NCBI RefSeq assembly: GCF_044704955.1 | Contig: NC_091980.1 | Location: 7,130,001-7,194,000, forward strand | From: Pristiophorus japonicus | Lineage: Eukaryota | DNA length: 64,000 nt | Reading direction: 5' to 3' | Shown: positions 1 to 64,000 of the stretch, in pieces | Numbering within the stretch: position 1 is the first letter of the stretch | How the letters are laid out: every line of letters begins with the position of its first letter | The notes under the pieces: generated by a model | Seen by the model: only the letters and a program-made list of their open reading frames with translations | Databases searched by the model: none | Told to the model about the DNA's origin: nothing | Program-made: the position numbers and the translations under genes

Positions 1-54
1 GAGGAGGACACAGGACCGCAACTCCACCGAGCAGGTCCCGTACATTCTTTTTAA

Positions 55-372
55 TTTAATTCGTTCCGGGATATGGGCGTCTCTGGCAAGGCCGGTGTTT
101 ATTGCCCATCCCTAATTGCCCCTTGAGAAGGTGGTGGTGAGCCGCCTTCTTGAACCGCTGCAGTCCGTGTGGTGAAGGTGCTCCCACAGTGCTGTTAGGG
201 AGGGAGTTCCAGGATTGTGACCCAGCGACGATGAAGGAACGGACGACATATTTCCAAGTCAGGATGGTGTGTGACTTGCTAGGGGGGGAGCTTGGAGGTG
301 GTGGTGCTCCCATGCGTCTGCTGCCTTTGTCCATCTGGGGGATAGAGGTGGCGGGTTTGGGAGGTGCTGTCT
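55..372 (-). mobile_element. 3' end of a CR1-like LINE (related copies at ~19220-19470 and ~39740-39930)
   Basis: SWNSLP...GLQRFK ORF2 C-terminus; near-identical to the 19220-19470 copy. Confidence 0.75.
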
Positions 373-452
373 GAGAGTCTTTAATCTATTGTCGTTGACA
401 CAGTGACCATTGGGAGCAAGTCTACCTCAGGCTGCATTTATATTAAGGAAGA

Positions 453-490
453 CTAGTAAAAATTTCCAAGGCCAATTTCAGAAAGATAAA
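453..490 (-). CDS. CD74: Candidate CD74 terminal coding exon: (I)YLSEIGLGNFY*
   Basis: Acceptor tttctacatcctgcag in the only unique island left of the 5996 exon; phase-compatible and ends in TAG. No homology support, and the true last exon may lie outside the window. Confidence 0.3.
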
Positions 491-500
491 CTGCAGGATG

Positions 501-3500
501 TAGAAACATAGAAATTTACAGCGCAGAAGGAGGCCATTCCGGCCCATTGTATCTGCGCCGGCCGACAAAGAGCCGCACGGCCCTCGGTCAGCAGCCCTGA
601 AGATTACATATAAACCTATGAACAATGACGGAAAGGCAAAGAGCACCCAGCCCAACCAGTCCGCCCCACACAACTGCGACACCCCTTACACTGAAACATT
701 CTACACTCCACCCCAACCGGAGCCACGTGATCTCCTGGGAGAGGCAAAAACCAGATAAAAACACAGGCCAATTTAGGGAGAAAAAAACGTGGGAAAATTC
801 TTCTCCGACCCATCCAGGCGATCGAAACTAGTCCAGGAGATCACCCTGGCCGTATTCTATTCCCTGCAGTACTTACCATTATAACAAAAGGTCATCCAGT
901 CTAATCCCAATTACCAGCTCTAGGTCCGTAACCCTGCAGGTTACTGCACTTTAAGTGCCCATCTAACCATCTCTGAAAAGTGGTGAGGGTTTCTGCATCC
1001 ACCACTCTTCCAGGCAGCGAGTTCCAGATCCCCACAACCCTCTGCGTAAAGAAGCCCCCCCTCAAATCCTCTCTAACCTTCCACCAACCACCTTCAAACT
1101 ATGCCCCCTCATAATAGACCCCTCCATCAATGGAAATAGACCCTTACTATCCACTATGTCCAGGCCCCTCAATATTTTGTACACCTCAATGAGGTCTCCT
1201 CTCAACCTCCTCTGTTCCAATGAGAACAAACCCAGCCTATCCAATCTGTCCTCATAACTAAGATTCTCCATTCCAGGCAGCATCCTAGTAAATCTCCTCT
1301 GCACCCTCTCGGGTGCAATCATGTCCTTCCTATATAACGACGACGAGAACTGCACGCAGTACTCCAGCTGTGGCCGCACCAAAGTATTCTACAATTTAAG
1401 CATAGCTTCCCTGCTCTTATATTCTATGCCTCGGCCAATAAAGGCAAGCATTCCGTATTCTTTCTTAACCACCTGGCCTGCTACTTTCAGGGATCTGTGG
1501 ACAAGCACTCCAAGGTCCCTTTGTTCATCTACACTATTAAGTGGCCTACTGCTTAATGTGTATACCCTTTCCTTATTATCCCTCCCAAAGTGCATCACGT
1601 CACACTTCTCTGAGTCAAATTCCATTTGCCACTGCTCTGCCCACCTGACCAGTAGATGGATATCCTCCTGCAGCCCATGACTTTCCTCTTCATCATCAAT
1701 CACACATCCAATTTTAGTCTGCAAACTTCTTAATCATACTCCCTGTATTCAAATCTAAATCATTGATATATACCACAAAAAGCAATGAACCCAGTACTGA
1801 GCCCTGCAGAGCCCCACTGGAAACATCCTTCCAGTCACAAAAACATCTATCAATCATTACCCTTTGCTTCCTACCTCCAAGCCAATTTTGGATTCAACTT
1901 GACACTTTGCCCTGTATCCCATGGGCTTTTACCTTCATGACCAGTCTACCATGTGGGACCTTATCAAAAGCTTTGCTAAAGTCCATATATACTACATCAT
2001 ATGCATACCCTCATCGACCCTCTTGGTTACCTCCTCAAAAAATTCAATCGGGTTAGTCAGACACGATCTTCCATTAACAAATCCGTGATGACTGTCCCTA
2101 ATTAATCCTTGCCTTTCCAAATGCAGATTTATCCTGTCTTTCAGGATTTTTTCCAATAATTTTCCCACCACTGAACTTAGGCTGACCGGCCTGTAATTAC
2201 TCAGCCTATCCCTTTCTCCCTTCTTAAATAAGGGTACCACATTAGCAGTCCTCCAATCCTCCGGCACCATGCCCAGATCCAAAGAGGACTGAAAAATGAT
2301 GGTCACGGCCTCTGCTATTTCCTCTTTTACTTCGCTCAACAGCCTGAGATGCAGTTCATCCGGGCCTGGGGATTTATCTACTTTCAAAGCTGCGAAACCC
2401 CTTAATACTTCCTCACTCACTATATTTATTTCATCCAGAATTTCACACTCCTCCTCGATAGCAGTATCTGCATTGCCCCTTTCCTTTGTGAAAACAGATG
2501 CAAAGTATTCGTTCCCAACATCTTCCTCTTCCACACAAAGATTACCCTCATGGTCTCTAATAAGCCCTACCGTTTCTTTAGTTACCCTCTTACTCTTAGA
2601 AACATAGAAACATAGAAATTAGGTGCCCTTCGAGTCTGCACCACCATTCAATAAGATCTTGGCTGATCATTCAACCTCAGTATCCCTTTCCTGCTTTCTC
2701 TCCATACCCCTTGATCCCTTTGGCCGTAAGGGCCATATCTAACTCCCTTTTGAATACATCTAATGAACTGGCCTCAACAACTTTCTGCGGTAAAGAATTC
2801 CACTCTCTGAGTGAAGAAGTTTCTCTTCATCTCGGTCCTAAATGGCTTACCCCTTATTCTTTGACTGTGAACCCTGGTTCTGGAACTCTCCAGCAACGGG
2901 AACATTCTTCCTGCCTCTAACCTGTCCAATCCCATCAGAATTTTATATGTTTCTATGAGATCCCCTCTCATCCTTCTAAACTCCAGTGAATACAGGCCCA
3001 GTTGATCCAGTCTCTCCTCATATGTCAGTCCAGCTATCCCGGGAATCAGTCTGGTGAACCTTCGCTGCACTCTGTCAATAGCAAGAAGGTCCTTCCTCAG
3101 ATTAGGAGACCAAAACTGAACATAATATTCCAGGTGTGGCCTCACCAAGGCCCTGTACACCTGCAGTAAGACCTCCCTGCTCCTATACTCAAATCCTCTA
3201 GCTATGAAGGCCAACATGCCATTTGCCTTTTTCACCGCCTGCTGTACCTGCATGCCAAACATCAGTGACCGATGTACCATGACACCCAGGTCTCATTGCA
3301 CCTTCCCTTTTTTTAATCTGTCGCCATTCAGATAATATTCTGCATTCATGTTTTTGCCACCAAAGTGGATAACTTCACATTTATCTACATTATACTGCAT
3401 CTGCCATGCATTTGCCCACTCACCTAACCTATCTAAATCACCCTGCAGCCTCTTAGCATCCTCCTCACAGCTCACACCGCCACCCAGCTTAGTGTCATCT

Positions 3501-4900
3501 GCAAACTTGGGAGATATTACATTCAATTCCTTCATCTAAATCATTGATGTATATTGTAAATAGCTGGGGTCCCAGCACTGAACCCTGCGGCATTCCACTG
3601 GTCACTGCCTGCCATTCTGAAAAGGACCCGTTTATCCCGACTCTCTGCTTCCTGCCTGCCAACCAGTTCTCTATCTATGTCTGTACATTACCCCCAATAC
3701 CATGTGCTTTAATTTTGCACACTAATCTCTTGTGTGGGACCTTGTCAAAAGCCTTTTGAAAGTCCAAATACACCACATCCATTGGTTCTCCACTCTACTA
3801 GTTACATCCTCAAAAAATTCTAGAAGATTTGTCAAACATGATTTCCCTTTCATAAATCCATGCTGACTTGCACCGATCCTGTCACTGCTTTCCAAATGCG
3901 CTGCTATTTCATCTTTAATAATTGATTCCAACATTTTCACCACCACCGATGTCAGGCTAACCGGCCTATAATTACCCGTTTTCTCTCTCCCTCCTTTTTT
4001 AAAAAGTAGGGTTACATTAGCTACTCTCCAATCCATAGGAACTGATCCAGAGTCTATATAATGTTGGAAAATGATCACCAATGCATCCACTATTTCTTAG
4101 GCCACTTCCTTAAGTATTCTGGGATGCAGACTATCAGGCCCTGGGAATTTATCGGCCTTCAATCCCATCAATTTCCCTAACACAATTTCCTAACTAATAA
4201 GGATTTCCTTCAGTTTCTCCTTTTTGCTAGACCCTGGATCCCCTTGTATTTCCAGAAGATTATTTGTGTCTTCATTAGTGAAGACAGATCCAAAGTTTTT
4301 GTTCAATTGGTCTGCCATTTCTTTGTTCCCCATTATAAATGATAAATTATACAATATATTTATAGAACATCTTAGGGTTTTCCTTAATTTTACTGGCCAA
4401 GAATTTCTCGTGCTCTCTCTTTGCATTCCTAATATCCTTTTTAATTTTGCCTCTTAACTTTCTATATTCCTCTAAAGATTCTATATTCCTCTAACGTTTA
4501 TGTTGATAAATGACATCAGCGTCCCTTTTTTTCTTACTCCTCCTCTGTCAGTCCCGAGACATCTAAGGGGCTCTAGAATTATTTTTCCAAGTCTTTTTCT
4601 TTAAGGGCACATGTTTGCCCTCAGCCTTCTGGATCTCCTCCTTGAATGCCTCCCACTGTTCCGACACTGATTTACCCACAAGTAGCTGTTTCCAGTCCAC
4701 TGTGGCCAAATCACTCCTTAACTTAGCAAAATTAGTTTTTCCCCAATTCGGAACTTTTATTCCAGGCCTATTCTTGTCCTTATCCATAACCAACTTAAAT
4801 CTGACTGAATTATGGTCACTGGCACCCAAGTGCTCTCCCACTAATACCCCTTCAACCTGCCCAGCTTCATTCCCCAAAACTAAATCCAAGACTGCCCCCT
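501..4900 (-). mobile_element. Nested CR1-clade LINEs: an older copy (501-2597 plus 4345-4900) interrupted by a HER1-like copy (2598-4340)
   Basis: ORF2 remnants DLVL..SDHN (endonuclease end), KSPGPD, NYRPVSL, FADDTKL and RPHLEY; two (TTTCTATG)n tails at ~501 and ~2598. Confidence 0.9.
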
Positions 4901-4949
4901 CTCATATAACCAGGGATGATGATATAACACAATCACTATTACTCCTTCT

Positions 4950-5572
4950 ACAACAACTTGAATTTATATAGAGCCTTTAATTTAGTAAAACATTCCAAGG
5001 CGCTTTACAAAAGCGATTATGAAACAAAATTTGACAGCGACACGCAAGGAGATATTAGACAGGGCTGCAAAAGCTTGGTCAAAAAGGTCGGTTTTAAGGA
5101 GCATCTTAAAAGGGGGGGAAGAGAGGTAGAGAGACGGAGAGGTTTAGGGAGGGAATTCCAGAGCTTGGGGCCCAGGCAGCTGAAGGCAGGGCCGCCAATG
5201 GTTTAGCAATGAAAATCGGGGATGCTCAAGACGCCAGAATTGGAGTAGCGGAGATGTGGGGCTGGAGGAGATTACAGAGGTAGGAAGGGGCAAGGCCATG
5301 GAGGGATTTGAAAAGAAGGATGAGCATTTTTAATATCGACGCATTGCGGGCTGGGAGCCGGTGTAGGTCAGCAAGCAAAGGGGTGAGCGGGACTTGGTAC
5401 GAGTTCGGACACAGGGTAGCTGTGGTGTGGATGAGCTCAAGTGCGGAAGGTGGGAGGCCGGCCATTGAATAGTCGAAGTTAGAGGTCGTAGAAGTGTGAA
5501 TGAAGGTTTCAGCAGCAGATGAGTTGAGGCAAGGGGCGGAGATGGGCGATGTTACGGAGGTGGAAATAGGCG
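4950..5572 (-). mobile_element. L2-like LINE 3' fragment
   Basis: PLLADLH.LP...LLFKSLHGLAPSYLCNLL motif; tail ending ...ctatataaat..aagttgttg. Confidence 0.75.
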
Positions 5573-5995
5573 ATCCAATAAGTCCAATAAGGAATTCAGG
5601 AAAAAGTTCCTTACCCAGAGAGTGGTGAAAATGTGGAACTCGCTGCCACAGGGAGTGGTTGAGGCGCTAATATATATATTAGATAGACAGATAGATAGAT
5701 AATATATATATGGATAGAGATAGAGATATAGAGAGATAGAGGGAGAGAGGGAGAGAGGGAGATAGATGTGTGTATTACACGATGCATATAAATATAGATG
5801 CATTGAAAGAAGCTGGATAAACACATGAGAGAAAGGAATAGAAGGGTATGCTGATAGGGTGATAAAAAGTCAATCGACCAGGAGGAGGCTGGTGTGGAAC
5901 ATAAACACCAGCATAGACCTGTTGGGCCGAATGGCCTGTTTCTGTTCTATAATGTAATTTAAGGAACTCGTTAAAGAATATCATTGGCTACTTAC

Positions 5996-6040
5996 TTGCC
6001 TGCACGGCAGGAAGTTTCACACCTTCAGCTGCTCTGTATT
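5996..6040 (-). CDS. CD74: CD74 penultimate exon: [14 protein letters not shown]
   Basis: Strong acceptor ttgtttctttcaatcctcag and consensus donor GTAAGT; 45 nt, phase 1/1, open in the expected frame. There is little sequence homology to confirm it. Confidence 0.68.
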
Positions 6041-9000
6041 CTGAGGATTGAAAGAAACAATAATTGAAGGCGGCAGACAGACAAACATTGTAAATAAGAA
6101 TGTGAATTTATTAAAGCTTCTATAAAATCCAGTCTGGTGTCGGGGAGATCCAATTCCTGATACACTATGCACTTAATCTTCGATAGTGGAGGATGGTTAA
6201 ATATGTTGAAGTTGGTTGGGAGGGGGGGGGAGGGCGATCAGGGAATATATAGAAATTTCCCTCACCAGCATTAATGGGTGCGGAGCCCACGATAGGGGAG
6301 AGTGTCCATGGGCTGTGGGAGGGGATTCAATCAGTGGGTAGGGTCCATGATAGGGGAGAGTGTCCATGGGCTGTGGAAGATTAAATGGGTGGGTAGGGTC
6401 CATGATAGGGGAGAATGTACATGGGCTTTGGGAAGGTATTCAATGGGTGGGTAGGGTCCACGATAGGGGAGAATGTACATGGGCTGTGGGAGGGTATTCA
6501 ATGGGTGGGCAGGGTCCACGATAGGGGAGAGTGTACATGGACGGTGGAAGGAGTCGGAGTAATACATTGAATAGGCTTGTCTCATTCCATGATTTATGAT
6601 GTTCTTACGGTAGTGCATGTACCTGTGACATCACCAGCCCTAGCTTGGTGGGCCGAGTGCTGTAGTGCCAAGAGGTTGCTGAGCATGGAATCGCGCAATG
6701 GCTCGTACCCTGGAATCCCTGCAGACGAATCTGCTTTGCAAGATTACAGAGTGCTTTCACTCATACCGAGGAGTATGGGTCGGCAGTACTCTCCTATAGA
6801 GCCGTGGTTTGCGTGCTTGGTTATTTAATTCAGAGAACCGAAGACGAACACTGAAGAGCTGTAGAAAATCCCATTCTAGTTGGGAGTCCAAAGCAATCTC
6901 ACGGCCGTCCCCAAAATGTGCCGCGTAGGTTGACCATGGCTGCGGTAGTGTTTTGGCGGGACGCTATAATTCACCTCCGTATCCAAGAGTTTTTGCTCCT
7001 GATCCATGTTGGGTGACCCCATCTACGAAGGTATGAACATACGAACAGTGACGGACAGGTAAAGACCATCAAGATCAGCCGTGATCTCATTGAATGGCGG
7101 AGCAGGCTCGAGGGGCCAAATGGCCGACTCCTGCTCCTGTTTCTTATCTGGTCCATTGGTCCCACACAATTGCGATACCTTGTGTATCACAGCATATACA
7201 TTCTCCACCCCACCCCAAACCACATGTTCTCCTGGGAGAGGCCAAAAACAGATTTTAAAAATCCCAGGCCAATTTGGGAACAAAAAAATCTGGAAAATTC
7301 CTCTCCGACCCGTCTAGGCGATCGAAACTAGTCCAGGAGATCACTCTGGCCATTATTTTCCAATGCATGGGCATTGTGTGAGCCTATCGTTGGGCTCGAC
7401 TGAATTTGTATTGCCTCGAATAGAGACTATTGAAGGGTGATCTGATCAAGGCGTTTAAGCAACATAAGAGCATAAGAAATAGGAGCAGGAGTTGGCCATT
7501 TGGCCCCTCGAGCCTGCTCCACCATTCAATAAGATCATGGCTAATTTGATCCAGGCCTCAACACCATTTCCCCGCCCGCTCCCCATAACCCTTGACTCCC
7601 TTATCGTTTAAAACTATTTCTATCTCCACCTTAAATATATACAATGACCCAGCCGCCACAGCTATCTGGGGAAGACAATTCCAAAGATTCACATCTCTCA
7701 GAGAAGAAATTCCTCCTCATCTCAGTTTTAAATGGGCGACTCCTTATTCTGAAACTATGCCCCCTCGTTCTAGATTCCCCCACGAGACGAAACCTCCTCT
7801 CTGCATCTACCCTGTCGAGCCCCCTCAGAATCTTATATGTTTCAATAAGATCTCCTCTCATTCTTCTAAACTCCAATGAGTATAGGCCCAATCGGCTCAA
7901 CCTTTAAAATGACTTGACAGGGCAAGATGCAGAGAAACGTTTTATTCTGATGAAGGGGAGGGAAGAGATTCAAGAACGAGGGGCACGGATGTTCAAATTA
8001 GAGCAAGGCCCATTGAGGAGCAAAATCAGGACGCACTTCTTCAGACAAAGCCAATGTCACCCCCACCCCCGTCAAATATTTTTTTCCCTCCCGTGAGAGG
8101 TAACTTTTCCAGCGGCAAAGGTTGGTGAGCGGCGTACACGGGACCTCCCAATTGATGCACAGTCTGGCACCCGTGCACCTTGGAGCATGGGGGTGGGGGG
8201 GGAGGGGAAACAGTGCACAAAGGGTAGCGTAAATCTGGTACTCCCACTCCCCAAAACACTGTGGATGCTGGGGGTCAATTGAAGCTTTCAAGCCGAAGAT
8301 AGATTTCTTTTATTAAGGCAAGGTTATCGAGGGAAAGGGTCCAAAGGCGGGAAAGTAGAGTTGAGGTAGAGATCAGCCATGTTCAAATTGAATGATGGAG
8401 CAGCCTCTTAAGAACATAAGAAATTGGAGCAGGAGTAGGCCCTATGGCCCCTCGAGCCTGCTCCGCCATTCAATGAGATCATGGCTGATCTGATCTTGGC
8501 CTCAACTCTACTATCCCGCCTGCTCTCCATATCCCTCGATTCCCCTAGACCCCAAAAACTTACCGATCTCAGCCTTGAATATACTCAGAGACTCGGCTTC
8601 CACAGATCTCTGGGGCAGAGAACTTCAAAGATTCACCACCCTCTGAGTGAAGAAATTCCTCCTCATCTCAGTCCTAAATGGCCGACCCCTTATCCTGAGA
8701 CTGTGACCCCTGGTTCTAGACTCCCCAGCCCCGGGGGAAACATCCTCCCTGCATCTACCCTGTCAATCCCCCTCAGAATCGTGTATGTTTCAATGAGATC
8801 GCCTCGCATTCTTCTAAACTCCAGAGGGTATCGGCCCATTCTACTCAATCTCTCCTCTTGGGACAACCCTCTCTTCCCAGGAATCAGCCTGGTGAACCTA
8901 GGGGAAGGTGGGGGAGGCAGCTGGATGCACTCCTCCTGCTCCTATGATACAGGTTGGGGGCGGGAGACGTACTTTTGAAATCACAATCGTTTTCACAGGT

Positions 9001-12000
9001 AGATCAAGAAAACTAAGACGTACGTTCACAGTTATACAGTGGCAGACGAGTCTCTGTTTGTGGCACCTTGGTTCCATTCAGATAGACGCACCAGCAATCT
9101 CCCGTGCTGGGCCAGCACTGTATGGCTTTGTAGTTGCCCATCTCATCGCATTGGGGACAGAAGATGCCAGGAACAATCATCTTTCCCTTGCACTGCCTCT
9201 GACAGTCGGTTTCCGCCTTGGGTTCTACACAAGGGAAGATAATGACGGACGTCACAAGGGTGCTCTTCACGTGCTAATCTTCTCTGCCTCTGTCCTATGA
9301 TTCTCCGCCTCCTGTTCACATTCCTCCATGGCTGCCCCACCCCCAATTCCCTATCTCTGTAACCTTCTCCAGCCCTACAACCTTCCGAGATCTCCCAATT
9401 CTGGCCTCTTGATAAAACCTCTGAGTTCCATCGCTCCGCCATTGGCAGCCGTGCCTTCAGCTGCCTGGGCCCCAAGCTCTGGAACTCCCTCCCTAATCTT
9501 CTCCTCTGCTTTTAATTCGCTCCTTAAAACCTGCCTCCTTGACCAAGATTTCCTGTCCCAATATCTCCTTGTGTGGCTCGGTGTCAAATCGCTCCTGTGA
9601 AGCGAATGGTACATTTTACCACATCAAACTTGATGCCTCTGCATCTCCATTCGAGACGCGCAGGACTGCGAGGTGGTGCTGAGCTGGGTTTCATAACTGT
9701 TCTGACTCCTGGCTCTCCAGTAGAAGGAGGAGGGGGAACGTTCCAGGGGCGGGGAGAGAGGTTGTGTCTCAGTATCCTTCTTCTTCTTAGCCACCCCGAG
9801 ACCCCCCCCCAACCCCGGAGTCGAGGATGACTTGCTTCCGCACTAAAAGGAGTTCTCAGGTGAGTGATGAGACCAATGCGGGATGTACAGTCTCTGTCAC
9901 AGGTGGGGCAGACGGTGGTCGGAGGGGCGGGTGGGTGGGGGGCTTGGTTTGTCGTGCGCTCCTTCCGCTGTTTGTACTTTGCTTCTGCGTGCTCCCGGCG
10001 AAGAGATTCAAGGTGTTTGGCGTCTTCTCGGATGCTCCTCCTCCACTTTTTGAGCCGGTCTTGGGCCAGCGATTCCCGAGAGTCGGTGGGGATGTTAAAT
10101 TTTTTCACGGAGGCTTTGTGGGTGTCCTTGAAACGTTTTCTCTGCCCTCCTGGGGCTCGCCTGCCGTGACGGAGCTCAGAGTAGAGCCCTTGTTCGGGAG
10201 TCTAGTATCGGGCATGCGGACAATGTCCATCGAGGATGATCAATGCCTCGATGCTGGGGATGTTGGCCTGAGGGAGAATCTGTGGATTCGCTGCCTGAGA
10301 GAGCTGTGGAAGCTGAGTCATTTAATTTAATTTAAGACAGAAATAGACAGCTTCTTAATCAATAAGGGAATAAAGGGATCGTGGGGAACGGGCGGGCAAG
10401 TGCAGCTGAGTCCATGATCGGATCAGCCATGATCGTATTAAATGGCGGACCAGGCTCGAGGGGCCAAATGGCCTACTCCTGCTCCTATTTCTTATGGTCT
10501 TATGTAAACCTCTTCACTCAGAGGGTGGTGAATCTCTGGAATTCTCTGCCCCAGAGGGCTGTGGAGACTCAGTCGTTGAGTATATTCAAGACAGAGATCG
10601 ATAGATCTTTGGATATTAAGGGAATCAAAGGATATGGGGATAGTGCAGGAAAGTGGAGTTGAGGTAGAAGATCAGCCATGATCTCACTGAATGGCGGAGC
10701 AGGCTCGAGGGGCCGAATAGTCTACTCCTGCTCCTAATTCTTATGTTCCTTCTTATGATGGGCCTAAGTTGTGTGGAGAGACCGGAGAAGCTGGAATTGT
10801 TATTCTTGGAGCAGAGAAGGTTTGGAGGAGATTGACCAGAATGGTACCGGGGATGAGGGAGTTCAGTTATGTGGAGTGGGACAGAGACAGGGTATAGGGA
10901 CGGGTTAGGAGACGGAGATGAGGGGACAGGGAGGGGGGAATAAAGCGGGGTGGGATGAGGCTCATGTTTAAAATAATCACTGGCATGGACCAGTTGGGCC
11001 AAATGGCCTGTTTCTGGGCTGTAGATTTGATTATGTAAAAAAAAAACGTTCCTACACACAAGCTATTCTTTACTTGCAGACATAGCTCCTAAACTCCCGT
11101 GTTATTGACTCCCCAGTAGTAGGAAGGAAATGTCCCCCTAATCAATTACCTAATCAAAAACCCTTGAAAGGTTTACAAACCTCAATCAAATCTGCTCTTG
11201 GTCTTCTCTTCTCCAGTGCAAATAGTCCCAAAGATATCAAGTCTCTCCTCATAACCTGAGTCATACCCCCAGCGTCATTCTGATGAATCTAACCTGTATG
11301 CAGTCTATGTCTTTGGCTTGAAGCCCCCAGATGCTCACATGATCTGAATGGTGACAGATTAGGAAAAGGGGAGGTGCAACGAGACCTGGGTGTCATGTTA
11401 CATCAGTCATTGAAAGTTGGCATGGAGGTACAGCAGGTGGTGAAGGCGGCAAATGGCATGTTGGCCTTCATAGCGAGAAGATTTGCATACAGGAGCAGGG
11501 AGGTCTTACTGCAGTTGTACAGTGCCTTGGTGAGGCCACACCTTGAGTATTGTGTACCGTTTTGGTCTCCTAATCTGAGGAAGGACATTCTTGCTATTGA
11601 GGGAGTGCAGCGAAGGTTCACCAGACTGATTCCTGGGATGGCAGGACTGATATATGAAGAAAGACTGGATCGACTAGGCTTATATTCACTGGAATTTAGA
11701 AGAATGAGAAGAGATCTCATAGAAACATATAAAATTCTGCCGGGACTGGACAGGTTAGATGCAGGAAGAATGTTCCTGATGTTGGGGAAGTCCAGAACCA
11801 GAGGTCACAGTCTAAGGGTAAGGGGTAAGCCATTTAGGACCGAGATGAGAAGAAACTTCTTCACTCAGAGAATTATGGAATTCTCTACCACAGAAAGTTG
11901 TTGAGGCCAGTTCGTTAGATATATTCAAAAGGGAGTTAGATGTGGCTCTTACGGCTAAAGGGATCAAGGGGTATGGAGAGAAAGCAGGAATCGGGTACTG

Positions 12001-15000
12001 AAGTTGCAAGATCAGCCATGATCATATTGAATGGTGGTGCAGGCTCGAAGGGCCAAATGGACCTATTTTCTATGTTTCCATCAATGGGTCGAGAACAGAC
12101 CCAGACACGAGTTGAGGAACTACCCCGGTGGGAGAGAGCTTCGGGAACCACAGGTCCACAGTCCCCTGTTCCTCCCTAGCTTGCCACCCTCCCCGTGCAT
12201 CAGGTCTCAAATTACTCATATGGTGCATCGCAAGCTATTGGCCCTGAAATTCCGGCATCCCAGTGTCGGTTCGGAGTTCCTACGGACCCGGGAAGGCATC
12301 GGAAATGTCGGTTTCCAACTCACAATGCGCATACGCTGGAAACCGATCTGCCAAGTTTCTGGCTTGACAGATCCTCCGCAGATCGGGAGCGAGGACACTT
12401 GTAAGTGGAAATTTCTGATATTTACGCTCACAAATGTCCTCAAAAATCTTGCGCTTGAAAAAGCCGGAGCATAGCCTATTTTTACAGTCAAATGTTTTAA
12501 AAAACATATAAAAAATAAAGTTATTAAAACATATTTTATCATTAAAAACCCTCCGCACAACGGTAAGCTTATTTAAACATTTTTTTTTTAAATCGGTAAA
12601 TTATTTTTTTTTAAGACATTAATAACTTTAATTTAAATGAATGTAGTGTAATTATTTTCTATTTTTTATTACTGTTTTGGGTGTTTGGGGCTGTGTTTTG
12701 GGTGTTTCGGGCTCTATCACAATCATAGTAAGAGGAGTTTAGGACCCTGCGGAACTCCTGTTACTATGATACCTTACCTGATTGGCTGCCCAGAGCCATG
12801 TGACTCCAGCTCGAGGCCTGCGCATGCGTCGACGTGCATGGGCTGCGACTGGCAGTCAGGGGAGGCCTCAGCATCGGAAAGTCCAACGTGGGCACCAGCT
12901 TAAGGTAGGTGCGTAATTTTTCCCTAAAATGCTCGCGGGAAGGCCAGACCGGAATATTTTCTGAAAGGAATCTATCTCATTAACATGTGACTGAATCAGC
13001 ACCAACTGCTTCCGCCATCTCCCTTGGCTATGTTCCCGCTAAGGCACGCAGTAATCTGAGAGGTCCCACACAGTCCGCCTATCGACTTTTACATTGTAAT
13101 GTGTTTAAGGAGGGGGTCATCATCATAGGCCGTCCCTCGGAATCGAGGAAGACTTGCTTGCACTCTTAACATGAGTCCTCGGGTGACGGAGCAGTCCAAT
13201 ACGAGAGCCACAGTCCCTGTCACACGTGGGACAAGTAGTCGTTGAGGGAAGGGCTGGAGTTGTCCATTCGAGTTCTGACGTTCCAGGTCCCGAACTTCAT
13301 GTTCGAGGAGTGGAAGATGCCCCTGCGCGAGTTCTTTTAACGTGGGGTGGTCGTTGCACACTGGCTACCACACGGGTTTAGCTGAGCAAGGCCTTGGTCC
13401 AGTGGCAAGGGGGTCCAAGACGACTGGAGACCAGGCTCTGCTATATGGGCCCAGTTGCCTACGGCGAGATGTTGGCCACAGGCTTGGCGCTGGGTAGCGC
13501 CCTTGATGGTAGGTATATACTTGCATTGGAGGCCGTTCAGGGCAGGATCACTCGGTTGATTCCTGAGACCAAGGGATTGTCTTATGAGGAAAGGTTGAGC
13601 AGGTTGGGCCTGTACTCATTGGAGTTGAAGAATGAGAGGCGGTCTTATTGAGACGTATAAGATTCTGAGGGGGATTGACAGGGTAGATGCAGAGAGGATG
13701 TTTCCCCTCGTGGGGGAATCTCGAACTAGGGGGCATAGTTTCAGAATAAAGGGTCGCCCATTTAAAACGGAGACGAGGAGGAATTTCTTCTCTCAGAGTG
13801 TCGTGAATCTTTGGAATTCTCTGCCCCAGAGAGCTGTGGAGGCTGGGCCATTGAATGTATTTAAGGCGGAAATAGACAGATGGTTGAACGTTATGGGAGT
13901 AAAGGGGTTATGGGGTGTGGGCGGGGAAGTGGAGTTGAGGCCAAGATCAGATCAGCCATGATTTTATTGAATGGCGGAGCAGGGACAGGGCCGCTAAAGG
14001 ACTAGCGGCCGAGAGCGTCGGCATTTGCGCCGCTTGGCAAATTCAGCGTGCCGGTGCCGGTGGCGCTGAGGAGTGTCGGCGGGAATGTAACACCAGTGTG
14101 CAAAGCCCCGGGAATCGACACGGAGGCAACATTTGATTTTGCGCTGCACCCCCTAATGACCCCGCCAGAGAAGGCCTGGCGTGCAGCGCTGTCCCGGGGC
14201 GCTAAAGGAAGGAATGCCTGCACAAGTTAAGTGCGAGTGTAATTTTTTTTTTTGCGGTTTAACTTTAAAAGAAAAGAAAGACTTGCATTTATATAGCGCC
14301 TTTCAAGACCACCGGGTGTCTCGAAGCGCTTGACAGCCAATAAAGTACTTGTGAAGTGTATTCACTGTTGTATAAGATTATGAGGGGGCTTGACAAGGTG
14401 GATGAAGAGAGGATATTTCCACTGATGGGGGAGACTAGAACTAGAGGGCATAATCTTAGAATAAGGGGCCGCCCATTTAAAACTGAGATGAGGAGGAATT
14501 TCTTCTCTCAGAGGGTTGCAAATCTGTGGAATTCGCTGCCTCAGAGAGCTGTGGAAGCTGGGACATTGAATACATTTAAGACAGAGATAGACAGTTTCTT
14601 AAGGGATAAGAGATTAAGGGGTTATGGGGAGTGGGTGGGGAAGTGGACCTGAGTCCATGATTAAATCAGTCATGATCGTATTAAATGGCGGAGCAGGCTC
14701 GAGGGGCCGAATGGCCGACTCCTGCTCCTATTTCTTATGTTCTTATGTAATGTGAGAAATGCAGCAGCCAACTTGTGCACAGCAAGCTCCCACAAACAGC
14801 AATGTGATAATGACCAGATCATCTGTTTTTCTGTTATGTTGATCGAGGGACAAATATTGGCCCCAGGACACCGGGGATAACTCCCCTGCTCGTTCTCAAA
14901 ATAGTGCCATAGGATCTTTTATGTCCACGTGAGAGAGCAGACGGGGCCTCAGTTTAATGTCTCATCCGAAAGACGGCACCTCCGACAGTGCGGTACTCCC

Positions 15001-18000
15001 TCAGTACTGCCCCTCCGACAGTACAGTGCTCCCTCAGTACTGCCCCTCTGGCAGTGTGGCGCTCCCTCAGTACTGCCCCTCCGGCAGTGCGGCACTGCCT
15101 CAGTACTGCCCCTCCGACAGTGCGGTGCTCCCTCAGTACTGCCCCTCCGACAGCACAGTGCTCTCTCAGTACTGCCCCTCCGACAGCACAGTGCTCCCTC
15201 AGTACTGCCCCTCCGACAGCACAGTGCTCCCTTAGTACTGCCCCTCCGACAGCACAGTGCTCCCTCAGTACTGCCCCTCCGACAGCACAGCGCTCCCTCA
15301 GTACTGCCCCTCCGACAGTGTGGTGCTCCCTCAGTACTGCCCCTCCGACAGTGCGGCGCTCCCTCAGTACCGCCCCGACAGTGCAGCGCTCCCTCAGTAC
15401 TGCCCCTCTGACAGTGCAGCACTCCCTCAGTACCGCCCCCTGACAGTGCAGCACTCCCTCAGTACTGCCTCTCCAACAGTGCAGCACTCCCTCAGTACTG
15501 CCTCTCCGACAGTGCACCGCTCCCTCAGTTGCCTCTCCGACAGTGCGGCACTCCCTCAGTACTGCCCCTCCGACAGTGCACCGCTCCCTCAGTACTGCCC
15601 CTCCGACAGTGCGGCACTCCCTCAGCATTGCACTGGAAGTGTCAGCCTAGGTTTTTGTGCTCAAGTCCCTGGAGTGGGACTTGAACCCACGACCTTCTGA
15701 CTCCGAGGCGACAGTGCTGCCCACTGAGCCACGGCTGGGGTTATTTGTGGTGAGTATTGTATCGGAAATGGGTTTTTTTTTCCCCCGATTCTTTTTTATT
15801 TGCAGGGAGGCCTCTCTCAGGGCACTACGAAGCCGGCTCTTTAGCTCGGGCTATTCAGTTGCTTACCCGGCCTATCGATCTAAGAGAGGTGTGCATCGCT
15901 TCCCTTAGCGCTCTGCTCCACTCTCAGGGCCCAGCAACCAAATTCTGTGGCTGCCATTTTTCGACGCTAAATTTAGCGATTGCCCGGCATTAACGCCTCA
16001 AGAACCCTCCAAACCGAATTTCTCGTCTCGCGGTTTCTCTGGTACCTAACCAGCCGGCCCCCACTGGGCCCTTTGCCCTCCTGCGTTTCCTGTGGATTAA
16101 ACAATCGGTTGCCATAGTTACCCGGCGTTTTCAGCTGGACGTCGGGAGGTCCGGTCTTGGAGGCGCTCATTATCAGCGGCTGCATCACCATGCTGGAGAA
16201 GATCTTTCTCCCTGTCGCACACGGAAACAATGCGGCGGTGTCAAAGGCGTGTGACAAAACGTTGACGCAATCGGAGAGCCAGCGGGAATGGAGCCGACGC
16301 GGAGTTTGCCCGCTTATGCCCGTCACCCCCAACAGCTCTCGCTGACCAACGCTGGCTCCTAGTCCGGCCATGCCGCGAGTGTAAAATTCTCATAATTGCT
16401 TTCAAATCCCACCATGACCTCGCTTCCCCCACCCCCCCAATCCCTATCTCTGTAACATCCCCCCAGCCCTGCAACCCTCCGAGATATTTTTAAATGTGGT
16501 GAGGGTTTCTGCCTCTACCACCCTTTCAGGCCGTGAGTTCCAGACCCCCACCACCCTCTGGGTGGAAAAAGTTCTCCTCAACTCCCCTCTAATCAGAAGA
16601 GCATGAGAAATAGGAGCAGGAGTCGGCCATACGGCCCCTCGAGCCTGCTACGCCATTTAATACGATCATGGCTGATCCGATCATGGACTCAGGTCCACTT
16701 CCCTGCCCGCTATTCCCCGATCAGTTAAGAAGCTGTCTATCTCTGTCTTAAATACATTCAATATCCTTCTACCAATTACTTTAAATCTAAGCCCCCTGGT
16801 TGTTGACTCTACTGCTAAGGGAAACAGGTCCTTCCTATCGACTCTATCCAGGCCCCTCATCATTTTATACACCTCAATAAGGTCTCCCCTCAGCCTCCCG
16901 TGTTCCAAGGAAAACAACCCCAGCCTATCCAATCTTTCCTCATAGCTAAAATTCTCCAGTCCGGGCAACATCCTGGTAAATCTCCTCTGCACCTTCTCTC
17001 ACGCAATCACACTAGAGAGGAGCGGGAGAGGGGGAAATCATTGAACAAAATACTTGAGAAAGAGAGCGATAACATTATGCGACTGATGCGTACCACTGGG
17101 TTTGGGTTTGATTTCGGGTTCGGGTTCAGGTTGGGGTGCGCTGGTTGTTGGAGTCTTCTTCTCCTCCGGCTTTACGAGTTCGAAGAGCAGCCAGTTTCGG
17201 AGCCAGGCTTCAAAGTTCTGTAGACAATACAGTGGAAGACAAAAATATTTTCACACGGTCAGTTAGTTAAACATTTGGAGAGGGCTGACTCCAACTGCAA
17301 TGCGGGATTACTTTAAGCGAGAGAATAATATTTATTCTGCTTGTTAAGTATTGAGGCATCGCTCGTTATCAGTGTCAGTCGTGGCTCAGGGTGCAGCACT
17401 CTCTCGTCTCTGAGTCAGAGGTTGTGGGTTCAAGTCCCACTCCAGGAACTCGAACACATGAATTCAGGCTGACACTCCAGTGCAGTACTGAGGGAGTGCC
17501 GCACTGTCGGAGGGGCAGTGCTGAGGGACTGCCGCACTGTCGGAGGGGCAGTGCTGAGGGAGCGCCGCACTGTCGGAGGGACAGTACTGAGGGAGCGCTG
17601 TACTGTCAGAGGGGCAGTGCTGAGGGAGTGCCGCACTGTCGGAGGGGCAGTACTGAGGGAGTGCGGCACTGTCGGAGGGGCAGTACTGAGGGAGTGCTAC
17701 ACTGTCGGAGGGGCTGTCTTTCAAATGAGACGTTAAACCGAGGCCCTGTCTGCTCTCAGGTGGTCGTAAAAGATCCCATGGCTACTATTTTGTCGAAGAG
17801 CAGGGGAGTTCTCCCTGGGGCCGATATTTATCCCTCAATCAACAAAACAAAAACAGATGATCTGGGTCATTATCATATTGCTGTGTGTGGGAGCTTGCTG
17901 TGCGCAAATTGGCTGCTGCGTTCCGCACATTACGAAAGTGGCCACACTTCAAAAGTACTTCATTGGCTGTAAAGTCCTTTGAGACGTCCGGTGGTCGTGA

Positions 18001-21000
18001 AAGGCACTATATAAATGCAAGTCTTTCTTTCTTTATCAAGCTCAGACCACAGAGTTTCCTCAGTAATGGATCGGAATTTGCGGTCAGTGAGGAGAGCCAT
18101 TGGTCCCCGGAGAAAGCTTCCCGCAAAGGTCTCGCAATCTCTGTGGCCAGAAGTTCGGCTTTTCCGACGTTGAGTTGGGATCAGCGCGAGTTAATGGGGA
18201 ATCCCTGACGCGAGCTGCTGTGTCATCGACAAGCAGCCAATCACGATGCAGGATTCTCACGGACCGGGAACCAGGAAGTGAGTAAGCGCCTTTGATTCTA
18301 ACTTTTTAATATCGAGAGCAAAACAAAAAGATTGGGTCTGCAAATAAAAATGAACAAAAAAATGTTTAATTTAATTTTAAAAATTGTAATTTTTTTATAA
18401 TAGAGAAATTTGACACTCCACAAAATTAAAAATCAGTTTTTCGGTCACTAGACTGTTAAAACCCCCAGTTACACCGGATCCAACATGGCCCAACTTTCAA
18501 TGGGGTATTTAACAGCGAAAAACTCAACAGTTTCACGGATTACAGGCCGTGTGTGTTGGGGGGGGTGGGGGGAGGGGATTGGTGGGGATGGGGGGGGGCA
18601 GAATAGATTTGAGGGGCTGAATGGCCCACTGCAGTTCCTATGCTGTGGGGGAATCAAAAGCTAGGGGTCATCAGTATCAAATAGACAACTAATAAATCCA
18701 ATAGGAATTTACCCAGAGAGCGGTGAGAATGTGACACTCGCTCCCATGGGGAGCGGCTAAGGCGAGTAGCAGTGATGTGATGTGTGTGTGCGCACTAGGT
18801 CCGTGCAGCAGAGCTGGTCTCCAGTCAGTCTTGGTTAACCCTTGCCACTGGACCAAGACCCAGCTCTGTCAGGCCCGTGTGGTGGCTGGTGTGCAATGGC
18901 CACCACACGTTAAAATAATCCACCCACAGGCATCTTCCACCCTCGAGTTCGGGATCCGGAATATTAGGTCCTTCATTGAAACACCTGTGAACTCATCCCT
19001 TTTTTTGGTGGGAGCAAGTCATCCTCGCTTCGAGGCACGGCCTAAGAAGAAGAATTTAAGGGGAAGCTGGATAAACACTTGAGGGAGAAAGGAATCGAAG
19101 GATATGGTGATGGGGTGAGATGGAGATGGGTGGGAGGGGGCTGGTGTGGAGCATAAACACCGGCATAGATCAGACGGGCAAAATGGCACGTTTCTGTGCT
19201 GTAAAAAAAAAAATGTTTTTTTTTTGTTCCGGGATGTGGGCGTCGCTGGCAAGGCCGGAATTTATTGCCCATCCCTAGTTGGCCCTTGAGAAGGTGGTGG
19301 TGAGCCGCCTTCTTGAACCGCTGCAGTCCGTGTGGTGAAGGTGCTCCCACAGTGCTGTTAGGGAGGGACTTCCAGGATTGTGACCCAGCGACGATGAAGG
19401 AACGGCCGATATATTTCCAAGTCGGGATGGTGTGTGACTCGGAGGGGGGAATGTGGAGGTGGTGGTGTTCTGTAACAAAGCATCAAACGGTACGAACCTT
19501 CCAATCAGAATCATTCAGGCTCTCTTTCAGCAAGTTGACGTTGGTGGGGAAGCTGTTGTTGAATTCTGGCATCTCCTCGGTTGCGTTCTCTTTCTGCCAG
19601 TGAAAAGGAGAAGAAAATGTCATGGTCGGCCAACCATTCCTCCAGAGGTACAGTCACACCATGGCTCAATTATGTTAAACCTGCTGTTAAGGTAGAGTTG
19701 GTGCTACTTTCAGACTTCCTTTGAGTCCATCGAATGCTTTTTTTACCCACCTCATAGTTGAGAAAATTGGGCAAAGGGACAAAGCCTGCACTAGCTTGGG
19801 GCATTTTTCCACATTCAAGTCATGATATGAAAGCACGTTGTTGCTATAGAACCATTTGCTCCACCCTGCCTGCGTCCAACTAGTTCCGCACACCCTCCCC
19901 GCTCTTACCCCACAGCCCTGCAGATTTCCCCTTATTAAATCAAAGCTTTAAAATCACTGCTAAGGGCGCAGCTGGAGTATGGCGTCCAATTCTGAGCACC
20001 GCACTTTAGTAAGGATGTTAAGGCCTCAGAGTGGCCGGGGAGGAGATTTACGAGAATGGCTCCAGGGATGAGGAACTTCAGTTACATGGAGAGACTTAGA
20101 GCGGTGAAGGTTAAGGGAATAGAGATGTACATAATTATGAGGGGTTTTGATAGTTTCTCTTTATCTATTCTGTTTCCAGGGGCAGGAGGGTCAGTAACCA
20201 GAGGGACACAGATTTCAGGTAATTGGCAAAAGAACCCGAGGGGGAGATGAGGAGAATATTTTTACGCAGCGAGTTGTTGTGATCTGGAACGCGCTGCCTG
20301 AAAGGTCGGTGGGAGCAGAGCCAATAGCGACTTTCAAAAGGGGATTGGACAAATACTGGAAAAGGAAACGTTTGCAGGGCAGTGGGGAAAGAGCAGGGGG
20401 GAGTGGGACTGATGGGATCGCTCTCTCACAGAGTGGGCGCAGGCACGATGGGCCGAATGGCCTCCAACTGAGCTGTGACGTCCTACGATTCTGCATTCGA
20501 AAGATTACCTTCAGCAGTTCCCGCACTTGTTCCAGCAATGTCAGGGGTTTGGCGGGAGTTGGTTTCGGAGCCTGTGAGACAACAAGCAAAAAAATAACCC
20601 CAAATTATATTTCTTTACGGGTTACAGTAATAAAGTATTTTCAAATCAACATACATCGCACAATCTTGGCCAGGTCAGGTCCTGTCTGGAATATCGGCTT
20701 CAGATCTGGGCACCGTGCTTCAGGAGGGAAATATTGGGTCAGTGGGTACTGCTCGTGCCCGAGTCACAATAGTCCCACTCCAGTAAACCCAAATATAAAA
20801 TCTAGGCTGACACTCCCAGTGCAGTGCTGTCAGAGTACCCGTACTGAGGGAGCGCCGCACCGTCGGAGGGGCAGTACTGAGGGAGTGCTGCACTGTCAGA
20901 GGGGCAGTACTGAGGGAGCGCCGCACTGTCGGAGGGGCAGTACTGAGGGAGCAGCGCACCGTCGGAGGGGCAGTACTGAGGGAGTGCTGCACTGTCAGAG

Positions 21001-24000
21001 GGGCAGTACTGAGGGAGCGCCGCACTGTCGGAGGGGCAGTACTGAGGGAGTGCTGCACTGTCGGAGGGGCAGTACTGAGGGAGTGCTGCACTGTCGGAGG
21101 GGCAGTACTGAGGGAGCGCCGCACTGTCGGAGGGGCAGTACTGAGGGAGCGCCGCATTGTCAGAGGGGCAGTACTGAGGAAGCGCCGCACTGTCGGAGGG
21201 GCAGTACTGAGGGAGCAGCGCACCGTCGGAGGGGCAGTACTGAGGGAGTGCTGCACTGTCAGAGGGGCAGTACTGAGGGAGCGCCGCACTGTCGGAGGGG
21301 CAGTACTGAGGGAGTGCTGCACTGTCGGAGGGGCAGTACTGAGGGAGTGCTGCACTGTCGGAGGGGCAGTACTGAGGGAGCGCCGCACTGTCGGAGGGGC
21401 AGTACTGAGGGAGCGCCGCATTGTCAGAGGGGCAGTACTGAGGAAGCGCCGCACTGTCGGAGGGGCAGTACTGAGGGAGCAGCGCACCGTCGGAGGGGTA
21501 GCACTGAGGGAGCACTGCACTGTCAGAGGGGCAGTGCTGAGGGAGTGCTGCACTGTCAGAGGGGCAGTACTGAGGGAGTGCTGCACTGTCAGAGGGGCAG
21601 TACTGAGGGAGCGCCGCACTGTCAGAGGGGCAGTACTGAGGGAGTGCCGCACTGTCGGAGGGACAGTACTGAGGGAGCGCCGCATTGTCGGAGGAGCAGT
21701 ACTGAGGGAGCGCCGCACTGTCGGAGAGGCAGTACTGAGGGAGCGCCGCATTGTCGGAGGAGCAGTACTGAGGGAGCGCCGCACTGTCGGAGGGGCCGTC
21801 TTTCGAATGAGACGTTAAACTGAGGCCCTGTCTTCCCTCTCAGGTGGACGTAAAAGAGCCCATGGCCACTATTTCAAAGAAGAACAGGGAAGTTCTCCCC
21901 AGTGTCCTGGCACAATATTTATCCCTCAATCAACATAACAAGAACAGATTATCGGGTCATTATCACATTGCTGTTTGTGGGAGCTTACTGTGCGCAAATT
22001 GGCTGCCGCGTTTTGATGTGGTGACGGCCGATGTGTAAATGTAAGTTCTGTCTGTCTTTCCATCTACTGATGTCTTCTGCAGCTGGGCATGGTCTGAAAT
22101 CCCCAGGACAGCCATCGCAAAGTACACGGGTGAACAAAATTAACCGAGAATGGGTGGGAAAGCCCCAAATTGGTGAAATTAGATGCTCTGACCTTAACCG
22201 AAAAACCACAGTCAGTTTGTTCCTCCCACTCCTCAATCAGTATTTCAACGGGGAGATTGTGTTGCAGATTAGATGCAGCAAAGTCAGGCGCTATTTGGAG
22301 AACTTTGTACAACAACAACAACAACGTTGTATTTATATAGCGCCTTTAACGTAGTGAAACGTCCCGAGGCGCTTCACAGGAGGTTTATATGCAATAAAAA
22401 TTTGACACCGAGCCGTATAAGTAGAAATGAATGCAATAGAGGTAGGTTTTAAGGAGTGTCTTGAAGGAGGAAAGAGAGTTCGCAAGGCGGGGAGGTTTAG
22501 GGAGAGAATTCCAGAGCTTGGGGCCCAGGCAACAGAAGGCACGGCCACCGATGGTGGAGCGATTATAATCAGGGATGGTCAGGAGGGCAGAATTAGAGGA
22601 GCGCAGACATCTCGGGGTGTTGTGGGGCTAGAGTAGATTACAGAGATAGGGAGGGGGCGAGGGCCATGGAGGGATTTGTAAACAAGGATGAGAATTTTGA
22701 AATCGAGGCGTTGCTTAACCGGAAGCCAATGTAGATCAGCGAGTACAGGGGGTGATGGGTGAGCGGGACTCGGTGCGAGTTAGGACACAGGGCAGTGAGC
22801 ACAGTGGGTGATGGGTGAGCGGGACTTGGTGCGAGTTAGGGCATGGGACAGTGAGCACAGGGGGTGATGGGTGAGCGGGACTTGGTGCGAGTTCGGACAC
22901 AGGGCAGCCGAGTTTCGGATCACCTCCAGTTTACGTAGGGTAGAATGTGGGAGGCCAGCCAGGAGTGTGTTGGAATAGACAAGTCTAGAGGTAACAAAGG
23001 CATGGATGAGGGTTTCAGCAGCAGATGAGCTGAGGCAAGGACGGAGACGGGCGATGTTATGGAGGTGGAAATAGGCGGTCTTAGTTATGCTGCGGATATG
23101 TGGTCGGAAGCTCATTAAAGGGTCAAACGGTAAGAAAGACTGTTGCCTAGAAGATTTGTGGCAGTATGATCTGAGCAAGTAGCAGGGCCATAGCAAACAC
23201 ATTGTAAAGACCCACTCGCTCCCACCTCCCTCCGCCCCGATCAATGGGGTCTCGGTCCCACTCCCACCAGGATGCTGCATGCATGTCTGCTGTTACCAGG
23301 TGTGCCAACACCAATCGTGCAGAGTCCCAACTGAAGGCTGAGGAGTTAACCCTGACTGAGGATAGGGCCTCTTACCAGTGGCGAAGCCTAGCTTGGCCAA
23401 GTGTGGGGGAGGGATGGGGGTGGGGATCTGACTTGAGATTTTGCCCAGTTGGCATGGAGGGGGCTTCGATTTGGGAATTGCGGAGGTGGGGGTGGGAGGT
23501 GCGGCGGAGATCATCATTATAGGCAGTCCCTCGGAATCGAGGAAGACTTGCTTCCACTCTAAAAATGAGTCCTGAGGTGGCTGGGACAGTCCAATACGAG
23601 AACCAATAGTCCCTGTCACAGGTGAGGCAGATAGTCGTTGAAGGAAAGGGTGGGTGGGACAGGTTTGCCGCACGCTCCTTCCGCTGCCTGCGCTTGTTTT
23701 CTGCACGCTCTCGTTGCCGAGATTCGGCGGGGGAGGGGGGGGGGTGGAGAGAATGCCGACTGGCCCCAGTCCGCAAGCAGAACCGGGAAAGCACCCAGAT
23801 CCGCAGAGCGAACCCAGAGCTCGAGGACGGAGAGGGGGGTAATGGAGGGGAATCCTCCAAAGCTGCGTTGACCGACCTCAAAGGTGAGGAGCTCTCCCTC
23901 CACTGGCTCTGCCACTGGGGCCCCCTAACCCCTGCTTGAGCTGGTGTTTCAGTTGCCTCGACTCCCACCAAGTTCCCACCAGGAGCTCGGGCAGGTTTGC

Positions 24001-27000
24001 GTCGGAACAGCAGCATAATTTTGGCACCCTTTGTATTTACCTGATGCTTTATCTCATCCTCAGGACATCTTCGTAGGCAATGAGTTACTTTTGAAGATCA
24101 GTCACTCTTGTTAAGTAGGCCGAACCCAACAGCCAATTTTGCGCACCACAAGATCCAGCAAATCAGTGAAGGAGATAACCAGCTACTTAAGAACATAAGA
24201 ATTAGAAGCAGGAGTCGGCCATTCGGCCCCTCGAGCCTGCTCCGCCATTCAATCAGATCATGGACTCAGCTCCACTTCCCTCCCCGCTCCCCATAACCCT
24301 TCACTCCCTTATCGTTAAAATCTGACCATCTCCGCCTTAAATATATTCAATGACCCAGCCTCCACAGCTCCCTGGGGTAGAGAATTCTGAAGATTCGCGA
24401 CCCTCTGAGTGAAGAAATTCCTCCTCATCTCTGTGTTAAATGGGCGACATCCCCACCTTCACCTGGGAGTCCCTGGCCCCATAAAACTACCGGATTTTCG
24501 TAAAAACCCATCTGGTTCACGAATGTCCTTTAGAGAAGGAAATCTGCCGTCCTTACCCGGTCTGGGCCAATGTTTGATTCCAGACCCACAGCAATGTGAT
24601 TCACTCTTAACATAAGAACATAAAAAACATAAGAAATAGGAGCAGGAGTCCACCATTCGGCCCCTCGGCCTGCTCCGCCATTTAATAAGATCACGGCTGA
24701 TCTTCGACCTCAACTCTATTTTCCTGCACTAACCCCATATCCCTTGATTCCCTTAATAGCCAAAAGTCTTGAATATACTCAATGATTGAGCCTCCACAGC
24801 CCTCTGGGGCAGAGAATTCCAAAGATTCACCACCCTCTGAGTGAAGAAATTCCTCCTCATCTCAGTCCTAAATGGCCGACCATTTTGGTGTTGGTTGGGT
24901 TTTTTTTTTAATTAATTCATTCATTTATACCAGTGCGACATTTTCCTTTCTTGACTTTCGCTGCTGAAGTTTACCTTTGGTTTGACACTCTTCGGGTCAA
25001 TGTAAGCAATAGGCATGTCCATCATCATTGGTCTCAGACGCATCATAGGTTTAGGCCCTGAAGAAATAAAATGCAATGACATTTTTTTGAGTACATCTCA
25101 TAGAATCACAGAACAGCACTGCACAGAAGGAGGCCATTCGGCCCATCGAGTCTGCGCCGGCTCTATTCGAAGAGCGATCCAGTCAGTTCCACTGCCCCCT
25201 GCTCTTTCCCCATATCCCTGCAATCTTTTCTCCTTCCAAGTCTTTATCCAACTCCCTTTTGAAGGCTACGATTAAATCTGTATCCATCGCCCTCTCAGGC
25301 CATGCGTTCCAGATCCTAACCACTCGCTGCGTAAAAAAGTTTTTCCTCATGTCGCCTTTGGTCCTTTTGCTAATCACCAATCTGTGCCCACTGGTTCTTG
25401 ACCCTTCAGTATTATGAACACCTCGATTAAATCCGCCCTCCTTGACCTCCTCTGCTCCAAGTAAAATAATCCCAACTTTTGCAATCTCTCCACATCACGG
25501 TACGCACCATAAGGGAAGGATCACTCAGTTGATTCCAGAGACGAAGAGTTTGTCTTATGAAGAAAGGTTGAGCAGGTTGGGCCTATACTCATTGGAGTTT
25601 AGAAGAATGAGAGGTGATCTTATTGAAACGTATAAGATACTGAGGGGGCTTGACAAGGTAGATGCAGAGAGGATGTTTCCCCCCGTGGGGGAATCTAGAA
25701 CTAGGGGGCATAGTTTCAGAATAAGGGGCCACCCAGTTAAAATGGAGATGAGGAGGAATTTCTTCTCTCAGAGGGTCGTGAATCTTTGGAATTCTCTGCC
25801 CCAGAGAGCTGTGGAGGCTGGGCCATTGAATATATTTAAGGTGGAAATAGATTTTTGAACGATAAGGGAGTCAAGGGTTATGGGGAGCGGGTGGGGAAGT
25901 GGAGTTGAGGCCAGGATCAGATCAGCCATGATCTTATTGAATGGCGGAGCAGGAGTAGGCCAATTGGCCTCTCGAGCCTGGAGCAAGAGTAGGCCATTTG
26001 GCCCCTCAAGCCTGGAGCAGGAGTAGGCCATTTGGCCCCTCGAGCCTGGAGCAGGAGTAGGCCATTTGGCCCCTTGAGCCTGGAGCAAGAGTAGGCCATT
26101 TGGCCCCTCGAGCCTGGAGCAGGAGTAGGCCATTTGGCCCCTCGAGCCTGGAGCATGAGTAGGCCATTTGGCCCCTCGAGCCTGGAGCTGGAGTAGGCCA
26201 TTTGTCCCCTCGAGCCTGGAGCAAGAGTAGGCCATTTGGCCCCTCGAGCCTGGAGCAGGAGCAGGCCATTTGGCCCCTCGAGCCTGGAGCAGGAGCAGGC
26301 CATTTGGCCCCTCCTGCTCCAGGCTCGAGGGGCCAAATGGCCTACTCCTGCTCCTGCTCCTATTTCTTATGTTCTTATGATGGGTTATGGGAAACAGGCA
26401 GGGAAATGGAGTTGAGGCCAAGATCAGAACAGCCATGATCTTATTCAATGGTGGAGAAGACTCGAGTGGAATCACCTGGAGAGTTATTTTTTTTTAAAAT
26501 CAGATTTTGAAACCTTTCTCCTTTCAATGGCGGGGCTGAGTTTGGCTTTCAGTCAGGTTGACGTCGCCAGTACTGTGCGCTCTGCAATCTATTTACTATC
26601 GCTCCGCATCAAGTGGCTGCAGATTTATTTGTGAGTTTACCAAAAATATGAACATGCGGACAATGACGGACAGGTAAAGACCATCTGGCCCATTGAGCCT
26701 AACCCACACAATTGCCATACCCCGTGTATCACAACATATACACTCCGCCCTGTAATGTCTGCAAGCTTGTCATGTTTGTAGCTCCACACTGTGGATGTGG
26801 ACGTATTGTGCACTGCAACTACTGAGTTAATAATTAAACAGAGCCAGGCATGTTAAGGAGGCTTCCGAGAGAGCTGCCTGCCATGTTAGAAGCTGTGTGA
26901 ATATATCACACGCCCCACCCGAAACCCTGTGATCTTCTGGGAGAGGCCAAAAAACAGATAAAAAACCCAAGCCAATTGGAGAAGAAAAATCTGGGCAATT

Positions 27001-30000
27001 CCTCTCCAACCCATCTTGGCGATCGACACTAGTCCAGGAGATCCCTCTGGCCATTGAATTCCCTGCAGTACCGACCTTCTGTAAGAGTTAATCTCCGCCG
27101 CAACAAGGAACAAATCCAACTCTCGCTCGAAGGACTTCAGTGAGTCTGTCTCCACCACATGAGACGGCAGCGTGTTTCAGGGGTCGACTACTCTCTGGGA
27201 AAAGAACCACCTCCTGACATCTAACCTAGATCTAGCCCCATACAACTTAAATTTGTGCCCGTCCTGCCTAAACTATTTAATTTAAATAAACTCTCAGCTG
27301 GAACACCGTTTATTCCCTTCATTATCTTATAAACCTCAATCAGCTCCAAGCTAAGTTTACGCTAATGGTTGAGTTGAAAGAAAAAGAGAGAGTGGAGGGG
27401 AGGTACGTACTGGCTGGGCTCCGATACTTGTCCTCGATCCTATGTGTGGTCTTCTGCAGCTCGGTTATCTTGTCCTGTTGCTTCAGCAAGAACATGACGC
27501 TGGCAATTTGTCCTGCGATCAATACGGCGGCCAGCACCGACACGCCCGTCCAAAGCAGGGTCCGAGACCACCTGCTGCTGCTGGAATAGAGAGCAGACAC
27601 ATGAGTCGGAGGAACACAGTACCGCACCGTCACAGATACAATCAGAGATACTTACAGAAGGAGGCTATTCGGCCCCTCGTGCCTGTGCCGGCTTCTTGTG
27701 TCAGCTGTGGCTCAGTGGGTAGCTCACTCATCCAAATCTATCCACATACACCAGCAGGTTGTGGGTTCAAGTCCCGCTCCAGGGACTTGAGCACAAAATT
27801 CTAGGCTGACACTCCAGTACAGTGCTGAGGGAGCGCTGCACTGTCGGAGGGTCAGCGCTGAGGGATCGCCGCACTGTCGGAGGGTCAGTACTGAGGGAGC
27901 GCCGCACTGTCGGAGGGGCACTGCTGAGGGAGCGCCGCACTGTCGGAGGGGCAGTACTGCGGGAGCGCCGCACTGTCGGAGGGGCAGCGCTGAGGGATCG
28001 CCGCACTGTCGGAGGGTCAGTACTGAGGGAGCGCCGCACTGTCGGAGGGGCAGTGCTGAGGGAGCGCCGCACTGTCGGAGGGGCAGTGCTGAGGGATCGC
28101 CGCACTGTCGGAGGGGCAGTGCTGAGGGAGCGCCGCACTGTCGGAGGGGCAGTGCTGAGGGATCGCCGCACTGTCGGAGGGGCAGTGCTGAGGGAGCGCT
28201 GCACTGTTGGAGGGGCAGTGCTGAGGGAGCGCTGCACTGTCGGAGGGGCAGTGCTGAGGGAGCGCTGCACTGTTGAAAGTGCCATCTTTCGGATGAAACG
28301 TTAAACCAAGGCCCCGCCTGCTCTCTCAGGTGGATGTAAAAGATCCCATCGCACTATTTCGAAGAGGAGCAGGGGAGTTCTCCCCGGTGTCCTGGGGCCA
28401 ATATTTATCCCTCAATCAACATAACAAAAAAAAACAGATTATCTGAGTCATCATCACATTGCTGTGTGTGGGAGCTTGCTGTGCACGAATTGGCTGCCGC
28501 GTTTCCCACATTACACTACACTCCAAAATATTATTGGCTGTAAAGCGCTTTGAGACGTCTGGTGGTCATGAAAGGCGCTATATAAATGAAAGTCTTTCTT
28601 TTGGAAGAGCAGTCGTGGATTTTATCCAGAACCCTGTAAGTTCCTCATTCTCCAGTATCTGTCCAACTTATAGGATTACATCGGGATATACAGCATAGAA
28701 ACAGGCCATTCGGCCCAACCAGTCCATGCCGGCGTTTATGCTCCACTCGAGCCTCCTCCCGTCTTTCCTCATGTAACTATCAGCGTAACCCTCTATTTCC
28801 TTCTCCCTCATATGTTTATCCAGCCTCCCCTTAAATGCATCGATACTATTCGCCTCAACCACTCCCTGTGGCAGCGAGTTCCACATTCTCACCCCTCTCT
28901 GGGTAAAGAAGTTTCTCCTGAATTCCCGGTTGGATTTCTTGGTGACTATCTTATATTGATGGGATGAATATTGCCCAGGGACCGGGGATAACTCCCCTGT
29001 TCTTCCTCGAAATAGTGCCACCTGACAGAGCAGACGGGGCCTTGGTTTAATGTCTCACCCGAAAGACAACACCTCCGACAGTGCAGCACTCCCTCAGTAC
29101 TGCCCCTCCGACAGTGCAGCACTCCCTCAGTACTGCCCCTCCGACAGTGCAGCACTCCCTCAGTACTGCCCCTCCGACTGTGCAGCACTCCCTCAGTACT
29201 GCCCCTCCGACAGTGCAGCACTCCCTCAGTACTGCCCCTCCGACAGTGCAGCACTCCCTCAGTACTGCTCCTCCGACAGTGCAGCACTCCCTCAGTACTG
29301 CCCCTCCGACAGTGCAGCGCTCCCTCAGTACTGCCCCTCCGACAGTGCAGCGGAGTCCCTCAGTACTGCCCCTCCGACAGTGCAGCACTCCCTCAGTACT
29401 GCCCCTCCGACAGTGCAGCGGAGTCCCTCAGTACTGCCCCTCCGACAGTGCAGCGCTCCCTCAGTACTGCTCCTCCGACAGTGCAGCACTCCCTAACTAC
29501 TGTACTGGAGTGTCAGCCAGGATTTTTGTGCTCGAGTCTCTGGAGTGGGACTTGAACCTACAACCGTACGACTCAAGAGTTGAGGATGTTGCCCACTGAG
29601 TCACAGCTGAAGATTCGTCCTCAATCCCGGGAGCTTTGGCAACCTTACTAAGGGCTTCTCTTGTTTTCCCTCGACTGTAGCCTTTCTTGATAACTCAAAT
29701 CATCTGACCCGAGGGATCAGTGCCTTGGTCATTCTCCGCAGTACTTCCAGACATATTTGTCCTTGTGCCCAAAACTCTTTCAGCGTGACAGACTCAGATT
29801 CAGGCTGTACTGATCCTGGTGAATGCTGGTCCACTTGCAACGCCAGCCTCTCCCCTAGTCCGTCGGTCACCAGTCAATGGGGCCGAAATTCAGCTCCCGA
29901 GCGAGGCCCGTTAATGGCGGAGCCGAGCGGCCGCCGATTTCTGGTCGGATGGGCGCCGCGAGCTAAATTCAGCTCGGGGGAGGGGGTGGGGGGTTTTCTG

Positions 30001-30256
30001 GCGTTCCCACTTCCGTCCCGCCACTGCCCAGCGGCTATGAGTGTGTCATCGGTGCGCGCACGGCCGGGAACCCCCACCTCCCATGGAATTCAGCCCGTAA
30101 AATGTTCCTCTGTCGGCGAACCTTTGATTGCCTCCGTAATCCCTGGCGCCGCGGCGGCCATTAAAGGCGAGGGCCCAATGCCATGGCCGCCATTTTATTT
30201 ATTTTTTTTGCCGGCCGACTTTGATGTCTGCCGGACAATTGTCCACCCCCTGCCTG

Positions 30257-30293
<37 letters not shown>

Positions 30294-33200
30294 TGGGTGC
30301 CAGGCCGCTGGCCCGGCTGAAACCCTCCCTGGTGGCCCAGTGTCCGATCGCGACTGATGGCCGATTCTCTCCCCTTTAACGGAGGCGAGAGACGCGGTGA
30401 CACCACGTATATCGGTCAATTTCATGGACGATTGTCACCACCGCTGAGTGACAGCGACAGAGAATCCGTCCCTCACCCCACTTCCGCCCCTCACCAACAC
30501 TTACCGCTGTACTTCCGCGCCCGTTATGACCGACTTCCTGGCCGATTTATCAAAAAAAAGACAAAGAACTGAATTTCGGACCTCATCCAAAATGGCGGTA
30601 AAAACACAACACTTTGAGAAAGGTAGGGGGCGCTAGGTTTCCGGCGGGGCAGAATTTTGGCCCCAATGAGTGACTATAGCTCCCCTTTCTACCTCCCCAT
30701 GTGTAAGGCCCTGCACCTTTATTGACTTCATTCTCTCAAATAATTACCGATGCAGTATAATGTGGATAAATGTGAGGTTATCCACTTTGGTGGCAAAAAA
30801 ACATGAAGGCAGAATATTATCTGAATGGCGGCAGATTAGGAAAAGGGGAGATGCAACGAGACCTGGGTGTCATGGTACATCAGTTATTGAAAGTTGGCAT
30901 GCAGGTACAGCAGGCGGTGAAGAAGGCAAATGGAATGTTGGCCTTCATAGTTAGGGGATTTGAGTATAGGAGTAGGGAGGTCTTACTGCAGATGTACAGG
31001 GCCTTGGTGAGCCATGACCTGGAATATTGTGTTCAGTTTTGGTCTCCTAATCTGAGGAAAGACATTCTTGCTATTGAGGGAGTGCAGCGAAGGTTCACCA
31101 GACTGATTCCCGGGATGGCAGGACTGACATATGAGGAGAGACTGAATCGACTGGGCCTGTATTCACTGGAGTTTAGAAGGATGAGAGGAGATCTCATAGA
31201 AACATAAAATTCTGATGGGACTGGACAGGTTAGATGCAGGAAGAATGTTGGGGAAGTCCAGAACCAGGGGTCACAGCCTAAGGATAAGGGGTAAGCCATT
31301 TAGGACCGAGAGGATGAGAAACTTCTTCACTCAAGAGTTGTGAACCTGTGGAATTCTCTACCACAGAGAGTTGTTGATGCCAGTTCGTTAGATATATTCA
31401 AGAGGGAGTTAGATATGGCCCTTACGGCTAAAGGGATCAAGGGGTATGGAGAGAAAGCAGGAAAGGTGTATTGAGGTGAATGATCAGCCATGATCTTATT
31501 GAATGGTGGTGCAGGCTCGAAGGGCCGAATGGCCTACACCTGCACCTATTTTCTATGTTTCTATGTTACCGATGCTGTCCAGTTCGATAAATCCGCGCCC
31601 GTTTCACCAGACTGCAACAGACCCCACCCCATTTATGCCAATCATCCATGAAATTGACCGATATACGTCGTGTTTCCAGAATTTTGTAGATTAATGATCA
31701 CACTTAAGTGATTTATTATATGAGATAAAAATCAATCTCAATGGCCAATTATGGAACGGAGTCTGACCAGGAATGTCCCAGGGGTTTCCCCACTCAGCTC
31801 GTGCTATCAGGGGCCAAGGGTCAATCGTCAATCTGCCAACAAAGGGCTGATGATACAAGGCCACACCCGGAGTACTGTGTACAATTTTGGCCTCCGTATT
31901 TAAGGAGGGATATACTTGCATTGGAGGCAGTTCAGAGAAGGTTCACTCGGTTGATTCCCGAGATGAGGGGGTTATCATATGAAGAAAGGTTGAGCAGGTT
32001 GGGCCTGTACTCATTGGAGTTTAGAACAATGAGAGGTGATCTTATTGAAATGTATAAGGTTCTGAGGGGGCTTGACAGGGTAGATGCAGAGAGGATGTTT
32101 CCCCTCATGGGGGAATCTAGAACTAGGGGGCATAGTTTCAGAATAAGGGGTCGCCCATTTAAAATGGAAATGAGGAGGAATTTCTTCTCTCAGAGGGTTG
32201 TAAATCTGTGGAATTCTCTGCCCCAGAGAGCTGTGGGGGCTGGGTCATTGAATATATTTAAGGCGGAGATAGACAGATTTTTGAACGATAAGGGAGTGAA
32301 GGGTTATGGGGAGCGGGCAGGGAAGTGGAGCTGAGTCCATGATCGGATCAGCCATGATCGTATTAAATGGCGGAGCAGGCTCGAGGGGCCAAATGGCCGA
32401 CTCCTGCTCCTATTTCTTATGTTCTTATGGTCAATCTGCCAACAAAGGGGGCAATGGTCAATGTGTAATATGGTCAAAGAGGGGAGGCAGAGAGGTTTAG
32501 GGAGGGAATCCTAGAGGTTGGGGCCCAGGCAGCTGAAGGCACGGCCACCGACGGTGAAGGGATGGAAATCGGGGAATGCTCAAGGGGCCGGAATTGGAGG
32601 AGTGCAGCGATCTCGGGGGGGGGGGGGGGGCGGTTGTGGGGCTGGAGGAGGTTACAGAGTAGGAAGGGGGCGAGGCCATGGAGGGAGTTGAACAGGAGGA
32701 TGAGAATGTTTAATTTGAGGTGTAACTGGACTGGGATGTTTCGGGAGCTGCCTTGATTTGCAGGAGGGAGTTTCAGCAAAAAGGATTGTGCTCGTGACTC
32801 ATTTTTATTTAACGAAGGATGGTATTAAAAATTGGACAATAAATGGAAATTCCCTCCTTTCTGAAAATGAAACTTTCACAACCGGCAGTCAGGACTTCTG
32901 GAAGCTTCCACTGGTCTTGTATACCAAATATTAACTAAAGTAATTCAAGGGACACCTCGTCCTTGTAAGTAACCATTTCTCCTTTCTTTCACTCAGTGGG
33001 CAGCACCCTCGCTTCTGAGTCAGAAGGTTGTGGGTTCAAGTCCCACTCCCAGGACATGAGCACATAATCCAGTCTGACACTCCCAGTGCAGTACTGAGGG
33101 AGCGTCGCACTGTCGGAGGGGCAGTGCTGAGGGAGCGCTGCACTGTCGGAGGGACAGTGCTGAGGGAGCGCCGCACTGTCGGAGGGGCAGTGCTGAGGGA

Positions 33201-36200
33201 GCGCTGCACTGTCGGAGGGGCAGTGCTGAGGGAGCGCCGCACTGTCGGAGGGGCAGTGCTGAGGGAGCGCCGCACTGTCGGAGGGGCAGTGCTGAGGGAG
33301 CGCTGCACTGTCGGAGGGACATAGAAACATAGAATATAGGTGCAGGAGTAGGCCATTCGGCCCTTCGAGCCTGCATCGCCATTCAATAATCTGCCATGCA
33401 TTTGCCCACTCACCTAACCTGTCCAAGTCACCCTGCAGCCTCTTAGCGTCCTCCTCACAGCTCACACCGCCACCCAGTTTAATGTCATCTGCAAACTTGG
33501 AGATATTACACTCAATTCCTTCATCTAAATCATTAATGTATATTGTAAAGAGCCGGGGTCCCAGCACTGAGCCCTGCGGCACACCACTAGTCACTGCCTG
33601 CCATTCTGAAAAGGACGCGTTTATCCCGACTCTGCTTCCTGTCTGCCAACCAGTTCTCTATCCACGTCAGTACATTACACCCAATACCATGCGCTTTGAT
33701 TTTGCACACCAATCTCTTGTGCGGGACTTTGTCAAAAGCCTTTTGAAAGTCCAAATACACCACATCCACTGGTTCTCCCTTGTCCATTCTGCTAGTTACA
33801 TCCTCAAAAAATTCCAGAAGATTCGTCAAGCGTGATTTCCCTTTCATAAATCCATGCTGACTTGAACCGATCCTGTCACTGCTTTCCAAATGCGCTATTT
33901 CATCTTGAATAATTGATTCTAACATTTTCCCCACTACTGATGTCAGGCGAACCGATGTATAATTACCCGTTTTCTCTCTCCCTCCTTTTTTAAAAAGTGG
34001 TGTCACATTAGCTACCCTCCAGTCCATAGGAACTGATCCAGAGTCGATAGACTGTTGGAAAATGATCACAAATGCATCCACTATTTCTAGAGCGTCTTTA
34101 TTGAGTATCTGGGATGCAGACTATCAGACCCCGGGGATTTTTCGGCCTTCAATCCCTAACACAATTTCCCACCTAATAAGGATATCCTTCAGTTCCTCCT
34201 TCTCACTCAACCCACTGTCCCCTAATATCTTCGGAAGGTTATTTGTGTCTTCCTTCGTGAAGACAGAACCGAAGTATTTGTTCAATTAGTCTGCCATTTC
34301 TTTGTTCCCCATTACAAATTCACCTGAATCCGACTGCAAGGGACCTACGTTTGTCTTCACTAATCTTTTTATCTTCACATATTTATGTGAAGTATTGAGG
34401 TAGCGCTCCACTGTCGGAGGGGCAGTACTGAGGGAGCGCCGCACTGTCGGAGGGGCAGTACTGAGGGAGCACCGCACTGTCGGAGGGGCAGTACTGAGGG
34501 AGCGCCGCACTGTCGGAGGGGCAGTACTGAGGGAGCACCGCACTGTCAGAGGGTCAGTACTGAGGGAGCGCCGCACTGTCAGAGGGTCAGTACTGAGGGA
34601 GCGCCGCACTGTCGGAGGGGCAGTACTGAGGGAGCGCCGCACTGTCGGAGGGGCCGCCTTTCGATTGAGACGTTTAACTGAGGCCCCGTCTGCTCTCTCA
34701 GGTGGATGTAAAAGATCCCACGGGCGCTATTTCGAAGAAGAGCAGGGGAATTATCCCTGGTGTCCCGAGCCCAATATTTATTCCTCAAACAACATAACAA
34801 AAAAACAAATTATTTGGTCATTATCTCATTGCTGTTTGTGGGAGCTTGCTGTGCTCAACTTGGCTGTCGCGTTTCCTACATTACAACAGGGACTACATGC
34901 CAAAAAAATTTTCATTGGCTGTAAAGTGCTTTGGAAATTGTGAAAGGCGCTATATAAATGCAAGTCCGTTTTTTCTTTCTTCAGTAATGCTAGTGTTGCT
35001 GGCTTTACTCATGTCCCAGGAATAACTTTTAAAAATTGCCCTTATAAAGTGTTCTATCAGGCCAAAGTATATCAGCAGTGTTTCTCAGGCACAATTGTGG
35101 AGTGCAGTGACTGTGATTCTGTCGGCAGCAGACGTGTTGTGCCAGTAATATTCAAAGACCAACGACCCATTAATTTGCGTGTTTATTCCTCTGTATTTCG
35201 GAGAGACAGACCATCAGGAGCAGAGCCCGGGAAATGAAGGATAAGAAGTTTACTTTCAAAGATGATGAAACGTCCTGGGTAACAGATCAGTCAGGGTGGG
35301 CCTGGTGATTAAATGGGTTAGAATTTGGATTTATCCCGCAATCCGCAAAGTGGATCGCTCACGCATTGTCGAACCCGCCCAAGATCATTCCATTAAAAAT
35401 CGGGCGGGTTGTATAACGGGGGCGAGGGAAAGAGGTCGATTGTTTGTTCCCGATTACCACCCATTGGGGGAGGGAATCGGAAATTTACCCTGCCGTGAGT
35501 TTATAAGCAAAGATTGGCTTAAATACTCAAAACTGGTTGTAGAATCATCATCGAATCCCCGAATCTCTCAGCACAGGGGGAGGCCATTCGGCCCATCGTG
35601 CCTGTGGTGGCTCTTTGAGAGAGCGATCCAATCAGTCCCACTCCCAACACCATCCCCCCACCCCCCTTCCCCACAGTTGGTGCTCTTTCTGCTTGTTCTG
35701 GCTGCTGTGCACTTGCAAGGGAAGGCACGAAAGGGGATAACACAGTCATTAAAATCTGAGAAAATAACCATCTCCTCTACTTATTGAGCAGCGAAAGGTG
35801 AAAGGGCGTAAGGCTAAATTCAAGATACGGAAAACCCCTAAAAGGCAGGGGCAGGGGAGGGGAGGAACAAGACTGTGCAGTGATTTTCACAAGCTGAATT
35901 CGCCCTTTTTAAAATCTAATTCGTCTTTTGGATGAATCTTGTTGATTTACCAAGATTTATTTCACGGCCTAGTTCTTCACCGTTTCTGTGTCGCACCTGC
36001 TGACGGAGTTACAGCCATTTGAGAGTCGTGGAAACAACTACTGATTGACAACCAGCTGTCTCGAAGGCCGCTCATTGATTACCCGCTCGAAACATAACCT
36101 TGGGCCTAATGGATTATACACCACTGCTCTACATGTTGTGGGGTCAAACTTCATGGAGATTTCCTCCTAGGCCCGATTAAAATAAGATACCTTGAAGAAC

Positions 36201-39200
36201 CTTGGGCCAATAGAAGGGCGGCCATTTTGTTTGGGCGCAATCTCAATGCAGGTCAACAAGACGGTGCTCACTTCAGCTCTTTCCAGTTTTGGTGGCTTCA
36301 GCCCAGTTAATAGCCGAGCCCCTGATTTTATTTTAACCTGGTATTAACCCGAGTCCGAGGGAGAAGAAAGGAATTTCTAAGAGCACAAGAATTAGGAGCT
36401 GGAGTCGGCCATTCGGCCCTTCGTGCCTGCTCCACCATTCAATGAAATCATGGCTGACCTTCTACCTCACCTCCACCTTTCCGACCGATCCCCATATCCC
36501 ATTGGTGTCCAAAGATCTATCGATCTCAGCCTTGAATCTACTCAACGACTGAGCCTCCACAGTTCTCTGGGGCAGAGAATTCCAAAGATTCACCGCCCTC
36601 TGAGTGAAGAAATTCCTCCTCATCTCAGTCCTAAATGGCCGACCCCTTATCCTGAGACTGTGACCCCTGGTTCTAGACTCCCCAGCCCGGGGGAAACATC
36701 CTCCCTGCAGCTACCCAGTCAAGCCCTGTAAGAATTTTCCATGAGATCACCTTCTGGGAAGTGGTGAGGTGACAGTCTTACCCCACTCCATGTTCAGTAT
36801 CACCCAACGCCGATATACGGTAGACCCAAGGCACTCATGCCCACAGATTAATCTAACACCCTCCAAACATGGTCCTGAGGGGAGGGTGATCAGCCTTGAA
36901 CCCCCCCACCCAATATACAAGACAGTCCAACCAAACCCTAGTACCTCACTGATATTATACTTCAATGTAAATCGGCTCGAGGACACTGGCGACTCAATGT
37001 ACCGAGATTCAACCAGACAGTTACATGTTTGTAAGTCCTTCCAAAAAAAAATCACATTTGTTAGAATCTGCACTCGTCCAAACCGGTGAATGCAGAACAG
37101 CACGGTTCGTGCCTGGATTCTGATTCAAAATCTGTGCCAGCTTTTTCCCGGGCTCGACCGAAAGCTTCTGAGACCCGAAGGACACAAAGAAAGCCCAACA
37201 AGTCCCTGGGGTCCGGAGGTGGAATCAAATTCAGCTCCTGCTCCTGGCCATTGGCCAGTGAACACCCGGGCTGCACAGTCCATGTGTTTTGTGTCTGTGC
37301 ACACGTGTGTGTGAGTGTGTGCTTTGTGCGTATGTGTTTGTGCACTTATGTGTGTGTGTGCTTTGTGTCTGTGTCTGTGTGTGTGCACGTGTGTGTTTTG
37401 TGTCTGTGTGTGTGTGTATGTGTGCATTTGTGTGTGTGCTTTGTATCTGTGTGTGTGTGCATTTAAGTGTGTGTGTGTACGTGTGTGTGTGCATTTAAGT
37501 GTGTGTGCCTGTCTGTACGTGTGTGTGTGCATTTAAGTGTGTGTGCCTGTCTGTACGTGTGTGTGTGCATTTAAGTGTGTGTGCCTGTCTGTACGTGTGT
37601 GTGTGCATTTAAGTGTGTGTGCCTGTCTGTACGTGTGTGTGTGCGCATTTAAGTGTGTGTGTGTGTGTGCATTTAAGTGTGTGTGTGTGTGCATTTAAGT
37701 GCATGTGCCTGTGTGTACGAGTGTGTGCCTGTGTCTGCGTGTGGGGGTTTCTGTGTATGTATGTGTGTATGTGTGTATGCGCGCACGAGTCTGTATGTGT
37801 GTGTGTGTATACATGTGCGGGAGCTGATCGCAGCGCTGCATTCACTGGCGATGCCCCTGCCCGCCGACACCCCCTGTCCGAGGTCCCACATGAAAGATGC
37901 CCACCTGGGAGTCAAGAGGAAAAGAGAGAATGAAGATCTGCCTCAGTTCCCCGAGACCATTTGTCCTTAGCAACATTACAAGTTCTCACATACAAACGAG
38001 CTCCCCCAGCCTGGCGAAACCGGTCAGAACAGAATTAGATTCGACAGAAGAGAATATAAATCAGCAGCTCGCCGGTGACCTCTGGTGGAGGGAGAATGTG
38101 TGTGAGTCTGTGTGTGTGTCCGTGTGTGAGAGTGTGTTTGTGTGTGTCAGAGTCTGTGCGTATCGGTGTTTGAGTGTCTGCGCGTGTGTGTGAGAATCTG
38201 TGTGAGTGTATGGGTGTATCAGTGTGTGAGTGTGAGAGTCTGTGTGCATCAGTGTTTCTGTGTGTGTCAGTGTTTGAGTGTGTGTGTGAGTGTGAGAGTC
38301 TGTGTGCATCAGTGTTTCTGTGTGTATCAGTGTTTGAGTGTGTGTGTGAGTATCAGTGTGTGTGTGAGTCTGTGTGCATCAGTGTTTCTGTGTGCATCAG
38401 TGTTTGAGTCTGTGTGTGTGTGAGTATCAGTGTGTGAGTGTGAGAGTCTGTGTGTATCAGTGTTTCTGTGTGCATCAGTGTTTGAGTGTGTGTGAGTATC
38501 AGTGTGTGTGTGAGAGAGTCTGTGTGCATCAGTGTTTCTGTGTGCATCAGTGTTTGAGTGTGTGTGTGAGTATCAGTGTGTGGGTGTGAGAGTCTGTGTG
38601 CATCAGTGTTTCTGTGTGTATCAGTGTTTGAGTGTGTGTGTATCAGTGTGTGTGTGTGAGAGTCTGTGTGCATCAGTGTTTCTGTGTGCATCAGTGTTTG
38701 AGTGTGTGTGTGTGTGAGTATCAGTGTGTGGGTGTGAGAGTCTGTGTGTATTGGTGTATCGGTGTGTAAAGGTGTGAGTGTCTGTGCGTGTGTGTGAGAG
38801 TGTGAGTGTATCAGTGTGTGAAGCTGAACTCACACACAGACTCACACACTCGCGGATGAATAGGTTGGGTCGGGGGCTTGGGGGGAATTGGCTGATATTG
38901 GTGGGCAGAGCAGCAGCAGAATTATGCTCTTTATTTTCTCAGCCCCCGTTTGATGTAGGACAAAGGGCAAGGGTTGAGCTGCAGCTTCAGGGAGCAGACA
39001 AAGGTCTGAAGGTGGAGACAGAGTCTGAGAGAACTTCAACACTTCAAACAAAAAAAAATTGCACAGCGACTGACTCAGTTTAAAAACACGAGCACAAATC
39101 TGAGCTCCGATCCCGCCCCAAACTTCAGTCTCTCTCTTTGAACATCGAACGGATTGTGTGAGAGAAAAACTCTCGGTTGCCACTGCGGGGAGCACTGAAC

Positions 39201-40532
39201 CAGCGCTGGAAAGTTAGCAAATTACCTTTTGTTCCCTGAACCCGGCGCAACGTGATAACTTTGATGATTCCTGATACCCCTCGATGCGAAGAGCCAAGAA
39301 TTAAAGGTGACAGAGAAAAGAAAGGTCTTGCATTTCAATAGCACCTTTTGCGACCTCAAGATGTCCCAAAGCGCTTCACTTTTTAAAATATACTTTATTC
39401 ATATATAAAAATTTGCACAATACATTGGAAAGCAGTTCAGTACATTTGGATGCAGTCAGCAATACAACCAAAGCACCTTTGAAGTGTCGTCACTGTTGTA
39501 ATGTGGGAAACGCAGCAGCCAATTTGTGCACAGCAAGCTCCCACACACAGCGATGTGATAATGACCCAGATCAACTTGGCTTTTCGTGATGTTGATTGAG
39601 GGATAAATATTGACCTGGACAGCTGGGGGAGGGGCGGTGAATTCCCCCCTGCTCTTCTTCGAAATAGGGCCCTTGGGATCTTTTCCGTCCACGCTTTTAA
39701 TGCATTAACCCTCCAAGTCAAACGCACCATCCCGGCGTGAGACATATAACTAGCCCTTCCTTTATTGTCGCCAGGTCACAATCCCTGGAACTCCCTCCCT
39801 AACGGCACTGTGGGAGCACCTTCACCACACGGACTGCAGCGGTTCAAGAAGGCGGCTCACCACCACCTTCTCAAGGGGCAATTAGGGATGGGCAATAAAT
39901 GCCGGCCTTGCTAGCGATACCCACAGCCTCAGAATAAGTATTTTAAAAAAGATGATAATTCGTGGCAAGATGCAGCAGGTAAGAAGTTACCCTTCGAAGG
40001 GTCATCGACCAGAACCGATAACTCACAAGAACACACGGGAAATAGGAGCAGGAGTCGGCCATTTGGCCCCTCGAGCCTGCTCCGCCATTCAATACGATCA
40101 TGGCTGATCTGATCATGGACTCAGTTCCACTTCCCCGCCCGCTCCCCATAACCTCTTATCGCTCAAAAATCTGTCTATCACCACATCAAATATATTCTGT
40201 TATATAATTTGTTTCACTCTCTCCTTAGATGCTGCCTCACCCACTGAGATTTCCAGCATTTTATAATTTTATTAAGTTACTTGAGGTCTTCAGGTGGTCC
40301 GGCAGATTCTAATCACCAACCAGACCAGCCAAAATTTGATTATTGTAATGTCAGGCTGGGAAGAGATGTCGCCAATCCAGCTCCAGAATTTTACCAATTG
40401 CCCCCACACTAATTAAAAAATACACCTTTACCTCTGCGCTGGGGGCATGCTCCTGGCTTCCACGTTGGGACTGCTGGCAATATCTTGTTGTGAATTGTTC
40501 AGCAAGGCACTCTGCTGCTCATCGGCTGACAT
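5996..40532 (-). CDS. CD74: MHC class II-associated invariant chain (CD74/Ii), spliced gene. Exons 40432-40532, 27411-27580, 24975-25057, 20509-20571, 19498-19593, 17094-17217, 16122-16211, 9024-9224, 5996-6040; terminal exon uncertain
   Basis: Nine exons with AG/GT boundaries and consistent phases (2,1,0,0,0,1,1,1,1) join into one frame. The protein has an acidic-dileucine N-terminus, a type II TM with LIAGQ..QQ, a Met-rich CLIP, a trimerization domain (F..N...LK....DWK / [13 protein letters not shown]) and a thyroglobulin-1 domain. Exon sizes of 63 and 96 nt match mammalian CD74 exons 4 and 5 as I recall them. Confidence 0.96.
6270..6545. repeat. ~58-bp minisatellite, about 5 copies
   Basis: Unit approximately ATTCAATGGGTGGGTAGGGTCCACGATAGGGGAGAGTGTCCATGGGCTGTGGGAGGGT. 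Confidence 0.85.
7462..8897 (-). mobile_element. Cluster of CR1/HER1-like LINE 3' fragments (minus copies at 7462-7903 and 8410-8897, a degraded plus copy between)
   Basis: [22 protein letters not shown] motifs and (TTCTTATG)n tails. Confidence 0.85.
9024..9224 (-). CDS. CD74: CD74 thyroglobulin type-1 domain exon (p41-type cassette exon)
   Basis: [67 protein letters not shown], with P.CDE.GNY...QC and CWCV motifs. 201-nt symmetric phase 1/1 exon; acceptor cttgtgtag, donor GTACGT. Confidence 0.95.
9780..10260 (-). mobile_element. RTE-like LINE 3' fragment (related pieces at ~13120-13450, 18780-19045, 23510-23720, 45880-46060, 52745-53210)
   Basis: W..SIRE...[21 protein letters not shown]-terminal zinc-finger-like motif; shared 3' UTR ...gaagcaagtcatcctcg. 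Confidence 0.7.
11345..12078 (+). mobile_element. HER1/CR1-like LINE, 5'-truncated
   Basis: ORF 11374-11904 encodes the ORF2 C-terminus; TTTTCTATGTTTC tail. Confidence 0.9.
14272..15735 (-). mobile_element. DeuSINE (SacSINE1-like) with an internal 33-bp tandem array (~14979-15633); CR1 fragment nested at 14370-14746
   Basis: tRNA-like head (TGGCTCAGTGG, GGTTCAAGTCCC), Deu-domain-like core, about 20 units of CAGTACTGCCCCTCCGACAGTGCGGCGCTCCCT. Confidence 0.85.
16122..16211 (-). CDS. CD74: CD74 extra linker exon: (G)[33 protein letters not shown]-like
   Basis: Acceptor ttgtttccgtgtgcgacag, donor G|GTAACT. 90-nt symmetric phase 1/1 exon in unique sequence, in frame with both neighbours. Confidence 0.78.
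17094..17217 (-). CDS. CD74: CD74 exon 6: [41 protein letters not shown](G)
   Basis: Acceptor gtctacag, donor G|GTACGC. Has the FE.W...WLLFE signature of the trimerization domain followed by a Pro-rich linker. Confidence 0.95.
17372..18032 (+). mobile_element. DeuSINE with a 33-bp array (~7 units, 17478-17712)
   Basis: Same head, core and tail as the other copies. Confidence 0.85.
19498..19593 (-). CDS. CD74: CD74 exon 5: [32 protein letters not shown]
   Basis: 96 nt, phase 0/0, AG/GT boundaries. Matches human [25 protein letters not shown]; N-glycan sequons NAT, NNS, NDS. Confidence 0.94.
20509..20571 (-). CDS. CD74: CD74 exon 4: [21 protein letters not shown]
   Basis: 63 nt, acceptor gtctcacag, donor AAG|GTAATC. 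The end matches the trimerization helix A pattern (human TEDHVMHLLQ). Confidence 0.9.
20737..22010 (+). mobile_element. DeuSINE with a 33-bp array (~29 units, 20841-21795)
   Basis: Same family; 264-bp higher-order periodicity inside the array. Confidence 0.85.
22310..23125 (-). mobile_element. L2-like LINE 3' part with an internal ~55-bp triplication (22740-22905)
   Basis: [37 protein letters not shown] motif. Confidence 0.85.
24975..25057 (-). CDS. CD74: CD74 exon 3: CLIP region (R)[27 protein letters not shown]
   Basis: Acceptor ttatttcttcag, donor AAG|GTAAAC, 83 nt, phase 1 to 0. Has PKP followed by a Met-rich CLIP. Confidence 0.93.
25512..26380 (+). mobile_element. CR1-like LINE 3' end carrying an inverted 34-bp tandem array (25946-26310)
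   Basis: ORF2 C-terminus, then about 10.5 units of GAGCAGGAGTAGGCCATTTGGCCCCTCGAGCCTG, then the normal tail. Confidence 0.88.
27411..27580 (-). CDS. CD74: CD74 exon 2: transmembrane segment [56 protein letters not shown]
   Basis: Acceptor tctctattccag, donor GTACGT. Aligns with human [37 protein letters not shown]. Confidence 0.95.
27699..28600 (+). mobile_element. DeuSINE with a 33-bp array (~14 units, 27815-28278)
   Basis: Same family. Confidence 0.85.
28965..29608 (-). mobile_element. DeuSINE (3'-truncated) with a 33-bp array (~13 units, 29071-29505)
   Basis: Same family, opposite orientation. Confidence 0.85.
29879..30664. mobile_element. Non-autonomous DNA transposon (MITE-like, probably PIF/Harbinger)
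   Basis: Terminal inverted repeats GGGGCCGAAATTCAGCTCC / GGGGCAGAATTTTGGCCCC (16/19 match); AAT on both flanks (3-bp TSD); GC/CpG-rich noncoding interior with (CA)n at 30259-30290. Confidence 0.72.
30752..32428 (+). mobile_element. Two 5'-truncated CR1/HER1-like LINEs (30752-31566 and 31858-32428)
   Basis: ORF2 C-terminal motifs and 8-bp tails. Confidence 0.9.
32990..34980 (+). mobile_element. DeuSINE with a 33-bp array split by an antisense, internally deleted HER1-like LINE (33320-34390)
   Basis: SINE head plus array to 33319; minus-strand RT motifs [10 protein letters not shown] and FADD; the array resumes at ~34403 and runs into the SINE core and tail. Confidence 0.82.
37280..38850. repeat. 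Two compound TG-rich micro/minisatellites (37280-37815 and 38097-38850)
   Basis: (TG)n interrupted by recurring CATTTAAG or CATCAGTGTTT spacers. Confidence 0.92.
40432..40532 (-). CDS. CD74: CD74 exon 1: cytoplasmic tail [33 protein letters not shown](S)
   Basis: ATG at 40532; acidic dileucine-like sorting signal DEQQSALL; donor AG|GTAAAG, phase 2, fits exon 2; promoter motifs lie just upstream. Confidence 0.88.
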
Positions 40533-40639
40533 TCTGTCTCCTCGCCAACACAAACTCCGCTAAGCTGCTTTTACTGAGCTGTCTGTTCCAGTGCTCCGCT
40601 CCAGACTGAAGACTTCGCTCTTGTACTGAGGCGTAATAA

Positions 40640-40770
40640 AGGCTTTTTTTTTTAATCGCCTCCCAACCAGACTCGAGGAGGAAGTTGGCACTGAGTGGCT
40701 TGGAAAGTCCCTATCGTACTTAGCCGAACATGAGCCGATCTCAAATATAAGCAGCCAGAGTCATCTGTCA
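40640..40770 (-). promoter_or_regulatory. CD74 proximal promoter: X1(3' half)/X2 - 19 bp - Y-like box, NF-kB site, ETS/PU.1 core, A-rich TATA-like element
   Basis: Minus strand: ACAGATGACTC (40758-40768), a 19-nt spacer, GAGATCGGCT (40733-40742), and a perfect kB site GGGACTTTCC (40702-40711). GAGGAAGT on the plus strand (40678-40685). TTAAAAAAAAAA at about 40644-40655. Confidence 0.6.
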
Positions 40771-41830
40771 GCCCTGGCTCATTGTGTGGCGCTCTCTCTC
40801 TCGCCTCCCAATCAGAAGGTCATGTGTTCACAGTCCCACTCCAGAGACATAATCCAGACTGACACTTCCCAGTGGCAGTACTGAGGGAGCGCCGCACTGT
40901 CGGAGGGGCAGTGCTGAGGGAGAGCCGCACTGTCGGAGGGGCAGTACTGAGGGAGCGCCGCACTGTCGGAGGGGCAGTGCTGAGGGAGAGCCGCACTGTC
41001 GGAGGGGGAGTACTGAGGGAGCGCTGCACTGTCGGAGGGCAGCACTGAGGAAGTGCCGCACTGTCGGAGGCGCAGTATTGAGGGAACGCCGCACTGTCGG
41101 AGGGGCAGTACTGAGGGAGCGCCGCACTGTCGGAGGGGCAGTACTGAGAGAGCGCTGCACTGTCGGAGGGGCAGTACTGAAGGAGCTCTGCACTGTCGGA
41201 GGGGCAGTACTGAGGGAGTGCTTCACGGTCGGAGGGGCATTTCTGAGGGTGTGCCACACTGTTGGAGGGGCAATACTGAGGGAGCTCAGCACTGTCAGTG
41301 TGGCAGTACTGACGGAGTGCTGCACTGTCGGAGGGGCAGCATTGAGGGAGTGCCACACTGTCAGAGGGGCAGTACTGAGGGCGCGCCGCACTGTCGGAGT
41401 GGCAGTACTGAGGGAGCGCTGCACTGTCGGAGGGTCAGCACTGAGGGAGTGCCACACTGTCAGAGGGGCAGTACTAAGGGAGCACCTCACTGTCGGAGGG
41501 GCAGTACTGAGGGAGCGCCGCACAGTCAGAGGCACCATCTTTTGGATGACACATTCAACCTGACGGTCCATCTGCTCGCTCAGGTGGATGTAAAAGACCC
41601 CACGCCGCTATTTCAAAGAAGAGCAGGGGAGTTATCCCTGGTATCCTGGGCCCAATATTTATCCCTCAAATAACATCACTAAAAACAAACAGATTAGAGC
41701 TTGCTGTGCACAGATTGTCCACCACGTTTCCCACATTACAACAGTGACTACACTCCAAAAGTACCTCATTGGCTGTAAAGTGCTTTGGGACATCCTGAGG
41801 TCCTGAAAGATGCTATCTAAATATCTTTCT
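40766..41830 (+). mobile_element. DeuSINE with a diverged 33-bp array (~20 units, 40870-41530), abutting the CD74 promoter
   Basis: Same family. Confidence 0.85.
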
Positions 41831-41989
41831 ATAAACTTTACAATTGGCTGTTGGAGAGTGTTCCACCACGGGACTGGTGGAACAGGTTTCTTGCCTTAGT
41901 GAGAGGTGAGCTAAAATATTCCCAGACTCTCGGAGATTGGGGCAGGTATGTTGCTGTTCAGCATGTATTACAAAACAGAAAGGTGTTTA

Positions 41990-43042
41990 AAAGAAAGTCT
42001 TGTATTTATATAGCGCCTTTCATGACCACCGGACGTCTCAAAACGCTTCACAGCCAATGAAGTACTTTTTGGAGTGTGGTCCCTGTTGTACTGTGGGAAC
42101 CACGGCAGCCAATTTGCGCACAGCAAGCTCCCATAAACAGCAATGTGATAATGACCCATATAATCTGTGATTAGTGATGTTGATTGAGGGATAAATATTG
42201 GCCCCAGGATACCGGGAAAAACTATCCCCTGCTCTTCTTCGAAATAGTAGCTGTAGGATCTTTTGCGTCCACCTAAGAGGACAGACGGGGCCTCGGTTTA
42301 ACGTCTCATCTGAAAAACGGCACCTCCGACAGTGCAGCACGCCCTCAGTACTGCCCCTCCGACAGTGCGGCACTCCCTCAGTACTGCCCCTCCGATAGTG
42401 CGCTGCTCCCTCAGTACTACCCCTTTGACAGTGCAGCACTCCCTCAGTACAGCCCCTCAGACAGTGCAGCACTCCCTCAGTATTGCCCCTCCGACAGTGC
42501 AGCTCTCCCTCAGTACTGCCCCTCCGATAGTGCGGTGCTCCCTCAGTACTGCCCCTCAGACAGTGCAGCGCTCCCTCAGTACTGCCCCTCTGACAGTGCA
42601 GCACTCCCTTAGTACAGCCCCTCCGACAGTGCGCTGCTCCCTCAGTACTACCCCTTTGACAGTGCAGCACTCCCTCAGTACAGCCCCTCAGACAGTGCAG
42701 CACTCCCTCAGTACTGCCCCTCCGACAGTGCAGCGCTCCCTCAGTACTGCCCCTCCGGCAGTGCAGCGCTCCCTCTGTACTGCCCCTCTGACAGTGCAGC
42801 ACTCCCTTAGTACAGCCCCTCTGACAGTGCAGCACTCCCTTAGTACAGCCCCTCTGACAGTGCAGCACTCCCTCAGTACTGCCCCTCCGACAGTGCCGCG
42901 CTCCCTCAGTACTGCCCCTCAGACAGTGTGGCGCTCCCTCAGTACTGCCCCTCAGACAGTGCGGTGCTCCCTCAGTACTGCACTGGGCGTGTCAGCCTAG
43001 ATTTTTGTGCTCAAGTTCCTGCAGTAGGATTTGAACCCACAG
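41990..43042 (-). mobile_element. DeuSINE with a 33-bp array (~20 units, 42322-42983)
   Basis: Same family, tail-to-tail with the previous copy. Confidence 0.85.
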
Positions 43043-43204
43043 AGTAAAGGTAGGTAAATGGAGTTGAGGTACAGATCAGTGTCTAATTTATTGCAGGATA
43101 AGTTACACCCCGGTTGCTCAGTTATGTGGGTGTTGTTCCCCCTGCAGAAATAAACACGTTTCCTACTATCCTTGTCGGTCTAGCATCCCCGGCTGACAGC
43201 GATT

Positions 43205-44452
43205 ACACCCCATCAGCGGATGATTCAGTACTCCTTTATGTTGAACACCACTTGAAAGAAGCAGTGAGAGTAGCAAGGGTACAGAACGTACTCTGGGTGG
43301 GGGACTTCAATGTCCATCACCAAGAGTGGCTCGGTAACACCACTACTGACCGAGCTGGCCGAGTCCTGAAGGACATCGCTGCCAGACTGGGCCTGCGGCA
43401 GGTGGTGAGAGAACCAACACGAGGGAAAAACCTACTTGACCTTGTCTTCACCAATCTACCTGTCACAGATGCATCTGTCCATGACAGTATTGGTAGCAGT
43501 GACCACCGCACAGTCCTTGTGGAGACGAAATCCCGTCTTCACACTGAGAACACCCTCCATCGTGTTGTGTGGCACTACCACCGTGTTAAATGAGATAGAT
43601 TCAGAACAGATCTAGCAGCTCAAAACTGGGCATCCATGAGGCGCTGTGGGCCATCAGCAGCAGCAGAATTGTATCCCACCACAATCTGTAACCTCATGGC
43701 CCGACATATCCCTCACTCTACCATTACCGTCAAGCCAGGGGACCAACCCGGGTTCAATGTTGAGTGTAGAAGAGCATGCCAGGAGCAGCACCGGGAGTAC
43801 CTAAAAATGAGGTGCCAACCTGTGGAGAGTATTCCCACACTCCTGACTTGTGTCTTGTAGATGGTGGAAAGGCTTTGGAGAATCAGGAGGTGAGACACTC
43901 GCCGCAGAATACCCAGCCTCTGAGCCGCTCTTGTTACCACAGTATTTATGTGGCTGGTCCAGTTAAGTTTCTGGTCAATGGTGACCCCCAAGATGTTGAT
44001 GGTGGGGGATTCTGTGATGGTAATGACGTTGAATGTCAAGGGTCGGTGGTTAGACTCTCGCTTGTTGGAGATAGTCATTGCCTGGCACTTGTGTGGTGCG
44101 AATGTTACTTGCCACGTATCAGCCCAAGCCTGAATGTTGTCCAGGTCTTGCTGCATGTGGGTACGGACTGCTCCATTATCTGAGGAGTTGTGAATGGAAC
44201 TGAACACTGTGCAGTCATCTGCGAACATCCCCACTTCTGACCTTATGATGGAGGGAAGGTCATTGATGAAGCAGCTGAAGATGGTTGGGCCTAGGACACT
44301 GCCCTGAGGAACTCCTGCAGCGATGTCCTGGGGCCGGGATGATTGACCTCCAACCACCACAACCATCTTCCTTTGTGCTGGGTATGACTCCAGCCAGTGG
44401 GGAGTTTTCCCTCTGATTCCCATAGACTTCAGTTTTACTCAGGCTCCTTGAT
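43205..44452. mobile_element. CR1-like LINE with an internal inversion: endonuclease part on + (43205-43820), RT part on - (43821-44452)
   Basis: VGDFNVHH, LDLVFTN and SDH on +; [10 protein letters not shown] and FADD on -. Confidence 0.82.
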
Positions 44453-45870
44453 GCATGATTCAATCAAGCAGAGTCAACATGGTTTTATGAAAGGGAAATC
44501 ATGTTTGACAAATTTGCTGGTGTTCTTTGAGGATGTAATGAGCAGGGTGGATAAGGGGGAACCTGTGGATGTGGTGTATTTGGATTTCCAGAAGGCATTC
44601 GATAAGATGTCACATAAAAGGTTACTGCACAAGATAAAAGTTCACGGGATTGGGGGTAATATATTAGCATGGATAGAGGATTGGCTAACTAACAGAAAAC
44701 AGAGAGTCGGGATAAATGAGTCATTTTCCGGTTGGCAAACAGTAACTAGTGGGGTGCTGCATGGATCAGTGCTGGGTCCTCAACTATTTACAATCTATAT
44801 TGGATAAACGGATCGAGTGTAATGTGACCAAGTTTACTGATGATACAAAGATGGGTGGGATAGCATATTATGAGGAGAACACAAGAAATCTGCAAAGTGA
44901 TATAGACAGGCTAAGTGAGTGGGCAAACATTGGGCAGATGGAGTATAATGTGGGAAAATGTGAGGTTATCCACTTTGGCAGAAAAAATAGAAAAGCAAAT
45001 TATAATTTAAATGGAGAAAAATTGCAAAGTGCTGCAGTACACAGAGACCTGGGGGTCCTTGTTAATATGCAGGTACAGCAAGTGATCAGGAAGACAAATG
45101 GAATATCGGCCTTTATTGCAAGGGGTTAGAGTATAAAAGCAGAGAAGTCCTGCTACAACTGTACAGGGTATTGGTGAGGCCACACCTGGAGTATTGCGTG
45201 CAGTTTTGGTCTCCGTATTTATGGAAGGATATACTTGCATTGGAGGCTGTTCAGAGAAGGTTCATTAGGTTGATTCCAGAGATGAGGGGGTTGACTTATG
45301 AAGAAAGGTTGGGTAAGTTGGGCCTATACTCATTGGAGTTCAGAAGAATGAGAGGTGATCTTATTGAAACATATCTGATTGCTCCTCACAACTAAAGACT
45401 CTCATTCCTGTATCTTCCAGCCGGGTCTCCCATCTTTCACCCACTGTAAACTCCAGCTCATCCAATACTCGGCTGCCTGTGTCCTAACTCGCATCAAGTC
45501 CCGCTCACCCAACCCCCCGTGCTCGCTGATCTACATTGGCTCCCGGTCCGGCAACACTTCGATATCAAAATTCTCATCCTTGTTTTTAAGTCTCTCCATG
45601 GCCTCGCCCCTCCCTATCTCTGTAATCTCCTCCAGCCCCACAACCCTCCCCGAGATGTCTGCGTTCTTCCAATTCTGCCCTCTTGAGCATCCGTGATTTT
45701 CATCACTCCACCATCGGTGGCCGTGCCTTCAGCTGCCTGGGCCCCAAGCTCTGGAACTCCCTCCATAAACATCTCCGCCTCTCTACCTATCTCTCCTCCT
45801 TTAAGACCATCCTTAAAATCTACCTCTTTGGCCAAGTTTTTGGTCACCTGCCCTAATATGACCTTATGTC
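44453..45870 (+). mobile_element. CR1-like RT fragment (44453-45375) followed by an L2-like 3' fragment (45400-45870)
   Basis: [23 protein letters not shown] and RPHLEYC, then an L2-like 3' UTR. Confidence 0.85.
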
Positions 45871-48800
45871 TCCCGAATCTTGTTTGCTATCCCCAGCTTC
45901 GAGGCTTTGACCACGCTCCATCAGCCCCGATGGACGGGCCACATTGTCCACATGCCCGATGCTAAACTCCCAAAGCAAGCGCTCTACACCGAGCTCCGTC
46001 GCGGCAAGCGAGCCCCAGGAGGGCAGAGAAAACACGTCAAGGACACCCTCAAAAGCCTCTTTGAAAAGGGGCTGTATAAACGCAATCTGTTGGTGTTGAA
46101 TTCCCCCTGCACCCTCTCCATTGCCTTGATGTAGTTCCTCAATAAATCAAGACTTGGAAAACCGGAGGGGTGAGAATGTGGAACTCGTTGCCACGGGGAG
46201 GGGGTCGAGGCGAATAGTATCCATGCATTTAAGGGGAGGCTGGATAAACACACGAGGGAGAGAGGAATAGAAGGATATGGTGATGGGGTGAGATGGAGAG
46301 GGGTGGGAGGGGGCTGGTGTGGAGCAGAAACAGCGGCACGGAGCGCTGGGGCCCAATGGCCTGTTTCTGTGCCGTACAGACTGTGTAATTCTATGTAACC
46401 GCAGCCTCTCCAGAGTAAAGGCAGAAAACTCGGACTGGTACAGGGGCCAGTGTTGATTTACAAAGTATCACATGACTCTCCAAAACTCAGCCTCACGAAA
46501 CAGCCTTACCTTGACGACTGGTGACTCATGCTCTGGCGACCAACCGGTGCTTTGTTTGATGGCTTTCCAGTTGCTGATTTATCCCTTCGCCCCCCCCCCC
46601 CCCCCCACTGCCCCGCTGCCGTCCAGCCATGGTTACACAATCTTATCAAGTCAACCCTGTTGTTTTGCTTATGAAGGAAATTGGAGCCTTCAGAGACGCC
46701 GTTGCAAGCTGAGAACAGGGAAACAATTGAGAGCTTTTCCGCCACTGCTGGTGTCTGACGGCCAATAGCAGAGCTGCGATTGGCCAGCCGGGCGGGGGAG
46801 GGGGTGGGGGGTGAACATTCAATATTTGGCCGACTTGGAAGGGGGAAGAGTGGGGTGGGCGGGGGGATCCGAGCTGGGATCTGGGGGTTGCCTTGATCAG
46901 CCACAATCTGATTGAGTGGAGGTACGGGCTCCAGGGGCTGAACGGCCTCCTCGCGCTTCCACGTTCCTGATCCGAAGGGGGGGCGAGCGGGAGAAGCGAA
47001 GTCTCGCAGCTGGAGACGGGACACAGGCGGGTCCTGGGGGAGGAACGCAGGCGGTTCTCCAATGCGCCCTTGCTCAACCTCAAAGTCGTGCCCCACCGAA
47101 GCCTCCCTTCACTCCCCCCATCACACAGACACCCTTTCAAACCCCCCCACCCCCAGACTTCCCTCACCGTCACCCTCCACTCCCTGTGGCCCCACCCTGC
47201 CAAAACCTGGCCACTGCCAAAGCAGAGAAGTCCTGCCACAACTGTACAGGGTGCAGGAGAGGCCACACCTGGAGTACTGCGTACCGTTTTGGTCTCCGTG
47301 TTTAAGGAAGGATATACTTACACTGGAGGCAGTTCAGAGAATTGGAGGCAGTTCAGAAAAGGTTCATGAGGTTGATTCCGGAGCTGAAGGGGTTGTTTTG
47401 TGAAGAAAGGTTGAGCAGGTTGGGCCTATACTCTTTGGCATTTAGAAGGATTAGAGGTGAGCTTATTGAAACTATAAGATTCTGAGGGGCCTTGACAGGG
47501 TCGATTCAGAGAGGATGTTTCCCCTCGTGGGGGAATCTAGAACTAGGGGTCGTAGTCTCAGAATAAGGGGTTGCTCATTTAAAATGGAGATGAGGAGGAA
47601 TTTCTTCTCTCTGAGGGTGGTGAATCTGTGGAATTCTCTGCCCCAGAGAGCTGTGGGGGCTGGGTCATTGGATATATTTAAGATGGAGATTGGCAGATTT
47701 TTGAACGATAAGGGAGTCAAGGGTTACGGAGAGCGGGGCGGGGAAGTGGAGCTGAGTCCATGATCGGATCAGCCGTGATCTTATTGAATGGCGGAGCAGG
47801 CTCGAGGGGCCGAATGGCCGACTCCTGCTCCTATTTCTTATGTTCTGATGTAACCCCGAGAAATTTGCAAACTTCCCTGGCGGTTTTTGCATTTGCGTCT
47901 CGCTCTGCTACGCCCCGGAGATCGTGATGTCACCCGGTGCACTACCGCCCCCGTTACCGCCCCGGATGCGATATTCGCTCCCGACCCTTGCAGCATCGCC
48001 GGCCGTCAACAACAGCAGCTGCAGGAGGCGGTGCTGCCTCGGCCGGGAGCTTGGGCGAGAGCCAACTAAAGGCAGCGGGGGGTCGGGTCGGGTCGGGTTG
48101 GGCGAAATGTATTACTCGCACCAGTCTGGCGCCTCCTGATTTGTTTTTTTTTCGGCCCTGCAATTGCTCAGCCCTGCGCTCTCTCCGTGCGCTCGCGGCC
48201 CGCGGTGCAAAGTGCGCAGATGCCGTGGCCAAACACAGGCGGAGCACGGAAATGAATGCAACCCAGCACCGGCCCTGCCCTGTCAGGGAGCGAGGGGGGG
48301 GGGGGGATGTACAGGCGGCAGCGCTGCACGGAAGATCTCTCAGCGCCCCTGCCGATCCCGTCCCTCTCGCTCTCGCTCCCTTTAGCGCTCGAAGGGAAGT
48401 GACAGTGCTTGATTTAACGCTCCACCTCCCTCTGGGAGCGCCAAAAAAAAGCGGTCGTTTCCAGGGAGCAGCAAATCTTTCTCGTCTGGCGGTACTGTTG
48501 CGCGGCCTGAACAGTTAGCACCCTCGGCGGGCTGCCACGCATGTTTCTAGCCGCAAACAGCATGGCACCGCTGACTGCTGGACATCTCACACACACAAGG
48601 AATGGGCGTGTGTGTGATGTGCTCAGAGGCTGATTTTGTCCGTGCAACAGGGGACCCAGAATTTTTTTTTAAAGAGTGCAACATTCAGAAACCATGAGTC
48701 GAGACTATCTAACGCAGCAGCTTTGGGGCGCTTGACTTGAGCGCGGAGCAGCTCCCAGCTGCCACATGATATCACACACCCTGACCTCGGTCAATCGTAC

Positions 48801-48991
48801 GCTGAAGGGTTTATTCGTGTTCTCCTGACAGGTTTCTCAGTCTGTGCCCGTGAGATGGTGGGGGAATTGGGGTCGGGGAGTGACAGCAGTCGGCCGAGGA
48901 GACCCAGCGCACGGTCGATTTACCCCGGGTCCCCGAGTGGATATATCAATCCGACAATTCATGGGCTGTTAACAGTTTCCCGATGAATTAC

Positions 48992-49888
48992 AAGACTTGT
49001 ATTTATATAGCAACTTTAACGACCTCAGCACGTCCCAAAGTGCTTCACAGCCAATGCAGTACTTATTGAAGTGTAGTCACTGTTGTAATGTAGGAAACAC
49101 AGCAGCCAATTTGTGCACAGCAAGCTCCCATGAACAGCAATTACCAGATAATCTGTGGTTAGTAATATTGATTGAGGGATAAATATTGGCCAGGACACCG
49201 GGGAGAACTCCCCTGCTCTTCTATGAAATAGTGCCATGGGATCTTTTACATCCACCTGAGAGAGCAGACGGGGCATCGGTTTCACGTCTCATCCGAAAGA
49301 CACCACCTCCGACAGTGGGGCGCTCCCTCAGTACTGCCCCTCCGACAGTGCGGCGCTCCCTCAGTACTGCCCCTCCGACAGTGCAGCGCTCCCTCAGCAC
49401 TGCCCCTCCGACAGTGCGGCGCTCCCTCAGTACTGCCACTCCGACAGTGCGGCACTCCCTCAGTACTGCCCTCCGACAGTGCGGCACTCCCTCAGTACTG
49501 CCCCTTCGACAGTGCGGCACTCCCTCAGTACTGCCCCTCCGTCAGTGCGGCACTCCCTCAGTACTGCCCCTTCGACAGTGCGGCACTCCCTCAGTACTGC
49601 CCCTCCATCAGTGCGGCACTCCCTCAGTACTGCCCCTCCGACAGTGCGGCACTCCCTCAGTACTGCCCCTCCGACAGTGCGGCACTCCCTCAGTACTGCC
49701 CCTCTGACAGTGCGGCACTCCCTCAGTACTGCCCCTCCGACAGTGCGGCGCTCCCTCAGTACTGCCCCTCCGACAGTGCAGCGCTCCCTCAGTACTGCCC
49801 CTCCGACAGTGCAGCACTCCCTCAGCACTGCACTGGGAGTGTCAGCCTGGATTAATGTGCTCAAGGCTCTGGAGTCAGACTTGAACTA
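48992..49888 (-). mobile_element. DeuSINE with a 33-bp array (~16 units, 49306-49832)
   Basis: Same family. Confidence 0.85.
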
Positions 49889-50529
49889 GCCGTGGGATTT
49901 TTGTTTACCTTCTCTGACATGATTCTACCAAATACAAGCTCAACCGGAGACCTCTCCCCAACAACTGATGAGTTGTGCGGCAGCCAATCAGGGTTGACCG
50001 TTTGGTGTTTGGGTTTCTGAGATTCAGTGATGGTGCCACCTGTCTGCCACTGGCAGCACTACAGGTGGAGCCTCAGTACACAAGAGCCTGATTCCATCAC
50101 CCCCCCGCCCCCTCCCCGATCCACCCCCGTCTCTCCGCTTCCTAAAGTTCAAAGTCTCTGGAGTGGGACCTGAACCCAGGGCCTGCTGTAATCTGCTGCC
50201 CCTGCCCAGATACGCAGGGCACCGCGCCCTGACTTACTGATAGTCACGTGACTGTGCCAAAACACAATCTCAGTGCGAGTCTTTCCCTGACAACTGCTGA
50301 GTCACGGATCAGCCAATTGGTGCTACCCTGTTTGTGGCTTCTGACCTCCCTTGCAGTTTCACTCACAGCAGATGCGAAACAGTTCGACACCACACAAAAA
50401 CACATCCTTCTCTGTGTGTTCTGGCTCTGTGCCAACATTTGTCTCTGGGTTAGTCCCTAAATTCCATTGGATATAGATCAGCAAAACAGTGTGTGCAATG
50501 AAAGCCAGTGTTTTATAGGAATAGGAATG

Positions 50530-52740
50530 ATCCTATTCAGAGACTAGGTTCCTGAACTTAAGGAAAGGTAACTTCGATGGTATGAGACGTGAATTGGCTA
50601 GAATAGACTGGCGAGTGATACTTAAAGGGTTGACGGTGGATAGGCAATGGCAAACATTTAAAGATCACATGGATGAACTACAACAATTGTACATCCCGGT
50701 CTGGAGTAAAAATAAAACGGGGAAGGTGGCTCAACCGTGGCTAACAAGGGAAATTAAGGATAGTGTTAAATCTAAGGAAGAGGCATATAAATTGGCCAGA
50801 AAAAGCAACTTGAGGACTGGGAGAATGTTGTAATACAGCAGAGGAAGACAAAGGGTTTAATAGGGAGGGGGAGAATAGAGTATGAGAGTAAGCTTGCAGG
50901 GAACATAAAAACTGACTGCAAAAGCTTCCACAGATATGTGAAGAGAAAAAGATTAGTGAAGACAAACGTAGGTCCCTTGTAGTCAGATTCAGGTGAATTT
51001 ATAATGGGGAACAAAGAAATGGCAGACCAGTTAAACAAATACTTTGGTTCTGTCTTCACGAAGGAAGACACAAATAACCTTTTGGAAATGCTAGGGGACC
51101 GAGGATCTAGTGAGAAGGAGGAACTGAAGGAAATCCTTATTAGGCGGGAAATTGTGTTAAGGAAATTGATGGGATTGAAGGCTGATAAATCCCATGGGCC
51201 TGATAGTCTGCATCCCAGAGTACTTAAGGAAGTAGCCCTAGAAATAGTGGATGCATTGGTGATCATTTTCCAACAGTCTACCAACTTTGGATCGGTTCCT
51301 ATGGACTGGAGGGTAGCTAATGTAACACCACTTTTTAAGAAAGGAGGGAGAGAGAAAACGGGTAATTATAAACCGGTTAGCCTGACATCAGTAGTGGGGA
51401 AAATGTTGGAATCAATTATTAAAGATGAAATAGCAGCACATTTGGAAAGCAGTGACGGGATCGGTCCAAGTCAGCATGGATTTATGAAAGGGAAATCCTG
51501 CTTGACAAATCTTCTAGAATTTTTTGAGGATGTAACTAGTAGAGTGGACAAGGGAGAACCAGTGGATGTGGTGTCTTTGGACTTTCAAAAGACTTTTGAC
51601 AAGGTCCCACACAAGAGATTGGTGTGCAAAATTAAAGCACATGGTATTGGGGGTAATGTATTGACGTGGATAGAGAACTGGTTGGCAGACAGGAAGCAGA
51701 GAGTCAGAATAAACGGATCCTTTTCAGAATGGCAGGCAATGACTAATGGGGTGCCGCAGGGCTCAGTGCTGGAACCCCAGCTATTTACAATATACATTAA
51801 TGATTTGGATGAGGGAATTGAGTGTAATATCTCCAAGTTTGCAGACGACACTAAGCTGGGTGGCGGTGTGAGCTGTGAGGAGGACGCTAAGAGGCTGCAG
51901 GGTGACTTGGACAGGTTAGGTGAGTGGGCAAACACATGGCAGATGCAGTATAATGTGGATAAATGTGAGGTTATCCACTTTGGCATGAAGGAAGAATATT
52001 ATCTGAATGGCGGCAGATTAAGAAAAGGCGAGATGCAACAAGACTTGGGTGTCATGGTACATCAGTCATTGAAAGTTGGCATGCAGGTACAGCAGGCAGT
52101 GAAAAAGGCAAATGGTATGTTGGCCTTCATAGCTAGGGGATTTGAGTACAGGAGCAAGGAGGTCATGCTGCAGTTGTTCAGGGCCTTACTAAGGCCTCAC
52201 CTGGAATATTGTGTTCAGTTTTGGTCTCCTAATCTGAGGAAGGGCGTTCTTGCTATTGAGAGAGTGCAGCGAAGGTTCACCAGACTGATTCCCAGGATGG
52301 CAGGACTGACATATGAGGAGAGATTGGATCGACTGGGCCTGTATTCACTGGAATTTAGAAAGATGAGAGGGGATCTCATAGAAACATATAAAATTCTGAC
52401 GGGACTGGACAGATGAGATGCAGGAAGAATTTTCCCGATGTTGGGGAAGTCCAGAACCAGGGGACATAGTCTAAGGATAAGGCGTAAGCCATTTAGGACT
52501 GAGATGAGGAGAAACTTCTTCACTCAGAGAGTTGTTAACCTGTGGAATTCACAACCCCAGTTCATTGGATACATTCAAGAGGGAGTTAGATATGGCCCTT
52601 ATGGCTAAAGGGACCAAGGAGTATGCAGAGAAAGCAGGAAAGGGGTACTGAGGTGAATGATCAGCCATGATCATATTGAATGGTGGTGCAGGCTCGAAGG
52701 GCCGAATGGCCTACTCCTGCACCTATTTTCTATGTTTCTA
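50530..52740 (+). mobile_element. HER1/CR1-like LINE, 5'-truncated, with a 470-aa open RT frame (51004-52416)
   Basis: Full RT motif set ([34 protein letters not shown]); no endonuclease; premature TGA at 52414-52416; TTTTCTATGTTTCTAT tail. Confidence 0.93.
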
Positions 52741-53755
52741 TCATGATCATCATCATGGGCGGTCTCTCGAGGATGACTTGCTTCCACGCCGAAAACGGAT
52801 GAGTTCACAGGTGTTTCAATGAAGGACTTAATATTCTGGATCCCGAACTACATCCTGAAGGGTGGAAGATGCCTGTGGGTGGATTTTTTTAAACTGTGGT
52901 GGCCGTTGCACACCAGCCACCACACGGGGCTTGACAGAGCGAGGTCTTGGTCCAGTGGCAAGGGTTAACCAAGACGACTGGAGACCAGCTCTGCTGCACG
53001 GACCCAGTGCGCACACATATCGCAGTGTGGGCTGGGTCCGTGCTGCCCCTGGGCCCTCGCCTCTCCTGGGCCCCGATCACACCCCTCTACGATCTCTCGC
53101 CGCTCCTTCGCCCCGACCTCGCCGCTCCTGCTGTACCTGCCCACGCTCCGATCAGCCGTCACCCTCCTGCAGCAGCACGCGTTGATCCTTGCAGTGGCAT
53201 GCCGTTGTACGCTGCTCCCTGTAATGGCCCCGGCCTGCTGATGGTCTTACAGGCCGGGACTGCGCCGATTTCCAATAGGAATATAGCAACAGGAGGAGGC
53301 CATTCAGCCCCTTGAGCCTGTTCCGACACTCAATTAGTTCCTGGCTGATCCGTATCCTAACTCCATCTAACCTCCTGGGTTCTGGAACCCTCCGTCCCCT
53401 TACCCAACAAAAATTTATCAATCTCAGTTTTGAAATTATCAGTCACCCCCCAGCCTCAGCAGAATTTGGGGGAGAGAGTTCCAAATTCCCAGCACCCTTT
53501 GTGTGAAGAAGTGCTTCCTGACATCACCCTCAACGGCCTGGCTCTAATTTTAAGGTGACCCCCCTCTCTGTTCTGGACTCCCCGCACCAGAGGAAATCGT
53601 TTCTCTATCTTACCCAATCAACTCCTTTAATCATCTTAAACATCTCGATTAGATCACCCCTTAACCTTCTCTATTTAAGGGAACACCAGCCTTAGTGGAT
53701 GATAGCACAATGCCACGTGGAAGTGAACTGTGCTGATGGTGCCATATTTGTTGTA

Positions 53756-54200
53756 AGCCATGCCTCAGTGGGTCGCACTCTGTCTCTCTCGCCTCTAAGT
53801 CAGAAGGTTGTGGGTTCAAGTCCCACTCCAGAAACCTGAGCACAAAATCTAGGCTGACACTCCAGTGCAGTGCTGAGGGAGTGCTGCACTGTCGGAGGTG
53901 CCGTCTTTTGAATGAGATATTAAACCCCGTCTGCCCCCATGGCACTGTTTCGACGAAGAGCAGGGGGAGTTCTCCCCGGTGTCCTGGGGCCAATATTTAT
54001 CCCTCAATCAACATAACAAAAAGCAGGTTATCGGGTCATCATCACATTGCTGTTTGTGGGAGCTTGCTGTGTGCAAATTGGCTGCCACATTTCCCACATT
54101 ACAACAGTGACTACCCTTCCAAAAGTACCTCATTGTGTGTGTAACTCTCTGGGATGTCCTGAGGTTGTGAAAGTCACTATATAAATGCAAGGACTTTCTT
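53756..54200 (+). mobile_element. DeuSINE, unexpanded copy (single 33-bp unit)
   Basis: Complete head, core and tail, with one CAGTGCAGTGCTGAGGGAGTGCTGCACTGTCGGAGG at ~53863-53898. Confidence 0.88.
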
Positions 54201-55319
54201 TGTGGTCTTTGGTCCGTGTAGAGTTAACTGATATCAACCAGGTGTGAGTTGGGGTGATCCTCGACCAGAGAAATTCAGCCAGGGCTTCTATCTTTGATCA
54301 CCCCTCTCTATCTCTGTAACCTCTTTCAGCCTCACAACCCCCCCCCCCCACCCCCGAGATGTCTGCGCTCCTTTAATTCTGCCCTCTTGAGCATTCCTGA
54401 TTATAATCGCTCCACCATCTGTTGCCTGGGCCCCAAGCTCTGGAACTCCCTCCCTAAGCCTCTCCGCCTCTCTTTCCTCCTTCAAGACACTCCTTAAAAT
54501 TTTGACCAAGCTTTTGGTCACCTGCCCTAATTTCTTCTTATGCGGCTCGTTGTCAAGTTATCTGTTTTGTCTTATATCAATGCTGTGAAGCGCCTTGGGA
54601 CATTTCACCAGGCGCTATTTATAAGAACATAAGAAGATAAGAAATAGGAACAGGAGTCGGCCATACGGCTGACCTGATCATGGACTCAGCTCCACTTCCC
54701 CGCCCGCTCCCCATAGCCCCTTATCTCCTTATCGTTTAAGAAACTGTCTATTTCTGTCTTAAATTTATTCAATGTCCCAGCTTCCACAGCTCTCTGAGGC
54801 AGCGAATTCCACAGATTTACAACCCTCTGAGATAGGAAAAGATATATATAAAAGTTGTTGGTGTTGTTGTTGTTGGAATAGGCAGCATTTGCCTCAGACA
54901 CCAATCACCAAGGCCGAGTAGCTTGGCTTAACAATTCAGCACGGCATCAAAATTGGCCATGGGTGGGGAGGGGGTGTTTGGAGGGGGGGGTTGGGGGGGC
55001 AGCGGAGGAGGAGAGTTACATAAATCATCCCAGATCCCGGGATGTCCCCCATCGCCATCGAGCGGCTCCAGCCAGCGGCGGATTGAAACCGCTCGTGAGA
55101 ACACAGTGCCACCCACCGCTCACACACCTGAGCAACGGCCACCCGATTCCAGGCAGAGGCGAGCGTTCAACATCCCTGGAGTCGTGCCTGCACACATCGA
55201 AAGCAGAACTTGTGTTTGTATCCAAGTTTCACATCCACAGGGTGGCCCCAAAATGGTCTGCGACAAATGGTTTTGTCTTCCTCGAAGTGCTGCGCACTGC
55301 TGTTTGTCGGGTCACTGCT

Positions 55320-57180
55320 ACAACAAGCACTTGCATTTATATAGCGCCTTTAACGTGGCAAAACGCCCCCAAGGCATTTCACAGGAGCGGTTATCAAACT
55401 GAATTTGACACCATGCCACGTAAGGAGATATTAGGGACAGGAGGGAATTCCAGAGCTTAGAGCCTTGGCAGCTGAAGGCACGGCCGCCGATGGTGGAGCG
55501 ATGGAAATCGGGGGATGCGCAAGAGGCCGGAATTGGAGGAGCGCAGAGATCTCGGAGGTTGGAGGAGGTTACAGAGATAGGGAGGGTTTCAGTGCTGGAG
55601 GAGGTTAGAGAGATAGAGAGGGTTGAAGGCTACAGGAGGTTACAGAGATATGGAGGGTTGCAGAAAGTTACAGAGATAGGGAGGGTTTCAATGCTGGAGG
55701 ATGTTATAGAGATAGGGAGGTTTGTAGGGCTGGAGGAAGTTATAGAGATAGGCAGGGTTGCAGCACTGGAGGAGGTTATAGAGATACGGAGTAGTGTAGG
55801 GCTGGTGGAGGTTACAGAGATACGGAGTAGTGTAGGGCTGGTGGAGGTTACAGAGATAGGGAGGGTTGCAGGGCTGGTGGAAGTTATAGAGATAGGGAGG
55901 TTTGTAGGGCTGGAGGAGGTTATATAGATAGGGCGGGTTGCAGGGCTGGTGGAGGTTACAGAGATATGGAGGGTTGCAGAAGGTTACAGAGATAGGGAGG
56001 GTTTCAATGCTGGAGGATGTTATAGAGATAGGGAGGTTTGTAGGGCTGGAGGAAGTTATAGAGATAGGCAGGGTTACAGCACTGGAGTAGGTTACAGAGA
56101 TATGGAGTGGTGTAGGGCTGGTGGAGGTTACAGAGATAGGGAGTGGTGTAGGGCTGGTGAAGGTTACAGATATAGGGAGGGGTGTAGGGCTGGAGGAAGT
56201 TATAGAGATAGGCAGGGTTGCAGCACTGGAGGAGGTTATAGAGATACGGAGTAGTGTAGGGCTGGTGGAGGTTACAGAGATAGGGAGGGTTGCAGGGCTG
56301 GTGGAAGTTATAGAGATAGGGAGGTTTGTAGGGCTGGAGGAGGTTATATAGATAGGGCGGGTTGCAGGGCTGGTGGAGGTTACAGAGATAGGGAGGGTTG
56401 CAGGACTGGAGGAATATACAGAGACAGGGAAGGGCGAGGCCATGGAGGGATTTGAAAATAAGGGTGAGAATTTTAAAATTGAGGAGCCGATGTAAGTCAG
56501 CGGGCACAGGGATGATGGGTGAGCAGGACTTGGTGCGAGTTAGGGCATGGGCAGTGAGCACAGGGGGTGATGGGTGAGCGGGACTCGGTGCGAGTTAGGA
56601 CATGGGCAGTGAGCACAGGGGGTGATGGGTGAGCGGGACTTGGTGCGAGTTAGGACACGGGGCAGCGAGCACAGGGGGTGATGGGTGAGCGGGACTTGGT
56701 ACGAGTTAGGACACGGGGCAGCAGACGTTTGCATGAGCTGAAGTTTAGGTCGGGTAGAAGAAGCTAGGCTGTCCAGAAGAACGTTATAAGAGTCATGTCT
56801 CGAGGTAACAAAAGGACATGGATGAGGGTTTGAGAAGCAGTTGAGTTGAGGCAGGGGCAGACGGGCGATGTTATGGAGATGGAAGTAGGCAGTCTTGGTG
56901 ATGGAGGGGACATGTGGTCAGAAGCTTGTCTCGGTGCCAAATAGGGCATCAATGTTGTGAACAGTCTGGTCCAGCCTCAGGCAGTGGCCAAGGAGAGAGA
57001 TGGAATCATGGGCTGGGGAACGGAGTTTGTGGCGGGGACCGAGGACAATGGCTTTGGTCCTCCCAATATTAAGTTGGAGAAAGTTTCTCCTCATCCTTTT
57101 CTGGATGTCGGACAAGCAGCATGAGAAATCAGAGGCAGTGGAAAATTCGAGAGAGGTGTGAGGTAGAGCTGGATGTCATC
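55320..57180 (-). mobile_element. L2-like LINE with a 36-bp tandem array (55555-56425) and a 55-bp x4 repeat (56500-56720)
   Basis: FLQLNIGRTK and IFKSLHGLA motifs; unit approximately GGGCTGGAGGAGGTTACAGAGATAGGGAGGGTTGCA. Confidence 0.85.
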
Positions 57181-57182
57181 AG

Positions 57183-57313
57183 AAGAAATTATAATGGAGA
57201 ATAAGGACATGGCAGAGAAATTAAACAATTACTTTGTGTCTGTCTTCACGGAAGACTCAAAAAACATCCCGGAAATAGTGGAGAACCAAGGGTCTAGCGA
57301 GAGTGATGAACTG
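57183..57313 (+). mobile_element. CR1 fragment that is the ERV integration target
   Basis: Encodes KDMAEKLNNYFVSVFT.ED, homologous to 51000-51126; ends abruptly at the LTR TG. Confidence 0.8.
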
Positions 57314-57775
57314 TGTGGAAGAGAGAAACTATGAACACCTGGCTTAATTTAGAGGGAAGGGTTAAATTCTGTTTTTTTTGCTATGCTTAAAGAAATAATA
57401 AGACTAGAAAAATAGCCACGCTTTTTAGCCTTGAAACTTACAGATGCAATTAAATGACCATCTGGTATTAAAAGGGAGTCTCCTTTTGATTCTGCTTATT
57501 AGGCTGTGAACAGAGAAAAACTATGCAAGGACAGATAGAGTGTGCACCTCCCGAGACGACCTTTGTACTCGCGGGACTAATGAATAAGATTCTTTTCTAT
57601 TTCTGTATTCAATTTCTGTATAAAGATAAGTGCAATTTGCTTGTACGACAGAGTTTTGCCTTGGTACGGTCCAAGCAGGCTCTCCGAGATATATCTTGCT
57701 TTTTAAAATAAATTCTCTCGAAGTGCAGTTCTGAAAGTCTCCGCCTGAGTTAATTTAAGCTATATTTCCTCGACA
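57314..57775 (+). repeat. ERV 5' LTR (~460 bp)
   Basis: Starts TGTGGAAGAGA exactly where CR1 homology stops and ends TTTCCTCGACA (imperfect inverted termini, TG...CA). TATAAA at 57619-57624, AATAAA at 57707-57712, PBS 5 nt downstream. Confidence 0.82.
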
Positions 57776-57780
57776 GATTC

Positions 57781-57799
57781 TGGCGTAGTCCGGCAGGAT
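57781..57799 (+). promoter_or_regulatory. Primer binding site, tRNA-Ser (AGA/TGA type), with a 1-nt insertion
   Basis: TGGCGTAGTC(C)GGCAGGAT is the reverse complement of the vertebrate tRNA-Ser 3' end ATCCTGCCGACTACGCCA plus one extra C. Confidence 0.85.
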
Positions 57800-58117
57800 C
57801 TCTAAAAAAAAACGAGATCCAAAAGAACTAAATTTAATTTTTAAAGAGAAAAGAGGAATTTTAAGGACTTTCCTAGCTGAAAGGAGGAAGGTGCCTAGGC
57901 CGTCCTAGCTGAAAGGGGGACGGGCCGCCGAGATCCCCGAGAGGGTGAGGCATAAGGTAGCTACCGCTAAGAAGCTAAAATAACAAAAAGGCAAAAGGAG
58001 ACCCCGAGCTGAGCAGAAAAGAGAACACCGGTGAGCGCTTTGTAAATTATTGTATATTTTGTAGGATTGTCCTAACTCTCATTTCAGAAAAGATCGCGAG
58101 ACGTTGCACCCGGAAGA

Positions 58118-59168
58118 ATGGGAAACGGCTCTAGTCGAGCCGGGCGCTCGCGCCCAGCTCCTAGAAAAGGAAAGAAGGACGACCTCTCAACTGAAAGAAT
58201 GAGAAAAGAATCAGTAAGGTAGTAAAGCAACGAGAGAAGGTAGGAGATCCCATTGTGCCGCCCGGCTCGCCGGCGGACACTGTAATTAAAGAAACAGGAG
58301 ACGACAGATACGCGGTAACGTTTAGTAGCGATTTGTACGGTTGGTCTGATGGGGATTGGCCATATGGAGGAAGTTTTAAATTGTCCTTAATTGAAGAATG
58401 GAGACAGACCACCAAAAATGGGACAGGGGACCCCAGTTGGGATAAAGATTATATGGAGAATTGTTTTAAAAAATAAAAAGAAAGAGGAGGAGGGTAAGGA
58501 GAAGCCCCCTCCCTCTTACAGCCCCCAAGTGCCCCAGTTTTGACCGCTTCGCCTGTCGGCTTATACCCCCGTCTTCCAACCACCAAGCCGGATGATTGGC
58601 AGGAGATTATAGAAATAGTGGCCGCTCAGCTGGATAAGACAGGCCGATTCCTCCACTACCCCCACGACACAAGCCCCCGTGTAATGATCAGAACAACGGC
58701 TGTCCTAAAGCCCTGGACACCGGGAGAAGCTCGGGATATGATATCAGCTGCCCCTAATCCTGTTAAGAAGCCAGTAGCCTTTCACAACTGGCTTGAGCAA
58801 ACCTGTACCATTTATTAAAGGGAGCTAAAAAGCATGGAGATATAGGGGAAGTCACCCGCTGCTTGCAGAAAGCAGAAGAATAGATTTTGCAGGCAGATGG
58901 AAAAATAGTTGGGACGAGCATGCAGGAATACCAATGGATCAAAATGAACCTTTGGCAGTGCAAACCTTGTTAAATTGTATGTTGCCACAACAAGCAAGAA
59001 CATACAAAATAAGGGTTTTGGACTGGCAAGGAAAAAGTTGGAAAGAGACAGTTACAGTACTGGCTAACATGGATAGAGAGGGACTATTTTCCTATAAGGA
59101 AAATATGGCTAAAACAGGTCAGTAAATCAGCAAAAGGGACGAGGACAGGCACAGAATAATCAGCATAG
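58118..59168 (+). pseudogene. gag: ERV gag (disrupted, internally deleted)
   Basis: MGNGSS myristoylation start; matrix WPYGGSF motif; late domains PPSY, PSAP and LYPRL; capsid-like KPWTPGEARDM...PNPVKKP. Several stops and frameshifts, no CCHC knuckle, terminal TAG at 59166-59168. Confidence 0.82.
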
Positions 59169-59540
59169 GGATGCCCCGGAGGCTTAGTGGTACAGGCGGC
59201 AGCCCTCCGCTTATCGGCAGACATAGAAGAAAACCCTCTGGCAGTAGTAAAAGTAGGAGACACTTATGTAAAGTTCCTGGTGGATACCGGTGCTACTATG
59301 TCTTCTGTACCACCCTCTGTGGGATTACCTGTAAGCAACACCACCGTCTTAAGTATGGGTGTGGCCGGTATCCCCATGAAATAATTTTTATCTGAACCTA
59401 CCAAATTGATAATTGAAGGACAATCAGTTAATGATGAGACTTTGATAGTCTCTAAAACAACACCGCTCCCTTTATTGGGAAGACAGACTTTGTGCAAACT
59501 AGGAGCCACAATTTATTGCACAAAGGAAGGAATGTACATG
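59169..59540 (+). pseudogene. pro: ERV aspartic protease, in frame after the gag UAG
   Basis: TAG-GGA-TGC-CCC readthrough-type context; FLVDTGATMS active site (59283-59291); LLGRQTLCKL flap/C-terminal motif; premature TAA at 59382-59384. Confidence 0.9.
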
Positions 59541-59619
59541 GAGCTCCCTCCAAATAATATTCATCAGTTCTTTAATGGGATTAAAAAAGAGAAAAGGGAG
59601 GATAACAAAGAAAAGGCTG

Positions 59620-60150
59620 CCCTCTATTGTTGGCAATTGATTGGCAACTACTATTCCCTCTTGATACATGAAGTTATACAAAACTTAAAAGCTAAATTTG
59701 ACCCTAATACTGAAGAATTGATGTATATAATTTTGACAAGCTTTGAGACAGTTCAGCTTCACTGTACAGCCTGGTACACTCGACAAAAGGCTGAAACTTA
59801 CCAGTGTTTGGTACAATCCTTTTTAAATAGAGAAGAAATAGTAGAAGCTACGCTCCGCATTTATTTTGGACCAGAAGGATTGGGGGTAGCCATTGATTTG
59901 ACACCCTTACAGCAACAGCGGTTTAGAGAAGCGAACTCGACACCTCATCTGACCTTGGCTATAAAACCGCCAGCGAAACCTAAAGATATGGGTCCGATGA
60001 TTGTAGGAATAGAAAGAGAAAAACAGCAACACGGCTATCAACCTTGGGCAGTAATAAAATTGCAAAATGTTCAGATAGAATTTATCACCCACAACAGGGG
60101 GATTCTCCAGTGGAAAGGTAAAAATCATGCCTCCACTTTTGAAAAACAGC
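59620..60150 (+). CDS. 2H-phosphoesterase (CNPase-like) domain embedded in pol between protease and RT
   Basis: LHCTAWY (His at 59760) and STPHLTLA (His at 59946): two HxT motifs 62 aa apart, followed by PKDMGPM. The frame is open across the domain. Confidence 0.8.
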
Positions 60151-60169
60151 AACCCCCGGAACAACCAAG

Positions 60170-62797
60170 CCCTAAGCTGCCAATGGCATTGAATCAAGTA
60201 TCTTCTGAACTTTGGGCAAAGCATAAGAATCATGTTGGGCAAGTACATTCTGCAGTACCCCATCGGGTACAATTGATAAAGAACGCCGTGTTACCAAGCA
60301 TTAGGCAGTGCAGACTGCCTCCAGAGGCAGAAAATGGGATAGAGCCAGTCATTTCTGCATTGTTGGAACAAGGAGTTCTAGAAAAGACACAGAGCCCGTG
60401 TAACACTCCGATACTGCCCATACCAAAGGTTAATAGGCCGAATGAATGGAGATTTGTGCAAGATCTGAGAGCTAGTAATAAGATAGTCGTCCTATCACCC
60501 CTGTGGTACCGGACACCAACATTATACTATCTGCTATACCACCAACAGCAACTGTCTTTACTGTGATAGACCTGTGTTCAGCTTTTTACTCTATCCCGTT
60601 AAATCAAGAAAGTCAGTATCTGTTTGCTTTCACCCACAAGAAGCAGCAGTACACATGGACCAGGTTGCCCCAAGGATACACCGAAAGCCCCGCAGTATTT
60701 GCAACAGCAGTACTAACCCAAGAACATGGTGGGGGAAATAGACCAGTTGCTTATTATTCGGTTTTGCTGCCTCCAGTAGTAAGGGGAATGCCAGCATGTC
60801 TACGTGCTGTAGCTGCTACTGCGGTCATGGTGGAAAAGTCGGTACCTATTGTTTTGGATCATCCATGTACTGTCATTACAGCCCATGCTGTCTTATTACT
60901 TTTGAATTCAGCTGCCACACAACACTTTACAGCATCTCGAAGAACAGGTTATGAAGTATTACTGCTGTCACACCCTAACTATATCTTTCGACGTGCACCG
61001 GTAGTGAACCCAGCCACCTTTCTTCCTACTAAAGAAGTAGAGGATCCAGACCAGCATGATTGTCTGTTAACGGTGGAAGTAGCCACCTTACCAAGACCAG
61101 ATTTGCTCACAGAACCCATGGACAATCCTGATCTTATTCTCTATACGGATGGATCATCACATAGGCCGTCGGATGATTTGTTTTTGGCAGGCTATGCTAT
61201 TGTAAATCCCTACAAAACTGTTGAAGCATTCGCCCTGCCTCCTGGAACCTCGGCTCAGGCTGCTGAATTGTTTGCCCTCACTAGAGCTTGTATAATAGCT
61301 AAAGATCATACTGCTAATATCTATACTGATTCTCGATATGCATTCGGTGTGGTCCATGATTTTGGACAACTGTGGAAAAACAGAGGCTTTATCACCTCTG
61401 GTGGAAAGCAGATTAAGCACTCACAACTGGTGCTTAATCTATTAGACGCCATTCAGTTGCCAAGTAAGGTAGCCGTTATCAAATGTGCAGCTCACACAAC
61501 CGGTGATGATGAAGTATCAGTAGGAAATAGGAGGGCTGACGAGGCAGCCAAACAGGCCGCTTCGGCACAGGCAGACTGCCTTCAAGCAGTCTCGGTTTCC
61601 CCTCCACAGGTACTTGACATCCAACAACTTAAAACAGCCCAACAACAAGTTACCATGCAGGAAGGAAGAACTTGGGAAAACCAGGGTTGTTTTCTAAAAA
61701 ACGACATTTGGTATCACCCTGATGGGCGAACTGTTTGTCCTAGATCTCTATTTTTGCCCCTGTCTCGCCTAGCACACGGTCAGGCTCACATGGGCAAAGG
61801 AGGGATGATACATGCTATCAATGCACAATGGTATGCACCAGGAATAACAGTAGTAATTGAGAAAGTTGCTAGGACATGCCAAATTTGTCAGCAAAATAAC
61901 AGAGGTAAAACACCTGCTGAATATGATCATCTACCCCAACCAAGTATGCCCTTTGAAAATTTGCAAATTGACTTTGTCCACATGCCTCCAGTATCAGGTC
62001 TTAAGTATCTATTAGTCATAGTAGATATGTTCACAAGGTGGGTAGAAGCGTACGCCACTAGGAGAGACGATGCCCGAACAGTAGTAAAAATTCTATTTAA
62101 AGAAATAGTACCAAGATATGGGATACCTATGGGAATCAACAGTGACAGGGGAACCCACTTCACCGGAAAAATAGTGCAAAACCTTGCAGAAGCGTTAGGG
62201 TTCCAGTGGAAGTTACATGTACCATATCAACCACAGTCCTCGGGAATGGTAGAAAGAGTAAATGGGATAATAAAATCTACCCTTACCAAGGTATGTCAGG
62301 AGACTGGACTGAAGTGGCCAGAAGCCTTACCATTAGTATTGTATATAATAAGAAACCAGAAAAACCGAAACACTGATTTGACACCACATGAAGCCTTATT
62401 GGGAAGACCAATGCTTACTGGCGTAAAACCACCACTGACAGATGAAAAAATAGCATTAATTTGGAATGATGAAAAATCACTAAAGTATGCTCAGGCCATG
62501 TGTGAAATAGCAAGAAGGCTGCATGAACAAATAAAGCAGACACAGGTGCCCCCGTCGGAAGGAAAAATGCACCCTTTCAGACCTGGAGATCAAGTGTTAG
62601 TAAAAACATTAAATAAAGAATCTTTTTCTCCTAGGTGGAAAGGACCGTATCAGATAATTCTCATGACACGAACCGCGTTGAAGTTGTAAAAGCACCCGAA
62701 CTGGGTGCATGCAACCCGCTGTAAATATTATTTCCCCGACGAATTACAGCCGAAGGAAAAGGCATTGAACCTGGACAAGCTGCGGTCGCCCGACTAA
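60170..62797 (+). pseudogene. pol: ERV pol: truncated RT (YxDD/thumb deleted), tether, RNase H, integrase
   Basis: RT motifs SPCNTPILP, WRFVQDLR, IDLCSAF and LPQGYTESP are followed directly by tether VLTQ...RPVAYYS. RNase H motifs YTDGS, SAQAAEL, YTDSRY, GNRRAD. Integrase HHCC, D(61970)-D(62144)-x35-E(62252), WKGPY and WVHA. Frameshift at about 60491, premature TAA at 62687, native stop at 62795-62797. Confidence 0.93.
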
Positions 62798-62885
62798 GAA
62801 AACAACCATCTTCTCGCTGAAGAACTGTACCTGCTCTTGTATTAAATATTTGGACTTGAAAATATTGCCCAAAATTCACGGACGA

Positions 62886-63041
62886 ATGTCAGAGTTCATT
62901 TGTGTGCCAGTTTGGGCCTTTATTATTTGGGTCACTGTTACTATCGTGTGGACGTGTTGTTATTGTAACGACTTATTTCAAGAGTGGTATAGAAACAAAC
63001 AAGAAAGGGAAGATGGGAAGGGACTCTTGGAAAAATTATAA
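62886..63041 (+). CDS. Small single-pass membrane ORF (51 aa) between pol and env; candidate accessory protein
   Basis: MSEFICVPVWAFIIWVTVTIVWTCCYCNDLFQEWYRNKQEREDGKGLLEKL*: N-terminal hydrophobic stretch, Cys cluster and charged tail; overlaps the env ATG. Confidence 0.5.
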   Translation: MSEFICVPVWAFIIWVTVTIVWTCCYCNDLFQEWYRNKQEREDGKGLLEKL

Positions 63042-64000
63042 ATGGGCGATGGGTATACTGATCATTTTAGCAACATGGAAATCCCGGCAGGAGGAAGAAG
63101 TCCTAAAAGAAGGAAGAGTATGGAAGGGAAATATGGTATGGGAAAGAAGTAATAGTATAAGGCAGCAAGACAATTTTATATGCCCAGCAGGCCAAAGTTG
63201 TAAAGTAGGGAATTTTACGGCACGATGTGAGGTGTGTGGAATGAAGGAAGAAAAAGGGGAGTTCCAGTTTATATTGGGGAAAGGGTATCAGTTGTTCATA
63301 GAATACCAGGCCGATGTGTGGATGAAGTGTACCTGGAGCACAAAGAAAAACAAGAGATGGGGGTACATAGGAGGGCCGGACGAGAGAAAAGACTTCCTCC
63401 GTTATTCATTTACAGGTATGGAAGATGGGCAGCGGATGTTGTTCATGAATAACACCCCGGTGAATGGAGGAAACCCATTTGTGGTAAAATGGTCAGTAAA
63501 AGAATCCGGCCACCCAGAAGACCGGGACCCGGGACATCTAAAAAGGATACTGACCACTTGCATCCCAGTGGTAAGATCCCCAGGTGTATTAAATCTAACA
63601 ATACGAATTAAATATCCCCCAAAGAAAGAAGATGGTTGCCACACAACCAGTATTAAGGTATCTTTTGAAAAAGAAAGACCCCAAAGAAAGAAACGGGATG
63701 TGTTAGGGACTGTGTTAGGTGGAGTGGGAGCAGGAATAGGAGCATTGAACTCCATGGATATCGAGACCCTACAAAATAAAATCCAGGCCGTCGGAGGACT
63801 GGTAGGGGAAGATATAAAAATCAGAAATGCCTGGGATGAAGGATTACAACAATTACAGATATCAGGTTACATCATAAACGAAATGACGGGGCAACAGAAT
63901 GAAGGGATAGAGAAGGAAATAGAGAACCTAATGAAAGAACAACAGGGAGTAAACAGGGAGAAATGATCAGACAGCTATTAAGAGCTGAGTTAGAAAGGAA
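63013..64000 (+). pseudogene. env: ERV env (SU and start of TM; frameshift near 63960; truncated by the window)
   Basis: Strong-context ATG at 63013; hydrophobic signal WAMGILIILATW; CEVC; furin site RKKR (63685-63696) followed by a Gly-rich fusion peptide DVLGTVLGGVGAGIGALNS and a heptad-like segment. TGA at 63964-63966, with another frame continuing (MIRQLLRAELER). Confidence 0.88.

Follow-up and report, generated by a model that had tools for sequence, protein, structure and literature searches.

In mammals, CD74 (Ii) carries one copy of CLIP, which lies before the trimer domain. The CLIP region is reportedly duplicated in CD74a of ostariophysan fish, as Dijkstra and Yamaguchi are said to have described in 2019, and Criscitiello et al. 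reportedly found an extended linker in the Ii of cartilaginous fish in 2012. Here, we describe an additional, CLIP-like copy that lies beyond the trimer domain in shark CD74. The shark protein shares with the mammalian one its family, its domain order, a Met-rich core with prolines, and several possible registers. Like the shark copy, the ostariophysan duplication places a second CLIP copy in the Ii of a fish without DM, a comparison made here by description only. As described, that duplication of the CLIP region belongs to one teleost clade, whereas the shark copy has its own exon beyond the trimer domain and occurs in all three chondrichthyan lineages. The extended linker of cartilaginous-fish Ii is the same region as this extra exon, and the nurse shark protein P0012 carries the exon.

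For the human complex, the accessible part of PMC11087810 describes CLIP as running from the membrane-proximal helix through the class II groove, with a membrane-distal and flexible trimer domain. The same part reports that Ii-class II assemblies of 3:1, 3:2, and 3:3 coexist and that cathepsin S seems to cleave Ii somewhere between CLIP and the trimer domain. In cartilaginous fish, DM is absent, three of the four main groove hydrogen-bond residues are kept, and two ancient lineages of class II occur in sharks, according to excerpts of PMC8010645. How CLIP is exchanged without DM in cartilaginous fish, and in the majority of bony fish, is posed as an open question in the available sections of PMC8010645, PMC9586880, and PMC4219347.

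The window analyzed was a 64-kb stretch of Pristiophorus japonicus DNA, which contains a CD74 gene on the minus strand. Membership in the family follows from PF09307, PF08831, and PF00086, found in that order, together with a type II membrane segment. The closest relatives among the matches listed were shark proteins with 56-63% identity. Exon coordinates were assigned by tblastn; a motif scan had missed exons 1, 2, and 5. When joined, nine exons of the window (40532 to 5996) gave residues 1-324 of the 326 residues of P0001 with zero mismatches, and the last coding exon (2 residues plus the stop) was not located in the 64-kb window. The features are given below.

40432..40532, minus strand: coding part of exon 1, cytoplasmic tail (tblastn mapping)
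27411..27580, minus strand: exon 2, transmembrane segment and membrane-proximal helix (tblastn mapping)
24975..25057, minus strand: exon 3, canonical CLIP, 83 nt, phase 1-0, with two invariant prolines and Tyr109
20509..20571, minus strand: exon 4, 63 nt (tblastn mapping)
19498..19593, minus strand: exon 5, trimerization domain, 96 nt (tblastn mapping)
17094..17217, minus strand: exon 6, 124 nt, phase 0-1, end of the trimerization domain and Pro/Glu-rich tether (PF08831)
16122..16211, minus strand: extra exon for the second CLIP-like segment (residues 213-242 of P0001, of which 213-230 form the conserved core)
9024..9224, minus strand: thyroglobulin type-1 exon, 201 nt, phase 1-1, cassette, equivalent of mammalian 6b (PF00086)
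5996..6040, minus strand: post-thyroglobulin exon, 45 nt, phase 1-1 (tblastn mapping)
14979-15625, 17482-17714, 20841-21796, 27820-28273, and 29072-29502: arrays 1-5 of a 33-nt unit (both orientations across the ten arrays)
33088-33318, 34391-34654, 40874-41532, 42323-42981, and 49306-49831: arrays 6-10 of the same unit (both orientations across the ten arrays)

The extra exon of this CD74 runs from 16211 to 16122 on the minus strand, measures 90 nt, has AG/GT borders (the acceptor ends in gcgacag and the donor begins with gtaact), and is in phase 1-1. It encodes (G) plus 29 residues and sits between the trimerization exon (PF08831) and the thyroglobulin exon (PF00086). An initial annotation, made from the letters of the window, had proposed a symmetric 90-nt exon between these two, and the borders, the frame, and P0001 all agree with it. 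P0001 is a UniRef CD74 isoform X1 protein and includes the extra exon; the trimerization-exon query was identical to it throughout. Among the eight internal exons, the extra exon has the acceptor with the poorest pyrimidine tract (12/20, compared to 14-17 in the other seven), which is why a blind exon scan missed it.

Several other observations were made in the window. The 33-nt tandem unit forms its ten arrays, in both orientations, in introns and upstream of the gene, and two of the arrays flank the extra-exon region. An open stretch at 43938-44274 (minus strand) resembles a LINE reverse-transcriptase fragment. The thyroglobulin domain (9024-9224, minus strand) has two cysteines more than most shark orthologs. 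The post-thyroglobulin exon (5996-6040, minus strand) lacks the acidic...Ser-Gly motif found in the other eight long chondrichthyan tails, a motif that is likely the equivalent of the mammalian chondroitin sulfate site.

The segment encoded by the extra exon was found widely in cartilaginous fish. Its motif, G-R-K/R-I-F/Y-S-S-h-x-M-K/R-P-M-h-h-x-L/M-P or a close form, was present in 38/40 CD74 records from sharks, rays, and chimaeras, the range over which the initial annotation had said it should be kept. The two records without it are P0009, a draft-genome prediction, and P0040, which has a different 5' part. For statistics, 19 full-length chondrichthyan proteins, about one per species, were taken from the 40 records; these 19 species share ancestry, and their p-values are not independent trials. 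Columns 213-230 were free of gaps in all 19 aligned proteins (holocephalans, rays, and sharks), and both flanks had indels. The core reached a mean BLOSUM score of 2.75, above both flanks (1.76 and 0.20) and below the first CLIP (3.86). In a best-window permutation, the BLOSUM conservation gave p-values of 0.004 (13 columns), 0.003 (18 columns), and 0.07 (10 columns), and the conserved window was not significant by strict identity (p 0.16). Judging from these alignments, the core is constrained by residue class, and less tightly than the first CLIP.

Two prolines six residues apart mark the core, the first present in 18/19 proteins and the second in 16/19. The copy in P. japonicus is the second most diverged of the 19 and lacks the second proline, so the constraint is relaxed in this species. 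In the nurse shark (P0012, P0038), a model species, Ser replaces the otherwise conserved first proline and makes the repeat hard to see there.

The linker that holds the segment is 66-74 residues long in 19/19 chondrichthyans and 17-33 residues long in 124/128 bony-vertebrate CD74s. These 128 came from the best-listed matches of 370, after three records without the anchor pattern were dropped, and the remaining 4/128 are frogs with an insert of their own. The alignment of human Ii (PDB 8VRW chain C) passes through the site with no insert, in keeping with the earlier claim that mammals have no exon here. In several frogs, an insert of 43-44 residues stands at the extra-exon position (P0016, P0095, P0228, P0304, P0314, P0318). 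It is alternatively included, being present in P0016 and P0228 and absent in P0018 and P0223. A conserved N-L-V-Y/F-A-S/T motif runs through it; the insert is not CLIP-like (p 0.7) and matches the front half of the shark extra exon at p ~0.005, a comparison chosen post hoc.

Next, we consider the likeness of the segment to the exon-3 CLIP. The gapless match that the initial annotation had read as a duplicated CLIP amounts to 3/12 identities in this species. It was not significant here by linker shuffles (p 0.059 and 0.15) or by whole-protein shuffles (p 0.20 and 0.35), and exon 3 and the extra exon showed no significant likeness at the DNA level (p 0.74). The likeness is clearly non-random only when relatives are added. 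With a profile built from chondrichthyan exon-3 CLIPs alone, the segment ranked first among the other windows in 17/19 proteins, and in one of the two exceptions the best window was a shifted one inside the same exon. Linker shuffles that preserve composition gave p<=0.005 in 15/19. Above that value were this species (0.059), nurse shark (0.03), and the two holocephalan-type copies, both weak, from C. milii (0.03) and a chimaera-like contig (0.24). Profile against profile, the segment scored 20.8 with the first CLIP, a score reached in 0/2000 permutations and comparable to those of true ortholog CLIP pairs, which were 21.4 (ray-finned vs amphibian), 18.0, and 14.7. The first CLIP was also its best match among 7 profiles, and in the catshark the segment and the protein's own CLIP share 6/12 core residues. 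Each of the two exons starts in phase 1 with GG; their donor phases differ (0 for exon 3, 1 for the extra exon). Nothing in the first CLIP corresponds to G-R-x-I-F/Y-S-S, the best-conserved columns of the segment. The proposed likeness and a likely duplication are supported across species; in this species alone the likeness does not exceed chance, and the front half with its I-F/Y-S-S is not CLIP-like. Over 24 bony-vertebrate CD74s, the CLIP-like profile of the segment gave best p-values of 0.017 and 0.047, both at the canonical CLIP region, and an ESM Atlas search with the segment returned no usable match.

These comparisons suggest that the extra exon is probably an ancient duplicate of the CLIP exon, made before chimaeras split from sharks and rays, and exon 3 is its likely donor. 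We file the segment, which resembles CLIP in sequence, as CLIP-like rather than as CLIP. This is because the segment follows the trimer domain instead of preceding it on the side of the membrane-proximal helix, because Pfam PF09307 marked a single stretch and no second CLIP in 8/8 proteins and gave no hit for the extra exon alone, and because its occupancy of the groove is a prediction.

The anchors of human CLIP are a hydrophobic residue at p1, Pro at p6, and a hydrophobic residue at p9. The register first proposed for this gene paired the human proline with the first proline of each shark segment. In an alignment of 18 vertebrate proteins, in which two mis-anchored rows were uninformative, the rat CLIP proline fell over the second shark proline (DMPI) instead. 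This second proline and Tyr109 are invariant in 19/19 chondrichthyan first CLIPs. The alignment suggests that the proline in the proposed register is probably not the ortholog of the one in human CLIP. That register is weakened further in the segment itself, where it puts Ser/Gly at p1 in 19/19; its p9 is hydrophobic in 15/19. The Met that ended the proposed pattern turned out to be peculiar to this species, most others having Val. In the human-orthologous register, set by the second proline, Pro is present in 16/19 and absent in this species, and p9 is hydrophobic in only 3/19. A third register has Phe/Tyr at p1 in 17/19 and hydrophobic residues at p6 and p9 in 19/19, but a hydrophobic 1-4-6-9 pattern is probable by chance in such a hydrophobic stretch (~0.45 by a hand estimate). 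Among the three, the predicted register with Phe/Tyr first and hydrophobic residues at 4, 6, and 9 fits best. Human CLIP binds in several registers, 'CLIP1/CLIP2' being two registers of one stretch, as stated in the accessible text of PMC4297300; groove binding by the segment is thus compatible with the register data. We rate the prediction that the segment binds the class II groove as an even call.

The extra exon is symmetric (phase 1-1), and skipping it would preserve the frame. The initial annotation had offered toggling of the exon by cassette splicing as one possibility, and the isoform records speak against this. The motif is present in 38/40 records, and although the thyroglobulin exon is skipped in 7/40 chondrichthyan records, the extra exon is kept in 7/7 of these isoforms without a thyroglobulin domain. 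The cassette is therefore the thyroglobulin exon, as in mammals, where it is exon 6b, which encodes the thyroglobulin domain and accounts for p41/p43 (available part of PMC12731121). Exon 6b and the extra exon are alike as symmetric phase 1-1 neighbours, but the former is skipped in 7/40 records whereas the latter stays in all 7. Logan contigs of 934 and 1603 nt encode P0015 and P0020, including the segment, in a single reading frame, and contigs so short with a continuous frame indicate spliced RNA in these relatives. From these records, the extra exon is very likely constitutive, always spliced in.

A working model can be drawn from these results. The segment begins 20-27 Pro-rich residues beyond the trimer domain. 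An AlphaFold monomer leaves the linker unstructured (pLDDT<50 at 184-243) in a model of low confidence (mean pLDDT 48.9). As in mammals, the first CLIP would fill the groove while the complex assembles. The second segment would hang unfolded from the membrane-distal trimer domain on its Pro-rich tether of 20-27 residues, and it could occupy an empty groove or one from which the first CLIP has been lost. It may act while still tethered, or once cathepsins have freed the C-terminal part. Taken as a whole, the reading of the segment as a conserved duplicate of the CLIP exon, constitutively included and predicted to be a second, tethered placeholder for the groove, stands in our estimate at about even chances. 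The suggestion that the motif arose to serve one of the two shark class II lineages is unlikely because chimaeras and rays share it.

A further extension of the model would make the Ii of DM-less fish a peptide-exchange device, in which the second segment replaces the first CLIP in the groove and later gives way to antigen. The chondrichthyan extra exon and the Met-rich C-terminus of ray-finned fish would both belong to this device, which would have been lost in tetrapods once DM arose. We regard this as speculative and improbable.

The ray-finned CD74s have a conserved Met-rich motif after the thyroglobulin domain, with the consensus PRRMMAAPRLMQKT (57 proteins). It lies in the last 25 residues of P0065, P0218, P0222, P0267, P0090, and most listed teleost matches, and P0137, which has no thyroglobulin domain, also carries it. 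In the form R-R-M-M-x-A-P-x-L/M-M-Q, the motif occurs in gar, bichir, sturgeon, and teleosts. Its match to CLIP profiles was weak (p 0.02-0.5, uncorrected), and its match to the shark segments gave p 0.02-0.05, also uncorrected.

Three other explanations of the segment were weighed. The one that survives best, though we think it rather unlikely, is that the segment descends from CLIP without binding the groove and is kept as a protease-sensitive site or spacer that frees or positions the thyroglobulin inhibitor domain. Its I-F/Y-S-S resembles a cathepsin L/S site. The S-S and the G-R before it rank with the best-conserved columns, the first CLIP has neither, and the residue at the expected pocket anchor is Ser/Gly in 19/19. 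Also in line with this explanation, the accessible portion of PMC12731121 describes Ii as a substrate of cathepsins and its thyroglobulin domain as an inhibitor of these enzymes. However, the exon remains in 7/7 isoforms that have no thyroglobulin domain to free, and a bare cut site would have no need of the conserved half that matches CLIP, M-x-P-M-M-x-D/S-L-P.

It is less probable still, and in our view doubtful, that the extra exon is an older symmetric phase 1-1 exon that became Met/Pro-rich by convergence, its kin being the extra exon of some frogs and the exon for the Ser-Gly tail in coelacanth and sauropsids. In 6 frog proteins, the exon found at this position aligns without gaps to the front half of the segment (p 0.004-0.007), and that half also matches the sauropsid tail at p 0.015-0.026. 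The coelacanth tail was the top match of the front-half profile (0/300 shuffles), the DNA of the extra exon matched the post-thyroglobulin exon of the window (p 0.026), and the 1-1 phases are compatible. Every one of these tests, however, was picked post hoc, after the match had been seen, and their scores of 8-12 reach about half of the 21 obtained with the first CLIP. Once 28 comparisons are allowed for, the match to the tail no longer holds, only 1/24 bony proteins scanned with the front-half profile reached the level of the coelacanth tail, and the segment does not resemble the shark's own tail (p 0.91). A mosaic origin, with an old front half and a CLIP-derived back half, is possible. That the segment is an inert linker, its Met/Pro likeness a remnant of an old duplication or an effect of composition, is the least likely explanation because in holocephalans, rays, and sharks indels occur in the flanks but nowhere in the core, and composition-preserving shuffles were beaten in 15/19, even though the likeness is not significant in this species and weak in nurse shark (p 0.03, first proline Ser), the identity-based permutation gave p 0.16, and the segment does not co-vary with the first CLIP within species (p 0.12).

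The reading as a CLIP-exon duplicate was also compared to what has been published. The literature searched, with most subscription papers outside its reach, did not yield a report of a second CLIP in the Ii of sharks, and the accessible parts of PMC6523485, PMC9103719, PMC6177389, PMC8236899, and PMC13399432 make no mention of one. The segment of the nurse shark is among the least CLIP-like of the 19, and this poor likeness may have hidden the repeat earlier. We put at about one in three the chance that the figures or supplements of Criscitiello 2012 or Dijkstra and Yamaguchi 2019 already show the repeat. A CLIP-like segment in all three chondrichthyan lineages offers a concrete handle on how CLIP is exchanged without DM. 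If the model is true, a region so far deemed a mere linker is a functional module that Ii acquired or retained in the oldest of the class II systems.

Follow-up and report, generated by a model that had tools for sequence, protein, structure and literature searches.

Does the interval between pol and env in an endogenous retrovirus (ERV) of the sawshark Pristiophorus japonicus carry a small gene of its own? Within the window, that is, the whole stretch of 64,000 nucleotides analysed here and numbered from its first letter, a sequence-only reading had pointed to a 51-residue open reading frame (ORF) just upstream of env and likened it to vpu of HIV-1. We examine below the ORF and the provirus around it, the message that would carry it, the RNA structure predicted over the same bases, and the other copies of the family.

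The ORF and its provirus

The last 6.7 kb of the window are a broken provirus. It was inserted in a LINE-like repeat, and the features that can be recognized in it are the following.

57314..57775, + strand: 5' LTR, TG...CA, with a TATA box at 57619 and AATAAA at 57707; the host repeat ends at 57313
57781..57799, + strand: primer binding site, tRNA-Ser-like
58118..59125, + strand: gag, in pieces; no Pfam match
59169..62798, + strand: pro-pol, broken; Pfam matches to RVP, RVT_1, RNase_H, rve and MLVIN_C
62886..63041, + strand: 51-aa ORF, from ATG 62886 to TAA 63041; predicted membrane helix, CCYC, amphipathic helix and charged tail
63013..63966, + strand: env, with signal h-region, SU, RKKR cleavage site and fusion peptide; broken near 63959 and cut by the window end

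The ends of the LTR are approximate because the 3' LTR lies outside the window, and the primer binding site at 57781..57799 is one that we take to be complementary to tRNA-Ser. Pro-pol is damaged by stops or frame changes near 59384 and at 60500-60560, by a gap near 60700 and by a stop at 62687-62689; its integrase-like frame runs to 62798. Between protease and reverse transcriptase (~59560-60100) about 200 residues are inserted that have no Pfam match and contain two HxT motifs, as in 2H phosphoesterases. CNPase ORFs are described in fish epsilon-like ERVs, according to a review (PMC4977317). The host flank (1-57200) contains many LINE and SINE fragments and minisatellites with units of 33, 34 and 36 nt; no second copy of the ERV was found in it.

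In a Pol tree of 16 rows, 11 rows form a gamma-type group (98/99) that does not include the element, which stands next to three epsilon-type rows (85/78, on a long branch). The tree leaves out L008 (which has no long frame), L014-L018 and L022, as well as the broken reverse transcriptase of the element itself; the names gamma and WDSV for the comparison rows are our own assignments, presumed from their sequences. By this tree and the MLVIN_C match, we class the element as an epsilon-like class I (gamma/epsilon-like) ERV.

Its Env shares 42% identity with the protein P0001 and 81-94% with proteins labelled Pristiophorus japonicus. By language-model features it resembles the F protein of paramyxoviruses or baculoviruses (0.93; PF00523 on 32% of cluster members). 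No Pfam family matches it above cut-off, and tblastn gave no match between it and the Env of gamma, epsilon or snakehead viruses. Like env read from 63013, P0001 opens with a short signal, its start being the one set by a gene caller. Another protein, P0006, starts at a Met just after the stop of the 51-aa ORF; the frame is therefore closed upstream in that copy too, a weak indication.

The ORF itself is as the earlier reading had it. Its best 19-residue Kyte-Doolittle mean (KD19) is 2.27, over residues 4-22, which matches the claimed hydrophobic segment of ~19 residues. The juxtamembrane CCYC is found at residues 24-27, and D42-G-K-G-L46-L47, a DxxxLL motif, at residues 42-47 in the charged tail. 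The ORF overlaps env (ATG 63013) by 29 nt in a different frame, and the contexts of the two starts read as stated, weak for the ORF (cgaATGt) and strong for env (aagATGg). A single-sequence AlphaFold model consists of one long helix (pLDDT 89); it contributes little to the case, and together with the hydrophobicity it yields a single predicted membrane helix. By prediction, the peptide is small and hydrophobic and has one membrane helix or more.

Only three residues precede this helix, leaving no ectodomain, and residue 2 is Ser. A polar face is all but absent from the helix, where the hydrophobic moment does not exceed 0.15, and none of the 19 membrane codons has an A at codon position 2. An amphipathic helix is predicted at residues 26-37 (hydrophobic moment 0.64 at residues 26-36). 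The tail has five K/R and six D/E, with a net charge of -1, and no polybasic patch follows the helix. A prediction of a four-copy complex scored 0.02 and is readable neither way. The DxxxLL motif lies entirely within the env overlap, and its Asp codon is formed by the env start context. By chance, [DE]xxxL[LI] occurs in 3-7% of 29-aa windows taken from pol and off-frames, and in 0% of env windows. As evidence, the dileucine motif is weak.

How often would such an ORF arise by chance? In 20,000 dinucleotide shuffles of the pol-env gap, an ATG ORF of 45-150 aa outside the env frame appears in 8%; one of that size with a KD19 of at least 2.27 appears in 0.045%. When the T-rich patch is held in place, the hydrophobic ORF arises in 0.8% of 50,000 shuffles. 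With two cysteines beside the helix, the frequency is 0.005% in the gap shuffles and 0.1% with the patch fixed. In the host flank, 5 of 229 ORFs of 40-150 aa attain a KD19 of 2.27, and the element itself has seven ATG ORFs of 40-150 aa on its plus strand, of which the one studied here is alone in exceeding 1. No other 81 nt of the element are as rich in T over A as the patch in question (62899-62979), and the env frame that covers these bases is hydrophobic as well (KD19 1.86), which makes two of the three frames hydrophobic there. As a feature of the sequence, the 51-aa ORF is real, better than chance and in a suggestive place; as a gene, it is unproven.

Splicing and the order of start codons

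Other copies of the ERV were viewed through the contigs of four runs (X1, X2, X3 and X7) out of 13, from two studies; the small shares of runs X8-X13 were left out of the contig comparison. X1 is a DNA run. X2, X3 and X7 carry no recorded kind and are probably RNA, because GT..AG joints are present in them and absent from X1. Differences between copies were read from the best 40 of 1,095 substitutions, the best 12 of 97 indels and the best 15 of 28 joints; the depth of a contig is a rough measure and gives no copy number. The following features bear on the env message.

58031..58032, + strand: leader splice donor; the exon ends at 58030; GT..AG joint in one X7 contig, loose ends in X3 and X7
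58240..58241, + strand: second donor, in 5' gag, joined to the acceptor at 62633-62634; one X2 contig with a shorter side of 24 letters, weak
62633..62634, + strand: env-message splice acceptor; the exon starts at 62635; joints in X7 and X2, loose ends in X3 and X7
62709..62768, + strand: 19-codon upstream ORF (uORF), in weak context, in frame with the 51-aa ORF and within the 3' end of the pol frame

A leader donor, CCG/GTGAGC, had been proposed at ~58031, and a GT..AG joint ending at 58030 in X7 confirms it. This joint, 58030/62635, is in one X7 contig at a depth of 82.7. Loose ends that carry the last bases of the leader at 62634 are found in one contig of X3 and two of X7, and in none of the DNA run X1 (~72% read). 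The joint 58239/62635 of X2 uses the same AG at 62633-62634; seen in that one contig, it would yield a short Gag N-terminal product ahead of the 51-aa ORF.

The acceptor first proposed, ttacAG at 62748-62749, has to be replaced, at least as the main site. Both GT..AG joints seen (X7 and X2) use the AG at 62633-62634, which stands behind a much better pyrimidine tract. The expected splice from 58030 to 62750 is likewise not the one observed: the donor joins 62635 instead, and no joint to 62750 is found among the best 15 of 28 joints in the contigs of X1, X2, X3 and X7. With this correction, 62886 is no longer the first ATG after the acceptor, since 62663 and 62709 precede it on the message spliced to 62635.

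The first exon has no ATG downstream of the TATA box. On the 62635-spliced message the order of AUGs is 62663, which is not common to other copies, then 62709 (weak), 62886 (weak) and 63013 (strong). Most other copies do not have the second in-frame ATG of env, at 63049, and 63013 is therefore the likely env start. The succession of a weak ORF AUG and a strong env AUG survives the change of acceptor. The splice upstream of the 51-aa ORF is partly shown, from a handful of contigs, and the ORF is likely on the same singly spliced message as env. The bicistronic arrangement put forward by analogy with vpu/env, a small membrane ORF on a spliced env message with a weak and then a strong AUG, agrees with these observations.

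RNA structure, copies and competing readings

The bases of the ORF are also predicted to be part of a large RNA fold.

62794..63030, + strand: predicted RNA structure, closed and multibranched, that extends across the entire pol-env gap; pair probabilities 0.83-1.0

In this fold, the env AUG lies in 63007-63016, the partner of 62806-62815, and the amphipathic helix is encoded by 62979-62992, the partner of 62825-62839. The AUG of the 51-aa ORF is in an inner hairpin, 62853-62933, together with half the codons of the membrane segment. The same helices recur in a 466-nt context, where the overall z is only -0.85; windows of 150 nt across the gap score z close to 0, so that the fold is purely long-range. 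We set aside shunting of ribosomes past the stem, as the env AUG is inside the 3' arm of the stem. Further structured RNA windows, with z from -2.9 to -4.2, were noted at 62550-62720 (env acceptor), 61230-61590 (RNase H) and 58830-59070 (before the gag-pro junction).

The alternative that survives best follows from this fold. The gap would be a cis-acting RNA element for export or translation control, of the CTE/RTE type; the ORF would be incidental, or a regulatory uORF that damps Env, and the peptide a by-product of a U/G-rich stem arm. We regard it as a serious possibility, and on balance a doubtful one. The structure takes in the gap with hardly a base to spare, running from where the pol frame ends to slightly beyond the env AUG. 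It is predicted to be stable (-67.7 kcal/mol, z -3.29, with 0 of 200 shuffles as good; smaller reruns gave z -3.82 and -2.77), and its z-score and ensemble spread are the best and the lowest, respectively, of 54 windows along the element, on a grid that was phased on the gap window. Its outer arms, picked after the fold, reach -36.3 kcal/mol against -19.0 +/- 3.3 in shuffles (0/2,000). An RTE near the 3' LTR of mouse IAP elements provides a precedent (PMC2674570), and two of the three frames over the patch are hydrophobic. The one indel found inside the ORF, at codon 23, hits none of the strong helices; its site is a hairpin of low probability.

Several results weigh on the other side. The z-score is unexceptional, because 3 of 13 other retroviral genomes also have z < -2 just ahead of env. 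The gap structure has no Rfam match, 33 of 300 random synonymous versions of the ORF fold as well as its actual codons, and holding the T-rich patch in place still yields an ORF of this kind in <1% of shuffles. The stem would independently account for the U/G-rich patch, so that the argument from hydrophobicity is weakened, not removed. By these models the gap is probably of dual use, as an ORF and as an RNA domain that holds both AUGs.

Other copies of the element are represented in the four runs by thousands of contigs, with identities from <90% to >99%; their number and spread point to a large multi-copy ERV family. Among the best 40 of 1,095 substitutions, one is inside the 51-aa ORF, at codon 4, and it is conservative. 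Among the best 12 of 97 indels there is also one, the loss of one base at codon 23. The depth of this frameshift is 762 of 28,393 in the DNA run X1, 58 of 464 in X2, 127 of 1,002 in X3 and 1,193 of 1,940 in X7. By frame arithmetic, the hydrophobic segment of such copies (codons 1-22) runs into the env frame, which is stop-free over 62860-63012 and thereby open for 51 codons upstream of the env ATG.

These copies are the main ground for a second alternative, which we consider improbable. The hydrophobic segment would belong to a long Env leader, with two hydrophobic stretches around a basic loop, as in the arenavirus stable signal peptide or the foamy leader peptide, and the free 51-aa ORF would be its frameshifted form. 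Frameshifted copies are present in all four runs, with a larger share of the depth in the probable RNA runs. The likeness of Env to paramyxovirus F is relevant as well, for foamy Env shares this link and has a leader peptide (PMC11468914). However, ~97% of the DNA depth is without the frameshift, env has a strong AUG and a signal h-region of its own, and P0001 starts with its short signal. Moreover, a HMMER search over all lengths found no long protein that begins with the hydrophobic segment. The sequence-only reading had itself allowed that the ORF might be lost from other copies or turn out to be a piece of a longer env leader; this holds in part, for the minority of copies that are frameshifted into the env frame, and not for most of the DNA depth. 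The majority form keeps a separate 51-aa ORF, and a sub-lineage has lost its tail or gained a long Env leader.

Rearranged copies were seen too. In X7, the joints 62838-62896 and 62838-62953 skip or replace 62839-62895 and 62839-62952, that is, the ATG or the membrane segment. One X7 contig, with a depth of 776, passes from the ORF stop at 63041 to later env (63959) and represents an internally deleted copy that keeps the ORF; another leaves at 62876 for mid-env, an internally deleted copy that loses it. A loose end in X7 (62949-62958, two contigs, 10 letters) may come from a diverged copy in which codons 22-23 change and the frame and cysteines are kept; it is too short to weigh.

The search for relatives of the 51-aa ORF gave none in Pfam or PDB (E up to 1 and 10), none in a protein word-index search and no genuine one with HMMER over 1.84 billion representatives, where the matches P0004 and P0005 were rejected as translations of tandem repeats. 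Foldseek of the peptide on viral models (BFVD) gave 0 matches, and the best ESM Atlas result (0.77, recognition 1879) is below the mark. Scans of viral, metagenome and genome contigs with Env or integrase found nothing. A 19-nt pattern has five matches in metagenomes, none longer than 26 nt when extended, and these were rejected; so were L023 and L024, which are chance matches of 12 residues, and L022 is unrelated. In a literature search whose scope excluded subscription papers (for example, the original snakehead, salmon and zebrafish retrovirus papers), the ORF is nowhere described, and the available text of five papers on shark, fish and amphibian ERVs mentions nothing like it (PMC4422223, PMC4977317, PMC3185748, PMC12690878, PMC13517186). 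These results fit the earlier description of the ORF as analogous, not homologous, to vpu. Missing homologues are expected for a eukaryotic viral ORF of 51 aa, yet they lend no support.

Coronavirus E and reovirus p10 are of comparable size, with a single helix and juxtamembrane cysteines, and the 51-aa peptide recalls them in all three respects. Small single-pass proteins are reported in LTR elements, some of them downstream of pol (PMC11952523), and Vpu itself forms cation channels (PMC8402909). Still, that the ORF is a real gene whose product forms an oligomeric ion channel, as viroporins do, or is a small fusogen of the FAST type, and not a trafficking cofactor, is very unlikely: unlike FAST proteins and Drosophila MDG1 sORF2, the peptide has no N-terminal Gly or myristoylation motif, no ectodomain and no polybasic region after the helix; at 51 aa it is shorter than the sORF2 range of 63-107 aa (PMC11952523); its helix is almost without a polar face; and the element keeps its own Env, which makes a fusogen unneeded. 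The predicted shape apart, the viroporin label has no support of its own.

Comparison with vpu and a possible mechanism

The pol-env gap of the element is 214 nt long. Among 13 gamma, epsilon or snakehead genomes used for comparison, pol and env overlap in 10 and are separated by 16-66 nt in three, and in none of them did we find a small hydrophobic ORF at the junction.

The closest parallel is HIV-1. There, a weak vpu AUG ahead of env permits leaky scanning, with a short uORF ahead (PMC2657110). Vpu is a protein of 81 aa in which an N-terminal helix is followed by an amphipathic helix, with a [DE]xxxL[LIV] motif and a DSGxxS degron for beta-TrCP (PMC8402909, PMC2657110). The 51-aa ORF would similarly encode a small signal-less membrane protein upstream of and overlapping env, with a weak AUG and a short uORF ahead, and its peptide is predicted to have the same single N-terminal helix, the amphipathic helix and the [DE]xxxL[LIV] motif. 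In contrast to Vpu, it has 51 residues and not 81, no DSGxxS, and a Cys cluster in place of the basic hinge, and there is no sequence similarity; its viral backbone is of the class I fish type and not lentiviral.

EIAV S2 also lies in the pol-env gap and overlaps env. It is an accessory protein of ~7 kDa whose ExxxLL is required for the removal of SERINC5 (10.1101/065078). An acidic dileucine occurs in S2 and, as the weak motif described above, in the 51-aa ORF; S2, however, is myristoylated on Gly2 and has no membrane helix, whereas the ORF has Ser2 and a helix, and its acidic residue is an Asp encoded in the env start context. Judged by its layout and outline the ORF appears Vpu-like, and it is a member of neither the Vpu nor the EIAV S2 family.

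WDSV and WEHV have their accessory genes before gag or after env; the Pol proteins of these epsilonretroviruses and of epsilon-like fish ERVs group with that of the element. L021, a WDSV-sized genome, has overlapping pol and env genes, lacks a small membrane ORF at that place and gave no tblastn match to the Env described here. Epsilon-like ERVs are known from the elephant shark as well (PMC4422223).

Snakehead retrovirus is reported to have small ORFs on sub-genomic mRNAs and a 205-aa 3'ORF (PMC12193657), and L012 (10,688 nt) carries a 205-aa 3'ORF as described for it. The snakehead ORF1, with 52 aa, is similar in size to the 51-aa ORF, but L012 has just 16 nt between pol and env, no such ATG ORF in them, and no similarity to the peptide. 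A placement of ORF1 at the pol-env junction was therefore rejected. Teleost foamy-like ERVs do have pol-env accessory ORFs under purifying selection; they share the location, but are large (1.2-1.3 kb), of class III and described as devoid of membrane segments (PMC5210030). The same 2016 survey presents a pol-env ORF as unique among infectious fish retroviruses (PMC5210030).

Taken with the comparisons above, we lean, if only slightly, towards the 51-aa ORF being a real gene, with a plausible accessory membrane peptide made from a bicistronic env mRNA. Its expression might proceed as follows. A 5' exon that lacks any ATG beyond the TATA box, spliced from 58030 to 62635 as seen in the contigs, would present ribosomes with the weak uORF at 62709, the weak start at 62886 and the strong env start at 63013. 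Some ribosomes would begin at 62886 and most would continue to env, as in HIV-1 vpu/env. The peptide is predicted to insert without a signal sequence, N out and C in; cysteines 24, 25 and 27 may be acylated at the inner face, followed by the membrane-hugging amphipathic helix and the short tail. The same bases would meanwhile fold into the one RNA domain that holds both AUGs. By analogy with Vpu and S2, the helix could bind a host membrane protein and DxxxLL could hand it to clathrin adaptors, a speculative step that we think unlikely.

The sequence anatomy, the splice joints and the differences between copies are observations, and the helix and the RNA fold are predictions; we infer, and in part speculate on, the translation, palmitoylation, topology and target of the peptide. 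An accessory ORF read by leaky scanning from a dual-use gap and encoding a single-pass acylated trafficking cofactor of the secretory pathway is a reading that we doubt slightly more than we believe. Its most far-reaching form would have a class I cartilaginous-fish retrovirus evolve the vpu/env design independently, with a palmitoylated helix peptide that strips a surface restriction factor, an RNA stem that couples both outputs and a sub-lineage that fuses the helix to the Env leader; we hold this form improbable as a whole.

Lentiviruses are known to carry small membrane accessory genes on the env message; the fish retroviruses examined have none at the pol-env junction. If the ORF is not a gene, the gap would still be an undescribed structured RNA element, predicted to sequester the env start. 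If it is a true gene, the vpu/env design would have arisen once more, this time in a class I shark virus, and the host protein targeted by the peptide would lead to an ancient membrane restriction factor of cartilaginous fish, similar to SERINC or tetherin.
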